Below are positions 1 to 64,000 of a DNA stretch of 64,000 nt, in pieces. Where the stretch lies: assembly GCA_964187785.1 (NCBI GenBank), contig OZ076409.1, positions 65,846,001-65,910,000 of the forward strand, written 5' to 3'. This DNA comes from Amphiscolops sp. MND2022 (taxonomy: Eukaryota). The position numbers and the translations under genes were made by a program. How positions within the stretch are numbered: the stretch's first letter is position 1; the number at the start of each line of letters is the position of its first letter. The notes beneath the pieces are model-generated. The model was not told where the DNA came from and did no database searches. It saw only the letters and a list, made by a program, of their open reading frames with translations.

Positions 1-3000
1 AGCTGAATTAAAAGAAAGTAAAGCTGAAGAATGAAATAATACGCGCGTTGACGATGGAAGTTAGTCGAAATAAAGTAGTTTAATTTCAAATTTTTCAGAA
101 TAATCCAAAAAGTTTTCGACTTTTTATATGTGTGAATTTTTATATTGCGATGTGTGAATATAATCGTAACAAATTAAGGTATGGATCAAACCATTTCTCA
201 GATATAATTTTTTTCTAGGAATGGTTTCGGACAAAAGCTAAAAAATTGAGTTGTATTCAAGGAATACCAAAAGCTGACTCGAAATATGACAGAATTAAAT
301 GAATGATAACAGCTTGCAAAACGAGAAACTGCTAGTTTCTCCCATTCTCCCATTCTTACTGCTAGTTTTTCAGAGTAATCTACAGATTAATTGAAACTGT
401 TGAAAAAATTGAATTTTCTACATTTTGGACTAGACCGGCGTCGACATGTTTTTTTTTCAATATAAATAGAGACAGATTGCCGTTGATTCCAATTGGATCT
501 AAATAGCGGTAACATCTTTTTGCTAAACCTCTAAGGGGAATAGACAAGTTTATGAATTTCATCTCGCTTCATTAATAAAGAGTAACCACAAAGGACTTCT
601 TGTCGTTTCATTTCATTGGGTTTCGTCACTTTTTGGTACGTAGTTCCGGCGACTCCCTCTCAAGTCTGAGAACTTGAAATAAATTGGTCACTTTTTATAA
701 TTTAAGCTCGGTTTACGTTTGTCTGCAGTTCAAGTCCGCAAATACATGTACCATTTTCCAACTCAAAACTTATCATCGGATCAATCGTTCATACATGCTT
801 GTCTGTGTTACTTTAGAAAAGACGATTGAAAACTGAAAGTTTTTAAGACTCAAACAAACTGAAAATTTAGGCTTCGTTGAAACTTTTCCATTGAAGTTCA
901 TGCACGGTTTGAAAGAATTTGAAAGAATTGAAAGGATTTTGTCTTTATTCAGCCTTTTCACTAGTTCTCCGCTGAGTGGCGATTTAAAAAATCGAAATTT
1001 AAAATTTCAATTCAGAATATGACCATGTTGTCAAATATTAAATTAGTAATACCAAAAATGCCCGTAGTCCTAAGTGTCCGTACCTTCACTTTTTCAAAAT
1101 CAAAACGAATGTGAACAGACTACACTGTTGACCATTTTTCCTCAGAAGTTTTAAAGAAATACGACTGTGAGTTTACCTTATAGATTCAGTTTAACGTTGA
1201 AGGAAACTAGTATAGTCGAGGTACCAATAAGTGGAAAAATAAATTGTAGCGAGTATCCTTATATACAATTTCGTACAGAATCAAGCATGCCTATTGTGCT
1301 GATTTTTAACAGGAACCTTCTCTACACAATTATCACAAAGATATCACCAACAGTATGATTTCCTCAAGGCTCCCATCAATTTTCTGAAGTGTTCAAAATT
1401 GAGGGTTGATCGTTGTTAGCTATTTTGTTCACAATAGTTAACGCAATAATGAGCAATTTAAGCGCAACATCAACACATGAGAAAGTAATGCAATGTCAAG
1501 AGATGTTGTTTGTAAGGAGTGGCGACGTTTCGGGAGACTTCAGATTGTCAATCTATGCTGGGGCAAGTCAAAAATGCATAAGCGATTCAAATATGCTCAC
1601 GCGAGACGAGACATGCTTTGCGGGAGGAACATACGACGTAGAAGCTCTGAAAATACTGCTCTCCAATCTGTATTATTCACATATTGGTGTTTAGAGTCAT
1701 TCGAATTTCCAACCTAATTTAGACAGCTACCTTGCCGTATAAGTGGAAAACCAATCAATTAAAAAAGGTGGTGGATGTCTAAGAAAATGAACCAAATTGT
1801 CAAAGTTTGACGAAGTAGCCTAGGTTTGCTAAATCATTTCAGTACATTGTAGTACTCTCAAGTTGCAAAAACACTATTTAAAAAAGTAGAGGGCGCTTTA
1901 TTGCTTACATTGAAAGAAATTGTGAAAACATGCATTCCGTAGTACGATTCGAGCTACAAATCGTAGTAAAGTAAAATAAATCTCTATATACCAAACCCTC
2001 TGGGCCGAAAACAAAAACTACGTTACATAGAAATTTACGTTATATCACAACAAAAACTATTTAACAACAGAATGCACTTTAATGGGAGCAAATTAATCAG
2101 CTAGAGAACATTAGCGCAATTGATTAGTTCAATTCTTCTATGGCTTCGGTTACTTTTTTCACTGTTCGGTTGTTATTGCATCTCTGTCTGCATATTTTTG
2201 CGTAATGTCCTTTCATCCCTCATTTGTTGAATTTTGCTTCTAGTTCTAGTGCGGGGCGTTTGCGTATTGGTGTCCAGTTTGGATCGTTGAAAAATCTATA
2301 TGGTCGGTTTTGAAAACTTTTTTTTGGTTTTTGGCTCGGTGCCGAATTTTTTCCATTCTCTATATCGATTCTTTTACCATATGTTTTTCTTTTGCTGAAA
2401 TCAGTGTTTCTATTATTGTGCTTTTTTCGTGCTTCTTTTCTTCAATCTGTTGCATTTTTTAAATTTTGTTTGATTAGGTCGAGTGTTTTCTTCACTTCTA
2501 TTGTTTTTTTTTCATCATTTTGCTCCGCAACTTTTTGTCGATGATCGCTCTAGTTTAATTTGGTATGAATAATATTTTTGTCGTGATCGAATGAGATTGC
2601 AATACCTCGATTTCAATTAATCGTCTCCAGAACTTTCCGGGTGTTCGTCTTCTGTCTGCTTTGCCCAAAAGAAATCTCAGGTATGGTAAGTTCTGAGTTT
2701 CGGAAGAAAGTATTTGGTTAAAAACTAGGTTTAGTCGTTTCTTATTTTGTCGGGTTCCGTTTTGTACTCGACTGTCGTTATTTGATAAAGTGCTTGGGTT
2801 CACACTCCCCAATTAAAAAAATTTTTTGTATCGCTTTTTTATCCGGTCCAATTGGCGGAATCTTTCCAGCCATTGCCTCTGTGTAAATACCGGTTTCTTG
2901 TTTGAAGGTTTTGCATCTAGATTTGGTACGGCAATTTGTTTGCCATGCTCTGGATGTCAAGAAATTCAATTCAATTTGTTAATTTTGGCTAACTGCGCCA

Positions 3001-3002
3001 TC

Positions 3003-3545
3003 TTTTTAGTCGGCGCCTTTTCCCTCAAAGAAAAAAGCCCGACTATTACAGTGGGTAGTTTTTTTTTCTTTTTCAGCCTACAATCTCACTCTGAATGGTC
3101 CACTTTTTACAATTTGTTCATCTGTTCTGTTGTTCATCTTCGACTAAATTTCTGAAGCCGGAGAGCGGGGGTTCGATTCTCGCTCTAAACCATAATATTT
3201 TTATGCTTCCAAAAGTACAGCAGGTGAGACCAAAGGGTCCCCCCTTTGGGTTTTTTTTCGGCACTATGCGACTTTTTTTTCGAAAATTTTCGGATTCTAT
3301 CAAAGGGTAACTAACCCCTTGCATTTTTTTGAAGTTTTCGGTTTGTAAAAACGTTTAATGAGCCTGAATGGCCTCTTTTTGAGTTTTTCGGCATTGTGCG
3401 ACTTTCTAAAAAAATACTTTTTTTCGAAAAAAAGATTTCAATTTTTTTTGAAAAAAAATAATTTTTCCAAATGTTTCCAATAGTTGTTCTTTGAATATTT
3501 TCGAGCCTTAGATATGGCGCCGACTTGAGACGATCTCGTCTTGTT
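3003..3545 (+). mobile_element. Helentron/HINE-like non-autonomous rolling-circle element, copy A
   Basis: Starts TTTTTAGTCGGCGCC and ends GGCGCCGACTT (subterminal inverted repeat), then hairpin AGACG-ATCT-CGTCT and TTGTT. Internal AAAGGGTCCCCC and TTTTCGGCA motifs are shared with many copies in the window. Confidence 0.6.
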
Positions 3546-5435
3546 ATCTTTAGCTATATTAAGAAAAGACAGGTTTTCTAAAATAAAGTTTTTTGATCAG
3601 CAACTGCACGATACCAAATCTAATTTATATACAAGATGCCCGCTATTCCCCGGGATATTTTCCGTCTTTAATTGGCTAACAGTAAACGCTTAATCAATAC
3701 TTTTCCTTCTTGGGAAAACGCAATTTACTTCGGATATAACGTCAAAGTTCGGATAATGCGCAATGATTTCGAACGTCCATTTCCTCCTTAGTAAAACACA
3801 ATAAACTTCGGATATAACGTCAAAAACATGGATATAACACAATATTTTCCCCAACTATTCTTTAGTGAAACGCATCTTACTTCGTATATATTGTCAACGA
3901 ATCGAATATAGCGTGCCAAAATATATATGACAAATGGTCCTCACCGTATGAATAATATTTGCTCCATAAAAACGGACCGATCAGAGCTACTGCAGAAAAA
4001 ATTAACCATTCTCCGAAAACGCCGACTAGAAAAAGCTCAATAAGATTTTTCAAGTCCAAAAATTCAAGAATTTCCACCATGGGTTTCTTCTGCAACTTGT
4101 TCAGGGCTTATTTGTTGTCAATTTTGACAAATATTGTGACCATATCCAGCAAAAAATTCCAGCGGTTTTATTTTTTTAATGTTTCAATAATGATATAAAA
4201 ACATTATTAGTCTGGCTTACTCCGTCATAAATTCTACCCTCAATTAATAGCGATTAACTTTGTAGCTTTTTGCGTGTAGCAGCAAATGTCCTAACAGCAA
4301 ATTGCCTAATTGCAAGAATCCACGCACCGGGTTTTTGAACAACTCTTTTGAATAAGCTTTTAACGCACAGTTGTCCTTACTTCTTACTAAATTTAGTTTC
4401 TCTTCATCCACTTGTTTTTTTTGTTGCACTCTTTAGCTTTACAGTATCTCTGAATCCACTTCAGATTTGATCCAATTTCTGCCACTGAAACGCAAATTCC
4501 TTATCCTCGCCTAAAAAAGTATTCTCATGCTGAACCTTTGACAGTTGGCATTCAACACGGCTTAAAAGCACTAAAAGTCTGGAATCTAATCCAATTGGGT
4601 TAATTTTCAGACCAAACGAATTTGCACAATTTTGCCGCAGGAAACAAAACATAACAGACTAATTAGTGTCCAATTGCAATTTCCAAAAGGTTTAATCTTT
4701 GCTCCGTTGATTGGTAAATTGGCAACTATTTGGAAACTTTTGGAGCAATTTTAGAAGCAAAAAGACACACGAAAGTATTATTTATCATACTTCATTTATT
4801 TTCCGTAAAGCTAGACTTCAAAAGGGTAATATTCAATTTAGCATTTCAGCCTCGCGACTATAATTACCGGAAAGAAGTCGACCAATCAACACTTTTGGGA
4901 GGAAGGTTGAAATGATTGTACTGAACCTTGTAGAAAGTTAGAAACCCATGGGCGAGTAAAAAGTGATTCTAATTTCCACCAAGATGCAATCCAATTAGAG
5001 CTTACAGTCTCTCAGGATTTATTTTAGCTTATCAAGCTTTCTTTTCTCTCTACTTGGAACACATTTTAATTAGCTAGCTCAGTGGTTTGTTTCAACTAGA
5101 TTTCGTGGTTTTCATTTGTTTTTCAATTTAATCCCACAAAACATGAATATAGACGAAGCGAATTAGGGGAAAGGTTTTTCTTGATGACATTGACCAACCG
5201 TGTAAAGGCTGAATTTTGTGAAGCGGCTTTCATTTGAGAAAACTAGAGGAAAGCTACTAAAAATGCTAAACCTATAAACATTTGTGCGGTATATAAACAT
5301 GAACACATATGCAAAGCAGTGAAACAATATCTGGATGATAAACCAAACAAACGTGCCCTAGTGGGAAACAAAAGTATATAACATTGTGGAAACAAAGAGA
5401 TCTATTAAACGGAGCTATTGTTCCCAAAATGTTTA

Positions 5436-5633
5436 GGCCTTCAGATAGCTGCCTTGTCTATGTACTCCAAGTAGTACGAAGTAATCATCCACGTCATCAA
5501 AGGTTTCCAGTCATGACACCTTCATGCTCTGACCAGACACCCATCTGTCATCATCGGGCTGATGAAAGTCATCAATTTTGCCAAAAGAGGCGAAGATGCA
5601 GTCTCTATAAATGATCTCTAGAAGTATGATCTT
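5436..5633 (-). ncRNA. U3: U3 snoRNA-like gene, full length (~198 nt)
   Basis: Minus strand reads AAGATCATACTTCTAGAGATCATTTATAGAG (U3 5' box A'/box A pattern), then CCCGATGATGA (box C'), GAGCATGA (box B), TGATGACG (box C) and ATCTGA (box D) with a terminal stem. A candidate PSE lies at -50. Confidence 0.75.
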
Positions 5634-5670
5634 GACCTGCAACTACTTGTTCTTCATCATTTGGTTTGTG

Positions 5671-5683
5671 GCAGTGACAAAAC
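5671..5683 (-). promoter_or_regulatory. Candidate snRNA-type proximal sequence element (GTTTTGTCACTGC)
   Basis: A near-identical motif, GTTTTGTCAGTGC, starts exactly 50 bp upstream of the U3-like copy at 46211, in otherwise dissimilar flanks. Confidence 0.45.
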
Positions 5684-6209
5684 TAATGCCACAGAGAATG
5701 CCTGAGAACTAGAAACAGGAAAACTTGACAGACCAAACAAGCTGTTTTCCAACTCCACTTGACTTAAATGAAGTAGAAATAATTGAATAAAGATTTCTTT
5801 CAAGCAAAATAGACAAACCGCTGAAAGCATACGTTTTTGTCAAATTATGGGAATGCTAGCTCAACAAGCCTTCATGCCCAGAGAAGCAGCATTTTCAAAG
5901 ACAGTGGCACCGCAAATCGACCGCTTGTTTTCGACATTCCAAAAGTCTGAAGAATAACACATGAAACATAGAGCCGATAGCGCTTCAACTACTTTCCTGT
6001 CAAAATCTGTAGATGAGCCGTTAGATAACTGCCTGATCATTGAATATGAAACAATGACTGAGGAGGAGCATTTTCTTTCAAGGAAAAAAGCCCGAATATT
6101 ACAGTGACTAGTTCTTTTTTCGTCAGATAACAGAATGTATGCGTAGTGGTTTTTTCCATCACTAAGGGTACTTCCATCCCCTTCTCATTTTTTCATTTTT
6201 AAACGTTAC

Positions 6210-6608
6210 ATACAAACCCGAAAGTGACTAAAGCGTCCCCTTTCAATTGTTTTCGGCACCGGGAGACTTTTTTTCGAAGTTGATTTATTGTCTCCCCCTT
6301 TCATTATTTGTGATAGTTTGCAACAGACCATATGTTAAACCGGAGCCGCACGTGCGGTAAAGAAGTCGGATTAGGACTTTTTTCTTCTAAATCACTCGAA
6401 TCCCAGTCATAAAATTTTGATGAAATTGCTTACATCGGACTTAAATATTGTGTAGAATGACTGTAGAAAGTTTCGTTCGAATCGTCTCATTCGAATGTTT
6501 TGAAGCTGTTTTCTGAGTTTTTCATACAAATGTCCTGGGCATATTCTAAAAACTTTGCCCTTTTTGAGCCTTAGGTATAGCGCCGGCTTTAGATGTTTCC
6601 GTCTTGTT
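6210..6608 (+). mobile_element. Helentron/HINE-like copy B (degenerate, 5' boundary uncertain)
   Basis: The 3' end TTTGAGCCTTAGGTATAGCGCCGGCTTTAGATGTTTCCGTCTTGTT matches the family terminus. Confidence 0.45.
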
Positions 6609-6903
6609 CAAATGTACTAGACTAACTTGAAGAAGAGATAATTGAAAAACGTCTTCTCAAAAAGTGGACAGGCTACTAAAAGCATACCTTATAGTCAAAT
6701 TATCGGAATACAAATTCAACAGCCATTGGTGTCTAGAAACGCAGCACTACCGATGAAGTCTGCAGTGTCACGTTGAGATCGACCGCTAACTTCTGACATT
6801 CCAAAAGTCTGAAGCAACGCACAAGCAACTTAGATCAGATAGGTTTTCAACTTTTGTACTATTAGAAGTTGTTCATTATTATTTGCTGTGTTCAATAGAT
6901 GCG

Positions 6904-6973
6904 AAGCCCTCATATAGTTGCCTGGTCTATGTACCAGGCCGAGGAATACCCCAAGGGTAATCATCAACGTCAT
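6904..6973 (-). pseudogene. Degenerate 3' fragment of the U3-like RNA
   Basis: The reverse complement resembles the box C to box D half of the 5436-5633 and 48018-48216 copies, including the 3' flank GAGGGCTTCGCA. Confidence 0.45.
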
Positions 6974-7169
6974 ACGTGACCAAAAAGTGATACGGCATTA
7001 AGGCCACATGTTTTTCTCATGAACGATAAAAGGCGAAATTGGTATGCATCTTGAGATACACGGTGATAGTTTATTTATCCTGAAACAATGTTTCAGTATA
7101 ACTTGTTCGAAAAATTTTCAGTCTATTGTCAATGAATTTCCAATTTCATTTGTTCAAAAAGTAAAGTTC

Positions 7170-7676
7170 TGTTGTAAACCGGTGTTTTGGTTACTTAGTA
7201 CTCGCTTTCTAACCTAAGCAATAAGTCTCAAAAAGTGTTACGAAAAGGAAGATAAATTAAAACTGGAGGTTTACAGTAAGTAGAATTTTGTTAAGTCCTG
7301 CAAATCGCTGACTTGTAAAATTTATAATGTTCTGTCAATTTTGGGACTCTTTGTCCTTTCAATTTTGGGGGATTTTCAGAAAGCAAGAGAGAAGGAAAAT
7401 TGAGAGAAGAGAAAAGAGTTGTTGCTTTCTCAGTGTTCCGCGTTGGAATTGGTACCTGTATTTTTCTTTCCAGCTCAGGACAGTTCTACTGTCGCGTGGC
7501 TTTTTCCTATTGGCTGAGCATTAAAGGAATTTGGGAATTCCAATTTCCTTTTAGCGCGTTGCTATTCGCTTAGAAAATAAAATGCTCTAATAATTCCGCT
7601 TTGGAAATTATTATGTCTCTGAGTCAATTTCCTCTATTGGGAAAATGAACTAAATTAGAAATAGCGCATTGCTACA
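7170..7676 (-). repeat. 3' LTR
   Basis: TGTTG...CTACA. About 5 substitutions versus 18967-19473 by eye. Confidence 0.95.
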
Positions 7677-7686
7677 ACTCACCCCA
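7677..7686 (-). other. Candidate polypurine tract
   Basis: Minus strand TGGGGTGAGT abuts the 3' LTR. It is short and imperfect. Confidence 0.45.
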
Positions 7687-7889
7687 GTTGACAGAGAAGA
7701 CTGCATTAGTCGTAATACCAAAATCAATTAATAAATATAATTGGTATAAAATGGGTATAATGGATAATGGGTAAAACTTATGTAAAGTTTACGTTAAGAT
7801 AAAGCAATTTTAAAGGTTAAATAAGTTTAAGCAAATTATCAAGTTAAAAGAGTTTCAGTTTTGGTTGGAGAGCAGTTTATAGGGGGCTT

Positions 7890-9449
7890 TCAATTATTCC
7901 TTCCAGTTGGCACTTGCTTTGAATTTATGGGCCAGGGTAATCGAGTACATTTATTCTTCCACTCGGGGTCTTTGTCAAAATTGTATGCAATGGGATAGTA
8001 GACTGTTGAAAGTCGGGTTTTGACATTTCCTCGTTTTACGTTAAAAATGGAGTACTTTTCGTATTGTTGCCAATCCCAGTGATCAGCGTGGGTTAGCAGG
8101 GCGTGTAAGCATTTTTCCAGCTTTTCATACTGTTTTGCATCTACTGCCTGGATCAATTGAATAGCCTCGGCTCGTTGAATGTCGATTTCGACTCTCATTG
8201 TCTGCAGTTGTTTGACCAGCTTGTCAATTTCGGTTTGGTCCTTTAATTTAGTGTCCTTTTTATCAAGAATTTCCTTGAATCGTTTATTTGCCACATCGAA
8301 GGCATCAAGTTTCTCCTTTAGGAGGATGTTTGTCTTGTTTGATTCTAAAAGTTCACTTTGAAGTGACTCCGCTTTGGAGGTCGCTTCTTCAATTTGGCTT
8401 TTCAGTTCCTTATTCTCATCGAAAAGGTCTGATGTTACTCTTTCGGAGATTTCTAACTTGAATTCAGCTCGATTGGCACTCTCTTTAGCCATTGCTCGTG
8501 ACCGATTGGCAGAGCAGAGAGCATTCTTCAAATTGGCTAGTTCAATGTTCAGGCTGCGATTTTGTTGTTCAAATTCGGCAATTGCGAATTCGGTTTTCCA
8601 AAGAGCAGCGGTAAGATTGGTATCAGGTGTATCGGTCCACTCTTCATTCCCAGTTTGTGTAGTCGCATTGCCTGTGGATCTAGTATTGGATGGAATATGG
8701 GGATTATCGGCGGACACTTCCCTGAAGGAGGATGTACTATCTGACGAACTGATTGTACTTGTATTATCGTTGAAAAGAGGGTTTGGATCGTCAGGGAACG
8801 CGGTGATAACACCAAAGGGGGCCTTTATCATGGAGTCAAGTTGATGATTATAAACTACATACTTCCTTTCTTCAGGAAGACGGTCTTTTAACCTCCATTG
8901 GTTCATGTCCTTCGGAAGAGTAACTTTTATGGCTGGGCAATTGTCGGGGGGAATAACAATAGAACAATTCAACTTTTTGTTGACAATTTCAATTCCTGTT
9001 TTTGGCGTGGCAAGGAACCATTCATTATGGTCCTTCCGTATACCATACTTTAGGAATTTGATGAATTTGGGGTCGTCAGTGTCCACATTATTTTCGCGGG
9101 ATTTTTGGATTTCAAGCCTTTCTTTAAGGCTTGGAAACCAATTTTTTTCTTTGGGTAACCCATCGTCGAGTCTCATTGACACGCACGAGGGGCCTTTAAT
9201 TTTCCCATCACCGAGTCTCTTTGACAGGCGGTTAGGGTCGAAATTCACATTATTTTCGAATTTAGTAGCTTTTCTTGGCCAATTTGGCTCAGGGTCGGTA
9301 GAGGCTAATCGCTTGTTAGCCTGGTTGTGATGTTTTTGAAAACAGGGTTTAACCCGTTTTGTTTTCCGGGACCTAAAGGTTAAATTAGAAGGACGCAGGT
9401 CATCAGGGATGAAACCTTCAGGCTCGAATAGGTCGATAGCATCAGACAT
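7890..9449 (-). CDS. Retroelement ORF4, 519 aa, long coiled coil, function unknown
   Basis: Uninterrupted ATG-started ORF between env and the 3' LTR, with a heptad-rich region at aa ~285-445. TATATAA lies on the minus strand at 9570-9576, upstream. Confidence 0.8.
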   Translation of the reverse strand: MSDAIDLFEPEGFIPDDLRPSNLTFRSRKTKRVKPCFQKHHNQANKRLASTDPEPNWPRKATKFENNVNFDPNRLSKRLGDGKIKGPSCVSMRLDDGLPKEKNWFPSLKERLEIQKSRENNVDTDDPKFIKFLKYGIRKDHNEWFLATPKTGIEIVNKKLNCSIVIPPDNCPAIKVTLPKDMNQWRLKDRLPEERKYVVYNHQLDSMIKAPFGVITAFPDDPNPLFNDNTSTISSSDSTSSFREVSADNPHIPSNTRSTGNATTQTGNEEWTDTPDTNLTAALWKTEFAIAEFEQQNRSLNIELANLKNALCSANRSRAMAKESANRAEFKLEISERVTSDLFDENKELKSQIEEATSKAESLQSELLESNKTNILLKEKLDAFDVANKRFKEILDKKDTKLKDQTEIDKLVKQLQTMRVEIDIQRAEAIQLIQAVDAKQYEKLEKCLHALLTHADHWDWQQYEKYSIFNVKRGNVKTRLSTVYYPIAYNFDKDPEWKNKCTRLPWPINSKQVPTGRNN

Positions 9450-9721
9450 CGTGGGTAGGAGTAATTAAGTGTCGTTAAATTCTAAGCTGATAATTAAAGA
9501 ACAACAAAGGATAACTTGGAATAACTGGTAGTTGGTAGTTGGCGACTATACTAAATTTTAGAAAGCGAGTTATATAGGGTTTGTAAGTCAATTTGTGCTT
9601 GTGTCATTATGTTTGTGACCAGAAGAAAAACATCAATAATCACAGTGGTATCTATTCCAAGAAGCCTTATCACTTTTAAGTAAGAGAAATTTCACTAAAG
9701 AGTAAACGTTTTTTGTAAACT

Positions 9722-12076
9722 TTATGGTGGGGGTAATGGAGCATTTCCATTACTGTTGTTATTTGAGGTACTAGGAGCAATTTCATTGACAGTAGTCGGA
9801 GTATTTCCAGAACTGTTATTGCCATTGTTATTTTGTAAAAAGGTATTTAATGTACTAGGAGCATTTCCTGTTTGATTTAATACATTTGAGTCAGCTCTTT
9901 GTCTTTCATTAAGAGTAGAACCAATCGCAATCGGATTGTTCAAGAGATGTACTTGAGGATACAAAAGAGTCGGATTTTCTTCGTACATTGGTGCAGCTAT
10001 AGGTCTATTGCCTGCAGGGTTCTGCGAGAAACCATTTGAAATCCTTTTATTTTCCTCATTTTCGTACATTGGAGTCTGAAGTGAGAGAACAAATAAATTA
10101 AAAGTTGCGCCTAACATAGTTCTGACAAAACCAAAAGTGGCACCAGAAACTTTTCGAATTTCAAGTCCTCGGAGGACAATGACAACAACATCAATAACGA
10201 ACTTTACCAAAAGGAAACAAGCAAAAAAGTTTCCTAAACATTGGATAATATATCCCAATTCGCCAAAAGTTTCCTTGAATTTATCGACGAAAAAAGAAGG
10301 CGTCAACAAGTGATCCAACAGAAGTCTATCATTTAGACTCAAAAGACGTTCCAAGTTTCCCGGTTCGGAAATTCGAACTGAGTTACCTCGAGTCAAAATA
10401 GTCCGAGTAAGCTTCTTCAATAATGTATCAGAAGCAGAGTTGTGGATTACATTATCCCAAAAATTTTTCATTTGATTTGGGGTGTACATTCCAGCACGCC
10501 TGGTGTCGAAAGTTGGAAACTGAGTAATATGTCCAAGTTCAGTTGGCTTGAACAACAAAGGTTTATTGAAAGGCATGGGCTCAGGTAAAAGTTGGTACCA
10601 GGAATTGTCATTCTCGAGATCAAGTTGAAACACATTTGTGTAATCTCCCAAACAGGGTATCTCGGATGCAAAATCATAAGTCTGACGGGTGATAGGATCT
10701 ACAAATTTCGTAGACCGTTCAAACATGATCGGGATTCGATCATAACATTTATCAAGCACTTTCAAGGGCGATAAAAACTTCGGACAATGGTATAACCATG
10801 CGACAGTTCCATCGGTGTCAAGGAACATAGACCTGTTTCCAGTTAACATGTAACCGGCAAGTCTTGTGTTTTGCATTGCTAACATTAGAATAGTTAACAT
10901 TTGAGTTCGTTCGAGTTCGCATTGGCTCTGCAGAAGTGTCATTTCAGAATGCCTCAATTGCTTCGCATTGAAGTACATTATATAGTCTAACTTTGTTCCC
11001 AAGTGCAATTCATAATCAATTTCATCCGCGCCGACGGTATGCCAAGGCTGTGCACCAATCCATTGGCCATTTGATTTGCTGAAAGATAATGACGAATAAG
11101 AGACCTGGCTAGAGTTGCCAATGGAAAATTGGTAGGCGTTAAAAGCATGTTCTTTAGTTCGTAGTTCTCCACCTGGCATTGCGAAACCTCCTTGGTAAGT
11201 CACAAATAGACTCTCAAAATTTGTTTTGAACAATCGTTCAGGTTTCCCACATAGCTCATAGCTTTCAGGGAAGACTTTGATTTTGAGGTTCATTCCTTTG
11301 CCAGTCTCATTATATTCGCTGATTAGGAAAAATTGGTTTTCGTTTCTGTTCGTTGACAATGGATACTTAAGCATTTTTGCTTCCTGAGTGAGGATTTTTG
11401 TCATCACGCAGTTTTCGGGAGTATCCCACGTGTAAGCGAATGGGTCTAAAGTAGTGGTCTCGCAACCACCCTCCATTAAAAGACATGGCAATTTTTGTTT
11501 ATTTGGATTGGAAACCTCTTTGGTTCCGTAATCGAATGTCAAATTCACACGTTGCATGAACGTCTCGAAGGTATAGTGCTGTACTTGACCACTTGAGCAA
11601 TGAATGGTTGTGCGGACTGATTGTCCATCATTGAAATTCGATTGTTTCTTTGTATCGAATTCAATTGGGGCATCGAAGTTTTCGCTAAAAGACGAAATTT
11701 TAATTTTGTTCGTCTTTGATGCCTGTCGGCACATTTCAGGGGTAACGATGAGGTCATACGTTATACTATTTTGAGTATGAACGTAGGACGAATGCGAAAA
11801 CATTCCACAATTGTAGCGGAAGACATGGGCCTTGACAGAACACATTGTTGCTGCCAGATCAGTCCGATAGTTCTTCTGATAAAGTGTGATAGTAGCCGGG
11901 GTGACATACAAGTTTTCTGGTGTGATCTTGCAGTCTGCTACCTTGTTCAGGGAGTACATTCGATTGTCTTGCATTTTTGTGCAATCATAATGAGATACAA
12001 ACAAGTTCTTTGACACATTGTCAAAGTCATCACTTGCACAAGAAAAAGGAAAAAGGAAAAGAATAAAGTAAAACAT
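9722..12076 (-). CDS. env: Envelope glycoprotein, chuvirus-like / class III fusogen candidate
   Basis: Signal-peptide-like MFYFILFLFPFSCA from ATG 12076 (the frame is open from 12175). Cys-rich ectodomain with HYDC, QCELER, CYDRIPI and FVDPITR, NxS/T sequons, and a C-terminal hydrophobic segment LGNFFACFLLVKFVIDVVVIVL. Confidence 0.8.
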   Translation of the reverse strand: MFYFILFLFPFSCASDDFDNVSKNLFVSHYDCTKMQDNRMYSLNKVADCKITPENLYVTPATITLYQKNYRTDLAATMCSVKAHVFRYNCGMFSHSSYVHTQNSITYDLIVTPEMCRQASKTNKIKISSFSENFDAPIEFDTKKQSNFNDGQSVRTTIHCSSGQVQHYTFETFMQRVNLTFDYGTKEVSNPNKQKLPCLLMEGGCETTTLDPFAYTWDTPENCVMTKILTQEAKMLKYPLSTNRNENQFFLISEYNETGKGMNLKIKVFPESYELCGKPERLFKTNFESLFVTYQGGFAMPGGELRTKEHAFNAYQFSIGNSSQVSYSSLSFSKSNGQWIGAQPWHTVGADEIDYELHLGTKLDYIMYFNAKQLRHSEMTLLQSQCELERTQMLTILMLAMQNTRLAGYMLTGNRSMFLDTDGTVAWLYHCPKFLSPLKVLDKCYDRIPIMFERSTKFVDPITRQTYDFASEIPCLGDYTNVFQLDLENDNSWYQLLPEPMPFNKPLLFKPTELGHITQFPTFDTRRAGMYTPNQMKNFWDNVIHNSASDTLLKKLTRTILTRGNSVRISEPGNLERLLSLNDRLLLDHLLTPSFFVDKFKETFGELGYIIQCLGNFFACFLLVKFVIDVVVIVLRGLEIRKVSGATFGFVRTMLGATFNLFVLSLQTPMYENEENKRISNGFSQNPAGNRPIAAPMYEENPTLLYPQVHLLNNPIAIGSTLNERQRADSNVLNQTGNAPSTLNTFLQNNNGNNSSGNTPTTVNEIAPSTSNNNSNGNAPLPPP

Positions 12077-12187
12077 CTTGTATAAATAGAGATAGAAACA
12101 GTAGAAAGATATACAAATGCGCTTTGCATAGGATTTGTTTGGAATGACTTGGCGAGAGAGAGTAGAAAAAGACAAATGATAATAATA

Positions 12188-15100
12188 TTAGAAATAAGGC
12201 TTTCCGTACCACTCTCTAGGAATGTTTCGTAACGTTCCTGTATTTCGTGAGCGTGGAGCAGCGGCAGTACTAGTTGAAGGAATATTGCGGGGTGAAGGAC
12301 TAGGTGTGGTTGGCTGACTAGTTATTGCTGGCGATTCTCCTTGAAATGAAATAGGAGTCTGAGGAGATGACTGAGGGATGCCAGAGTCGGGTGAGCTCGC
12401 TAAGAAAGTCGGTGTCGAATGAGCGGAGCCGCATTTAGCAGGCGAACTATAAGTCGTGTTCATCCTGGATGGACCAGGTGTGTCGGGAAATATAGGTAAG
12501 TATTCTTGTACGTGCTGTCGTTCAGCAAGCGTTTCAATTGGTTTGTTCAATTCGGAGAGTCGATTCTTTGCATACTCGTTGTAAAAATGTTCGGTTCTGT
12601 CGTCGTTGACAGGCTTTTCGTAATTGGACAACAATGTCGGTAAGTCATTATTACGAGGGAAAAATTCAACGAGATGATTACGATGAACGACATGAATCCT
12701 CGTTGGATCCGAATCGAGCGCGACTTCGTAGTTCACTTTCGTGATCACTTTAGTTACAGTGTACGGTCCACTTCGGAGCTCGCACAGTTTTTGTGATTTC
12801 CCGAATGGGACTTGATGATTTTCGAGTAGTACTTTTTGTCCAACACGTAATGGTTTAGCAAGTTTGTACTTGTTTCGGTACGGCAGAGATCGATGATTCG
12901 CTTTACGAACCTTTGTATATACTTTTCTGTATATGTTTTTGAATTGTGTTTCTCTGTGTAACAAATCCAATGAACACTTTGACGTCAGTAAGGAGTCGAT
13001 GCAAGAATGTTTCGTGTCTTTATTCAGGTGTGAGTGGTCAGGTAAAGACTGACAGAATTCGGATTGACACAAATCATTGTCGTCTCTCCCTAGACCTAAT
13101 TTCAACGAAATTGGAATTTGTGGTTTAAATCCGAAAACAACTTCGTAGGGGGTTGTTCCTGTACTGGCGTTCACTGAAGTGTTATGAGCGAAGGCGAACT
13201 GAGGAGCCAGCTTGGCCCAATTATTTCCTGCTTCGGAAAGATAGCATCGAAAATATCGACTGAGGTGTTTGTTTTGAATTTCAACCTTGCCGTTAGTCTA
13301 AGGAGACCATTTAGTTCTTGGGGCATGCGTTATGCCTAAATCCAAGAGAAAGGTTGAGAAATCGGTGCTCATGAACGATGTTCCTCTATCATATACAAGT
13401 TTTTGAGGAATACCAAACGAAGTAATGAAAGAAGTCATGGCTTCAATGGTATCACTTGCATCAGTCGACTTGACTGGGTAAACTTGTATAAATCGTGAGA
13501 ATGCGTCAATCACAACCAAACAGTGATGTTTCCCGTCGCTCATCGGATTCAGAGGTCCTTTGTGGTCGATGTGAACAGTGTGAAAGGGATAAGGAATTTC
13601 TTCTCCCCATTTTTCATTTGGAGCGGTGTTTTGATCCTTTCTGACTTGTTTATTTTTTTGGCATATTAGGCAGCTCTTCGTTAGAGTCCGCACCCATTTA
13701 TACATACCAGGCCAATAGAAAAATCTTTTCAGAGACAAAAGTGTCTTTTCACATCCGGGATGTCCTGAAAGTCGATGGTCGTGTGCAACATTGAAAGCTT
13801 CAATGAAACAGTTGCGAGGCAAACATATTTGTCGTGATGAATGCTTGCTAGTTTTACAAACAAGATGGGTTTCTTCATCGATGAACAATTTTTCAAATTG
13901 ATTTGAGTAGCCAAGTAATCCCTTGCATTGTCTTGACTCGACATCTTTTGACGGCACTTTGCCTTTAATTATCCATGATTTAACAGTGCTCAGGACTGGG
14001 TCATCCTGTTGGTTTGCCAAAATATTGTTTAAGTCTAGATTATCGGTAACGAGTTTCAATGGTTGTAGTGAGTCTTGAATGGTGAAAATGGAGAGGATGA
14101 AAGGAACATCTTCTTTAGATGCATTTACAACCTCTGTGTTCAATAGAGGATCTTCGTCAGAAGCCTCATTGTCACTATTGTCGGTTTCGGAGTCAATTTC
14201 GGAATAATGATTTTCCTGAACTTCGGCTTCCACAACCATTGGTGGGGTTTGCCATTTACGTCGAATGTTGATGTCCTTACCTTCACGGAAGGAATCAGAA
14301 ACATCAAAGAGCGCTTTCGGAGAGTTTGGATCGTATACCGTACAAATAAGATCTGTACCATCATTTTTCAGGTGAAGTTTCTTTGTTTCACCCAAGTGAG
14401 TGCAAACAATTGGGTAGAAATCATCGTTGGCGCTTTCAGCAGGGCTGTTGTGGTCTATCAGATACTGAACTTCGTGTCCACTTTGGCTGAAGAACTTTAT
14501 ATCTTTTGGAATTTCTTTGTGAAGCAATTGGTGCCCGTTGAGATCTTTCAACGACACATTTCTGCTTAGCAAATCTGGAAACGCTAAATTCTTTCCAGGG
14601 GTCCAAATGATTTGCAAATTAGTGAACTGAGTGATAATCACTTGGTAGCGGAAGAATCTATGAGATAATCTTCCTTTGCGTGCCCATAGATACAGGAGGG
14701 GCTTGTGATCACAGAATACCTTGATGGGATGCCGAGATCCAATTATGAAATGCTCATACGTTTGTAGAGCAGAAATGATTCCGCACAGTTCTCGATGTAG
14801 CGTTGACATCTTTTGTTCATCCTTTGTAAAGACTCGCGAATTGAAGGAAACTATACGTTTCCCGGAAGGAAAATCTTGAATTAAGATTGATCCCGTACCA
14901 ATACTGGAGGAGTCGACATGGATGTGGAACGGATACTTTGGGTTTGGTACAGCTAAGATGGTTTCTTTGCTGATTCTATTTTTTATGTCTTAGAACAAGT
15001 TCTCATGCTCTTTTGTCCATTTGAATGGAGTGTCATCTCTCAGAAGTTCGTAGAAAGGTTTCGAATCTACATGTAAATTTTTGATGAAGGTGCTGTAGAA

Positions 15101-17110
15101 ACCTAAACTTCCTAAGATGCGCATTACATCTCTTTTGTTCTCAGGGCTTTTCAGGTTTTTCAAATCTTGTACTTTTTTGGCTACTGGCTGGATTCCTTTG
15201 TCGGAGACAATGTGTCCAAGAAACTGAACTTTCCTCAAGAACAGTTTTGTTTTGTTCGGTGCAGCTTTCAGACCTGATGATCTCAAGCACTTGAAGTATG
15301 AATCCAAATTATTCCACATTTCTTGTTTGGTTTTTGCCTGTAAGATAACATCATCAATATATGTTATCACTTGTTTCTTGGCTATCATTTCAGCGAAATG
15401 AATAGTCATTATCCGACTGAAGAAGTTTGGTAGTCCGCAAAGACCATAGAATCCTCGTTCGAACATGTACTGTTTTCCACCAACAATAAAGCTTGTCAAC
15501 TTCTTCGTATCCTCGGTGAGGGGTACTTGGTTATAGGCGGAAGCTAAATCACTCGTTGTGTAATAAACTCCATCAAGTCGTGTCAGTAACATTTGTACTG
15601 GTTCAAGGGGCCATGAGTAGTTAGTCAAGTCAGTGATTGAGTTAAGATAACGTGCGTCAATCACAAGCTTCACGGTATCTCCTTTTGGTAAAATGATGAT
15701 AGGGTTTGTGAATAGGGAACCCATTTCCACATCATTTCCCATTTCTCGAATGATTCCAGCTTGTTGCAGTTCATTCAGAAGAATTTCAAGTCGGTCTCTG
15801 TAGTGCAGAGGGACTTTTGAGGGCCTTTGTTTTCGCAATTCGGCGTTTTTCTTCAATTGTACATGAAATGCTTGTGTGATTTTTCCAACATCATAAGTAA
15901 ATTTTGAAAACACGTCATTGTTTTCAACTAAAACTCGGAGAAGATGTTGTATTTCACGGTCATTTATATCGGATTCAGAAAAGTCAATTTTTTCTAAAAA
16001 GTTGCGTTCGGCGGGACTAAACTCGGCGTAAAATTCATCGTCGAGTTGTTTCCTTTTAATATCGGAAGCAGTTTTGGGCATTTTCGGTTGTAATGATTTC
16101 ACCTCATTGGAGAAATCAGTAGCCAGTTCATTTTGCGAAATAGCGCTTTCGGCCATTTGTTTCCGTGAATCAATTTCCGTTAAGGAATAAATATACGGTT
16201 CGGTCGAACAAACGTGTAAATCCTTGTTCCATTGAGACTCAGAAGTTTTGAGATACTCAATGAAAGCGACATTGTCAACGACACTCATCAATTGCGAGGT
16301 CTCTTGGACGCTGTCGAGCAATGTGTATCCAAGAATTCCTTTACGAATAGTAATACTATTCGGGTTCGGATTGTTCAGCATTAAAGGATATTTCGACTCG
16401 TCTTGTGAGCAATACACGTGATACGTGTAAATGCCAGTATCTAAAATGTCTTGGTGTAAACGGAAACTTGTTCCCTGTTTGAACAAATGTTTATCTTCAT
16501 CTCTAGCAATTAAACTCAAAACTCGGGTCGAATACGGTGCAATTGTAATGTCTTGAGTCAATTCTACTGAATTAACCTGGGAGAAGTAGGGAAAAGGCTT
16601 GTCTAAATAAGGTGACAGTTTAACACATTTGCCGGGGAAGACCGTTAAAATTAGCATTGGATTTCTCAAGTTAATGAATTCACCAAAATTTGCCAAAAAA
16701 TCCATTCCAAGAATGTTCATTCTCGCCTCGGGGGAATCAGACACATAAACAGTGTGTTCGATCACACAAGAATATTCTACGTCAAACGCAGACTGAATAA
16801 TAGTTTTCCCTTTCATGGGCATTGCGTGTCCATTAGCAGCTAAAGGCGATTTCTCGAGAGGCGTTACAACTAAAGGCTGAATTTTGTTAATTTCAGTGAA
16901 TGTCTCACGGTTGATAATGGAGCACGTTGCGCCAGTATCTATGAGAAATTGAGTGCTGAGGCCATCATTTTTATTTTTGTCTCCGACGGCGTATTGAAAT
17001 AATTCTATATAAAAATGTTGGCCGGACGTTCCAGCAGTTGGAATGTGAGGGGTTTCATTTGATTCCTCACTTTGTTGGTTCGGAGACTTGATTAGTTTAA
17101 AGGATTGCAT
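12188..17110 (-). pseudogene. pol: pol polyprotein (protease, RT, RNase H, integrase) with two in-frame stops
   Basis: ORFs 14990-17110, 13298-14809 and 12188-13174 share one frame. Motifs: DTGA (PR), YIDD (RT), VDSS...FCDHKPL (RH), HHCC, HIDH/YDRG/GKVE (IN) and GPY. Stops are TAA 14990-14992 and TAG 13298-13300. Confidence 0.93.
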
Positions 17111-18195
17111 GACTGCAGAGTGTCATACAAAGAATTCACCTTGTCAGGCTTTGCTTCGAACCGAACAGCTCCAGAGTAGCTGTTACTTCTGCTTCGGTAG
17201 CCATTTGAAACATAAGGACTATTACTTCTGCCTCTTTGGCCGTTGGACCGATTGTCCGATTGTGATGTGTTATTATTCGGAGACTTGGGTCGACTTGGAT
17301 AGTTTTGCGCATATGTTTCTTTTGGTTGGGGAGGAGGTTTTTCCTCGTTTTCTTTCTTCTTTTTCAATGTCCAACAGTACTTGATTGTGTGTCCGGATTT
17401 TTTGCAATAGTTGCAAAATCTAGTAAAGTCTTGTTTCATTTTTGGGTTGTTCGGATCATAGGTAGCATTGATTTGATGATTTTTCACCATGTTGGTGATT
17501 TCATTCAATGTTTTCTCTATGTTAGTGAAACGGGCGTCCATTGTCCCTGTTGAAGTTTGGGAACTTGAAGGTTGCAAGCCGGACATTTCGGCACTCACAA
17601 CTAAACTCATATCTTTATTTATGATAAGAGTCTGTAAAGCGTCCCATGATTTGTTGGGATCTTCAATCATTGCTTGATGGGCTTTCTGTTTAAGACCCGG
17701 GGGCATTAAGCCTCTTATGAAGTAGTCTTTGTACTTCCCAATTCTCTGATTTTCGCATGCTGTGATAGCCTCTTGATTCGCATTTGACGGTGTTGGCCAG
17801 CCTTTGTCTACCAACGTTTTTATTCTGTGGATGTAACTTTTTATGTTTTCATCAGGCTGTCTTTTCAGATTCTCGGCCTCAATTCGGAACCGATATTGCA
17901 TTTTTCTATCCGTAAACCTGTTTATGAATTGTGTTTTCATTTCTTCCCATGCTAACGCAGCGTCTAATGAATCAAACCACTCAGCCGCAGGTCCGCGTAG
18001 AACGGATCCGAAAAGTGCTTTTCTGCGGTCGTCATACACGGTTTGTTGGCCATTTTCATTTGCCGTAGGCCTACTTCCTAAAGAAAAGCTGATTTTCTTT
18101 TCTAATAGACGTATAAAAGCAGTTGGGTCCTCACTTGAATCGATTCCAATGAACTTCTCTAATGCTAAGTCAGGGTACGCTACAGTGTTTGCCAT
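17092..18195 (-). CDS. gag: Gag, 367 aa
   Basis: Retrotransposon capsid-like region (LRGPAAEWF) and CCHC knuckle CNYCKKSGHTIKYC. Confidence 0.93.
   Translation of the reverse strand: MANTVAYPDLALEKFIGIDSSEDPTAFIRLLEKKISFSLGSRPTANENGQQTVYDDRRKALFGSVLRGPAAEWFDSLDAALAWEEMKTQFINRFTDRKMQYRFRIEAENLKRQPDENIKSYIHRIKTLVDKGWPTPSNANQEAITACENQRIGKYKDYFIRGLMPPGLKQKAHQAMIEDPNKSWDALQTLIINKDMSLVVSAEMSGLQPSSSQTSTGTMDARFTNIEKTLNEITNMVKNHQINATYDPNNPKMKQDFTRFCNYCKKSGHTIKYCWTLKKKKENEEKPPPQPKETYAQNYPSRPKSPNNNTSQSDNRSNGQRGRSNSPYVSNGYRSRSNSYSGAVRFEAKPDKVNSLYDTLQSCNPLN
17095..17101 (-). other. -1 ribosomal frameshift slippery site U UUA AAC
   Basis: The gag frame reads CCT TTA AAC TAA, and pol is in the -1 frame. 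Confidence 0.8.
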
Positions 18196-18495
18196 TTGTC
18201 TATTTAATCACGTTTACTTTGCTCCTTCATCACACTTTACAATTTTATTATTATTTTTGGCAATAACAGACTGGATTTTTGTGTAGAAGTTTCGTTGCTC
18301 CAATACACATGTAAAAATTGTTTACAAAGGAATCTCTTCGATCCTTTCGCAAATAAATAATTTTTGGAGTTTTGTTGCTCCTTTGAAATGGACAGTTTCT
18401 GCGTATTTAAGCCTTAACACGGAATGTTAAATTCCAAGGCAGCAGGCGAGGTGAAATATGGGCTTTCCATTTTCTTGCGAAACCTCGCTGGGATC

Positions 18496-18720
18496 GTGCA
18501 ATTTAAGGAACACTCGTGTGTCAGAAATAAATTTCTTCCACGGAACCCGCACAGGCTAATACCGAAGCTAGCGTAAGTGGATACTGTTTAGACTCAGTAC
18601 CAAGAGTTGTGCAATTTAAGGAACACTCGTGTGTCAGAAATAAATTTCTTCCACGGAACCAGCACACGCTAATACCGAAGCTAGCGTAAGTGGATACTGT
18701 TTAGACTCAGTACCAAGAGT
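18496..18720. repeat. 113-bp tandem duplication in the retroelement 5' leader
   Basis: GTGCAATTTAAGGAACAC...CCAAGAGT at 18496 and 18609. Confidence 0.9.
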
Positions 18721-18949
18721 ATGAAATTTTGTTTAGTATCTGCTTTAGATACTAAATGTTGTCAAAAAGTGAATTTTTGTTTAATATCTGCTTTAGATAT
18801 TAAATGTTGCACAAACAGTTGTTATTTTTCAAGAAATATTTGCTTTAAATATTTCAATTTTGAAAGATAAATCCCACCACGGGGAAAAGATTTTTGTTTT
18901 GTACGCTCGGTTTTATGGTCGTACAAATTGCGGTGTGAAATTGTTCTTT

Positions 18950-18964
18950 GCTCTGGTCGCACCA
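18950..18964 (-). other. Primer binding site TGGTGCGACCAGAGC
   Basis: Begins with TGG, 2 nt after the 5' LTR. The primer tRNA was not identified. Confidence 0.75.
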
Positions 18965-18966
18965 GA

Positions 18967-19473
18967 TGTTGTACACCGGTGTTTTGGTTACTTAGTACTC
19001 GCTTTCTAACCTAAGCATTAAGTCTCAAAAAGTGTTACGAAAAGGAAGATAAATTAAAACTGGAGGTTTACAGTAAGTAGAATTTTGTTAAGTCCTGCAA
19101 ATCGCTGACTTGTAAAATTTATAATGTTCTGTCAATTTTGGGACTCTTTGTCCTTTCAATTTTGGGGGATTTTCAGAAAGCAAGAGAGAAGGAAAATTGA
19201 GAGAAGAGAAAAGAGTTGTTGCTTTCTCAGTGTTCCGCGTTGGAATTGGTACCTGAATTTTTCTTTCCAGCTCAGGACAGTTCTACTGTCGCGTGGATTT
19301 TTCCTACTGGCTGAGCATTAAAGGAATTTGGGAATTCCAATTTCCTTTTAGCGCGTTGCTATTCGCTTAGAAAATAAAATGCTCTAATAATTCCGCTTTG
19401 GAAATTATTATGTCTCTGAGTCAATTTCCTCTATTGGGAAAATGAACTAAATTAGAAATAGCGCATTGCTACA
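18967..19473 (-). repeat. 5' LTR
   Basis: 507-bp near-identical copy of 7170-7676, adjacent to the PBS. Confidence 0.95.
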
Positions 19474-20237
19474 GTTCAGTCTAGTTTGTCAAAAAAATTA
19501 AGGCTCGAACAATAAATTTTCTACAACTTTTCATTCGCCTCGCTTTCAGAAACACTGAATGAGTGTTCATTCAAATAAAGTATTTCAAGTAGTCAAACTG
19601 TTTGTCATTAAATTCCTTAGTTGTTCGAACATACTAAATTATGCGGACAGATTGTATAAAACAGATTATATAAACTAGCATGAGACGGTCAAACATGGAC
19701 GTGTTTGGTCCTTGATTGGGTATTTCGTGTAACTGAGAAAAAAGCAAAGCATTTTTTGTGTCTTTGAACGCTGTGACTTCTCGCACCCAACAACAATTCC
19801 AGAATATATGAGAATTGATCAACTTGTTTAAAATCGAAGAAAAATTGGTTTTCATTGATTTACTTCTGAAATAAAGTTTGAGCGTTTGCCTCTGAAATTG
19901 TAGTGGATGGCCATTTCGTTGGTCGTTGAACTCGCGGAATATTGTAATCGACGAAAAAATTTCACGCAGCACAAAAATTGCATCGAAAAACCAAAAAATT
20001 GTTATGCTTTTTTTCCAAATGAAAGTTTCCTCAGTACCAAAGCACTCAAAACTTGCTTGAAATTTGAGAATTTTTTGAACTTTTGAGAGGCATCATTTCG
20101 TTTTTTTTGAACGTACTTATCATTTCTATTGTCTGGAAATCTCGCTGGATTGTGTCAATGTGGCACTGTAAGTCTGACCCTTAGGGGCATTGAATGTCTG
20201 AAAATCCGAAAAGTTGCAAAGGTCAAATGTTTGGGTG

Positions 20238-20437
20238 CAGTGGCGGTTTTAGAAAATTTTTAAGCGGGATGCTGATTGTGTGAAAACGGCTTTTGCTTAG
20301 AATAGCGCCTATTTCTTACATATTGTAAATTATAGTGAAACCTAGAAAGGTCCCCTCTGTGAGCAATGGCACTACATTTTTTTCAAAAAAGGGGGGATGC
20401 TACCGCATTCCCCGCATGCCCCCTAAAACCGCCCCTG
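20238..20437. mobile_element. 200-bp hAT-type MITE
   Basis: TIRs CAGTGGCGGTTTTAG / CTAAAACCGCCCCTG and an 8-bp TSD TTTGGGTG (20230-20237, 20438-20445). Confidence 0.85.
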
Positions 20438-22166
20438 TTTGGGTGTCATTTCAAGGCATTTTGTAAATCCCGAAAATCCTTACTGCTTGTCGTAAAAGTG
20501 TACAATTTACCAATTTACTCTTCGACTCGTCTGCGAAATCGTTGGTTGTTTGCATTTCTTGAAACGCTGAAAGTCATTACAGAAATTGCTCAAGGCAGTC
20601 AGAAAGTGGACTTTCTAGCTTTTTGGGGTATTGACTCATTTCATCATTTTGTAAAGATCAAATTAGATTGCTCTTCGTTAAAAGCGTAGATGATAATAGA
20701 TCACACACACGGGATAAGGAATAACTAACAGGCTCAGTTTTGAGCTGTTTGGATATTCTCATTTTTCGATACGTTCGATATCGCATTGTAAAATGCTCTG
20801 ACGTATCAAAAATTTTGAAATTTACAAGTTTTCAGTTTTGTTTTTCGAGGTTCATTTTGGGACACATTTTCATCAAAGTTTATCCGAGTTGTATTTCTGA
20901 AACGCGACCGGGATAACTGTATTTTTTAAAAGTCAGCAAATTGGGGGGGGACTAGTTAGGTTTTCTGGAGATTTTGGGTTGGTTCGACAAAATTCAATTT
21001 GACAGACATATTTCAGGTTTCTCTTCAGAAAATCATCCGGGATAGTTGATTCATTTGTGTATTTTCAATTTTTAATCTACTTTGGGGTTCTTTTGGCACT
21101 TTTACTCAGGAACTTTTAGAATTGCTTTTTAAAAAATTTCCGAATAGCTGGTTGATTTGCTTAGGATATTCTTATCAACTAGAATTTACAAAACTGTAAA
21201 AAAAACTGTAGAAACAAGGTAAATTTGTATAAATTTGAAGTTTTAGCTGTTTTGGTGTCATTTTGGGGTTACATTGGGATTTACCAAAAAATTCTACTCT
21301 CTACAAAAACATATTACATGAAATTCAGTTGATGTCAGTTTGAATTCTATGCGAGAAAATTCAACTTGGGTGTGACATTTGAGCATGACAAAATTTGCGA
21401 AAAAACGCAGCTAAGTTAGTATTGTTTCCGTATGGAAAAATCGGCGGAAAACAACAAAGTATGACTGTGATTGAATTAGTTTGCACATCTCATTTTCAAA
21501 TCTTTCATCATTTACATAATAAGTTGTTTTTTTTTCTTTTCAAGAAAGAAAGGTGAAATGTTCAATGATACAGAGAATCAGCTTTTAGCCCGCGTAACTA
21601 AATAGGCACTGCTGGAGGTTATGTTCTCTCTAGAGTTTCATTTCAGTTTTTTAATGTTCAAAACTTGCGTCTTTAGTACAGTCGGCCAACTGACATCTAT
21701 TCAGTCGTCTTAACAAAGTCATTCGTAAATTGACCAATGTTAAGCAACTGTTACATGATGTTTTCTTGTCAAATAAAATGTTTTTGAACAATCAAAGTAT
21801 AATTCATGTAACCACCTGGGCATTGTAGGATGTGAGCCATTTTCGTATTGTGATCATTTATATTATAGTTTTACTTAATACGAAATTGTTTAAACCTGAA
21901 AACATCGAAAATTCTGAAACATCAAAACAGTTGCTCAAAGCCGAAAAAAGATCCTTCCTTTCCAATTTTTGAGAAACCATCACAGAAATCATCAAAACAC
22001 CAGAAATTGTTCACAAAATGCTCTTCGGTAAGCCTCGCAGTACCGAAAAAGTTCCAAGGGGACCCTTTGGCCTTTCCTCTACCTTAGAAATTTGGTTTTG
22101 TGCATAGCTCGGATCCACTAACTCTTGCGTCTCAGGCCCGGTCAACACGCATTGTTGACTGCTATG

Positions 22167-22221
22167 AGAAGAATACAGCCGCAAATAAACCAGGTACTTA
22201 GAACAGTTTTAACCCAAATTT
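22167..22221 (+). repeat. Polinton left TIR
   Basis: 55-bp perfect reverse complement of 44069-44123, starting AGAAGAA, with ~35 bp of imperfect extension. Confidence 0.95.
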
Positions 22222-22354
22222 TAATTCAATTAAAATTTAACACAAGTACTTTTACAAATACTTTTAAGAATCACTGAAAAGGAAATGAATATTCATTCCT
22301 ATACGCACACGCGTGGCTGCTTTTAATTTAATTTGCGCACGCGCTGGCGGCCGT

Positions 22355-22500
22355 TCGCGGTTTTTCCCGCGCATCCGCACAAGCTACACGAGCGCGGATT
22401 TATCCGCGCAGGCTATACGAGCGCGGATTTTTCCGCGCCGTTCCCATATGCAGCATTTTTTTAAACTTTCGTGCGCTCTCACGGCCAATAGAATTGGCTC
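22355..22500 (+). promoter_or_regulatory. GC-rich subterminal cluster with E2F-like sites and paired CCAAT boxes
   Basis: TTTTCCCGCGC, two 27-bp direct repeats containing GCGCGGA-TTTW-TCCGCGC, and GGCCAATAGAATTGGC. Confidence 0.4.
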
Positions 22501-23230
22501 ACACACTCATCTGTTGTAATTTTCAATTGCACAACTATTCATCATCAACTCTTTATCAACAACAGCAGCTCTTTCTTCAACGCTAACACTTCTATTCAAT
22601 CTTCTACGACTATACAAAATCCCGCAGCAAATGTTAGTATTTTTCTAAGTGAATTTCCATTCCCAATCAACAAAAATAGCAAGCTTCTTTAGTTTTTTTT
22701 CTGTTATAGCATGTCTCAAAACAACAACACCACCACCAGCATCGCCGCCGCCGCCACCAGCATCGCCGCCACCGCCACCACCACCACCAGCATCGCCGCC
22801 ACCACCACCCAGAACTAACCAGAAATGGAAATGTGGGTTATTTATTTGTTCGTTTGCTTACTGGATTGAAAACAAATTCTTATTAAATTTTCACGAGCTG
22901 CAAATCAAACTGTTTTATTCTAGAATCATCAACGCCAATTCGCAGTCGCCTCTGCTTACCACCCCGATCTTTGTTTTGCCGCCGCCCTACGAAGAAGAAG
23001 AAGAAATTTATTCATCGGAGATCTCCCAGGACTCAATGTCCGAGGTATGTTGAAGCAATGTTCATATTTTTGACAGAATTTTTTTTGTTTGCGCCCTTTA
23101 GCAATTGAGAACCTTAACGAAAGTCAAGTTGCACAATCATTGAAAAAAAGGCAACAAAAATAGTTTCCTATTGTAACAACGAATGTACACTAAACCTTCA
23201 GTTCGAAAAAATTTTGTGTGGAAAACATTG

Positions 23231-24464
23231 CTTTTGTGTTGTTTGCGCATTGCCATTGTACAATACAAGTGCATACACGCACGTAGGACTTGTGTAACGA
23301 CCCCGTGGGTGACCGGACAAAATCCGCGTCGCGCGGATTTTTATTTTTTGCTTTTGTCAAGCTCCCCGTGCATTGTGGGAATGTTGTTTTTGTGTTGTTT
23401 GCGCATTGCCAATGTACAATACAAGTGCATACACGCACGTAGGACTTGTGTAACGACCCCGTGGGTGGCCGGACAAAATCCGCGTCGCGCGGATTTTTAT
23501 TTTTTGCTTTTGTCAAGCTCCCCGTGCAATGTGGGAATGTTGTTTTTGTGTTGTTTGCGCATTGCCAATGTACAATACAAGTGCATACACGCACGTAGGA
23601 CTTGTGTAACGACCCCGTGGGTGGCCGGACAAAATCCGCGTCGCGCGGATTTTTATTTTTTGCTTTTGTCAAGCTCCCCGTGCAATGTGGGAGTGTTGTT
23701 TTTGTGTTGTTTGCGCATTGCCAATGTACAATACAAGTGCATACACTCACGTAGGACTTGTGTAACGACCCCGTTGGTGGCCGGACAAAATCCGCGTCGC
23801 GCGGATTTTGATTTTTTGCTTTTGTCAAGCTCCCCGTGCATTGTGGGAATGTTGTTTTTGTGTTGTTTGCGCATTGCCAATGTACAATACAAGTGCATAC
23901 ACGTACGTAGGACTTGTGTAACGACCCCGTGGGTGGCCGGACAAAATCCGCGTCGCGCGGATTTTTATTTTTTGCTTTTGCCAAACTCCCCGTGCATTGT
24001 GGGAATGTTGTTTTTGTGTTGTTTGCGCATTGCCAATGTACAATACAAGTGCATACACGCACGTAGGACTTGTGTAACGACCCCGTGGGTGGCCGGACAA
24101 AATCCGCGTCGCGCGGATTTTTATTTTTTGCTTTTGTCAAGCTCCCCGTGCATTGAGGGAGTGTTGTTTTTGTGTTGTTTGCGCATTGCCAATGTACAAT
24201 ACAAGTGCATACACGCACGTAGGACTTGTGTAACGACCCCGTGGGTGGCCGGACAAAATCCGCGTCGCGCGGATTTTTATTTTTTGCTTTTGCCAAGCTC
24301 CCCGTGCATTGTAGGAATGTTGTTTTTGTGTTGTTTGCGCATTGCCAATGTACAATACAAGTGCATACACGCACGTAGGACTTGTGTAACGACCCCATGG
24401 GTGGCCGGACAAAATCCGCGTCGCGCGGATTTTTATTTTTTGCTTTTGCCAAGCTCCCCGTGCA
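23231..24464. repeat. Tandem array of ~8 x 156 bp inside the Polinton
   Basis: Near-identical units, each with the hairpin AAAATCCGCG-TCG-CGCGGATTTT. The 52-codon periodicity shows in both overlapping ORFs. Confidence 0.95.
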
Positions 24465-24486
24465 ACCAAATGTTTAAACACAAAAA

Positions 24487-24695
24487 GGTCTTGTTGGTGT
24501 CGCGGTCATGGTGATTTGCTAGACATTGTCGCCTGCCTCTTGGGAAGGCAGGGTGATGCTGAAAACATCAACAATCACAGTGGTATCTATTCCAGAAGGT
24601 TGAGCCTCGACCCCCACAGAGGTTCAAACCTTCATCACTGAGAACTCTGCCGACAATGTCCGGCCCCGATCAGTATCCGCTGGACTAACAGGACC
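24487..24695 (+). ncRNA. Candidate structured ncRNA (~210 nt), possibly a Pol III / VA-RNA-like transcript
   Basis: Nested helices 24487-98/24684-95, 24522-31/24651-60, 24532-38/24546-52, 24554-58/24566-70, 24578-84/24634-40 and 24595-608/24619-33. G-U pairs favour the + strand. A-box-like TGGTGTCGCGG and B-box GTTCAAACC. Confidence 0.55.
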
Positions 24696-24774
24696 TTTAT
24701 TTGACATGAAAATAGTTTCAGCAATAAAGATCCAGAGACTATGATTGTAGATTTTATAGAACGACGTTGTTTTT

Positions 24775-25893
24775 GTGTTTGTTCAGGAGATGAAGTTCCG
24801 AAAGCAGCGGGACGCTTTTCAAGTTCTTTACGACTATTTTCGAAGAGGTCGCCAGTCAAGTTTCCACGTTGTGGTCCTCACGCCGTACGTTGAGCAATTC
24901 ACGAATAATTTCCTTGGTTACAGCGCTACTGTAAAAGACTACAGCAAAGTTCTTTTTCCCTGTCAATCGATTGACGAGGACGTCAATCACGTTTACCGAA
25001 GTTTCCTCGGTTCAAACACGGACGTGAAGCCAATAAATCGGAAAAAATACGAGGTGATGGATTACCACTACAAGCGATCCTTCGACAATCTAGTCCTCGG
25101 TATTGATTACGATGAAATTGAAAAAGATTTCCCCGCTGGCGATTCGGATTCGGACGATGATTGGAGTGACGATGGGATCTTCAATCATGATGTAGCAGTT
25201 CCTGATATAACTTTCAACAACCTCAACGACAATCAAGCCGTCAGGGTCTTCAAGGTCCTTGCAAAGATCAATGATTTCCCATCTTTGCTGGTCGGAGAAA
25301 CACGCTTCATTATTGGTCTGAGCAGCCTGCCGGTAGAATCCGTCAACGATGGGTTCCCTATTAATTTTTACTGGGATGTTGGAGAAATGCAGTTGGTTGA
25401 AAATGACACTCTTATTTTCTTGCCAGACGACTGCCTCGAGAAACTGGAGACCATTTGGCTCAATAGCAATAACGAAGAGAATTTCTTCGAATTTCTTCTC
25501 ATTGTCGATTTTGAGCAGGGTGTGCTGCGATTTGGCCTCAACGACCAATTACTTTTGCAGACAATCTGTTTCCAAAGTGACCTCGCTTATGAGATTAGAA
25601 TTTACTTCACCAAAACCACGGAATCATTGATGATATTAGAGGTTTTCAATCAGCCAAAAGCCTTGTCAAGTCTTGTGCCAGAGTGTCTGTTGAATATGTA
25701 TCAAGAGCAGGCCGACGATTTGTTTAGCTGTCAATGGGCCAACGAATTTGTTGAACATCTGGTGAAAAAATTCTATTTTCAGAATTGTTCAAAAGGTTCA
25801 ACGGTCACTGATGAACATCATCCCCTGATGGTTTCCCGGAAGTCTCTCTTGGAAGCCCATAGAATTACCAGAATGCAATCGCAAGCTCTGTAA
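24775..25893 (+). CDS. Polinton accessory protein, 372 aa, unknown
   Basis: Long ORF with protein-like composition and an acidic patch. The start is uncertain. Confidence 0.7.
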   Translation: MFVQEMKFRKQRDAFQVLYDYFRRGRQSSFHVVVLTPYVEQFTNNFLGYSATVKDYSKVLFPCQSIDEDVNHVYRSFLGSNTDVKPINRKKYEVMDYHYKRSFDNLVLGIDYDEIEKDFPAGDSDSDDDWSDDGIFNHDVAVPDITFNNLNDNQAVRVFKVLAKINDFPSLLVGETRFIIGLSSLPVESVNDGFPINFYWDVGEMQLVENDTLIFLPDDCLEKLETIWLNSNNEENFFEFLLIVDFEQGVLRFGLNDQLLLQTICFQSDLAYEIRIYFTKTTESLMILEVFNQPKALSSLVPECLLNMYQEQADDLFSCQWANEFVEHLVKKFYFQNCSKGSTVTDEHHPLMVSRKSLLEAHRITRMQSQAL

Positions 25894-26319
25894 TTTGTAA
25901 TTAAACGTTGCGCTGGATAGCAGTTCTTTCTTGTTGTAACATGTTTTTTGAAGCGTTGAATTGTCTTAAAACTGCTTAAAATTCAATGTATTTTTTTCAA
26001 GGAGTGAGAAAGAATCAGTCTTCATCAATAAAATGTTTGTAATCGGTACTGTTTTTTTTGGATTTTGCCACCTATACAGTCTAGACGTTTTTTTGCAGAA
26101 GACATAAAACAGTTGGAGTCGTGAAATTGATTCTCCCATCCTGTCCGAAACGCAGCAAACTATATATGTATTCGTTGCGCCTTAAAACGTTTTCTCCCTT
26201 CAAATCACAGTTCAGTTTTTTTTGTTAAAGTCGCTGATTACATGTTTCACTACATTTTTGAGAGTTCAGATTCACAGTACTCTTTCCGTTTCAGAGTCTC
26301 ATTGTTTTGACGAAAAAAG

Positions 26320-27039
26320 ATGAATTGGTTGAACAGTGTTGTACGTAAGCGCTCCCAGAAGAAGACTCTGGGTATTGTTGGAAACGATGCAAAATCTGTT
26401 GTGTCCTCCTGGCGAATCTCACCGGAGCAAGACGAGTCCAGCCACGACAAATGGTGGGACATTGCCAAGTCGCATAATCGCTGGGTTAGAATCGGAGTGA
26501 AGTGCTACCCAAACAACCTCTCTTCGGAGATGTCAACCGCGACTTACATCGGGCTGCGACTATTCAAACCCGATTTTCAAAGCGGCCAGTGGCAGCGGCA
26601 GGGTCACTTTTCGTTCACTGTTGAAGAGCTGACTGCGTTTGTTGCTTTGCTTGGTCTAGGTGACAAGGCGGCATTGGAATCATCAGGGGTGAAATCTGCG
26701 ACGACGCAGGAGTTCAACAGAGCGATGGAGGAAGCTCTGACGGGTGGGTTCCGAGAACCTACGTCAATCTCAACTTTTGGAAAGAAGCCTACTGGCAAGA
26801 AAGGTTTTTCCAAGGTCAATGGCGCGAAAGTCGGGTCAACCACAACCACATCGAAGAAGCGGGTCCAAAATGTCACGGGCGACTGTTTGACCAATGGCGA
26901 CAAGGAGAACATAACAATCGAGGCCGACGTTGAAAACCAAAAATTGTTTGAGAAACGAGATTTTGTTATGTTCAACGGTGAGACTGGTACGAACATAGCC
27001 ACCACTGAGGATGATGATGATGAAGTTTTCATGAACTAA
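26320..27039 (+). CDS. Polinton accessory protein with a candidate PC4-like ssDNA-binding domain
   Basis: RWVRIGV...YIGLRLF...GHFSFTVEEL resembles the PC4 strand/helix pattern. Acidic C-terminal tail (EDDDDE); lies just upstream of pPolB. Confidence 0.55.
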   Translation: MNWLNSVVRKRSQKKTLGIVGNDAKSVVSSWRISPEQDESSHDKWWDIAKSHNRWVRIGVKCYPNNLSSEMSTATYIGLRLFKPDFQSGQWQRQGHFSFTVEELTAFVALLGLGDKAALESSGVKSATTQEFNRAMEEALTGGFREPTSISTFGKKPTGKKGFSKVNGAKVGSTTTTSKKRVQNVTGDCLTNGDKENITIEADVENQKLFEKRDFVMFNGETGTNIATTEDDDDEVFMN

Positions 27040-27401
27040 ACGTCTCTTAAAGCTCGATGTTTTGTTGTATATGTGTTTGTTTGTTCTTGCGCGTGCGTTA
27101 AGTTTGACACTTTTTAATTTTGGCCAACTTCTCATTACGTTTCACTTATTGGCTTCTAAATAGGCATTTTTTCATACAGTACTTCGGTTCTCATTTATAC
27201 TCATCAGGCTAACCCCTCTGTGACGTGTTGCGTATACAAGTTTGTTTCCGGACCATTTATATAAATACCTTCTTCATATAATTTATGTTGTTGATTTTGT
27301 TTTTTTTTACTATTTGGAATCTTCATCAATCTTACAGTAGTTTTAATTGCTTCTGTGACACGTTTAATTCTTGTTGCATTGCGTTTGTTGCAGATTATGC
27401 C

Positions 27402-30400
27402 ATGGGGTTCAATCCTGAGCAGTACTATAGTGTAAATCGAATGCCACAAAGACGTAGTCTGTTGCGAGCGGCCAGCAGAGACTATGAAGTGTACTTCACG
27501 GACATTGAAAGTGTGCTGGATCGAATTAAAGAGATTTTCAACCACCTCATCAACAAATTGATATCTGAGATACAGCAAGATCTTCCTGGTCATTCACACA
27601 GAATTCGATTGGTATTGAATGCGCCTACCCTCAACTATCCTATTCATATCCCATTCTCGTCCGTAGCGGATTTCAACGCCGAACTGATTCCCGATGAAAT
27701 TGACAGGGTCGTTAATTCCAATGAGTCATTTGATATTAGCAACAATATCAAAGTCAACGTTTTGAGTGTTTCTTTACCAACAATGGGCGGGAACCGGCTT
27801 GGAGGCATACAGAGCAGGACTGTTCCCGATATCAAGCTCTTCACGAAACAAAAGAAGTCAATAATTGTAATCAAAAGTGACCAGAACGATTGTCTTTTGC
27901 GGGCCATAGCAATTGGCATCAAAGTTAAGGAGCGATCTCCCTGGCCGCCTAGTAAAAGAAAAACGACAAAAAACTTGCACCTAGATCGGGCTTCCGTGCA
28001 AACGCGTGAAATGCAGCATTTGATAACCCTTCTGAAATCTGATCCAAGCATCCCCCAAGACGAATTGCAGACAATTTTGGCTGGTGGTGCTTCCTCGAAA
28101 AGACTTCCCACCTCTGCCTTTGACGACTCCTCTACTGGGTTGCTTCACCATCAGACAGCTCAAACCTCTCCTGCTTATGGTAAACCTCTTGCTCTACAAG
28201 ATTTAGAATTTTTGTCTCAGTCGCAAGTGTTGAAAGACTTTTGTTTATCTGTTTACGATAGCAACTTTATGGGCACTTTCCTTAAATGTTATAATCAGGA
28301 AGCACAGCAGAATATCGACCTTTTGTATGATGCTCAAAACAGACAAGTAGATTTAGTTACCTCAATGAAAGGACTATTCGATGCTCGCCACTACTGTTAC
28401 AGTTGTCACAAGGCCTTTTCCACAGTGAAGCATTTATGCTCTGCCAGTGGTTGTTTGCTGTGTCGGCAGCCTGGCTGTCTCAATAGGACCGGTTTCATCA
28501 ACCATTCGCCGCTCAATTGGACTACCTCGTCCAATGACTTGTCAAAGACCCCTCGCCAGTCACCGGTTTTCCAGTGTGATAGATGCAGGCTAAAGGTACG
28601 AAGCCAAAAGTGTCTGGATTGCCATGTTACCTCTGGGGTGTGTCATTTGTACACTTTGTGCCCTACATGCGACAATACTGTACCTAAGCGAGCTTTCTCC
28701 AATCATATTTGCTCAAAAAAACGCTGTTCTACTTGCTCCGTCCATTACTCATTGTCAGACCGTAAAAACACCTCTTCGCCTTCATCGGAACATCAATGTT
28801 TTGTACAAAAACCGAAGAGATGTATAGAGCGAGAAATACCGAATGGTGATACCAATAACGAATTTCCTGATTGTGAAATATTGGGCGGAGAGAATTATCG
28901 TGAAGAAGTTGAGAAAGAAGATCCGATGACGCAAATCAAACGCAGGAAAATGAGCAACGCTCCAGTCGATGACGATGGTACTGTTACGTCTCGTGACCAG
29001 CCAGCAAACAACTTTGCACGAGCTCCCTCGGATGACAAAATTTGGGTTTTTGACATAGAAACTGACCAGAGTTGTGGCAATGAAGGGCTACATAAACCAA
29101 TTCTACTGGCAGCAGAGTCTTTGACAGGTGATGAAGTTATTTACTGTGGCTACGATTGTATAAACGATTTTTGTGAGGATGTTTTTGCTAGTGTTGAAAG
29201 GGTTCGTCAAACTGAATGGTTTATTGCCCATTTTGGCAGTGGGTTCGATTTCCTACCAATCCTGGAATGGCTCTACAAACAACACAAATATGTTCCCAAA
29301 ATTTTGCTCAGAGGTAACAAGGTTGTGTCAATGCGTGTGGGGAATAAACGATTCATTGACTCTTATCTTTTCATCCCGATACCTTCATCAAATTTTCCCA
29401 CAACGTTCAATCTCAAGGAATTGAAAAAAGGATACTTTCCTCATTTTTTGACATCTAAAGAGGCCCTCTATCCCGCCGCTACTTCAAAGCTGCATAGTTT
29501 ACAAACATGCGAGAAAGGGGAAAACTGCAATCTGCGCAAAATTGTTTCCAACGACTGCAATCACTGTGTAGCTACACAAAGCAATGTTCGCTGCTTCAAT
29601 GCAGGAAATGACCAAGAAGAAGAATGCCAAGAGTTTGCTCTCAAAGAGAGCCAATTTCCACCCGCGTGCCTTTTTGCTTTGAATTCGATGAAAGGACAGC
29701 AAACGGTGAGCACGTTTTTGGAATGGCACTCAGCACAGACCCAGCTTTATAAAGTTAATAAGCTCGTTTACGACTTTCAACAAGAACTCGTGTCGTACTG
29801 TCAGTCAGATGTTAAACTACTCAAAGAGGGTTTTTTGAAGTTTAGAACATTAATCAAGAAAGTGTGCAGCGGAATAGATCCGTTCGAAGTCGCTTGCACA
29901 GCATCAGCATGTAATTACTTTTATAGACAACTATTCATGCCGAAGGACTCCATCGCAATCCTCCCTCAGAACGGTTACACGGGCAATGAGTTAACGTCTT
30001 TCCCAGCTGCCGTTTGGCTGTCGTGGGTGGAACAAGTTGCAAATGATCGGAAGTCAAACGAGTTCAGTATTCGTCTGTATAAATCAGGCGGAGGATTGAA
30101 GCGAGGCAGAGGTAAGGAGCAGACACTTGGATCATTCAATGTAGACGGACTTCTTCTGTACAAACGAACATCTCAATCAAAGAGTACCGCATGTGGGAGT
30201 GTTGTCCAGAAACCACAACTGTCGATAGTTTTGGAGTTTTCTGGATGTTACTTCCACGGGTGTCCTTCTTGTTATACAGACCGAGATGAGGTTAATAAGA
30301 AACGAAATGCTACAACAATGCATGATTTGTACACCACAACAGATATGGACAGACTGGACTGGATATCAGCTCAAATCTCGAACGGCACAGTCTTCACAAC

Positions 30401-32435
30401 AACAGATAACTTACGTTTTGTTGTGCATAGTATATTTTTCATTTGGGAATGTGAGTTTAAAAAACTGTTGGAACTGTCCATATCTGAAGACGAAGAAGGA
30501 ATTGATACAACGTGGACGCATTTGCCGAGGTCAGTAGCAGCAAGACTCAGCAGCTCCCCCTCGAGCATTTCCGATGACATCCAGCAGGTCGAACAAAGTC
30601 GTGTAATACATCAGACCTTACTGTATCGGCTGAGTAACATCAAACTACTGCAACAGATGTCAAATGACAGCATTCGTTACAGTCCGTTACAGCCTCGTGA
30701 CGCTTTTTTTGGAGGAAGAACAGAAAATTTTGTCATGAAGTGGTCTCGACAACTACAGTCTCAGACCTTCAAGTATGTCGATGTTTGTTCGCTGTACCCA
30801 TATGTGAATTCCAGGTCAGTGTACCCTTCAGGGCATCCTGATTTGATTCTGATTGCTACAGAACAGCAACAACAATCGATTGCGCGTAAAGGAAAGGCTC
30901 GGAATAACAGCAACTCTGCCAATGAAAAACCGCCTCAAACCAGTTGGTTTGACGAGGATGTGAATGTAGCTCAAAGTAAAGCTGTGGAGTTTAAATTTTT
31001 GGATCGGGTTGACAGGATTCTTACAATGCCCAGTAACGAACGAGACTCGGGAGGAGATCAATGTGAAGCTGAAAAATCACATTCTCTGCCTCCACCACAG
31101 AGGTTCCGAAAGTTTTCGCAACGAACGCTTTTGGAATTCCCCTTAACTTTTGTTGAATTAAAATTGAAAAACGAGGATTATTTTGGTCTGATAAAATGCC
31201 AAGTACTGCCACCGTCTGATATACATCTACCCATTTTACCATTCAAATTTCAATCGAAACTCTTTTTTCCGCTATGTCGAAGTTGCGTTGAAGAAAGATC
31301 CAGCATGCCTGACAAAAAGAGTGTGGACTTGACATCAAAGAAGTGTGTTCATCGCCAAGTAGAAGAGAGGAGTTTCTGGGGCACATTTGCTACCCCAGAA
31401 GTTAAGCTTGCTTTGGAAAATGGATACCGAGTGATAGATGTAGCAGAGATTTGGAGTTGGTCGAGAGCAAAAAGGTCTGTGACATTGTTCAAAGAATATA
31501 TCGATAACTTTTTGAAAATAAAAATGGAGGCATCTGGTTGGCCAAAAACATGCCGCTGTGAAGAGAAGATGAATTCTGATTCATCGACAGAAATGATATG
31601 CGAGCATAAGAGGCGTTACCTTCAGGAGATGAAGAAGAAAGAAGGCATTTCACTTGACCCTGCGAGGATAGAGAAAAACGAAGGTCTACGCTTTATTGCT
31701 AAAATACTTCTGAACAGCTTCTGGGGTTATCTCGGAATGCGGGATAATATGCCAAAAACGAGGTACGTCAACAACTATCGAGAGGTCGTGGACTATTTCA
31801 CATCGCGAACAAAAAGAGTTACTGATGCGACTCTAGTGGGCGATGATTTGATGCTGCTACAATATCAACTCATTGATGACGCGGCAGACGCTCCGCGGAA
31901 GACAAATGTGATTCTTGCTGCCTTCACAACTGCACATGCTCGCATAATACTTTTCAACAATATGCAGCTGGTGAAAAATCCTAAAAATGTACTCTATTGT
32001 GATACAGACAGTATCATGTATGTCCACGATCAATCTCTGACCGATTCCCCGGATATCTCAATTGGGAGTGGACTGGGCGAAATGACCGACGAACTGCCTC
32101 CTGATGTCTTGATTGACAAGTTTTGGAGTGCAGGGCCAAAGTTTTATTGCTTGTCTGGTCACAACGTTAAAACAGGACTGGAGTATAATATTTTCAAAGT
32201 CAAGGGTGTAACGCTGAATAGGGCTACAGAGAAAACATTCAACCCCGATACCTTCAGAAAACTCGTGCTTGGTGAGACTCATGAATTGCGAAGTCCTTAC
32301 AGTAGTCTGAGTCGTTGTGTTCGAACAGGCCAACTGAAAAACAAGTTTTGTGAAAAACGCGCCCGAGTCACAAGTAACAAACGTGTTTTCAACACAAATT
32401 CCGGCGAATCTACACCGTTTGGTTACGTCGGTTGA
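27402..32435 (+). CDS. polB: Protein-primed family B DNA polymerase
   Basis: Exo I FDIET, Exo II AHFGSGFDF, Exo III YCQSDV, EFSGCYFHGC insert, motif A DVCSLYP, motif B KILLNSFWG, motif C YCDTDS and KVKG. Cys-rich N-terminal region. The frame is open from 27285 and the likely start is ATG 27402. Confidence 0.97.
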   Translation: MGFNPEQYYSVNRMPQRRSLLRAASRDYEVYFTDIESVLDRIKEIFNHLINKLISEIQQDLPGHSHRIRLVLNAPTLNYPIHIPFSSVADFNAELIPDEIDRVVNSNESFDISNNIKVNVLSVSLPTMGGNRLGGIQSRTVPDIKLFTKQKKSIIVIKSDQNDCLLRAIAIGIKVKERSPWPPSKRKTTKNLHLDRASVQTREMQHLITLLKSDPSIPQDELQTILAGGASSKRLPTSAFDDSSTGLLHHQTAQTSPAYGKPLALQDLEFLSQSQVLKDFCLSVYDSNFMGTFLKCYNQEAQQNIDLLYDAQNRQVDLVTSMKGLFDARHYCYSCHKAFSTVKHLCSASGCLLCRQPGCLNRTGFINHSPLNWTTSSNDLSKTPRQSPVFQCDRCRLKVRSQKCLDCHVTSGVCHLYTLCPTCDNTVPKRAFSNHICSKKRCSTCSVHYSLSDRKNTSSPSSEHQCFVQKPKRCIEREIPNGDTNNEFPDCEILGGENYREEVEKEDPMTQIKRRKMSNAPVDDDGTVTSRDQPANNFARAPSDDKIWVFDIETDQSCGNEGLHKPILLAAESLTGDEVIYCGYDCINDFCEDVFASVERVRQTEWFIAHFGSGFDFLPILEWLYKQHKYVPKILLRGNKVVSMRVGNKRFIDSYLFIPIPSSNFPTTFNLKELKKGYFPHFLTSKEALYPAATSKLHSLQTCEKGENCNLRKIVSNDCNHCVATQSNVRCFNAGNDQEEECQEFALKESQFPPACLFALNSMKGQQTVSTFLEWHSAQTQLYKVNKLVYDFQQELVSYCQSDVKLLKEGFLKFRTLIKKVCSGIDPFEVACTASACNYFYRQLFMPKDSIAILPQNGYTGNELTSFPAAVWLSWVEQVANDRKSNEFSIRLYKSGGGLKRGRGKEQTLGSFNVDGLLLYKRTSQSKSTACGSVVQKPQLSIVLEFSGCYFHGCPSCYTDRDEVNKKRNATTMHDLYTTTDMDRLDWISAQISNGTVFTTTDNLRFVVHSIFFIWECEFKKLLELSISEDEEGIDTTWTHLPRSVAARLSSSPSSISDDIQQVEQSRVIHQTLLYRLSNIKLLQQMSNDSIRYSPLQPRDAFFGGRTENFVMKWSRQLQSQTFKYVDVCSLYPYVNSRSVYPSGHPDLILIATEQQQQSIARKGKARNNSNSANEKPPQTSWFDEDVNVAQSKAVEFKFLDRVDRILTMPSNERDSGGDQCEAEKSHSLPPPQRFRKFSQRTLLEFPLTFVELKLKNEDYFGLIKCQVLPPSDIHLPILPFKFQSKLFFPLCRSCVEERSSMPDKKSVDLTSKKCVHRQVEERSFWGTFATPEVKLALENGYRVIDVAEIWSWSRAKRSVTLFKEYIDNFLKIKMEASGWPKTCRCEEKMNSDSSTEMICEHKRRYLQEMKKKEGISLDPARIEKNEGLRFIAKILLNSFWGYLGMRDNMPKTRYVNNYREVVDYFTSRTKRVTDATLVGDDLMLLQYQLIDDAADAPRKTNVILAAFTTAHARIILFNNMQLVKNPKNVLYCDTDSIMYVHDQSLTDSPDISIGSGLGEMTDELPPDVLIDKFWSAGPKFYCLSGHNVKTGLEYNIFKVKGVTLNRATEKTFNPDTFRKLVLGETHELRSPYSSLSRCVRTGQLKNKFCEKRARVTSNKRVFNTNSGESTPFGYVG

Positions 32436-32638
32436 ACAATAACTTCTCATTTATTTTAGACATACATGAATTTTATCAAGTTTGTAAAACATTCGTCCTT
32501 GTTGTGTGGCTATTACTTTGCTTTTGAAAATAAAATTTGTGCTTAAATCTCGATTGACCATCTGGATTAAACATCCTCCTTGGTTAATAATCAAAACTGG
32601 CCCAATTAACGAACTGCTGTGTTTCAGACTTTTTGTCA

Positions 32639-33543
32639 ATGGAATTCCGACGTAAATCATCGTCCTTCTATGCCCATTTCGTTTTTTACCCGAACCCGAA
32701 CTCTGAAGACAAAGCAGTGAAGCAATGTCTGTACGTACGGGAAAAATTATGTGAGATGTTCGCTGCTAGAAATGTCGATTATCTAATGGGGGCACATCTT
32801 TTCAGTTGTTACAGACAATGCGGTTACAATTTTGATGAAGTGCGATGCATTTGTGATGTGTCACCGCAAATACAAAATGGCAGGTTCCCATCTGGACGGT
32901 GTTACATTTTGCCGGAGCCAAGGGACGCCTCCACTATCGACAATCATATTCACATTTTAGTCCATGTACCAGCAGCAAATACCACAGGGCAACAATGTAA
33001 GGTAGGCTACGATGTCTCTGTACAATCAGTCGCAGGAAAGAATCCATCTGCTAAGCGTATAAAAGTGGAAGAGGCTGCACAAGTTTCTGTTTCTGGAAAC
33101 AGTGGCAACCTGACCGTCAATGAGAGAAGCGCAGATTTGCCGAGTGCCACCATTTCACCCTCAACATTACCTGTTGACACATTTAGAGACCCTCTTGACC
33201 CAGTTGTTACTACAGAGACCAACATGAATTGGCAACTTGAAGAATTGTTCGCCAAATACAAAAATTTTTCAGCATCGACTTGAAAAACAAAGAATTTGGT
33301 AGCTTTTCAGTGCAACAGAGAAATGTATGGTGGCCTTACTCCTTGTGGACCAGCTTTGTTGTTGCTGCTGGCGACGGTTTCACCACAATCGTTGGAAATA
33401 CCTTCAATTACGCAATGAAAATGGAGCGAAAAAGACAATCAGCAGACTATGCAAACAGAGAGCTTTTTCCGAAGCGAGCCCCCAAAATGAAGGCCCGTGT
33501 TCTTTGGGAACTTCATTGTATCTCTATGCAACAGAGTCTGTAG
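32639..33543 (+). CDS. Two overlapping ORFs (32639-33283, 33280-33543), possibly one HUH-motif protein
   Basis: DNHIHILVHV in the first ORF and NYAMK in the -1 frame second ORF, with an A AAT TTT heptamer at 33262-33268. Confidence 0.45.
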
Positions 33544-33857
33544 TGGTATTTACGTTGTCTGTAGTGGTTACTTGTAATAAAATATTCGTCTAATTTTTAT
33601 TTTTCTTTCAAATCTTTAGCTGGCCCAGCGAGTTTTTTCCCCATGTTTTCTTGGAAAAGTCGGCTATCATTGGTTTTATTTTCACAATCTAGTACTCGAT
33701 TATTTAGTATTGCGTGTTTTTGGAAAAGACCATTTTGCTCAGTTTCAATACATTGGAGCGGTCAGACATGTTTGCGCTGACTTTGTCAAAACTTGAATAG
33801 TTTTTTGAAATTGCCCGCAAATTCCACAGGCATTGCACAAAAACTAACTATGATATC

Positions 33858-34373
33858 ATGGCTGATTATTGCCTCAAAGAGATTGCAGCAAGTTACGAAA
33901 GCGATATCGATCACGATGCTATTTGCCGGAAAATTCGCCTACAACTCGACAATTCCGTCCCCCGACGTTTTTATTTCAATCACATTCTGTTTTTAACGGT
34001 AATTATCGTGGAAACGAATTCTTGTACATGTCAAGGAGTTTGTGATCAATGTGCTATCAACAAAATTTTCAAAATGGGTGATTTGTCGCATTGTGCACCT
34101 TGGGGCGGTATAATTGGACCTGGAATGACCGTCAGAACGCATTACGTTTTTTCAACTATATCATCAATTTTGAACTTACACGCTGTTTTCCATGATGCTT
34201 ATGGCCACTTGTATCGGACTCGTCAGAAGGGCCCCGGTTACAACTATATGCTACCATTTCAGTTACTACCAAATGTTTTTTGGGTTGGGCATTTTACAGG
34301 TTTTCTCTTCTTCTTCTGGTTAAAAATCAGGTATTCCACTCATTTCAGATACTTTGACGCACTTCTCAAATAA
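33858..34373 (+). CDS. Phospholipase A2-like accessory protein, 171 aa
   Basis: IIGPG followed by HAVFHDAYG, resembling the GPG loop and catalytic HD of viral PLA2 domains. Hydrophobic C-terminus. Confidence 0.55.
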   Translation: MADYCLKEIAASYESDIDHDAICRKIRLQLDNSVPRRFYFNHILFLTVIIVETNSCTCQGVCDQCAINKIFKMGDLSHCAPWGGIIGPGMTVRTHYVFSTISSILNLHAVFHDAYGHLYRTRQKGPGYNYMLPFQLLPNVFWVGHFTGFLFFFWLKIRYSTHFRYFDALLK

Positions 34374-34401
34374 TTGCTCCAGCGATTGACATCCAAAAGC
34401 C

Positions 34402-35439
34402 ATGTCCGCCTATGTTCCATTATCAGATTCTTTGCGCATTGCATTGCAGTTCTACCAAAACCTTCCTACACAACCCAACAATTACTCGCATAACCCTCAA
34501 CAAGTGCTCTATCCCAGAGTGTATCTAGTTAGAGAGCAACCCCGAGGTTTATATGGGCCAGTGCCATTGGATTCTGTCGGTCGCACGCAGCAATTTGATA
34601 TGAGCTGGGAAGAGTATTGCAGTTTAGTTCACAGCAAACCTCTTGCAATGAACATTTTGACATTTCGTGACTACACGAATGCTCAGAATGACAACACGAG
34701 AATTCAACGGGGTATCCCAATGTACAGCCGGCCGTCACAAATTCTCCTCTCTCATTTACAAAGCGGAATAGCCCCCCAGCAGCCCAGTAACACAATGTCA
34801 GTCCAAAACCCTGGCTTTACGTCCAATCATGTTGTTAACAATACAGCAAATTACGGTTATTCAGCCCAAAACACTTTGGTTAAAGAAAGGCCATACATGA
34901 CGAGGCACTATGCATCACAGCATACCAACGGATCCAATCATTTTATGAATATTGCCGGTATCTGGTGTAACAATACTTGCTGTGTGCCCAGAACCTCTAT
35001 AATTCCGACATTGAGAAGTTACGCCCCGCAGTCGAGCACATCTAGTTTTGATGGGATGACGCAACAAGATTTAAATACAATTGACTCCAATCGAACTGCT
35101 AGCACGCTCACTAACAATCCTTCAGCCCAACCAAACAACTCCTGCAATTCATCAATTATCGCTGGTGGCCGATCTTCAACATCATCAGACTTGCGCTACC
35201 TTCCGGCAGCTAATATACGTGCTCCTGTCGAGCAGCAGTCAGAGACGGACAGCGGGCAAGGTGACAACAATAGCGATGATAACATGGGTGACTATGACTT
35301 TGACAGTGAAGTATCTGAAGACGAATTTCAACTTCCTCCTGATTCAATGACATCCATTGCTTCGACGATTAACAACTTGTCGGAGCCGGTTGTAACCCCA
35401 GTAGCTCCCATTACATCGACAACAAGCGTTTTGACATAG
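34402..35439 (+). CDS. Polinton accessory protein, 345 aa, largely low complexity (S/T/N/Q)
   Basis: ATG-started long ORF, co-oriented with its neighbours. Confidence 0.65.
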   Translation: MSAYVPLSDSLRIALQFYQNLPTQPNNYSHNPQQVLYPRVYLVREQPRGLYGPVPLDSVGRTQQFDMSWEEYCSLVHSKPLAMNILTFRDYTNAQNDNTRIQRGIPMYSRPSQILLSHLQSGIAPQQPSNTMSVQNPGFTSNHVVNNTANYGYSAQNTLVKERPYMTRHYASQHTNGSNHFMNIAGIWCNNTCCVPRTSIIPTLRSYAPQSSTSSFDGMTQQDLNTIDSNRTASTLTNNPSAQPNNSCNSSIIAGGRSSTSSDLRYLPAANIRAPVEQQSETDSGQGDNNSDDNMGDYDFDSEVSEDEFQLPPDSMTSIASTINNLSEPVVTPVAPITSTTSVLT

Positions 35440-35867
35440 TGTCCTATTCATGTTTTTTTTGTGTGTTCAGAGTTTGCTAGTATTTTTCATTGTTTTTGTT
35501 CAAACCTTATTCTAACTGTATGTTTTTGTTTGGTTCCTATCAGTTTGTTTTTAAATTTTTTCTTCTTTATGTGCACATTAATACTATGGATAAGTTTTAT
35601 ACTGTGGATAATGCGTTTTTTTGGCTTCTCACTACTTTGTTTCAGTATTGTTTTGTCTCAGCTTATACTAACGAAGTCACTGTACAGAGATTCTCGATAA
35701 TAATGTCTATTTGCTTTTAAGATGCATGGTTGCGATACAATTTGTACACGACGGAACAGACGAGGACACAAATATAGACGAGATTAGAAAAGAGTGACAT
35801 CTCGCCTCTTAGTGAACGAAAAGTTGGTAACAATTCCCCTGGGTCATCAGAATTAACCTCTTACAAG

Positions 35868-36725
35868 TTGGCGGACCTCCACAGTCAGAGTCAGAGGATC
35901 AAAGCTAGCGATCGACAAAATGATGAGTCTTTTTGTGAGTCCATTGGGCAGTCACCGCGTTACTTACCGTTTTCTCAAGCTGTATTTTTGACACAACTTG
36001 CTGTCATTTTTATTTTGGACGCATTCTGTCTGTTGAATCTTATCACATCCCAAACTGAAGCAAGCACAAAACAGAACCGAGAAATAACTGACAATTCGTG
36101 TCACGATACATCGATTTATATGAGCATTCTGAGCTCAACGTTAGCCTATCTTATTCCGGCCCCAAGAGTACCTGTGAAAGTCCAAAGTGAGAGAAGACAA
36201 CGCACTGTAAAGATATCATCCAATGAACACTCAAAAAGAACGGGATTAACAGCGCAATGTTTTTCATCACCTCAACAACGTCACGATCAGCAATCAAATG
36301 AAGCAAATTTGGGAAAAAACGAAGTTCCTGCTGTTTCAGCCACTTCGGTAGCGTTGCCGATTGAACCCGACACGCAGATTGAAGGCGTGGATTACCCTGA
36401 CTATGATTGTTTGCCAGAATCAAATGCAACACTAAGTCTTTACAACCAGTCAAAAGACGCAACGAATCTTTCCTGCAGTATAAATTTTGACGTGGAAGAA
36501 GACTCTGACATTTGGCTCTGCTTCAATTGGCAAGTAAGCCGAACTTTTTTCATTTTTTTCTCACAGATTTTTTTCGTCATGGGTCTTGTTTTGTTCTCCG
36601 TTAGTAGAATGTTATTGGTATCCTCACTGAATTGTGAAGAACGAACTGCTCATTTCATGATTCTTTCCACTTGCATTGCCTACTTGTTACCCAATGCTGA
36701 TAATCTCGACAGATCAAATAAATAA
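35868..36725 (+). CDS. Membrane protein with two copies of a TM-hairpin module
   Basis: FLTQLAVIFIL...ILSSTLAYLIPAP and FFSQIFFVMGLV...ILSTCIAYLLPN. The start codon is uncertain. Confidence 0.65.
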   Translation: MADLHSQSQRIKASDRQNDESFCESIGQSPRYLPFSQAVFLTQLAVIFILDAFCLLNLITSQTEASTKQNREITDNSCHDTSIYMSILSSTLAYLIPAPRVPVKVQSERRQRTVKISSNEHSKRTGLTAQCFSSPQQRHDQQSNEANLGKNEVPAVSATSVALPIEPDTQIEGVDYPDYDCLPESNATLSLYNQSKDATNLSCSINFDVEEDSDIWLCFNWQVSRTFFIFFSQIFFVMGLVLFSVSRMLLVSSLNCEERTAHFMILSTCIAYLLPNADNLDRSNK

Positions 36726-36728
36726 CGA

Positions 36729-37788
36729 AATGAATAAATTAATTTCCACGGAAAATCGCATTTTTATGTGTGTCTGTGGCGCATCAGGCTCTGGTAAAAC
36801 ACACCTTTTACTAAACATGCTGACCAGTCGTTCCGACGGTATATTCTGGCCGAGGTTCGAAAAAGTTATCCTCTTCTACCGCCATTGGCAAACAATATAT
36901 GAACAATTTTATCAAGATGTGCCAAGCAAAGTTTTCTTTGAAAACGTGGTTGAAACGGAGAACGAAACCGGCCTTGCAAAACTTGGTAATCAGAAACACC
37001 AAACCCCAGGTCATAAGACAAATCATTCAAGAATAGATACCCTGATTTCAAAACTCTTGGATCATCAATCCCAGGAAAGCAAATACCATGCAACGTTTGG
37101 AAATGAAAAAGCATTGGCAATTTTTGATGACTCGTGCGAAGAAATTCTTCAGAGCGCAACCTTCGCCAATCTTGCAACCGCTGGTCGACATAAAGGGGTC
37201 AATGTGATTTTTATCAAGCATAACTTGTACCAGCAGGGTAAATATTGTGTCACGGTCGACAAAAATACAACACATTTGATAATTCTCAAGTCACCAAGAA
37301 TAGGTCGGCAGCTCAGGCTACTGGGGTCCGAACTGGAATTTGCTGATGCTGCGTTCCTTCAAGATGCTTACCAGTTGGCCACATCCGTGCCACATGGACA
37401 CCTGCTGATTGATCTCAGCACCAACTGTCATGATGCCCTCAGGTTTAGCACTCGTATCTGCAGAGCTAGCGACGACATAACTACGCTGATTAAACAAAAC
37501 AAAAACAAACAACGATCAAAAGTGCATTCAACCACCAACATTACGCGAAAGAAAGAGAAACCAGACAGTCGGATCCTCATCAATATCAAAAAGGTTCTAC
37601 CGACTGGGTTTTACGTTCCTAAAAGAGTTTTCAACAATTACGCTCGTGTCTATAAAGATCACACTGTTGGCACACACAACATTACTGTAAACAGGACCAA
37701 AAGCTATCCAATCATTGCCTTTCCAAAGTTGTCGCCCTCTTCTATTCTTTACCGGGAATATGCATTATACAGTCCGAATCATCGTTGA
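36729..37788 (+). CDS. A32/FtsK-like DNA packaging ATPase
   Basis: Walker A GASGSGKT, Walker B AIFDD and AGRH motif. Confidence 0.92.
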
Positions 37789-37849
37789 GGCTGTGAATTG
37801 GGTCATGCCGAATCGAATTATTTTTGGTATTACAATGGGATCAATTTAG

Positions 37850-38467
37850 ATGGAAGAATTTGTTTTGATTCCCCTATCTCATTACCTTGAGCTTACTTCA
37901 TCGGTCAGCGATATCAACAGTACTACAGCAGATACTACTTCACGTTTTACGACCCACCAAACACATTATCCAAATGCTCCGAACTCTGAGCCCGATGTAA
38001 CATTTGAAAAACAATCAAACTCCAGTGAAGAGCCGCCCGCCGCTGAAAAAGAATGGCTCCAAGGAATTGTTGAACCTTTACCGGAATCCAAAACAGAGAA
38101 GGAATCTGAAAAAGACCTACAAAAGACACAACATGAATTGTCTATCCGCAGAAAAAGAGTTCAGGGGTTAATAGACCTGATGATATCGACCAGAGGAATA
38201 AGATTCAATAAATCCAATGCTACATTCTCTTTCACGAGTAACAATTTGGCTCATGAAACGCCAACGAGTAGCATCAAAATTCTACAGTTTCTCCGCGATC
38301 TTCAACAGTATCGAAAAAAGGTGCCCCAAGAATACTTTCTTGTTTTGAACATTTTATTCCCCCCAACAAAGGCAATTTCTTTAAAACGAGCCAATGATCT
38401 TGTAATCAATCGCAATTGTCTCAGCTACATCACTAATCAAAACGTTCATACACAGCGAATGCAATGA
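37850..38467 (+). CDS. Polinton hypothetical protein, 205 aa
   Basis: ATG-started ORF (MEEFVLIP) whose stop overlaps the integrase start (ATGA). Confidence 0.7.
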   Translation: MEEFVLIPLSHYLELTSSVSDINSTTADTTSRFTTHQTHYPNAPNSEPDVTFEKQSNSSEEPPAAEKEWLQGIVEPLPESKTEKESEKDLQKTQHELSIRRKRVQGLIDLMISTRGIRFNKSNATFSFTSNNLAHETPTSSIKILQFLRDLQQYRKKVPQEYFLVLNILFPPTKAISLKRANDLVINRNCLSYITNQNVHTQRMQ

Positions 38468-39495
38468 CTTTCGAACGTAGCAAGCATCGAAATGTCAAGG
38501 AGAGGAAGCTGACTGAGTCAGAATATCGTAAACTCCATGGAATCTATACCTCCCCAAGTGACCCGGCCGCTTTTGGCAGCGTTAAAAATTTGGTGAAAGC
38601 AAGTGGCTTGCCACGTTCTAAGGTCTTGGCTTACCTACAATCGTCGTCGACGTACACAAAGTTCAGGGCGACAAAACGGAAATTCGCTCGCTTACCTGTT
38701 GTATCGCTTGGCATTAACCATATTTGGTCACTGGATGTGGCATATATGGAGAAATTGGCCAATTTTAATAATGGTAACAAATACTTACTTCTTGCAGTGG
38801 ACACGCTCTCTAGAAAAATTTGGGTGCAACCGATGTTGAACAAAACAGCTGCAGCTGCTAAAGCAGCCTTCGAGAAAATGTTGAATTTCGAGACGATGCA
38901 GTTCCCCATTAAGCTATGGGTTGATCAAGGCAAAGAGTTCAGGGGTGAATTTTTGAAATTTTGCAACGATAACGACATTGAAGTTTACAGTACTTTCAGT
39001 GAAACAAAAAGCTGTATGGCCGAGCGTTACATCAGGACACTGAAAACTATTCTCTACAAGTTTTTCGAAGAACATCGAACTTTCAAGTACGTTCATCTAC
39101 TTCCAAAATTTGCTTCTCTTGTAAATAGGCGTTACAATCGCGCCATTGGTATGCCTGCTGCCAATGTTACTGCTAAAGACGTTCCTAAACTAATTGCTCT
39201 CCAATTTGAAAAGTCAAAGACTCGTCCGCAGAAACCTCAATTTGAAGTCGGTGATCGAGTACGTATTGCGCTGAAAAACATGCCATTCCGGAAAGGCTAC
39301 AAACAACAGTACACCAATGAAGTTTTTAAAGTTCATCAAGTTTGTAAGCCTAAGAAAACTGGGCTGGCAACGACTTACAGATTAGAAGATATCAAAGGCG
39401 AGCCAATTTTGGGAAGATTTTACACCGCCGAGCTCACTCATTTCAACTATCTACAGAATAGGAGCCGGCCGCGTCATCAACGTATCCTAAATTGA
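38464..39495 (+). CDS. int: Retroviral-like DDE integrase
   Basis: WSLD, WVDQGKEF, AERYIRTLK and C-terminal FEVGDRVRI...FRKGY. Consistent with the 6-bp TSD. Confidence 0.95.
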   Translation: MTFERSKHRNVKERKLTESEYRKLHGIYTSPSDPAAFGSVKNLVKASGLPRSKVLAYLQSSSTYTKFRATKRKFARLPVVSLGINHIWSLDVAYMEKLANFNNGNKYLLLAVDTLSRKIWVQPMLNKTAAAAKAAFEKMLNFETMQFPIKLWVDQGKEFRGEFLKFCNDNDIEVYSTFSETKSCMAERYIRTLKTILYKFFEEHRTFKYVHLLPKFASLVNRRYNRAIGMPAANVTAKDVPKLIALQFEKSKTRPQKPQFEVGDRVRIALKNMPFRKGYKQQYTNEVFKVHQVCKPKKTGLATTYRLEDIKGEPILGRFYTAELTHFNYLQNRSRPRHQRILN

Positions 39496-39600
39496 GCTGT
39501 AGCTGCTACCCTTTAGCACAGTCTACGACACCACCACTATTTAATTTAATCTACCATCAAGTCTCTATGTTTTTGGTCAAGTAATGTAACTGGTGGTACC

Positions 39601-40430
39601 ATGAGTGAGTCCTTCACAATCACACTCTCTTCTAATGCTTCCCTTGATGTGTATCAGTCGAACACTCTGGCTTCATTCAGGACATGCCTCCCGACTTCCA
39701 TTGAACTTGATGGCCCGTGGGAGGTTGCGATCACCGAAATAGCGTATCCCCGGAAGATTTACAACGTACGCGACTCCTACTTTGATTTTTTTTGGGATGT
39801 AGGTGGAAAGAAGTGGGTCAAAAACTGCAAATTTGAGAGGGGTGTTTACAACGACGTGCAGGAAATCATTGATGAGATGAATAGAAGCATTCATCGTGCG
39901 CGAGGGGCATGGAATAAAGAAAAGTTGAAAGTTTATTTCAGTTGGAAAATCGATGCCGAAAACAAATTTGTTTTGAATTACCCAAATACTGTCAAATTTG
40001 CAAATATGTCGCCCGATCTTTTCCATATTCTTGGATGTCAGCGGGTGAAGTCTCCCTGGAAGCATCCACCTCATTTTCATGACATGCCATCCTATTTCCC
40101 AGTTGATATTCATCATTGGCATCGAGTTTACGTGTATGGCGATTTCATCGAACAGCAGTTTGTTGGAAACAGTAGAGCGCCTCTATTGAACACTTTCCCT
40201 TTGTTCAACCCTCAGCAGATGCCGCCAAGAGATTTGGAGGAGAAACCTGGGGGGAGTTTCGGATACGGCGTTTGTTCTTTCAGGTCTTTTTCAACTCCAG
40301 TATTCAAAAAAGTGTCAAAGAAGACTTTGATCGATTGCTGATAGAATTACGCACTGATACAGGAGATCTGATACCTTTCGTTGGCGTCGGAAGAACAACA
40401 TTAACTCTTTTATTGAGAAAGAAGACTTGA
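39601..40430 (+). pseudogene. Minor capsid (penton) protein with a 1-bp frameshift near the C-terminus
   Basis: FTITLSSNAS...NTLASF...WEVAITEI and VYVYGD...VGN...PLL. The tail DRLLIELRTDTGDLIPF...TLTLLLRKK continues in another frame from ~40328. Confidence 0.8.
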
Positions 40431-40647
40431 TTTTTTCCATTTTCCTTATCATAACACGCATGGTATTTATTTCCTTTGTTTAGCTTTTAAGTGTTTCAAA
40501 AGTGCATGATTGTTACCACTGCTTTCTTTGGAGCATTGGCCATTTTTTAAAAACAAATAAAAAATCCTAATTCATAATTGTATTCTCTTCAGGCCAAACT
40601 GGTTGCTTTACTTTTGTGTCCTGCAAAAAAGTCAACCTGGAGGTGTA

Positions 40648-41163
40648 ATGAGCTATTCTAATCACAACAGACCACAACATCCTACTTTGAATTACTTCCA
40701 AGGATCACCATACCGCCAATACGGTAGCGGCATAGGTACCGCAATCAAAGCTGGCCTCAAAGGCTTCGTCATTCCCATGGTTAAGCGTTATGGTATTCCT
40801 GTGGCAAAGTCTTTTCTACAACAGGCAGCGCCAGAAGTTATAAACCTTTTGGACGGAAGTACAAAGCCAAAAGCAGCCATGAAAAATGCAATTAAAAAAA
40901 CTATCCGACAACAAATGGGCTCCGGTCGCCGGCGTCGTGTTAGTGGCGTTCCTCGGGGGAAAAAAGGTCGCTACCCGAAACTAAAAAAGAAATCGAAGCT
41001 AAAGAAGAAGAAAAGCAAGCAGCGTCGCCGGAAACCTTTGAAAAAGAAGAAAAAATCGTCACTTGATTCTCTTATCGGACGGAAACCAGTCCGTCGACGG
41101 AAAACAAAATCAAAAAAAAGAAGCCGGCAAGACTTTTTTGCTTCGATAGTTGATCGCGCCTGA
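40648..41163 (+). CDS. Basic core (DNA-condensing) protein candidate
   Basis: QYGSG and QMGSG protease-site-like motifs and an extremely K/R-rich C-terminal half. Lies between penton and MCP. Confidence 0.7.
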   Translation: MSYSNHNRPQHPTLNYFQGSPYRQYGSGIGTAIKAGLKGFVIPMVKRYGIPVAKSFLQQAAPEVINLLDGSTKPKAAMKNAIKKTIRQQMGSGRRRRVSGVPRGKKGRYPKLKKKSKLKKKKSKQRRRKPLKKKKKSSLDSLIGRKPVRRRKTKSKKRSRQDFFASIVDRA

Positions 41164-41233
41164 CCATCTTTTCGTTTGCTACGATAACTGAGATTAAAAA
41201 CTTTCAACTGTTAATTATACTTCACTTTTCATT

Positions 41234-42571
41234 ATGCCTGATACATTTATTTACTCCGAGCCACCAGTACCTGGCATGCATTCAGGACTGTCATTGTTTG
41301 GGACCTCTGAGATCCTTGTCGATTTTCAACGTGGTTATCATGAGGAAATTTTCACTGCAAACAGTGCGGATGGGCCGGTGTTGGAGTTTGATTTCCAGGG
41401 GGCCAAAACCGACATTGGAGGTACAGTAATAGACTTGGTTAATCTTTTCCTGAAATTGGAGGTCAAAATGAAATTTGTTGGCAGAGGTGATGATGACGAT
41501 GTAACTGATAAGAAACCTGTTTTTGTTAACAATTTATTGCATAGTTTATTCCAAAATGTAGAGGTTTCCCTTAACGGGACACCAGTGTCGTCAGCAAACA
41601 ACTTATATCCATACAAAGCGTTGGTTGAGGCAGAACTTTCGCATAACGCTTCGTGTAAAGAAGGCTGGCTACGCTGTCAAGGGTACAGTTTCGAAACAAA
41701 TCCTGGAGACATTAGTGGTGATGAGGCATTCAGCAACAGGAAGAAACTAGGTGAAAATTTGACGTCAAAGTGGAGTCTTTACGGTAGAATTGCCGATAAC
41801 TTCTTGGCAGACAATCATAAGTTTCTACTTCCTGGTGTCGAGGTCAGAATTCGACTTTATCGCGCACCCGACCAATTTGTGTTGGTCCATGAAGGAGGTG
41901 CGAAAGACTCAGCAGGTGATTTCTCCTTACAAATTGTAAGCGCCTCTTTGTTGGTTCACAAGCTGGAATTGAAAAATGAGACTTTTCTAACAATCGAGCG
42001 AATGTTGTCCAAAAAAGCCGCTCACTACGATTTTCGTGAGATGGTCCCCAAATCGTTCCTAATCTCCAGCGGCGTCACTATGTATTACAGAGACGACCTC
42101 TTCAACCGTGCCCCGATAAGTCGATTGGTGTTGTTTTTGGTGCCGGAAACTAGCTTCAGTGGTAATTTTGAAACAAATCCTTTCCACTTTCAGCAAATGG
42201 ACCTCGAGACTGTACGAATCAATCGAGAGGGAGCACTTGTAGGGGCCACGCCTTTGCATCTTAATGATAATCTCGTTCGTTCTTATTACAACACTCTGAA
42301 GGCACTTGGTTTTGAACATGGTGGTAACGGTATCACTCTTGACAATTTCAATAATCATTTCTGTCTGGTTTTTAAATTAACTGCTGATTACCACATCGAG
42401 GACAACACAATTCGTCCTGAACTCACTGGCGCGCGGCTGGGTCTAGAGCTGAAGTTCTCCAAAGCAACAACAAAACCAATTCGTCTCATTTTGATGGGCG
42501 AGAGGAGGTCCATCGTTCTCATTGATCGCAACAGAGAAGTTATCAAAAACTCCAGTATTTACAATGGTTGA
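41234..42571 (+). CDS. Major capsid protein (double jelly-roll, hexon-like), 445 aa
   Basis: NNLLHSLFQNVEVSLNG, NNLYPYKA, LLPGVEVRIRL and NPFHFQ are typical of Polinton MCPs. Confidence 0.9.
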   Translation: MPDTFIYSEPPVPGMHSGLSLFGTSEILVDFQRGYHEEIFTANSADGPVLEFDFQGAKTDIGGTVIDLVNLFLKLEVKMKFVGRGDDDDVTDKKPVFVNNLLHSLFQNVEVSLNGTPVSSANNLYPYKALVEAELSHNASCKEGWLRCQGYSFETNPGDISGDEAFSNRKKLGENLTSKWSLYGRIADNFLADNHKFLLPGVEVRIRLYRAPDQFVLVHEGGAKDSAGDFSLQIVSASLLVHKLELKNETFLTIERMLSKKAAHYDFREMVPKSFLISSGVTMYYRDDLFNRAPISRLVLFLVPETSFSGNFETNPFHFQQMDLETVRINREGALVGATPLHLNDNLVRSYYNTLKALGFEHGGNGITLDNFNNHFCLVFKLTADYHIEDNTIRPELTGARLGLELKFSKATTKPIRLILMGERRSIVLIDRNREVIKNSSIYNG

Positions 42572-43046
42572 CAACACTCAGTTAACGGACCTAATCAACA
42601 AAGACCCAGTACTCAAATTCCGGTTTCGAGGTTGTTACGCCCGAGATACATTTCCTGCCTTGCAAAAAAATGGATTCATTATTGTGAACACACATCCCTC
42701 AACTCAACCTGGTGAACACTGGCTACTCATCGCTTCGAAAAATGACACAGTGTTACTTTACGATAGTTTCGGGAGAGATTTCCGAGAGTATTTTGCGGAC
42801 ATCTTTGCAAAAGTTGGTCGATCCGTCCGTCCGAGAAATCAAGGTATCTTTCAATACAAGCCATCTTCGACGCTACTTCAGCCTGCTGATAGTCAATTCT
42901 GTGGCATATATTGTATTTATTTGGCACATTTTTACTATAGAACAAAACAGTCACTTACAAGCGAAAAATTGATTCAAATTTCGAGTTTTCCGTCATATGC
43001 CCCAGAAGAAGACGTTTTGAGATTTTTAGTCCATCTTTCAAGATAG
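42564..43046 (+). CDS. Adenain-like cysteine protease
   Basis: IVNT...GEHW, YDSFG and LQ...SQFCG provide the catalytic H/D/Q/C. Confidence 0.92.
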   Translation: MVDNTQLTDLINKDPVLKFRFRGCYARDTFPALQKNGFIIVNTHPSTQPGEHWLLIASKNDTVLLYDSFGRDFREYFADIFAKVGRSVRPRNQGIFQYKPSSTLLQPADSQFCGIYCIYLAHFYYRTKQSLTSEKLIQISSFPSYAPEEDVLRFLVHLSR

Positions 43047-43160
43047 CGCATGATAATATTTCAGCTCAGAGTTTGTAAAATTTGACTGTGCAACTTTACT
43101 GACATAATTTTTATCAATGTTTTATGTGAAGTATAGTAATTTACGTGTTCAGTATGTTCG

Positions 43161-43934
43161 TTGTTTTTGTTTCAGTTGCCGAGTAGCCTTAGAGCAGCTT
43201 TTATGCAGCTGCGAAACTCGTTAACGGGTTTGGTTGTGACACCAAACCAATTCGAACGTGCTGATAGCATTTTACGTTCGATTTCCGCAATGCTCTCTGT
43301 GAGCTCGCGGACAGGGTCCCGTATTCCTCCCCCGGCCAATGCGGAAATGAGCTTGCCATCGTTTAATTCATTTCTGAACGACCTCTTGTTGCAGCCGCTT
43401 CCAGAACAGCAGCCGGAAGAGACAGCTACAGAAGCTAGCATATCGTCTCCCGAAGTCACCTCCGATGCGGCCCCTGTCCCAAAAAGACGAAAACGTCAAT
43501 TGACAGAGGCCGAAGTCAAAGAGAAACTTTTGTCCGGCTTGCAATCACCGTCATCATCACCTGCGCTACGAAATGAAAACTTATTTGATCGTTCTGTGGA
43601 CTTCGGGAAAGTCTGCCGAAGAATACTTCAGCTCGAGCGCGAGCAGAATTTAGGTCTGATAGACCAAGTTTTTTATATCGGAGGAATGGTTGTGGAAGTG
43701 CTCCAGCACCAACTCGCAACAAAAAATTGCGCTCGCATTGCCAGCGAGCTTCAGAAGTTCGGTGTCTTCCTGGGAGGCAAAGTCGTGGAGGCAAAAAGAA
43801 TATACGAGCTCTGTAAAAAGTTCCCGAAACTGAGGCGTGTTCGCACGGGATTCTCGCCGATGGAGCTTACACAGAGCGTTCGGCATTTCGAGAACATTTG
43901 TTCATCCGACCGCGACTTCTGGTCTCAGGAGTAG
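43161..43934 (+). CDS. Polinton terminal hypothetical protein (~257 aa, possibly spliced at the 5' end)
   Basis: Long ORF that begins at a pyrimidine tract plus CAG acceptor-like site. No recognised motif. Confidence 0.6.
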   Translation: MFLFQLPSSLRAAFMQLRNSLTGLVVTPNQFERADSILRSISAMLSVSSRTGSRIPPPANAEMSLPSFNSFLNDLLLQPLPEQQPEETATEASISSPEVTSDAAPVPKRRKRQLTEAEVKEKLLSGLQSPSSSPALRNENLFDRSVDFGKVCRRILQLEREQNLGLIDQVFYIGGMVVEVLQHQLATKNCARIASELQKFGVFLGGKVVEAKRIYELCKKFPKLRRVRTGFSPMELTQSVRHFENICSSDRDFWSQE

Positions 43935-44068
43935 CCAATTCCCTGCTCTGCATGCGAACAAATTCCTTTATTTTTCTACTATCCCCTACTTTATCATCAA
44001 ATATTTATTCCCAGCAGCAAACAGAGGTTTGAAGTTTTAAAAGTGTTTGTTAAAATTTTATTCAATAT

Positions 44069-44123
44069 AAATTTGGGTTAAAACTGTTCTAAGTACCTGG
44101 TTTATTTGCGGCTGTATTCTTCT
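44069..44123 (-). repeat. Polinton right TIR
   Basis: Reverse complement of 22167-22221. Confidence 0.95.
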
Positions 44124-46210
44124 GCTATGTTATGTAGAACATACTTTTAGTTATTTTCCAGTCAAATTTATGGTAGCTTTTGGCAGAAACAGGTGGAGGG
44201 ACAGAATGTTGCCTGAAACTATCGTATCGAACGAATTGCATGTAATCGAATATCGCGTTGAATCCAGGTAAAACTGTGAAAGTAATCCGTATTGATAATC
44301 AGGTAATATTGAATAGGACGCCCGTTGAGCAAAGGAGTATTTTCAGTTCAAGTTTCTCATTTTATTAAAAGTAACTAAAATCATAGCTATTGAATCCTGG
44401 AACACTCTCATTTGCGTTAAATATTGAGTATTCAGGTTTTCAGTTTTGTAAAATTTTACATTTTTCATTTTTTGTAAAATTGTAAGATTTTTGACACCCT
44501 TTTGGTCCAAATTATTTATGTCAAATGATTTTTGTCTTGCTTCGAACATTTGAAAAATCGCAGATTTTGAAGCTTAAAAGAGGTCGACAAACGCGATAAA
44601 CCTTTGGTTTACGTTTACTCTTGTCTGAATAATGAAAACAACAATTCAACGTTCTCGAAAAAGATTGGCAACAAAGATAGCGATTGTCTTACCAGAATTG
44701 AAGTATAAACACGTATGTAAAAGCCATATGTTATATCTCAGCTAGATAGTGCAACGTCCCAAAGATTGAAAACTTTGTTTATTAGAAACGTTGAACGACT
44801 TCGCTCTGTTTACAAATGGTGTTCTAAACTCCTATATGCGTTGAATTAGGTCAAAATCAGTATTGCCCGGTTTTGTATGTTTCTACAAATCTTATAAAAT
44901 TCAAATATATAAAGAGTATATAAATCTTCCTGATTGACGTTCATTCTCTCTGTTTGAAAGCGTCTCTAATGACTTCAAACCTTTGATAGACATGAGTTAA
45001 TTTCACCAAGAATTTGATTGATCAGTCGAATTAAGAACACGTAGCCAGCAGCGTTTTTCTAATTTAGATTGGAATACGACTGTCGTGAACTAAAAAAGTG
45101 TCAAAATAACCTAATCTAAGAGGCAGGAACGAAAGAAGTCTAACTGAATTGAGAAAAAGAGTCTTTCTTTTAGGACGAGAATCGAATTACCGGGTTTATT
45201 AAATTACGCAATAAACCTCAACGTCCTTTTTGTTCGATTGAATGGAATATTATTTAGGGGGAAAAGGGTAATTTACGATCAGAGTGGCTGTCAAATTGTT
45301 GAAAGATTCTTTATCAGTCGAGCTTTCTTTCCGGAACAAAGCAATGTCGAAACTCTGACAAGAAACGGTATAAAACGTTCATTGTGATATTTTTCCTAAC
45401 TTTTTCAAAAATTCGCAGCAAGTATGAATCATCATTGGAAACAATTTATTTAAACTTTGAGAGTTACGGATTATGGTTCCAGTTTCTTTGAATTTCGTAT
45501 CCAGTCAGCAAAAAAGACAATCCCATCACGTATTGAACGGAATAAATGTTTCTCTCGTCAAATTCTGATGAAATATATAAAAAATAAGGAAAAGTTAATA
45601 ATTGATTGTGTAGACTCATGTGACCTCATCAAAATGGAATGAAAAATAAAATGATTTCGGGAATAATTAAAATTTATAATTCACTAGATAAAAAGTTAGT
45701 TTTCACCACAATTGTGAAAAAGGAAAAATATCTTTTAAAACGTTTTAGCTTTGGTTTAAACGAGTATAAGCTTTAAGGATTACACCCTCTTGTATCTAAG
45801 GGGTTTCGTTTCTTCATGATAAGGCTCAGCTCATACTAATACTTCAAACTTTTCAGATGTTCAATTCAGATTAAGCAGCATGTAGAACAGTGATTCTATT
45901 TAGTTTGGCCATTTCCACAACTTTCGATCATGTCTCAATCATTTCGAAGTGCATTGCAATGATTTTTATACTAAAGAAAGTGTGTTTGAAAAACTAGATT
46001 CTGGAGATATAACGTATGCGTTTCGCTGTAATGCATGTCTTTTTGATGAGTGTCATTTTTGAGGTTTCTACTGCAATTACAGTATCCAATCTAGATAAAA
46101 ACATCTTAGGTTCCGAATTGATTCCACAGAATCGGCCCTCAAACACTCTCTCAGCGCTTTGTTTTGTCAGTGCATTCAAATAGGTCCAAAGAACCGAATA
46201 CGGGCACTTT

Positions 46211-46277
46211 AAGATCATACTTCTAGAGATCATTTCTAGAGTCCGCATCTTCGCCTCTTCTGGCTATCTGAGGGCTT
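46211..46277 (+). pseudogene. Internally deleted U3-like copy
   Basis: The 5' ~52 nt are joined directly to the box D end (CTATCTGAGGG); boxes C', B and C are missing. Confidence 0.7.
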
Positions 46278-46604
46278 CGCATTAATCGAACAATGCAGTT
46301 AAAAAAGAAAACTTTCGTACGGTAAAGTAGTTAAAAATCTATCCAGTCCGTGTTGTCAGATTTTTAGAATATCAAAACCAAACGGTACATTTCAAGGTGC
46401 CACTGCTTCTAAAAAAGCTACAATAGTCATTGCCACAACGCAATTCATGAAGAAACAGTTTTTAAATTTTGAAGATTTTATGAGAGAAAACATTCCACGA
46501 CGTTTATGATTATTTTCATATTCAATGTGGTACAAAGACCAGGCAGGCACCTATGAAAAGACTTCACCTTTTAATGAACTGAATTTCCTTTAGTGCACAT
46601 CTAA

Positions 46605-47049
46605 TTTTTAGTCGGCGCTTCATGAAGTGAAACGCGACTATAAACAGTGACTTTTTTCAATCCACACGAACTGACAAAATAGTTCTACAAAGTTATACGA
46701 AGTTTTATGGAGTCAAATTGAACCATTTGGCCTAGAAAACTAAACCAAAAAAGTGTTTTTCTTTTTTTCCCCGCGTAACATACCGAGCGAGACTAAAGGG
46801 TCCCCCTTTCAGTTTTTTCGGCATTGTAAGACTTCTGTTCGTAAAATGTTTGATGTCTTCAAAGGGTCCCCCTTCAATTTTTTGACATTTTGCAACAGAA
46901 TGGATGTTAAAAAATTCGAAAGGGCGCGCCTATTCGGTCCAACTTTTGGGTTTTTCGGCTACTGTAAAAAAACACTCCACACTTTGAAATTCTTTTGCTA
47001 TTTTTGAGCCTTAGATATGGCGCCGACTTATGCCGTTCCCGGCTTGTTT
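46605..47049 (+). mobile_element. Helentron/HINE-like copy C
   Basis: TTTTTAGTCGGCGC ... GGCGCCGACTT-AT-GCCG-TTCC-CGGC-TTGTTT. Confidence 0.6.
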
Positions 47050-48017
47050 AAATTTGATTTAAACCAGTTAACTTTTCTTTTTTTTCCCGTAATTCTTTGC
47101 TGGTTTTGTTTTCATTTTCACATCTTTGCATTCACACCTCAAATTGATTTTCTTGCATTTTAGTCGCTTTCGAAATTTATACAAATGGAAGTTTCTTTGA
47201 AGAAGAACACAATACATTAGTGATATTATTAAAAGCAACAAAAGGCAAATCTCAAAATCCAATATTTCTGAAGCAGCAGCGAATTTTGAAAAATGATGAA
47301 AGTGAAAGTTTCTTAGATTTTTATCTAGTTTACAAATATGTTTGTTTGAAAATTATGCGATGAAAATTGTAGAAGTTACGATAGGCCATTTTTAGCCAAA
47401 TTTTGCCCAAAATTGAGGGGTTTCTCACTTTTGATATACTTTTACTCAAAATTTTTGGAAAATTTTGTGTTCAATTGGCACCCCTGATTTAACTGAAGCC
47501 CCTGATATGTTTTGATTAGGAAATCATTCTGAAATCGCAATGAAAATACGCTGTAAAAATAAGTTTTTTCGAAAATACATGTATTAAGATACGATTTTGA
47601 AATATAGCCACTTAAAACAAGCTCGTATTAATCCAATTTACAATATTTTCGATAAAAATTATATTGTCAGATTCGAAGTATTTGGGGGAAATTTTCTGTC
47701 AAAATTATTTTGAAATCAAAAAATTGTAAGTGGGTCAAAAATTCAAAAAACTAAAAATTGATGCTTTGGAAATTGCTCTCGACCAATGAAATGAGCGCAT
47801 GAGACGTTATTTAGCCAATGAGATTTGTCTATTTGCTCTCTTTCCGCGTGCTTTGTTGCTTTTAATAATATCACTACTGTAGTGCATATATCATTCTATA
47901 GAGTAGCTGACAAAATTGCAAGCAATTACAAATTGACCAATGTCATCTAGACAAATTTTAATAGACAAATGCATTTCGTTCATGAAATTTTTTTGTGGAG
48001 TTGAATACGGTCACTTT

Positions 48018-48216
48018 AAGATCATACTTCTAGAGATCATTTCTAGAGTCTGCATCTTCGCCTCTTTTGGCAAAATTGATGACTTTCATCAACCCGATGA
48101 TGACAGATGGGTGTCTGGTCAGAGCATGAAGGTGTCATGAGGGGAAACCTTCGATGACGTTAGTGATTGCTTCGTACTCCTTGGAGTACATAGAACAGGC
48201 AGCTATCTGAGGGCTT
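48018..48216 (+). ncRNA. U3: U3 snoRNA-like copy, full length but lacking the candidate PSE
   Basis: AAGATCATACTTCTAGAGATCATTTCTAGAG, CCCGATGATGA, GAGCATGA, CGATGACG and CTGAGGG, in U3 order and spacing. Confidence 0.72.
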
Positions 48217-48543
48217 CGCATTAATCGAACAATGCAGTTAAAAAAGAAAATTTTCGTACGGTAAAGTAGTTAAAAATCTATCCAGTCCGTGTTGTCAGAT
48301 TTGTAGAATATCAAAACCAAACGGTACATTTCAAGGTGCCACTGCTTCTAAAAGAGCTACAATAGTCATTGCCACAACGCAATTCATGAAGAAACAGTTT
48401 TTAAATTTTGAAGATTTTATGAGAGAAAACATTCCACGACGTTTATAATTATTTTCATATTCAATGTGGTACAAAGACCAGGCAGGCACCTATGAAAAGA
48501 CTTCACCTTTTAATGAACTGAATTTCCTTTAGTGCACATCTAA

Positions 48544-48988
48544 TTTTTAGTCGGCGCTTCATGAAGTGAAACGCGACTATAAACAGTGACTTTTTTCAAT
48601 CCACACGAACTGACAAAATAGTTCTACAAAGTTATACGAAGTTTTATGGAGTCAAATTGAACCATTTGGCCTAGAAAACTAAACCAAAAAAGTGTTTTTC
48701 TTTTTTTCCCCGCGTAACATACCGAGCGAGACTAAAGGGTCCCCCTTTCAGTTTTTTCGGCATTGTAAGACTTTTGTTCGTAAAATGTTTGATGTCTTCA
48801 AAGGGTCCCCCTTCAATTTTTTGACATTTTGCAACAGAATGGATGTTAAAAAATTCGAAAGGGCGCGCCTATTCGGTCCAACTTTTGGGTTTTTCGGCTA
48901 CTGTAAAAAAACACTCCACACTTTGAAATTCTTTTGCTATTTTTGAGCCTTAGATATGGCGCCGACTTATGCCGTTCCCGGCTTGTTT
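48544..48988 (+). mobile_element. Helentron/HINE-like copy D (duplicate of C)
   Basis: Same termini, within the second duplication unit. Confidence 0.6.
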
Positions 48989-49927
48989 AAATTTGATTTA
49001 AACCAGTTAACTTTTCTTTTTTTCCCGTAATTCTTTGCTGGTTTTGTTTTCATTGCTTCTTGCATTTTCTTGCATTTTTAGTCGCTTTCGAAATTTATAC
49101 AAATGGAAGTTTCTTTAAAGAAGAACACAATACAGTAGTGATATTATTAAAAGCAACAAAAGGCAAATCTCAAAATTCAATATCTCTGAAGCAGCAGCGA
49201 ATTTTGAAAAATGATAAAAGTGAAAGTTTCTTAGATTTTTATCTAGTTTACAAATATGTTTGTTTGAAAATTATGCGATGAAAATTGTAGAAGTTACGAT
49301 AGGCCCTTTTTAGCCAAATTTTGCCCAAAATTGAGGGGTTTCTCACTTTTGATATACTTTTACTCAAAATTTTTGGAAAATTTTATTTTCAATTGGCACC
49401 CCTGATTTAACTGAAGCCCCTGATATGTTTTGAGTAGGAAATCATTCTAAAATCGCAATGAAAATACGCTGTAAAATTAAGTTTTTTCAAAAATACATGT
49501 ATTAAGATACGATTTTGAAATATACCACTTAAAACAAGCTCGTATTAATACAATTTACAATATTTTCGAGAAAAAATAATATTGTCAGATTCGAAGTAAT
49601 TGGGAGAATTTTTCTGTCAAAATTATTTTGAAATCAAAAAATTGTAAGTGGGTCAAAATTTCAAAAAACTAAAAATTGATGCTTTGGAAATCGCTCTCGA
49701 CCAATGAAATGAGCGCATGAGACGTTATTTAGCCAATGAGATTTGTTTATTTGCTCTCTTTCCGCTTTCTTTGTTGCTTTTAATAATATCACTACTGTAG
49801 TGCATATATCATTCTATAGAGTACCTGACAAAATTGCAAGCAATTACAAATTGACCAATGTCATCTAGACAAATTTTAATAGACAAATTCATATCGTTCA
49901 TGAAATTTTTTTTGTGGAGTTGAATTG

Positions 49928-50579
49928 AACAAGACGAGAACGTCTAAAGTCGGCGCTATATCAAGGCTCAAATAGCGCAAGATATTTTTTCGGAAAAACA
50001 CTTGAAATTTTTCATAATTTTTTTCTTTCGAAAAATATCGCATAGTGCCGAAAAATGTAAAAGAGGGGACCCTTTTGGATTCATTAACATACATTCTGTT
50101 GCAAAATATCAAAAAACTTGAAAGGGGACCCTTTAGGGACAATAAAAAATTTACCAAAAAAGCCGCACAGTGCCGAAAAAAGCCGAAGGGGGACCCTTTA
50201 TGCACTTCCGGTTTTGTAGGTGTCCTTGAAAAAATAAAAATGGGGGACCCTTTACACTCATCCGGTTGTAAAGGCTACGTTGGTTAAAAAGTAAAAAACT
50301 AAAGGGGAACTCTTTGGAGACAAAAAAATTCGAAAAAATGTCGGACAGTACCGAAAAAATTGAAAGGGGAGACCCTTTAGTCCCGTCCGGTTTTGTAGGT
50401 TACGTTTAAAAAGTGAAAAACCAAAGGGGGACCCTTAGGAATAGCTTGGATGCGTTTCCCTGCTATTTAGTTTCCTTTAGTTGAACGTTAACGTTCGTGG
50501 CGTCGAGTCTGTCTTAAAAAAAGAAAACAAAACGAGTGACTGTAATAGTTGGGCTCTTTTATTGATAAAAAACCTAAAA
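49928..50579 (-). mobile_element. Helentron/HINE-like copy E
   Basis: Minus-strand 3' end GCGCCGACTTTAGACGTTCTCGTCTTGTT and repeated AAAGGGGACCC motifs. The 5' end is degenerate. Confidence 0.55.
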
Positions 50580-50639
50580 GGGGAACCAAACTTGATACTT
50601 TTCTTGAGTGAATAAGGCTAGTCATGTAAACTGCATCTA

Positions 50640-51480
50640 GCATTTTAGTATTGCTCCGCAAAACAATAACATACCGAACATCTTCGTAGAGAAATATCAC
50701 CAAACATTGGCTAGATGACATCATCGTGGTCACAAGGGAGCGAAACAAAACAGGCAGAATAACTCGAAGTATTGCACAGAAAACAAAACTCAGAAAACAG
50801 ACTGAGTGGAGAAGACTTTTTTTGACTTTTTCAACGATAGAAGGGGGTGGCCACAAAGTTGACCAAAACGTCATTCGACCGTTACAAGATAAATGTAAGA
50901 TTATTACTGACTTGAAAGAACCCGGAAATAAAAGAGCTGAAAATATATCTGGGCGAGATCCAGTTCCGTCTGGAGTACAGAAAAAATTGTCGGGTATTGC
51001 CGTCTTGCTTAGGCGTTTGTAAACCACAAAACTGGAATGAAGATAAAACACTTCATTACCTTCAAAAATGTTGAAAAACAGTAGTATCGCATTTGGGCCA
51101 CTATAACTGAAACTTAACAGAGAGTCTCACAACCGATGCCAGTACTAAGGGCCTAGAGGTCAATTTAAGGTAATGACAAAGAACCAGAGGATTCAAACCG
51201 GTAGTCGATTTCGTTGGAGCGCTGAACAAAAAGGCCATTCACAAACTTCAACAATTACCAATTGTAAGAGGGCGGAGCACTATAGTGTATACATATACGG
51301 TCAGCAGCGTCGATATCTAACCAACCACTAAGTTCTAGAAATACTGCTAAAGCGAAATGGTTCTGAAAAAACATAGATTGTCTAACAAATAAGAAGGCTC
51401 GACCGGTTGGCGAATTTTGACTCCGATTTAAACCATGTACAGGAAAACGTGTAGCTCTCACGCACTGCTCAAGTAGATAT
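50640..51480 (+). pseudogene. Decayed Gypsy-like RT/RNase H fragment
   Basis: WLDDIIVVTR at 50708, GHKVDQNVIRPLQDK, and LTTDASTKGL near 51126. Many frameshifts. Confidence 0.6.
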
Positions 51481-52098
51481 CCTGTCTTACCTTCACAAAA
51501 GGCAGATGCTGCTGTGTACGAGAAAAAAGTTCGTCGACAAAACATCTCAACTGAGAAAGAACACGGTTGCCTTAGCACAACAGGAAGAATCGGACCAATC
51601 ACAATACGGCAAAACAAGTCGAACAACGCAGCGAACTTCACTACAGAGAAAAGGTACAAGGGGTACGAATATTACGCTGGGAACGGCCGAAGTCGACGCC
51701 CCGCTCAATGTTCGAGCAGAGCAAAGTGTTGGAATTTTTCAGGGTTCAAAAAATACGCGAAGGGGTACACCTGAGACTCGAAAATATCTTTTTCTGAACT
51801 GAATACATTAGAAAAACGTTCATCTTGCAAACAAAGACTCATAGTGCCAAAAAACCAAAGAGACATTTTTTAAAATACGTAAAATGACACTATTGTAAAA
51901 CGTATATCACATTTACTGAGCCGGAAAACACCCGAAAAGATACCAATAAGACTCAGAAGCAGGTTTTTTTCTAACTGGAAACTTCAGAAAACCCAATGTT
52001 TTGAAAGACACAGAAAACTTTGGGGGGGGGGAGAAGTTTCAAATTGCCGAGAAAAAAGCGTTAAGCGCGCAAAATGCTTTTTTCCAAGCCAAGAACTT

Positions 52099-52574
52099 AA
52101 CAAGCCGGGACCGGCCCAAGTCGGCGCCATATCTAAAGCTCAAAAATAGCAAAAGGACTTCAAAATGTCAAAGCAGTGGTGAATTTGGAACCTTTCATGA
52201 TTTTTTTTCAAGAATGTCACAATGCCAAAAAAAACTGAAAGGGAGGACCCTTTGGGATTTTTCAATACCATTCTGTTGCAAAACTCCAAAAAAATGAAAG
52301 GGGGACCCTTTAGTGGAAAAAAATTGAAAAAGAGTCGCACAGTGCCGAAAAAAAATTAAAGGGGGGGGGCCTTTGGTCTCGTACGATGCTGTATGTTCCG
52401 CGGGAATCCTTTTTTCTTCAGTTCCTTGGGCCAACAGGTGCAATTTGGCGTTTTCTCAAAATGTTGTAGAACTTTTGGTAGAACTATTTTGGCCACTTCA
52501 TGTGGTCTTAAAAACACTGACGAAAAGCCATGACTATAGTCGACTCTTTTCTTAAGAAAAGCGCCGACTAAAAA
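52099..52574 (-). mobile_element. Helentron/HINE-like copy F
   Basis: Both termini present, with hairpin GCCG-GTCC-CGGC. Confidence 0.6.
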
Positions 52575-53495
52575 TAAAAAGAGTACTTTTTGACCGAATC
52601 GAAGTTTTTGGAAACAAAGTTGTATAATGGCGAATAAACCGTGCGTAGTTACCGCAGGTATTGAGAAAACACGCAGGACCAAAACATAACGGAAGAAAGG
52701 TTTCGAAAACGAATTTCCCTAGCAGAAAACCTCAGAGAAAAGAACGAAAATTGTGCGAAAAGGAGCCTACAATTCTCAGAAAACGCTGTTTCTGCTAAAA
52801 ATTGAAGGAGAGCAGCTCGGTTGTATCTAAAAAAATCAGAAAAGCCGCTTAGTGCCGAAACTACCCAAAGAGGGAACCGTTTTGTTTTTCGTCTACTACC
52901 TTTGCGAGCATAAATAGAAATTTCTAGAGAATGTCTCACAGTGCCAAAAGACACAAACTCTGGGACTTTTTAGGCTTTCTTATCATCCAGTTGGTCGAAG
53001 AAAATCAAAATAACTAAAGAGGTGACCCTTTGGCGACATCAACGAATTTCGGAAAAAAGTCTCACAATGCCGAAATATTCAGTGGAAAACGTTACCTTTT
53101 GGGTTGTCTAGTTACAACAAAAGCTTGAAAAACTATGGTAGCCAAAAGTGGTACCCTTTGGAAGCACCCGAGATGGCTCTCTAGTATGGTAGGAAGGTCT
53201 ATATAATTTCAGTAGAAAGTGAATCTTTCAACGTGAGTCGGGCATTTCCACAAAAAGCGCTGACTAAATACGAGAGATTTGGACCAAGTACAGTCAAGCA
53301 AAGCTGTCCGCAAGAACGCAAAATAAACACATGCCGACGAAACGCGGAAATCACGCGCCTTTAGCCATAATTCTCTTACACATAGTCAATGTTTATTGAT
53401 CGCTTGAAACACTAAAATCTCCCACAGCTGATAGAGTTGACCAAGTGGATCAATCGGTTGAAGTACAAATGCTTGTCAAAGTGGAGAAAAATAGT

Positions 53496-53939
53496 AACAA
53501 GGCGGGAACGGCATAAGTCGGCGCAAAATCTAGGGCTCAAAAATAGCAAAAGAACTTTAAAGTGTCAAGTATTCTTTTACAGTACCCAAAAAACCCTAAA
53601 GTTGGATCGAATTGGCGCGCTAAAAGGGGGACCCTTTGGGGTGTTTTAACATCCTTTCTGTTGCAAAACATCAAAAAATTGAAGGAGGACTCTTTGGTGA
53701 TTTTTTTTTCGAAAAATAAAGTCTCACAAGGCCGAAAAAACTGGTAGGGGGACCATTTAATCTCGCTCCGTATTGTAAGTTACGAGGAAAAAAAAGAAAA
53801 ACAATTTTGGTTCAGCTCAATTTGACTCCATAAAATTTCATAGAACTTTGAGAACTATTTTGAACAGTTCGTGTGGATTGAAAGAAAAAAAGAGTCACTA
53901 TAATGGTAGCGTTTCACTTCATGAAGCGCCGACTAAAAA
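53496..53939 (-). mobile_element. Helentron/HINE-like copy G
   Basis: Both termini present (GCGCCGACTAAAA and AACAAGGCGGGAACGGCATAAGTCGGCGC). Confidence 0.6.
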
Positions 53940-54877
53940 TGGAGAAAATAGATTAATCAGACTGAGTAGAAGAAATGTAACCAACCAAAATTGCTGAACA
54001 ACGACCATTGGACAATCGAGAAAAGCTGTGGCAAATACTTTACCACCTGGGAAGGGGCGAGCATTCAAATCACTAGCAGACAAATTTAGATCGATTCACA
54101 ACGGCCTTTACTGCTGTCGCGGTAACGGCGTTGGTTATCTTTGAAAAACCGGCAACCCAACAACTAACAACACCGATGGAATATCATCAGGCAACGCAAA
54201 TGCCACAATTAACTGGTCCCAATACACATATTGTTGAAATGAGCAGCTTGTAAACATGGAATGAGTACCAAAACTGGCCGCAAACGAACCGCAATCAATG
54301 GGACAGAGAAAGAACGGTATGGGAATTCCCATTTCTCTGTCCCATTTAAAGCGATAAACCTTTTTTCGACCAAACTGAAGCTGCTTATGGCTGAAGCAAC
54401 AATTGGTAGCTAACCATTCAGCACCCTCAACAAGATTTGAATGACCTCTCGTCATTTCTGGTAGCCAAACTTGTTAGAAGCTACGCGGTACAAGTAAGAG
54501 ACTCGTATTTCATGCTAAATATCTGTTATGAGCATTGAACCTAACGATCCTGGTACTGAAAAAAAAGCAATTATCATTGTCAGGCGAGCCCTATGAAAAA
54601 TTTGATGAGGTCACCCTTTGGATTTCGAAAAGTCTTTTCCTCTCAGAAAACTTCAAGAAAACAAAAACTAAGAAAAATAGGAGTTCCAAAAAATGTTATT
54701 AAATATTTGGTCAGCCGCATTGTGCTAACAAAACCGGACGTGGCCCTCTAGCTCGCAAAACGCTTTGTTCATGGTAAAAATCAAATGGAGACACACCGAT
54801 TGAAGAAATTTATGAAAAAAGTCTCATGGTGTCGGGAAAATCCTGAATGGGACCTAGTAGTTTTGCAAACAAAAAAT

Positions 54878-54960
54878 GTTGGTTTAGTGCGAGACTCGAA
54901 CTGGCTTCTCAGCCCCGCCACCAGGACAAGAAATCTGCGTTAACCACTAAGAGAAGTGGC
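54878..54960 (-). repeat. tRNA-derived (SINE-like) fragment
   Basis: Minus strand TAGTGGTTAACGCA (A-box-like) and GTTCGAGTCTCGCACTAAACCA (B-box-like). No clean cloverleaf. Confidence 0.35.
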
Positions 54961-55935
54961 AATGAGCAGAAGGTACTACGTTGTAGAAATCCTCATAGAA
55001 AACTGTCAGTTCGCTGGATTTTCGATTATACCGCAATATTTTCGAGCCTTTACCTCTTCTCTAGTGAAACGCAATTGACTTGGGAGACAACGTCAAAAGT
55101 TCAGATACGACGTGATAGAAGTTACTGCATTGATTAGATCCCAAAATGATTACCAACTACTACTATTCGGACCGAAAAACTTCGAAAGAGAATTAGTAGA
55201 ACTCTAGTGACAAAATCAAGCGAAACAAGACTAGAACATCTCAAGAGGGCTCCCCATACAAACCCTGAAATGCGCAAAGTTTTAAAAATTTGCTCACGAC
55301 CTTTTCTATACAAACCCTTTAAAAAGTGTCGAAACACCCGAAGTGTACCTTTCTAGCTCGAGAAACGTTTCAAAGGTGGGAATATAGCGTGCTGGACCAC
55401 ATATAGCGTTTTTTTGAACCCCCAGCTCTTCTTCACTTTATATGTTGAACAATTGGCTGTAAGATGCTGGCCAGACCAAATGGTCTTTTCTGCATATCCG
55501 CTCTATATGTTTTCCGTAAAAGTGAACAATCAGAGCTACTGGGGAAAAATTAGTCACTGTAAGAGTCGTGCTTTTTCTACAAAAACGTCGACTAAAAACA
55601 GATAAAGCGGCAACTTTTACCGTCCACACCTTCCGAGATTTTTACAAATGGCTTCTTAGGCCATTTGATATGATACACCGCACATTCATACACCCACGCG
55701 TAGGAGGAGTACGCATTTGTAAGTATGAAAAATTTCTTACAACTTGAAAACTTTCAAAATCTCATTGTAACAAGCATTTGACGTTATGCGGAAAACCTCT
55801 CATACTCGCGACCGAAAGTCGGCATTCGAAATACCTGACGGAAGGAAACCGACTACAGAGCTCAAAAATATGCCTAAACGCGTCTGATTAAAAATTTTAC
55901 CAGCTAAAACAATAATTTTTGGTAAAACAGTACAC

Positions 55936-56199
55936 TTAGCCGATATGTGTAGTTGATAACTCCTTTTGCAATTCTTCTTCGTTGATTCAATGATAGTGGA
56001 TCGAATCTATCACCCGCTCTGAATGTCATTCAGTGGAGCGGGCGGTAGATTCGATTCACTATCTATGAGGCAACGAAGAAGAATTGCAAAAGGAGTAATC
56101 AACTACACATATCGGCTAACATTCAGCGGAGCGGGCGGTAGATTCGATTGACTACCTATGAAGCAGCGAAGAAGAATTGCAAAAGGAGTAATCAACTAC
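55936..56199. repeat. 184-bp imperfect palindrome (55936-56119) plus a direct repeat of its right arm (56121-56199)
   Basis: TTAGCCGATATGTGTAGTTGA...TTCTTCTTCG is mirrored by CGAAGAAGAA...TCAACTACACATATCGGCTAA around the centre CTGAATG-T-CATTCAG. Confidence 0.88.
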
Positions 56200-58595
56200 G
56201 CATTCAAAATTTTCAAAAAAACAAGAGAAATTTGAAAGCACATGCTCTGAAAACTCACAAGTTGCTCTTAGCGAAACCAAACATGCTGTCCCTACAGTCT
56301 AAAACTGTCGTTCACCGAAAACGCATTAGTAACCCCTTGAATGATTTCATATAACAAATGCATTATATATAACAATCGAGGGTCTGGTCCAAGAGGAGAC
56401 AATGCTTGATATCTTTTCGGGTAAAGAAAAGGATTCGGACAACAACGACAACCCACGTCGAACAAAAAAGGTTTGTACATAACCAATCTTTATCCAGCAT
56501 CACTAATGACCAAATAGTTTGAAGAGAAACGTCACGGAGAAAATCCTCAAGTCCTGGAACCCCAGCCATTCACCTGGTTCGGAATCGGAAATAGACAATG
56601 CTCTATTTGAAGCCAAGACGGCAAACCTAGAACTTCCTATGTTTCAAGATCGCAACGGCAATACAAACCTTTTCATTTGGATAGCGGGGAAGAGAATAGA
56701 GATAACAATTCAGATCTAGAATCAGAAAGTAATGACTGCGGAATCCACTGCTGTCTAATATAATAAGATATGCCTCTGGAATCCACCAAAAATTCAATAA
56801 AAAGAGATGATTTGTCCCCGGAATCCAGAAAAAATTGCAAGCGGATTCCGCTGCACGTGTTATAAAGTGTGTCTTTGAAATCCGTCATTTTAAACAGCGG
56901 ATTCCAGGTCTGGTAGGTGCTACCTGCGGTTAGCAGTCAATTCCGCAGTTTTCAAAAAGTGTAGGGTTATGCGTCGTAATGTGTAATCTCTTGCATCGAG
57001 AAAAATAGAACAACAAATTATGACTCTGCATAGGTCCAAAAAATTCCCAGAAACAAACCCAATAAAGACCTTAAAAATCAATTGTCCATGATGATTCTAT
57101 GGAACACTGAAAAGCGACTAAACCTAATAACTGTGAACGAGAGAACAACAGCAACTTGACTCCCTCAACCGCCACAAAACAGACTCCGGCTTTTCATCCG
57201 AGGACAATCCGACAGCTGTAAACGGAATTCCGAAAACACAAATAATCCGGACATCCGACTCTATCAACGGCAATCTCCCCATTGGCTGATTCCCCATCAA
57301 TTGTGGAGGGGTGAATGCTTTTTTGCAGTGATTTTGAATTTTGACTGAGTGTCAAGTGTTCTCTAATTGGGTACCAATCCGGTCCTGTCCAAGCAGGAAC
57401 TTTTTTCAAGTTTGTTGGATTTTTTGTCTTTTTATTCTGTGAATACCACAAAATGGTTTGCTACACAGAATCAACTCTGGTGTTTTGCCACACTTGAAAT
57501 TTTTGATGGACATGAACTGAGAAATTTGAAGTTGTCATGCATTTGCTAAGATCTGAAGGAAATGACTAAAAACTTAATTTTACCGTACCGAAAAACACCA
57601 AATCAGTATGCGGTAAATATTTCACAGGGTGTAAAGACGTGTAATCTTGATTGTTGCCTCTGGAATTTTTACACAAGGTGTAAAGAAATTACTTGGTGGA
57701 CATTATCTGTCACGCTCGAATGACTCATTTTTATATGACCTTCTTCATATAATTTATAAAACAACGAGTCTAATGAAAGAGTTAATAAACGCCCATGGAA
57801 GAGAGAAATATCTCAATCGGGAAAATATCTCAAGTGCGGGAATGCTTCAATTCCTTTCATGGTGGAAAATGGGTGGAACTAAAAATTGAATGTAATTTCA
57901 TCTTGAACCCTGGAATTGTTTTCTCTGATCTCCACAAAGAAAGCCACAAGAGTAGCAATTCGTCGATGGTTAAGAGTTTTTTATACTAACGACAATTTCA
58001 TAAAACTCACTTGATTTCGTTAGACAAAAATTTCAAAACTAATACATCTTGGAATACTCAACTGGAAAAAATCTCAGAAGCGGAAATAGCTCATATTCTG
58101 ATTAGAAGTACAACTGTTTCTGCTTGAAGCCGAATAGAAATTACATTGTATGAAATACCTAATTTTCCATTTTTTCTCAGTTTTCAAACGATGATTTAGA
58201 TTTGTTATTTTTTGCCCTCAGTTTCATATTGGACAGGAAATTGCTAACACTACCTTGTTTCCACCCCAATTTTGCTAAATTGTATTTGTGCAAATATGTT
58301 TTGTTCGAACTTTCTTTTGAAAAATGCGTAGGAGCAAATGTTACCAAAAAAAAACAAAATTTCCAAAATTTTAAGTACACTGATTTTCACGAAAAAAAAA
58401 CATTTGCAACCTGGCATATTTTTAAACAAAAAATTCCGTCTTTGTATTTTTGAAAAATACCAAAATTCTCCAACAATGTAAAAGGTTTCTCAAGTTTTCA
58501 ACATTTTAGTTATTGTGGTATGTTTGTGGATAGACTTTAAGTTCATGTGGGAGACTTTTCCTTTCAATGATTATCAGCCACAAGCTCGGTATATT

Positions 58596-59162
<567 letters not shown>

Positions 59163-60725
59163 AATCACCCAGTCGCTGATTAGGTTTCCAGCTAAAACAA
59201 CTCCGAACATTTTTTTAGCCCTTATTTCATTTTCAAAAGGAAAAATGTTCGCCATAAAATACAAAATTCCTACGAAAGACGACCCCAAAAGGGCAGCCAA
59301 TGTAGCAAAAATTTTAGGTTTTTTTCTAAAGTTTCAAAACTTTTTGTGGGTATGAGTAAGAACACTTCAACGAGGAAATAGTCAACTGCACAAGAGGCTT
59401 TTGTGTTGAGAAATCTGAAAAAATTTGAGCTTAACACACTCAAAAATGCGATTTTTTTCATAATTAAAGTTTTTCATAATTAGACCTCTTTGTTGCAAGT
59501 TTGTAGAAGTTTTGAATTCTTTGTCCAAAACTTGGTCAATTGAGCTGGTGCCTCAGTGTCGAATCGCGCCAAAAAGTGGTACAATTTTTGATTGTTTCGG
59601 TGAGTATAATTAGCCAACGAAAGAAAACTAGAAATAAAGTTTTTTCGTCAAAAAACACTAAAATGCGCTGAACAAACTAAACGTTTCCGATTTCAACTTT
59701 TAGTGCAGTTTTGGAATACATTTTGAATGTTTTGCTGGTTAGAAAAATTCAGAGCTCCATTCAAGTAGAAAGATTTCATATTTTTTTGAAAAGTCAAAGA
59801 ATGCATCAAGAACCCGGACAAGCTAATCTTGCTAATCAACGTTTACAAACAGAAAGCGCACGTTTTTTTTTGAAAACATTAACTCTATGATCAACGGGGA
59901 CACCTACACTTTTCTGCTCCATACTATGATTGATCTGCAATCAGGAAAACCTCCCTTTGTCCTCGATTGCAATTTTTAAGAATTTTTCAACGAATTTTTC
60001 CATCTGCTTGTTGAACTTGAGCTACAGCTTGTGATTAAAGTTATGTTCACGTCAAGTTTTTATTTTATCTTTGTTTTAGTATTCCCTCAGTTTTTTTGAT
60101 GTTGACGTTTTCTGTCAAAGAAAACCGTTTTCTAAGTCTTTAGGGTGACATCTTAGGTTATGTTGTGGTCATATGGACTGATTAGAGTTTTATCGAAAAC
60201 TGTGTGAAAAGTTTATTTTCGGCACTGAGGAACGAAAAAAACTTTAGTTGGTCAAAAGGATCCCTTCTTATTCATAAATGTTTTTGGCTTGAAGAAAGTC
60301 GTTTCCGGACCTAAAGTTCTCTTTGCGGCACCATTAGTCTTTTACCGGACAAAAACTTTCGAATCTTGTTTTTCAAAAAATGGGTTTTTGTGTTTTCATT
60401 TGGGGAAAAGTGGTTTTGGCGTCTTATACCTATCCCTTCGGGTACTTGTCAACGCTGAGAAATTGATTAAAGTTAGGCAATAGTGCCGTTTTCATATTTC
60501 GGAAAATTGGTTTCCTGAAATTTGGGTCGTTCCGGGCTCGTTGAAATTTTGGGTACGCTAATGTTTTTTTAAGATTACCCCACGGAAAGTGACATCAAAA
60601 TATTGTGAATGGCCTGGTGAGAAACTTTGCTTCCATCGCGAGGATCTTGTAACAATCTTCTAAAATTTGAAGCATCTATTGGAGTTCTTGCAAGATACCT
60701 AGAAAACATAAGTTCATTTCGATAT

Positions 60726-61075
60726 GGGGGATCATAGTGTAGTGGTTAGAACATTCATCATGTACTGGTGCGGTAACAGGTTCTAATATCTCTCAACTCA
60801 CCGTTAACGGTCCTTAAGCAAATCCTCCATCCCTAGCTTAGTGATATGGACAGTGACGAAAAATAACGCATTTAGTGGAAAAAAGCAAAATAAAAGAGCA
60901 ACGGTGAGCAGTCAGACCTTTGTGACCTTGAGCAAGTCACTTCGAAACCACAGCTTCAAGTCCATTATTATTTGACCATTTGGTCACAAATATGGTACCA
61001 TAGCTTGCTATGGGGTGATAGTATCCGAGAGGACGCCGACTAAGAAAAGCACAACTGCTTATTCGGCGTTCGCCC
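60726..61075 (+). mobile_element. tRNA-derived SINE-like element with a CORE-like motif (3' end uncertain)
   Basis: A-box TAGTGTAGTGG, degenerate B-box GGTTCTAATATC, and TGTGACCTTGAGCAAGTCACTT at 60921-60942. Confidence 0.5.
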
Positions 61076-61170
61076 CGCGGAATTGAGGGAATTAACTTTA
61101 AGACTTGTTGGAAGGAAAAAGTTTACTTGGAAGATTGACTTGGAAAAACATCATAAAATTATTGGAATGG

Positions 61171-61993
61171 AGTGAAACGCGACTATTATAGTGACTCTTT
61201 TTTTAGTCGGCGCTTCATGAAGTGAAAGGCGACTATTATAGTGACTCTTTTTAGTCGGCTCTTCCTGAAGTGAAACGCGACTATTATAGTGACTCTTTTT
61301 TTTCTATCCACACCAACTGACCAAAGTAGTTCTTAAAAGTTCTACAAAATATTATTGCACCAAATTGCACTATTTGGCCTAGCGAACTGAACCAAAAGAG
61401 TTTTTCCTGTTTTTCCGCGTAACATACCATACCGGGCGAGACCAAAGGGTCACCTCTTTCATTTTTTTTCGGCACTGCGAGACTTTTTTCTCGAAAAAAA
61501 TGTTTTCCTCAAAGGGTCCCCCTTCAATTTTTTTTTCTGTTTTGCGTCAGAATGGATGTTGGAAACCCCCAAAGGGTCCCCCTTACAGTTTTTTCGGCAC
61601 TGTGAGATTTTTTTCCTAAATTTTTTTTCTCCAAAGGGTCCCCCCCTTCAATTTCTTTGATATTTTACAACAGATTGGGTGTTTAAAATCCCAAAGGGCC
61701 CTTTCAGTTTTTCGGCATTGTGAGATTTTTTTCTCCGAAGGGTCCCCCTTCAACTGCGACAAAAATGTTGACAATTTCGGACGTGTCCCCCTTTTAGCGC
61801 GCCAGGGGCTCGCGCTAGCGGGCCCCGGCGCGCCACTCGGTCCATTTTTTTGAATGTAATTTTTTCGAAAATTTTTTTTCGAAAAGTTTTCGATTTTCGA
61901 GTATTGTAAAAGAGAATACTTGACACTTGGAAGTCTTTTTGCTATTTTTGAGTCTTGGATATGGCGCTGACTTGAGCCGGTCCCGGCTTGTTT
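61171..61993 (+). mobile_element. Helentron/HINE-like copy H with a tandemly repeated 5' end
   Basis: Three copies of AGTGAAA(C/G)GCGACTATTATAGTGACTCTTT at the 5' end and GGCGCTGACTTGAGCCGGTCCCGGCTTGTTT at the 3' end. Confidence 0.6.
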
Positions 61994-62399
61994 AATAAAC
62001 ACAGCGTTTTACTAAACGCCGCGAGAAAAAGTGGCATTTTGTGAATAATGCGCCCAACTAATATTTCAACTAGTTTTTATTCAGAAGAAAATGTGCACGA
62101 TCATTCGAGTGACATGTTTTTTCGTCAGACAACAGAATGTATGTGTAACGTCCACTTTTTGAACAAAATTTCTAAACCTCAGAGATTAAACCAGAGTAGC
62201 CATGGGCGCTTCCCAAACAAACGACCATCGACTCGATGTCTTCCGAGAACTAAATATGTCTGTTTTACGTGTTAAATAGTCTTCTCCCCATTTGTGTTTT
62301 TTTCGACAATGTGCTACTTTTTCGAACTTTTCTTTATTTCTCTGCTTTTCGGTTTTCTCATGTTTCAACTTCCAAAAATACGTTTTTAAGCCTTAATTT

Positions 62400-62610
62400 T
62401 CCCATGTTTACTCTGTTTTTTTTTCGGCACTGTGCGACTTGTTTTTGTGAATTTTTTTGCAATTATGGTCTTTTAAAATGTTTTTTTTTCAAGTGACAGG
62501 CGTTTTTTTACAATGATACATTTTATACTCTGGAAATTGTACCCGGAACATAACTATGAGCTTTTACGTTTTTTGAGCTTCAAGCGCTGACTTAGGACGT
62601 TCCCGTCTTG
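62400..62610 (+). mobile_element. Helentron/HINE-like degenerate copy I
   Basis: TTTTCGGCACTGTGCGACT and the 3' end GCGCTGACTTAGGACGTTCCCGTCTTG. Confidence 0.4.
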
Positions 62611-64000
62611 CGTTTTTTTTCCTTTGGATAAGACCACAATATGTATACGAACAGAGTTTTTGTTCAGGCCGCCAGTTTGTTCATTGAGCCTTAAGCAGGG
62701 CACCGACTTCAGACTTTAGACAATAAACTCTGCTAGTGTTAGAATGCGAATATTTTCCGATGCATCTTAGAAAATCGTTGGTTCTAAAATGGAACCATTG
62801 ACGAGATTTGATTGGCCTTCAAAGAAAGGTATGCAAAAATATTAAAGGAAAAGTATGTAGGAGCATATGAATTCATTTAAATTGTTAAATGACCATGCCT
62901 TGAGAAAACAATCAACTAAAGAATGTGTATTGCCTTCGTCTTTTAAACTGTTTGAAAAAACCTTGGATATAGAATTGTTTGATGCTTGTTTGTAGCGCTT
63001 ATAATCTCTCTCTAAACGTTCTCTTTTGATTCATGCAGCGTTTTTGTTCAAGTTGCATTAATGTTTCTTTCATCTGACACTCGAGAGATCCTCCTTTTTT
63101 GCTTCAATGAAATCGAGAAACGTTTAACTCACTATTCTATTTGATTGACATTAAGATAAATATAGCCAATAAATATCACAAACGCACAGCTCTTGAATTT
63201 ATGAGTTCCAATACTTGAGTTTGTTGAACAAAGCAGGAGAAATTTTCAAACCTCATTGAAAAATAAATTGAACCTTGCTCGTCAAATAGATACTGACAGG
63301 GGAAAAAGTTTTCATTTGAATACGTTATCTCTGACTTAGAGCATACGCTTAATTCTGAAGCATTCAGAAACGAAACATCACCTTCAGTTGAGCCAATAAA
63401 TTCCACGAAGAAATTTTTAGTTTTTTTAAAACAAAAATAAAATCATGCGTTTCACGTAATTGTGTACGTGACGCATCGATTGAAGTGATGAAATAGGAGT
63501 CTTGTTTAATAAAACATTCAATTTGAATCCAGATTACCGACTTGCTTAATTTACTGATGGAAAATCAAAAATGAAATTTGACTTAATCTTGAGGTTAAAT
63601 CGAAAGTTTGCTTTGGATTTTCCATCAGTATATTTTGATCAGTTCCATGATAGTGGTAATGTTGATTTTTGAAATGAAACAAATGAGATTTCGTTTTTGC
63701 AACGCAAACTTCACTGAGCAACTAATGCGTGTTGGTTTCACCTTTTGTGAACTAGTGAATTGACGAAACTACGCCTACTATACTGTTACAACTATTGCCA
63801 ATGTAATTTTTCAAGTTGCAAGTTGCTATGTGTACCTAAGTTTCTTTTCTAATAGCCTCCGCGACACTTTTTTTTCGCAAATTTCAATCACTGCATTAGC
63901 ATGATACAATCGATAGATGCATTTTCATACATGCAATCGCAACAACCTTGTACGTAGTGGAAAACCAAGAAAAGAGTAATTGAGTACTTATATTCCCGAC

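Follow-up and report, generated by a model that had tools for sequence, protein, structure and literature searches.

Ty3/gypsy 'errantiviruses' with an envelope protein of the HSV/gB type have been described across animals by Chary and Hayashi in eLife (PMC13524379). Searching with chuvirus-like BEL baits, that study found 114 such elements; the chuvirus-like glycoprotein known from mosquito BEL/Pao elements, it reports, occurs next to a gypsy pol as well. How the gB-type proteins mediate entry is, according to its authors, not understood. An earlier survey (Dezordi 2023) described no clear glycoprotein capture by Gypsy elements (PMC10084718), and the original prediction for the locus studied here, which noted such captures as reported for BEL/Pao elements, agrees with that survey. 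LTR elements of bdelloid rotifers are reported to have captured extra ORFs, encoding a GDSL esterase or a DEDDy exonuclease, in place of env (PMC5408684). The iridovirus protein ORF111L is described as a viral TRAF homologue acting on TNF-receptor signalling (PMC3352826).

We analysed a 64,000-nt stretch of the genome of Amphiscolops sp. MND2022 (contig OZ076409.1, positions 65,846,001 to 65,910,000), hereafter the window. It contains an env-bearing LTR element with several of the traits by which HSV/gB-type errantiviruses are defined operationally (PMC13524379), namely gag-pol-env, a Ty3/gypsy pol, a gB-type env, LTRs and multiple copies. Following Chary and Hayashi (PMC13524379), the pairing of env with Gypsy is of an already described kind. 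The env motifs of our family were not found in the parts of that paper and its supplements that were consulted; the supplements may hold no protein sequences, so the family may be in its data set.

Structure of the env-bearing element

The element is 12.3 kb long, lies on the minus strand and has the order gag-pol-env-ORF4, with the following features:

19474..19477: 4-bp target-site duplication (TSD), 5' side, the same 4-mer on both flanks
18967..19473, minus strand: 5' LTR, 507 bp, TG...CA
18954..18964, minus strand: primer-binding site (PBS) starting with TGG, separated from the LTR by 2 nt and invariant in 13 of 14 copies
18496..18720: 113-bp tandem duplication in the 5' leader, the pair 98% identical
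17092..18195, minus strand: gag, 367 aa, Retrotrans_gag at E 8e-7
17095..17101, minus strand: UUUAAAC heptamer, in register at the end of gag
12188..17122, minus strand: pol (PR-RT-RH-IN-SH3) by Pfam domains, broken in the window copy
9722..12076, minus strand: env, predicted class III gB/chuvirus-like fusion glycoprotein, 784 aa, uninterrupted, by PF24664 and fold matches
7890..9449, minus strand: ORF4, accessory gene of 519 aa between env and the 3' LTR
7170..7676, minus strand: 3' LTR, 507 bp, with only a short purine-rich tract before it
7166..7169: 4-bp TSD, 3' side, matching 4-mer

The two LTRs of the window copy are identical at 502 of 507 bases. Over 11 nt the PBS is complementary to the 3' terminus of a single tRNA-Val(TAC)-like gene of the host, and four neighbouring tRNA-Val genes did not fit; a tRNA-Val(TAC)-like molecule is only a candidate primer. 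gag and pol overlap by 31 nt, and comparison of the UUUAAAC at the gag end with known slippery sites makes a -1 ribosomal frameshift into pol likely. Due to in-frame stops in pol at 14990-14992 and 13298-13300, the window copy cannot be autonomous. Inspection of ORFs and Pfam domains revealed no viral gene in the element besides env. The original prediction had correctly described an element with Gypsy pol and env; the two pol stops and the fourth ORF (7890-9449) had escaped it.

The minus-strand env frame contains no stop from 12187 down to its stop codon at 9722-9724, and the first ATG is at 12076. The interval originally proposed, 9722..12175, is env coding sequence apart from about 100 nt, which belong to the pol-env spacer since the ATG is found only at 12076. 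The protein begins with a short hydrophobic stretch, judged by eye to be a signal peptide, followed by an ectodomain with 14 cysteines and five N-glycosylation sequons, a hydrophobic (membrane) segment with its maximum at residues 617-635 and, at the C-terminus, a low-complexity tail. This arrangement, together with the open frame, bears out the intact signal peptide-ectodomain-TM protein that had been predicted. All six motifs quoted in its favour (HYDC...SLNKVADC, QCELER, GTVAWLYHC, CYDRIPI and FVDPITR) were found in env in the order given, at residues 29, 42, 385, 423, 444 and 458. No furin-type basic site was detected in the 784 residues.

Pol is of the Ty3/Gypsy type

Across its three segments, pol displayed the Pfam order PR-RT-RH-IN, with RT_RNaseH and SH3_Tf2-1 domains present. 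When the RT was compared with the PDB, the best 2 of 12 matches were Ty3 RT (E 2e-28), followed by foamy virus, caulimovirus and MLV. The Gypsy-type pol reported earlier was confirmed on both counts. Grouping of the RT with BEL/Pao had been named as the result that would speak against it; this was looked for and not seen. Identity to six host BEL RTs was only 16-19%, compared with 46-70% to the RTs of the sister env families introduced below. In a tree restricted to host families and host BELs, the six BEL RTs formed a separate clade (support 100) on a very long branch. The BEL markers Peptidase_A17 and DUF1759 were absent from the element, and both were found in a host BEL control. TG...CA LTRs, a short TSD and a TGG-start PBS, features of Ty3/Gypsy (Metaviridae), were all present. 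From domain and similarity tests, rather than from a tree with named reference elements, we therefore classify the element as Ty3/Gypsy and not BEL/Pao.

Env resembles class III fusion glycoproteins

A Pfam scan of env returned a single family, PF24664 Monjiviricetes_fusion (E 1.5e-40; 139 bits, cut-off 27), a sequence match far above chance. An AlphaFold monomer model built from an 80-sequence alignment (pLDDT 73.7, pTM 0.41) contained long beta-hairpins and ended in a beta domain, with a central helix at residues 355-399. When this model was compared with PDB folds, all matches listed were herpesvirus gB (best E 2.4e-13). In a viral structure library the top match was the glycoprotein of Tacheng tick virus 4 (E 2.6e-31, 18% identity). 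Next came the glycoproteins of chu-, xinmo- and qin-related viruses, whose identity to env was 14-18%; herpes gB matched at E 5e-15. Tacheng tick virus 4 and the other top viral matches are presumably members of the Chuviridae or Xinmoviridae. Among the Atlas structure matches listed, 8 of 8 were class III families.

Whole-chain TM-scores to gB and chuvirus G were 0.17-0.28 for the leading matches, as expected for a monomer model whose domain packing is uncertain. In view of these low scores and the pTM of 0.41, the class III call depends on local alignments and E-values. Searches of PDB sequences gave no match for the single env sequence and one chance match for the profile, with no fusogen in either, and of 64 pattern matches in an IMG/VR scan none was confirmed. 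At E <= 0.001 the env profile retrieved 2803 clusters from a set of 50%-identity representatives, indicating that the env family is broad.

Taken with the PF24664 match, the structural similarity to chu- and xinmo-like glycoproteins and to herpes gB supports the predicted chuvirus-like class III fold. Class I or II fusogens, which would have argued against it, did not appear; the structure matches listed were class III instead. On the model, 'chuvirus-like class III' is a fair label for env, and it points to no specific donor.

The family is young and under purifying selection

Searching the host genome with env gave at least 64 matches, from which 14 further close copies were picked by env score. 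One of these was unalignable in gag and pol and was left out there, and one had no 5' LTR in the sequence taken. In the 14 copies with both LTRs (window copy included) a 4-bp TSD was found in 13 and a 5-bp TSD in none, and 12 of the 14 LTR pairs were at least 98.6% identical. The family is young and has recently spread. Env was uninterrupted in 11 of 15 copies, a fraction biased upward because the copies had been picked as best env matches, and all four ORFs were open in 2 of 14. Continuity of RT and IN is a further errantivirus criterion; the window copy has its two stops, and pol was unbroken in 5 of the 14 alignable copies.

Shared variants were strongly depleted in amino-acid changes relative to singletons. 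The pN/pS of the env ectodomain was 0.05 for shared variants versus 0.46 for singletons (Fisher p 6e-5), and the corresponding values were 0.07 versus 0.57 in pol and 0.03 versus 0.62 in gag. In the env tail the difference was not significant (0.44 versus 0.95, p 0.26). In a sister pair, env dN/dS was 0.023. The comparison across copies that had been proposed as a check thus yielded purifying selection on env, and all four genes (gag, pol, env and ORF4) are under such selection.

Env has diverged together with the RT

A genome search with PF24664 detected further env families, five of which (B to F) were taken for comparison, giving six in this one genome with the window family (A). Each of the five lies behind a Gypsy-type RT with the 46-70% identity noted above, and env identity among the six is 29-64%. 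RT and env identities were correlated (rho 0.92 and 0.87), the six-family rho of 0.87 being reached in 7 of 720 permutations. Thirteen cysteine columns are conserved across the six env families, two of them lying beyond the sequence taken for one copy. Both the RT and the env tree recovered a (B,F),E clade, and A paired with C in the env tree only, the alternative RT node having a support of 64. These sequence comparisons show co-divergence of env with RT and point to long co-inheritance within the lineage; they say nothing of the first source of env.

An accessory region follows env

ORF4 is predicted to comprise one or more small beta-rich domains (residues ~108-211) and a coiled coil (~277-435), according to a low-confidence model. 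It has no membrane segment and no Pfam family, its relatives giving only weak matches of coiled-coil type. A fold search with the model (pLDDT 58) produced no PDB match at E <= 0.001, and ORF4 had no Atlas match of 0.9 or more. Tudor, Agenet and PWWP domains were frequent among the weak fold matches to residues ~108-211, none better than E 0.35; a chromatin-reader-like barrel in this region is possible and unproven. A homologue search returned 112 proteins, all unnamed.

ORF4 occurs as two alleles with 82% DNA identity, a dS of about 1 and a dN/dS of 0.08. The alleles are carried by copies that are 96-99% identical outside ORF4, env included (window versus L028, L030, L032, L036, L038 and L040), which suggests that ORF4 may be exchanged as a cassette by recombination between near-identical elements. 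Judged by its sequence evolution, ORF4 is a real gene.

Among the 518 ORFs of the window and all loci, a profile of ORF4 relatives matched only the ORF4 copies, the counterpart in family C and, in families B, E and F, small ORFs that follow env (E 3e-7 to 7e-3). The reverse profile search recovered family C at E 5e-6 and ORF4 weakly, and hhalign gave E 3.6e-4 with a probability of 37%. The most distant env family, D, had no match to the ORF4-relatives profile. By profile similarity, ORF4 shares a domain with the post-env ORFs of the three sister families B, E and F.

In these three families the small ORF is followed by a further one encoding a coiled coil and a TRAF/MATH (TRAF-C) domain (Pfam E 4e-10 to 8e-23). 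The intronless coiled-coil plus TRAF-C (MATH) ORFs of the sister env-bearing Gypsy families are located as follows:

L041:4021-4791, minus strand
L045:7580-8398, plus strand
L066:2817-3863, plus strand
L068:3097-4119, plus strand

The best PDB match of the sister-family TRAF ORF was TRAF5 (E 1.6e-14), and no RING domain was detected in these ORFs. The family B TRAF ORF lies between env and the 3' LTR, displays a dN/dS of 0.057 and, among the matches listed, had 34 at 98% identity or more. ORF4 itself was considered as a TRAF homologue and rejected (hhalign E 0.62).

Sister families differed in further respects. Family B has LTRs of ~2.1 kb, 100% identical in one copy (L041:1907-3994 and L041:8012-9722), and a pol-env gap of ~3 kb with ORFs of 145-210 aa, the 210-aa ORF being without a Pfam match. 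In family D, env is preceded by an open frame of 453 aa (L061:7790-9148) and followed by ORFs of 509 and 308 aa (L062:2856-4382 and L062:5005-5928); none of the three resembles ORF4 or has a Pfam match.

Other elements in the window

A Polinton/Maverick-like element of ~22 kb occupies window positions 22167-44123 and is bounded by 92-bp terminal inverted repeats of 90% identity. It contains:

27282-32435: protein-primed DNA polymerase B
36661-37788: A32-type ATPase
38437-39495: rve integrase
41198-42571: 457-aa ORF without a Pfam match, which may be a capsid protein

Inside it lies a 156-bp tandem array (23228-24619) with mostly 97-99% identical units. The window also includes a long microsatellite of dinucleotide units and several inverted repeat copies at scattered positions (58506-59333; 5437-5633 / 48018-48214; 46604-47048, 48543-48987 / 53496-53940).

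Origin and role of env

The original prediction had suggested that this Gypsy lineage made its own envelope capture. As a recent event, a capture is unsupported: viral glycoproteins are only 14-18% identical to env and come from several virus families with no single donor, and env tracks the RT over six families. Env is an old component of the lineage and belongs to the HSV/gB type known from earlier work; it is not a recent acquisition from a chuvirus. A more distant version, in which the Gypsy lineage took env from a chu-/xinmo-like negative-strand RNA virus in the distant past, in the common ancestor of the six families and separately from the gB-type errantiviruses of other animals, would be compatible with the same enveloped-particle mechanism, and we consider it rather unlikely. 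It can draw on the structural comparison, in which negative-strand virus glycoproteins (E 1e-31 to 1e-25) are the nearest neighbours, well ahead of herpes gB (E 5e-15). However, the low and scattered identity to viral proteins applies to this version too, homologous glycoproteins adjoining a gypsy pol have been described in insects and crustaceans (PMC13524379), and the env family is broad (2803 clusters at E <= 0.001). Chuvirus glycoprotein EVEs are reported to lie often near Gypsy fragments without true capture (PMC10084718), which could make env a chance insertion, a non-retroviral endogenous chuvirus fragment inside one Gypsy copy. Given that env occupies an identical place between paired LTRs in each of the 14 further copies, is under selection, occurs in six RT-defined families and is accompanied by no other viral gene, such an accident is extremely improbable. 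A non-retroviral Chuviridae EVE was ruled out, with identity to chuvirus G of at most 18% and env moving with the LTR element.

As to what env does, we think it highly probable that Gag and Gag-Pol particles of this family bud with a class III Env trimer and then enter cells nearby, probably those of the germline. Infection-like spread of this kind is what we infer from the observed layout, fold family, selection and recent spread; budding, fusion, the tissue route and the accessory roles would take the following form. Gag-Pol would be made by the -1 frameshift and Env from a subgenomic or spliced RNA. Env would enter the ER via its N-terminal signal, trimerise and be anchored near residue 625. 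By analogy with other class III proteins, it would fuse membranes through fusion loops on its beta-hairpins without furin cleavage. Enveloped particles would then transfer the element between cells, probably out of the soma into the germline, a route that would parallel that of Drosophila gypsy, which uses a different fusogen. ORF4 would act as a soluble coiled-coil accessory protein co-inherited with env. The competing account keeps Env for an intracellular role, in particle budding into the ER or in superinfection exclusion, and leaves spread to ordinary retrotransposition. Purifying selection is compatible with this, as it shows that Env has some function and not which one. The retention of signal, full ectodomain, conserved cysteines and anchor across families only 30% identical speaks against it, and we judge it improbable compared with entry by enveloped particles.

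Implications of the accessory region

The env-Gypsy pairing alone adds one more genome to a published pattern and is of modest consequence. Young, selected families nevertheless offer a setting for asking how a gB-like protein acting alone, with no gH/gL, brings about entry. Less expected is the accessory region. A conserved fourth gene travels with env in five families, and TRAF-C is found in three. The env-Gypsy pairing is known, and the accessory region after env was not found in print. The words TRAF, MATH, 'accessory' and 'coiled' are absent from the main text of Chary and Hayashi (PMC13524379), and the text consulted of the rotifer study makes no mention of TRAF or MATH (PMC5408684). No report of TRAF/MATH in an LTR retrotransposon was found in the literature searched, which mostly excluded subscription journals.

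A TRAF protein that lacks its RING domain is generally known to act as a dominant negative. The most likely role of the RING-less TRAF-C protein of the sister families would be to bind receptors or adaptors that recruit TRAFs and so change TNF/Toll-type signalling, a proposal that we make with low confidence. If so, Ty3/Gypsy elements would have evolved immune-modulating genes as complex retroviruses and large DNA viruses have. More tentatively, and with the doubts outweighing the case for it, the families may represent an old, complex retrovirus-like Ty3/Gypsy lineage of invertebrates that combines a class III env with a post-env region devoted to accessory genes, among them a captured RING-less TRAF serving as a dominant-negative TNF/Toll decoy. 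If true, these would be infectious retroelements with their own immune antagonists, in parallel to the accessory genes of complex vertebrate retroviruses.

Comparison with known systems

The glycoproteins of Jingchuvirales and Xinmoviridae (PF24664) are the best profile and fold matches of env at 14-18% identity, and herpesvirus gB matches its fold at only 8-12% identity. The genes N, L and gH/gL of these viruses are absent from the element, whose glycoprotein is retroelement-borne. Dezordi 2020 (PMC7642597) reportedly described Anakin, BEL/Pao elements with a chuvirus glycoprotein. Anakin likewise places a chuvirus-like class III glycoprotein in an LTR element; its pol is BEL/Pao, whereas that of the present element is Gypsy.

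Closest are the errantiviruses described by Chary and Hayashi (PMC13524379), which share gag-pol-env, a Ty3/gypsy pol, LTRs and a class III env with signal and anchor. As reported there, the furin site is not always kept, multiple copies are near-identical and env diverges with pol, all as seen here. That screen required a pol-env gap no longer than 1 kb in animals other than insects, extended by hand for some groups (PMC13524379); in sister families here the gap is ~3 kb. Bdelloid rotifer LTR elements are alike in that a retroelement has picked up host-like extra ORFs, which in our families come after an intact env (PMC5408684). ORF111L is likewise a viral TRAF, but that of a large DNA virus (PMC3352826), whereas the TRAF ORFs described here are carried by Gypsy elements.

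What the first reader, a model, noticed from the sequence alone, without database searches (positions are those of the whole stretch)
24562..24640. A 33-nt motif and its local fold are shared between the Polinton candidate ncRNA and the unrelated Gypsy retroelement
Seen: AAAACATCAACAATCACAGTGGTATCTATTCCA (24562-24594, Polinton non-coding region) matches AAAACATCAATAATCACAGTGGTATCTATTCCA (9627-9659, env-ORF4 spacer) at 32/33. Both continue GAAG...CCTT(C)ATCACT, so AGTGGT can pair with ATCACT around a bulged ATCTATTCCA in both. The apical hairpin is long in the Polinton and tiny in the retroelement. Inference, option 1: a dsDNA virus-like element and a retrovirus-like element carry one homologous RNA or cis module, such as a captured or mimicked host small RNA or an anti-silencing decoy. 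Option 2: the Polinton + strand RNA is an antisense guide against the minus-strand retroelement transcript. The shared pairing outside the exact match favours option 1. I do not recognise the motif.
Basis: partly seen in the sequence, partly recalled or inferred. Interest (0 to 1): 0.92.

Follow-up and report, generated by a model that had tools for sequence, protein, structure and literature searches.

The report
RNA module shared by unrelated transposons
Unrelated mobile elements in an acoel worm genome keep the same 30-letter sequence, and one DNA virus-like family appears to make it as part of its own small RNA, which hints at a common trick against one host defence factor.

Summary
The match is real and much wider than two loci. 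A 22-nt core has 3,896 genome matches at up to 3 mismatches (control 0). Sampled copies fall in 11 contexts: four Gypsy-type lineages, a BEL/Pao element, Polinton-type elements, a tandem array and unidentified repeats. Core identity between contexts is 0.97; flanks are 0.36-0.38 against a 0.35 baseline. It is not a SINE insertion. In the Polinton the motif lies inside a ~211-nt minus-strand unit with A box, B box and T5 terminator, the only such box pair in the window, laid out like adenovirus VA RNA. The same strand is sense in 5 of 5 LTR lineages, which excludes the antisense-guide idea. No Rfam family, tested host RNA or complementary host locus explains it. Best reading (0.45): a folded RNA module that binds one host surveillance factor, acting in cis on LTR RNAs and as a Pol III decoy from Polintons. 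Expression, strand and partner are inferred, not shown; some folding evidence favours the other strand.

The parts
24562..24594 (-). Shared ~30-nt module, Polinton copy; probably read on the minus strand, starting at 24594
9627..9659 (-). Shared module, Gypsy copy, on the element's sense strand, 63 nt after the env stop and upstream of ORF4; no A or B box nearby
24482..24697 (-). Putative RNA polymerase III gene of the Polinton, ~211 nt to the T run; 5' and 3' ends pair into a rod with a branched head that holds the module
24677..24687 (-). A box, 11 nt from the inferred start, in the terminal stem
24621..24630 (-). B box (one departure from the tRNA-type consensus) in the apical hairpin
24482..24486 (-). 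T5 run directly after the rod (candidate Pol III terminator)
24633..24640 (-).
9667..9676 (-). Equivalent pairing strand in the Gypsy copy, closing a tiny hairpin
23228..24464 (.). 156-nt tandem array directly downstream of the putative Pol III gene
22167..44123 (+). Host Polinton (terminal inverted repeats, 6-bp target duplication)
7170..19473 (-). Host env-bearing Gypsy-type LTR element with an extra ORF4

Best explanation
The 33-mer is a transposon-borne RNA module, read on the strand that begins at window 24594 and 9659 (minus strand). SHOWN: it is held nearly fixed across unrelated elements while its flanks drift; its centre pairs with a short strand supplied by the 5' flank, closing a hairpin of free length and leaving a ~11-nt loop open. 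INFERRED: it binds one host RNA-surveillance or RNA-fate factor (a protein or RNP) by sequence and shape. LTR retroelements carry it in cis on their own RNA, at any position (before gag, after pol, between env and ORF4, after ORF4), to protect or route that RNA. Polinton-type elements display it in trans on an abundant Pol III rod RNA, as adenoviruses use VA RNA, to titrate the same factor. Elements probably picked it up from one another in shared germline or stem cells and selection then kept it.
For: 3,896 matches at <=3 mismatches, 3,622 at <=2, control 0: no halo of weak sites. Among 79 distinct copies in 11 hand-assigned groups, mean identity between groups (55 pairs) is 0.97 for the 19-nt core and 0.36/0.38 for 40-nt flanks, baseline 0.35. 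Within the most abundant Gypsy group (24 copies) core 0.96 vs flanks 0.63/0.72; two carrier lineages have env proteins ~30% identical. The 3' 19-mer almost never occurs without the rest (3 hits, all motif copies). A+B box pair on this strand in 11 of 12 rods and in 0 of 12 on the other; T5 at the rod end in 10 of 12 within the range scanned; the only pair in 64 kb, 9 of 200 shuffles hold one. Four A-type genes have a TATA-like word at -30 as two of three U6 genes do. A/A' alignment folds at -58.3 on this strand vs -32.8 on the other; 96% of cells paired, 6 of 63 pairs with changes on both sides. The same strand is sense in 5 of 5 LTR lineages. A' copies lie in ORF-poor palindromic elements whose ends are shared with ~18-kb Polintons, so a protein-less derivative kept the RNA gene twice.
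Against: No expression data and no partner identified. The box patterns were chosen after seeing the sequences. The double changes are few events inherited by subfamilies (133 of 500 shuffles reach 6 pairs). A pPolB-bearing locus (L134) has the motif on the strand opposite its polymerase gene with no boxes; L132 and L135 are unexplained. In the B lineage and in one fold of A the module pairs differently. The second hairpin is not supported. Within the 4 Polinton copies the core (0.87) is barely above flanks (0.82/0.77), one copy being decayed.
Confidence: 0.45

Rival explanations
1. The module is the source of a fixed element-encoded small RNA (21-30 nt, 5' U at 24594) that is loaded on Argonaute or PIWI and represses a host defence mRNA, like BLV Pol III miRNAs or mivaRNAs.
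For: Conservation starts sharply at the 5' U, is strict over nucleotides 2-20 except one central position, and relaxes over 21-30, a guide-like profile; 29 nt then a U run; in the B lineage it sits on one arm of a long hairpin.
Against: No common precursor fold across contexts; in B the 5' end lies in a 3-nt loop. No near-complementary host locus with exact seed, wobble allowed, <=1 mismatch (13 hits, mostly motif copies, control 5). Seed-only or exon-junction targets would be missed.
Confidence: 0.2
2. The module is a near-perfect site for one host miRNA or piRNA and works as a sponge or degradation trigger (HSUR1 logic); tandem copies raise the dose.
For: Fixed positions 14-21 and 23-32 with free positions 13 and 22 fit seed, free position 9-10 and 3' pairing (1,458 copies have a non-G at position 22). 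Two to seven tandem copies in L131, L132, L133.
Against: No guide gene found: 52 hits vs 31 control, excess being decayed motif copies and another repeat. Positions 1-12 stay unexplained. Natural triggers have a central bulge (PMC11662681, passages), not one free base.
Confidence: 0.12
3. It is a DNA site for a long-footprint host protein (promoter, enhancer or insulator) that works in either orientation.
For: It lies 130-200 nt upstream of a splice acceptor plus ATG in both window elements but in opposite orientation to the gene; the B lineage has an inverted partial second copy; L134 has no Pol III boxes.
Against: No halo of degenerate sites; same orientation in 5 of 5 LTR lineages; flank-supplied helix; no likeness to U1, U2 or U6 upstream regions.
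Confidence: 0.1
4. It is an unknown self-cleaving or exonuclease-blocking RNA that makes subgenomic ends, later capped by SL trans-splicing.
For: Fixed core with a variable-length hairpin, tandem copies, intercistronic position upstream of acceptors; the host has SL RNA genes.
Against: No Rfam ribozyme hit; also found after the last ORF and in the middle of a Pol III rod, where cutting has no evident use.
Confidence: 0.1
5. Neutral hitchhiking or a short interspersed repeat inserted in many elements.
For: High copy number; A-type units have A and B boxes like SINE heads.
Against: Core far more conserved than flanks within and between lineages; LTR copies lack boxes and tail; A-type copies share sequence upstream of the start, which retroposition would not copy.
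Confidence: 0.03

Closest known systems
Adenovirus VA RNA I/II
   Same: Pol III internal promoter with box A in the terminal stem, box B in the apical stem, U-run terminator, branched central domain (PMC7589676, passages); carried by a relative of adenoviruses (PMC6431247, passages).
   Different: 211-252 nt against ~160; the GGGU/ACCC pair is present in 1 of 4 Polinton copies; no Rfam hit; the central module is shared with LTR retroelements.
BLV Pol III miRNA cluster
   Same: Element-encoded small RNA from type 2 Pol III promoters (PMC12498455, abstract only).
   Different: There the retrovirus holds the promoter; here LTR copies have no boxes and no common pre-miRNA fold.
HSUR1, m169 and other viral miRNA-degradation triggers
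   Same: A viral non-coding RNA that displays a fixed site for a host factor (PMC11662681, passages).
   Different: No guide found here; Pol III rather than U-RNA type; no central bulge.
Vault RNA
   Same: Pol III, A and B boxes, paired ends.
   Different: True vault genes lie elsewhere in this genome with a different core and ~105-135 nt.
Retroviral CTE, plant-virus coremin/xrRNA, trypanosome Pr77, VANC target motifs (all recalled, no call)
   Same: Short cis modules shared among elements or viruses.
   Different: As recalled, each is shared within one class or is a known host mimic; none spans LTR retroelements and Polintons. No sequence test was run against them other than the Rfam scans.

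Membership tests
Adenovirus VA RNA | Intragenic box A and box B | tested here: met
   11 of 12 rods on the minus-type strand; patterns recalled and chosen after seeing the sequences
Adenovirus VA RNA | Box A in terminal stem, box B in apical stem, U-run end | tested here: met
   layout from PMC7589676 passages
Adenovirus VA RNA | Conserved GGGU/ACCC tetranucleotide pair | tested here: not met
   both words in 1 of 4 Polinton copies, read from the alignment
Adenovirus VA RNA | About 160 nt; Rfam match | tested here: not met
   208-252 nt to T5; no hit
Adenovirus VA RNA | Pol III transcription in vivo; inhibition of a dsRNA sensor | not testable with these tools
   needs RNA data and assays
Vault RNA | Match to RF00006 and its core | tested here: not met
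   49 scored hits; the 8 read are a different RNA
SRP RNA | Match to RF00017 | tested here: not met
   11 full-length genes elsewhere; no hit on the rods
tRNA-derived SINE | Whole head with boxes present at each insertion | tested here: not met
   no B box upstream of the LTR copies scanned
tRNA-derived SINE | Unrelated sequence upstream of the start; tail and target duplication | tested here: inconclusive
   upstream shared among most A copies but not L058; duplications around A units not sought
miRNA gene | Common pre-miRNA hairpin | tested here: not met
   long hairpin only in the B lineage
miRNA gene | Mature and star reads | not testable with these tools
   no reads available
miRNA sponge or degradation trigger | Complementary host guide gene | tested here: inconclusive
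   none at <=1 mismatch outside the motif context; bulged pairing not covered
SL RNA or Ur-like element | Identity or pairing with the SL RNA donor region | tested here: not met
   11/13 identity reached by 29 of 300 shuffles; duplex energies ordinary
U17/snR30 | RF00045 match and pairing with 18S expansion segment 6 | tested here: not met
Polinton (host element) | pPolB, integrase, ATPase, protease, terminal repeats, 6-bp duplication | tested here: met

The most novel reading that the evidence does not exclude
DNA viruses-in-residence and two superfamilies of LTR retroelements in one animal have converged on, or traded, a single 30-nt RNA module aimed at one host defence factor, and Polintons broadcast it as a VA-like Pol III decoy that protein-less Polinton derivatives also keep: a shared, RNA-only counter-defence across transposon classes.
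Probability: 0.35. Interest if true: 0.9.

Novelty: new variant of a known kind. Interest (0 to 1): 0.74.

Why it matters
Known transposon counter-defences are mostly proteins confined to one family. A fixed RNA module kept by Gypsy, BEL/Pao and Polinton elements would point to one bottleneck in the host's RNA surveillance and gives a ready bait to find it. A Pol III rod RNA in a Polinton would also bear on the origin of adenoviral VA RNAs. My literature searches listed no report of the motif or of a Pol III RNA in a Polinton; I saw only titles and abstract starts for those lists, and the library lacks most subscription journals.

Tried and rejected
Rfam: nothing at the motif. Exact motif in viral contigs: 0. 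Metagenomes: 12 exact 19-place hits, none with the 5' part; the one read in full is inside a bacterial ORF. Phage records: none. Polinton ORF1 relatives: 9 proteins, unnamed, none in viral contigs. U2 look-alike: genome U2 is canonical. snRNA promoter element: no match upstream of U1, U2, U6. rRNA: duplexes with 18S and 5.1 kb downstream no better than shuffles; the 5' spacer and the rest of 28S were not fetched. Duplex screen of 8 host RNAs on both strands (16 tests): U3 9 of 1000 and 5S 17 of 1000 were lowest, both broken by large bulges, and the U3 register shifts in the commonest variant; not accepted after allowing for 16 tests. SL exon and SL RNA. tRNA-like end lacking CCA in the genome: none. 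Short peptide: no common start or stop across contexts. One search was meant to find lone 5' halves but negated only one position, so it is weak (23 hits, mostly mutated copies). U4, U5, U7, U11, U12, RNase P, MRP, 7SK and Y RNA were not fetched; only the Rfam scans speak to them. miR-7, miR-2, miR-27, IRE, hammerhead, hairpin and HDV resemblances were judged from memory and dropped. The acoel miRNA sequences were not found in the one supplement searched or in the main text of the preprint; that preprint's supplements are closed and may bear on the small-RNA readings. Earlier findings of this scan: none.

Full report
Observation. The two 33-mers lie at 24562-24594 and 9627-9659 and differ at one base. 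The 20-nt core occurs twice in the window and never in 100 shuffles. The first lies in a Polinton (22167-44123; pPolB, rve, A32 ATPase, adenoviral protease; 6-bp duplication). The second lies in an env-bearing Gypsy-type element on the minus strand (7170-19473), between env and ORF4. The genome carries a published acoel spliced leader 2,378 times at up to 3 mismatches (sequence from PMC9911081, passages), so the host is an acoel.

Spread. The 22-nt core has 3,896 matches at up to 3 mismatches and 3,622 at up to 2, with control 0. I read only a sample: 109 occurrences, 79 distinct, after leaving out metagenome and SL loci and copies whose 5' part had more than 5 changes, which removes the inverted partial copies of the B lineage. 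I assigned them by hand to 11 groups. These are the window's Gypsy group C (most abundant); Gypsy B (env ~30% identical to C); E (L035, integrase C-terminal hit); F (L131, rve); a BEL/Pao element (L133, DUF1759); the window's Polinton family; a second pPolB-like locus (L134; no Pfam hit itself, 3 of 36 longer homologues carry PF03175); two related ORF-poor units A and A'; a 106-nt tandem array with 7 copies (L132); and L135, unidentified. Between groups the 19-nt core is 0.97 identical and the 40-nt flanks 0.36 and 0.38, against 0.35 for random window pairs. A few flank pairs are higher (up to 0.65), showing that A, A', the Polinton unit and some LTR flanks share ancestry. Within group C the core is 0.96 and the flanks 0.63 and 0.72. 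Position 22 of the 33-mer is free (1,458 copies with another base), 13 and 33 vary, 1-11 vary mildly. The 3' 19-mer without the rest gave 3 hits, all motif copies. This is selection on a single unit, not a repeat insertion.

Strand and the Polinton RNA. On the minus strand the Polinton copy sits in a unit that starts near 24697, with an A box at 24687-24677, a B box at 24630-24621, the module from 24594 and a T5 run at 24486-24482. It is the only A+B pair in the window on either strand; 9 of 200 shuffles hold one. Of 12 rods examined, 11 have the pair on this strand and none on the other; the exception is a decayed copy. Four A-type genes show a TATA-like word at -30, as two of three U6 genes do. 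Eleven A and A' copies fold at -58.3 kcal/mol on this strand and -32.8 on the other; 96% of cells pair and 6 of 63 pairs change on both sides, but these are few inherited events. The layout matches that described for adenovirus VA RNA: box A in the terminal stem, box B in the apical stem, U-run end (PMC7589676, passages). The same strand is the sense strand in 5 of 5 LTR lineages, at four different positions in the element. The LTR copies scanned have no B box upstream. Against this strand: the window copy folds better on the plus strand (z -4.9 vs -2.3); four Polinton copies give a covariation term of -0.62 on plus and +1.94 on minus; the pair at position 22 is mostly a wobble on plus and a mismatch on minus; the B box is canonical on plus in the Polinton and most A' copies; and the box patterns were recalled and chosen after seeing the data.

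What A' is. One A' arm runs through an 84-nt array to an end that has 329 genome matches. Among the first 100 rows listed I read 20 inward-facing pairs 14-25 kb apart, all 20 with matching 6-bp flanks; three enclose A' motif pairs. Three kilobases from the middle of one 18-kb element encode an A32-like ATPase 42% identical to the window Polinton's (below the Pfam cut-off). So A' is probably a protein-poor Polinton derivative that holds the RNA gene twice. The motif lists I saw show no copy inside that 18-kb element. A remains unassigned and could be a host gene family.

Local fold. Shared ancestry of flanks may contribute. A second hairpin is not supported (116 of 1000).

Search for a partner. 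No Rfam family fits. Vault, SRP, U1, U2, U6 and SL genes exist elsewhere and do not contain the motif (SRP genes located but not read). Pairing with rRNA, SL RNA and other host RNAs is not beyond chance once 16 tests are counted. Searches built to exclude the motif's own context found no host miRNA-like gene, target or CCA-less gene; they allow one mismatch and no bulge or intron. Nothing related was found outside this genome.

Mechanism. A fixed core in a recurring fold, position-independent in LTR RNAs and displayed on a Pol III rod by Polinton-type elements, is best explained as a binding module for one host factor, used in cis and as a decoy (0.45). Shown: sequence constraint, spread, orientation in LTR elements, promoter-like signals. 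Inferred: transcription, strand, binding, benefit. Rivals are an element-encoded guide RNA (0.2), a sponge for a host small RNA (0.12), a DNA site (0.1), a catalytic or nuclease-blocking RNA (0.1) and hitchhiking (0.03).

Novelty. It works like VA RNA or HSUR1 if the main reading is right, but fails membership of VA, vault, SRP, SINE and miRNA families on tested features. Searches for the motif, for Pol III RNAs in Polintons and for shared decoy motifs listed no prior description; I saw listings only. Papers read: passages of PMC9911081, 10.1101/2022.08.27.505549, 10.1101/642082, PMC3687364, 10.1101/2024.12.01.626237, PMC11701709 (plus one supplement search), PMC7589676, PMC6431247 and PMC11662681; abstract of PMC12498455. 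Verdict: a real, selected module shared across transposon classes, with a probable VA-like Pol III gene in a Polinton; new variant of a known kind; interest 0.74.

Noticed in passing
window 48018-48215 (+) and 5437-5633 (-): Two U3 snoRNA genes above the Rfam cut-off (87.7 and 55.2 bits).
   Followed up: partly
L128 (G000 C1 ~16.23-16.42 Mb): SL RNA genes in a tandem array linked to 5S rRNA; 1,262 leader-plus-donor matches in the genome.
   Followed up: partly
L116, L118, L119, L123, L125: Dispersed repeats headed by the spliced leader followed at once by an inverted partial copy of it, forming a hairpin; other leader copies look like retroposed trans-spliced mRNAs.
   Followed up: no
L097-L103: Large vault RNA arrays (about 690-nt unit on C8) and at least three diverged vault RNA types in this acoel.
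   Followed up: partly
L091-L095: Several strongly diverged U1 variants, some with changed 5' ends.
   Followed up: no
L033, L034, L038, L136: Palindromic, ORF-poor elements of 14-25 kb with Polinton-type ends, 6-bp target duplications and 84-nt arrays; assembly gap at the centre of L033.
   Followed up: partly
window 23228-24464: 156-nt tandem array in the Polinton, each unit with a strong hairpin followed by a T run on the plus strand.
   Followed up: no
window 7890-9449 (-): 519-aa ORF4 after env with no Pfam family; unrelated extra ORFs sit at the same place in other env-bearing lineages.
   Followed up: no
window 24787-24790: Splice acceptor directly before the Polinton ORF1 start, kept in three copies; a candidate trans-splice site.
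   Followed up: no
L096: The 18S copy fetched is highly diverged in expansion segment 6.
   Followed up: no

Follow-up and report, generated by a model that had tools for sequence, protein, structure and literature searches.

Introduction

In the passages of a review devoted to them (PMC10899785), triggers of target-directed miRNA degradation (TDMD) are described as having a seed match, usually an 8-mer, and 3′ pairing of 6 bp or more, with the pairing between the two broken at positions 9 and 10 so that the target is not sliced. Validated triggers leave 3–11 central nucleotides unpaired, the cytomegalovirus UL144-145 trigger is an intergenic site that needs 16 downstream nucleotides, and all known viral triggers are herpesviral, according to the same passages (PMC10899785). 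A transposon-derived case is MIKKI, described in excerpts of PMC5599236 as a rice retrotransposon-derived mimic of miR171 with a slicing-resistant site, mismatched at positions 11 and 14, that lowers the level of the host miRNA. Small RNA genes read by Pol III also occur in viral genomes, as in the viral pri-miRNAs of BLV, foamy virus and MHV-68 (TMERs), and the adenovirus VA RNAs I and II have an internal A/B-box Pol III layout. PKR is the best-known target of VA RNA. The central-domain tetrastem of VA RNA is described as invariant in PMC6599070.

We analysed a 64,000-nt stretch of the genome of Amphiscolops sp. MND2022 (contig OZ076409.1, positions 65,846,001–65,910,000), referred to here as the window and numbered from its first nucleotide. 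By our sequence comparisons the host is probably an acoel worm: its 18S rRNA is very divergent, and the named H2A proteins of ordinary length that score best are those of Symsagittifera roscoffensis (92%) and Convolutriloba macropyga (90%), histones being a weak marker. A Polinton within it probably carries, on its minus strand (24695–24482), an ncRNA gene for Pol III, whose transcription is predicted from sequence, and the RNA contains a 28-nt motif that recurs in unrelated mobile elements.

Judged by analogy, the Polinton RNA most likely works like HSUR1, m169 or MIKKI, while being a member of none of these groups. The herpesvirus triggers HSUR1 and MCMV m169 (for miR-27) and HCMV UL144-145 (for miR-17/20a) resemble its predicted site in their seed match, central mismatch and long 3′ pairing, and in the occurrence of the same kind of site both in a small ncRNA and in the non-coding part of an mRNA (sections of PMC10899785 and PMC4378190). 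They differ in that here a Polinton, gypsy elements and non-coding elements share one site, the guide is only predicted and the central mismatch covers 2 nt; HSUR1, moreover, is an Sm-class, snRNA-like RNA, whereas the Polinton RNA has a Pol III layout. MIKKI and IPS1/miR399 are similar in kind, MIKKI being a transposon-derived RNA with a slicing-resistant site, but MIKKI appears in the excerpts of PMC5599236 as one domesticated plant element that serves its host, whereas the motif described here is found in thousands of copies, in several classes of element and in an animal, and some of its carriers are intact and near-identical. The Polinton RNA differs from the Pol III viral pri-miRNAs: its motif is not part of one arm of a hairpin of the pre-miRNA kind, and ARAGORN detected no tRNA domain in it. 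The VA RNAs share with it a terminal stem and a U-tail in addition to the promoter layout, and a carrier with pPolB and adenain, but they are shorter (~160 nt against ~210 nt), and in the Polinton RNA it is a transferable sequence motif that is conserved. In promoter, terminal stem and terminator the Polinton RNA is built like VA RNA; a match to the Rfam VA model and a conserved tetrastem were looked for and not found.

The Polinton and the surroundings of the RNA gene

The window holds an intact Polinton/Maverick on the + strand (22167–44123), with Pfam matches for pPolB, Pox_A32, rve and Peptidase_C5. The Polinton setting put forward in the initial annotation was borne out, as the 22-kb element has TIRs (22167/44123), a 6-bp TSD, pPolB, an A32 ATPase, an rve integrase and an adenain protease, the features by which Polintons/Mavericks are recognized. 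These genes are all on the + strand, with the protein-primed DNA polymerase B at 27285–32435 (PF03175, E 2e-26), and so is that of a probable major capsid protein (41234–42571; weak Capsid_N match, E 0.07; 45 homologues), a label that rests partly on position and size. The RNA gene sits between a 156-bp tandem array of ~8 units (23228–24465, assigned to neither strand), which begins just past the 3′ end of the RNA, and the first long ORF (24790–25893, + strand; 367 aa, without a Pfam family), from which it diverges. In each 156-bp unit, T runs follow a GC-rich hairpin. Directly before the ORF (24760–24790), a pyrimidine tract runs up to a TTCAG that looks like a splice acceptor; the RNA gene may thus be antisense within an intron of a Polinton + transcript.

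Among the best 40 of 620 candidates in a DNA search of the genome, at least 15 copies of the region were 98–100% identical (window copy included) and at least 10 diverged copies were 80–91% identical; on this sample, the Polinton and its sister copies number about 25. Between the window element and one sister, the left arm is 86–90% alike and the coding part 96–97%.

Strand and promoter of the RNA

The predicted product of the minus strand is a ~214-nt Pol III type-2 transcript (24482–24695) running from a GGTC start to a T5 run, with a terminal stem and a multibranched core. Its A box at +9 (24677–24687, minus strand) matches TRGYNNARYGG exactly, and this match is kept in 7 of 11 copies, in three sequence variants; in an eighth copy (L022) the box is shifted by one base. 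The B box at +66 (24621–24630) is nearly palindromic, exact on the + strand and with one mismatch on the minus strand in most copies (exact in L015), and the same variant is used by the class C RNAs introduced below; in type-2 genes the B box is expected 30–60 nt downstream of the A box. Directly after the terminal stem comes a T5 terminator (24482–24486, minus strand), present as T5–6 in 10 of 11 copies. No other A-box/B-box pair occurs on either strand of the whole 22-kb Polinton.

The initial annotation had favoured the + strand and named the minus strand as the alternative. The + strand call is probably wrong, and the minus strand the better reading, given the conserved minus-strand A box and T5–6 run, neither of which the + strand has in any copy, and the unique A/B-box pair. 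The A-box-like element reported near +10 of the + strand departs from the consensus TRGYNNARYGG in all 11 copies, and is in fact the pairing partner of the true A box on the minus strand. The reported B-box match GTTCAAACC is present at 24622–24630. The TTTATTT at 24696–24702 is likewise there on the + strand, but its reading as a terminator did not hold, as none of the 11 copies has T5 there and T4 is found in just one, a decayed copy. Three points speak against the minus strand: the window copy folds much better on the + strand, the B box has its mismatch, and an internal T4 run (24562–24565, minus strand) lies within the predicted transcript in window-type copies, where most diverged sisters have T3. 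From that run a shorter product of ~134 nt could be made, as predicted from sequence.

Folding and covariation

Both strands of 24487–24700 fold better than their shuffles, as the initial annotation had expected of a structured RNA: the + strand reaches −93.4 kcal/mol (z −6.66, matched by none of 200 shuffles) and the minus strand −76.7 kcal/mol (z −3.13, matched by 1 of 200). The multibranched fold closed by a 12-bp terminal stem is present in the + strand prediction. The argument that G-U pairs mark the + strand proved not to be robust, as the + fold contains eight such pairs and the minus fold six of its own. Among nine diverged sisters, the minus strand folds lower in six, and pairs that are G-U on the plus strand are about as numerous as those that are G-U on the minus strand. 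The folding edge of the + strand holds in both window-type copies folded and is gone in the diverged sisters.

In a minus-strand alignment of 10 copies, 96% of the cells of 58 pairs stay paired, but changes on both sides occur in just two pairs. The covariation score of this alignment was reached by 2 of 500 shuffles, a modest degree of support because the structure was derived from the same alignment and related sequences can beat shuffles. In the Polinton sister copies, the stems are less conserved than the 28-nt motif: across eight diverged sisters the motif is identical at 215 of 224 positions (96%), against 1225 of 1456 (84%) for the rest of the RNA. The fold of the initial annotation is real and conserved, and the earlier reading is partly confirmed. 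Conservation of the promoter boxes, the terminator and the fold supports the prediction of a structured ncRNA gene of the Pol III type inside the Polinton.

A motif shared by unrelated mobile elements

The 28-nt motif lies in the middle of the RNA and is read on the minus strand from 24593 (24593–24566). It was first seen as at least 15 short DNA-search matches confined to 24554–24599, among the best 40 of 620 candidates. Its core, GGAATAGAT-NN-CACTGTGA, has 3,117 sites in the genome against none for the reversed control, copy counts that reflect a few expanded families and not independent events. The motif occurs in eight flank classes, comprising the Polinton RNA, two other Pol III-type RNAs (classes B and C), gypsy types and two other pPolB elements, and all loci fetched with core and tail intact belong to mobile-element classes. 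The viral and metagenome contigs searched did not contain the motif, nor did the viral contigs searched contain a related capsid locus. A literature search outside subscription journals found no paper with the motif and, in titles and abstract openings among the matches listed, no description of a Polinton ncRNA.

The class B and C RNAs are 215–231 nt long, 76% alike and begin with GGTCT. They have an A box near +9, a B box near +66, the motif at +98 to +103 and a T5–6 run at +215 to +231, and the strand that has the motif in sense gives the better fold (z −4.1 to −6.6), except in one of five copies, where the opposite strand has a slight advantage in z. Homology of the Polinton RNA to these classes outside the boxes and the motif was considered and set aside, as the signal is weak (z 2–4 in the 5′ half) and equal on both strands; none was detected in the 3′ half. 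The class B carriers (L080-L081, L090-L091, L073-L074 and L083) are a non-coding repeat with internal inverted repeats, common to two chromosome-1 loci over at least 19.9 kb at 99.3%; the repeat is without an ORF of 200 aa, and no cargo is evident in it apart from the Pol III-type RNA. The class C carriers (L149-L075-L150 and L082) are foldback palindromes of ~16 kb, with 84-bp tandem arrays in their arms and the Pol III-type RNA present twice, both copies facing inwards.

A second copy of the motif in the window (9631–9658, minus strand) lies in sense within a gypsy-type LTR element unrelated to the Polinton (7170–19473, minus strand; gag, pol and a fusion-type envelope gene), ~60 nt past the envelope stop codon. 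The LTRs of this element are ~98% alike, its pol is split over two frames, its envelope ORF encodes a Monjiviricetes-type fusion glycoprotein, and a fourth ORF of 519 aa is without a Pfam match. A ~100-nt cassette in it comprises the motif and the first codons of another family's last ORF, and was apparently taken from that different gypsy lineage. The motif is sense-oriented in all five gypsy lineages, whose motif carriers have envelope-type ORFs, and it lies between or after ORFs in the layouts mapped: before the last ORF, after env in a second family, twice between pol and env, or before the 3′ LTR. When gypsy copies were picked by their downstream flank, 62 of 64 carried the motif. Two related gypsy lineages are without it, and the motif therefore behaves as a module that is gained or lost.

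A second pPolB family also carries the motif, its PF03175 match lying just over the cut-off. Members of this family (L140-L148 and L224-L228) are ~14–16 kb long, with ~156-bp TIRs and tandem arrays of 114 bp and 640 bp, and their polymerase includes an endonuclease VII domain; the stretches read contained no ORF of 150 aa for a capsid protein or an integrase. Tandem sites with differing central dinucleotides occur twice over, as two sites in one gypsy family and seven in one pPolB family. The seven-site array (L386:4864-5507 and L387) adjoins a pPolB gene on the opposite strand, a polymerase recognized by its likeness to the second pPolB family and not by Pfam; the sites are spaced 93–114 nt apart and three are exact at all 17 fixed positions. 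Two further, degenerate sites lie ~1.1 and 1.5 kb beyond.

The distribution of the motif bears on the possibility that the + strand is the functional one and that the motif's complement, supplied by it, is a guide directed at gypsy RNAs. Window-type copies have their best fold and an exact B box on that strand, and the complement lies on the polymerase strand in all three pPolB elements. Against this, the A box and terminator are absent from the + strand of every copy (0 of 11), classes B and C run in one direction only, the one that has the motif in sense, and a targeted site is one that gypsy elements should lose, not capture and duplicate. We consider such a role very improbable.

The initial annotation had compared the RNA with VA RNA, an equivalence that our data do not support. 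No Rfam family reached threshold for the window RNA, including VA, vault, Y and 7SK, and Rfam was equally silent for class B and 10 further loci, save that the U2 loci matched U2. Covariance models and ARAGORN gave no match to vault, Y, 7SK, SRP, tRNA or snoRNA. The tetrastem tetranucleotides of VA RNA occur as one such pair in the window copy, its first half varies in the sisters, and no such element is conserved. A VA-like RNA would be abundant, made by Pol III and partly double-stranded, and would saturate Dicer, Exportin-5 or a dsRNA sensor, the motif being secondary. The type-2 layout, the mismatched terminal stem and the U-tail all recall VA RNA, and the Polinton shares pPolB, ATPase and adenain types with adenoviruses; yet the Rfam and tetrastem comparisons gave nothing, the stems are less conserved than the motif, and gypsy RNAs carry the motif without the scaffold. 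As the most conserved part of the RNA is a motif shared with such scaffold-less RNAs, sequence-specific recognition is favoured over dsRNA mimicry. We think it distinctly improbable that VA-like saturation is the main function; it could be a side activity of the RNA.

Fixed and free positions of the motif

On the minus strand, the motif divides into a fixed block at positions 1–9 (24585–24593), the predicted partner of the 3′ half of a guide (t11–t19); a free dinucleotide at positions 10–11 (24583–24584), a predicted t9/t10 mismatch; a fixed 8-mer ending in A at positions 12–19 (24575–24582), a predicted seed match plus t1A; and, at positions 20–28 (24566–24574), a free base followed by a conserved tail beyond the predicted 22-nt site. 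A base other than A stands at position 10 in 1,062 sites, and position 11 takes all four bases, while position 9 departs in 34 sites. Departures in the tail were seen at position 21 (non-T in 47 sites, 21 of them from one subfamily), position 23 (34 sites) and position 24 (six sites). At position 20, T and C are about equally common in one family, and another has A. Among 30 distinct gypsy versions, position 11 is 80% constant and position 20 53%, with 87–100% at the other positions of 1–28; in the gypsy family sampled by its downstream flank (62 carriers of 64), position 10 is invariant. Spacing of the tail shifts by 2–4 nt in two subfamilies with the core unchanged, and in subfamily B3 (21 copies) the core–tail spacing is broken. 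The shared motif is almost certainly under selection, to judge from this pattern of sequence conservation.

One reading of the pattern is that a host protein recognizes the motif, either as RNA (an export, stability or translation factor, for which the Pol III RNAs would be decoys) or as DNA (an activator or insulator protein with multiple zinc fingers). The Su(Hw) sites of the Drosophila gypsy element are a precedent for an insulator-type DNA site. Three fixed blocks, with free positions at 10–11, 20 and 29, recur about every 10 nt, a period that fits a modular protein; the tail is fixed as strongly as the core, the motif occurs in tandem arrays, and no complementary host gene was found in the pattern searches described below. 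The 2–4-nt movement of the tail relative to a stationary core fits a protein ligand poorly. A DNA site, furthermore, would need neither a Pol III scaffold around the motif in two unrelated RNAs nor a sense orientation in five of five gypsy lineages, and the wobble on the sense strand of a gypsy hairpin, described below, points to RNA. Recognition by a host protein is, in our estimate, rather unlikely.

A predicted decoy for a host small RNA

We propose that the RNA and the shared site act as a cleavage-resistant decoy for a host Argonaute-loaded small RNA of the miRNA type, a prediction that we regard as evenly poised between right and wrong. Pol III would make the folded ~210-nt minus-strand RNA abundantly, and the RNA would present a binding site that resists cleavage, soaking up or destroying one host small RNA. 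A 22-nt guide starting with U would pair through its 8-mer seed with motif positions 12–19 (t1 being A), its 3′ half would pair with positions 1–9 and ~3 nt beyond (−1 to −3, mostly pyrimidine), and position 20 would fall just outside it. Mismatches at t9/t10, opposite positions 10–11, would block slicing and make the RNA a sponge or a TDMD trigger, and the lowered level of the small RNA would benefit mobile elements in general. If so, repeated capture of the site by different elements would follow, and tandem sites with differing centres are the layout expected of a sponge. The guide register was fitted after the variation was seen.

In eight RNAs for which accessibility was computed, the site opens more easily than 71–91% of sampled windows. 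Opening the 22-nt site costs 5.0–11.3 kcal/mol, whereas the duplex is predicted at roughly −28 to −30 kcal/mol; the seed part is partly paired in the predicted folds and costs 2.5–6.8 kcal/mol to open. Upstream of the free pair there are nine fixed positions, where at least 6 nt of 3′ pairing is asked of triggers (the pairing here being predicted), and the free central positions number two, against 3–11 unpaired nucleotides in validated TDMD triggers. The 8-mer is identical to the seed match of vertebrate miR-128 and overlaps that of miR-27, with no orthology implied. The main text of a Hofstenia miRNA preprint contains no such seed.

One gypsy family has a wobble polymorphism in its hairpin (26 U-G and 23 C-G of 52) that is valid on the sense strand only, which favours a function at the RNA level. 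In one large gypsy family, an upstream arm pairs with the site and buries it in a hairpin, an odd arrangement for a sponge. In the L044 class (for example, L044, L157, L304 and L320), an imperfect complement before the motif gives a hairpin of ~20 bp whose loop is 3 nt long and whose centre has a 5×5 mismatch, its arm resembling the predicted guide with a different centre.

The tail (positions 21–28) is fixed as strongly as the core, yet lies outside the 22-nt site. A longer, piRNA-like guide of ~30 nt, for which the elements would be decoys, would span both. The conserved span of 28–31 nt and the recurrence of free positions about every 10 nt are compatible with such a guide. Position 20, as T or C, could pair with G and, for a guide starting opposite position 29, would lie across from t10, and the gene for the guide would resemble one more copy of the motif and so escape negative search patterns. 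However, the fetched loci with intact core and tail are all of mobile-element classes, and subfamily B3 breaks the core–tail spacing. A guide of this length seems to us improbable.

Searches for a host partner

Returning to the 22-nt guide of the proposed decoy, its host gene was not found in genome pattern searches with exact, wobble, bulged and hairpin designs, in which two patterns were judged among the 100 places listed for each and one-by-one screening was confined to sites without the usual tail. L160 (C6:66780381), a single-copy spliced gene with no Pfam match, has a 19-nt perfect complement of the motif beside its probable stop codon; this may be a chance match, of which we estimate that 0.02–0.06 would be expected. 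A unique perfect palindrome with 67-bp arms, one of them guide-like, lies at L433:4398-4531, 1 kb from a second perfect palindrome of 644 bp (322-bp arms; L433:2762-3405). These palindromes were set aside as a guide gene, being probably fold-back duplications or an assembly artefact, and the sub-threshold Rfam miRNA matches of L433 follow from the perfect stem. L289/L290, L292, L263 and L256 offered no convincing pre-miRNA.

Pairing of the motif with the branch-site region of host U2 snRNA was also considered. The duplex with nt 24–47 of host U2 reaches −20.0 kcal/mol, equalled by 3–4 of 300 shuffles, but the candidate was picked after the fact, and U2 would pair with the free positions 10 and 11 and form only wobble pairs with the fixed positions 1, 5 and 16, so that we find this partner hardly credible. 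The U2 genes form a tandem array (L212-L215; C4:81.04-81.08 Mb) with units of 717 and 1,089 bp.

Other candidates were rejected. Compared by eye with the spliced leader of Symsagittifera roscoffensis, which may differ from that of the host, the motif showed none of the identity or complementarity that would be expected of a leader or anti-leader. For a U7/histone downstream element, no similar element was found after the histone stem-loops and no complementary RNA with an Sm site; in the histone clusters (L243-L254; ~3.6 kb), U-rich and not purine-rich sequence follows the stem-loops. The primer-binding site of the window gypsy differs from the motif, and no CCA-less source gene was found. A run of envelope codons that resembles the motif is broken by synonymous changes, and a hairpin of the tail with downstream sequence reached p<0.05 in only 5 of 23 contexts. 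The 18S rRNA and ~20 kb downstream of one copy gave no notable match to the motif.

Implications for mobile elements

The proposed decoy can be extended into a wider claim, which we hold to be possible though somewhat short of an even chance: that Polintons, envelope-bearing gypsy elements and giant non-coding elements of this one genome have all captured the same site, which a single host small RNA would bind but not cleave, and that they express it in Pol III RNAs, the non-coding regions of mRNAs and tandem arrays. If true, this would be a genome-wide counter-defence that crosses classes of transposon, with one small RNA acting as a general brake on mobile elements, and the first viral trigger of miRNA degradation from outside the herpesviruses, as well as the first made by Pol III. 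If the site is a decoy, target-directed miRNA degradation would extend from herpesviruses to transposons and Polintons, and thousands of natural variants would map which pairs matter. Whatever its ligand, the motif is held under strong constraint by unrelated elements, and so would mark a host pathway that mobile elements must exploit or disarm.
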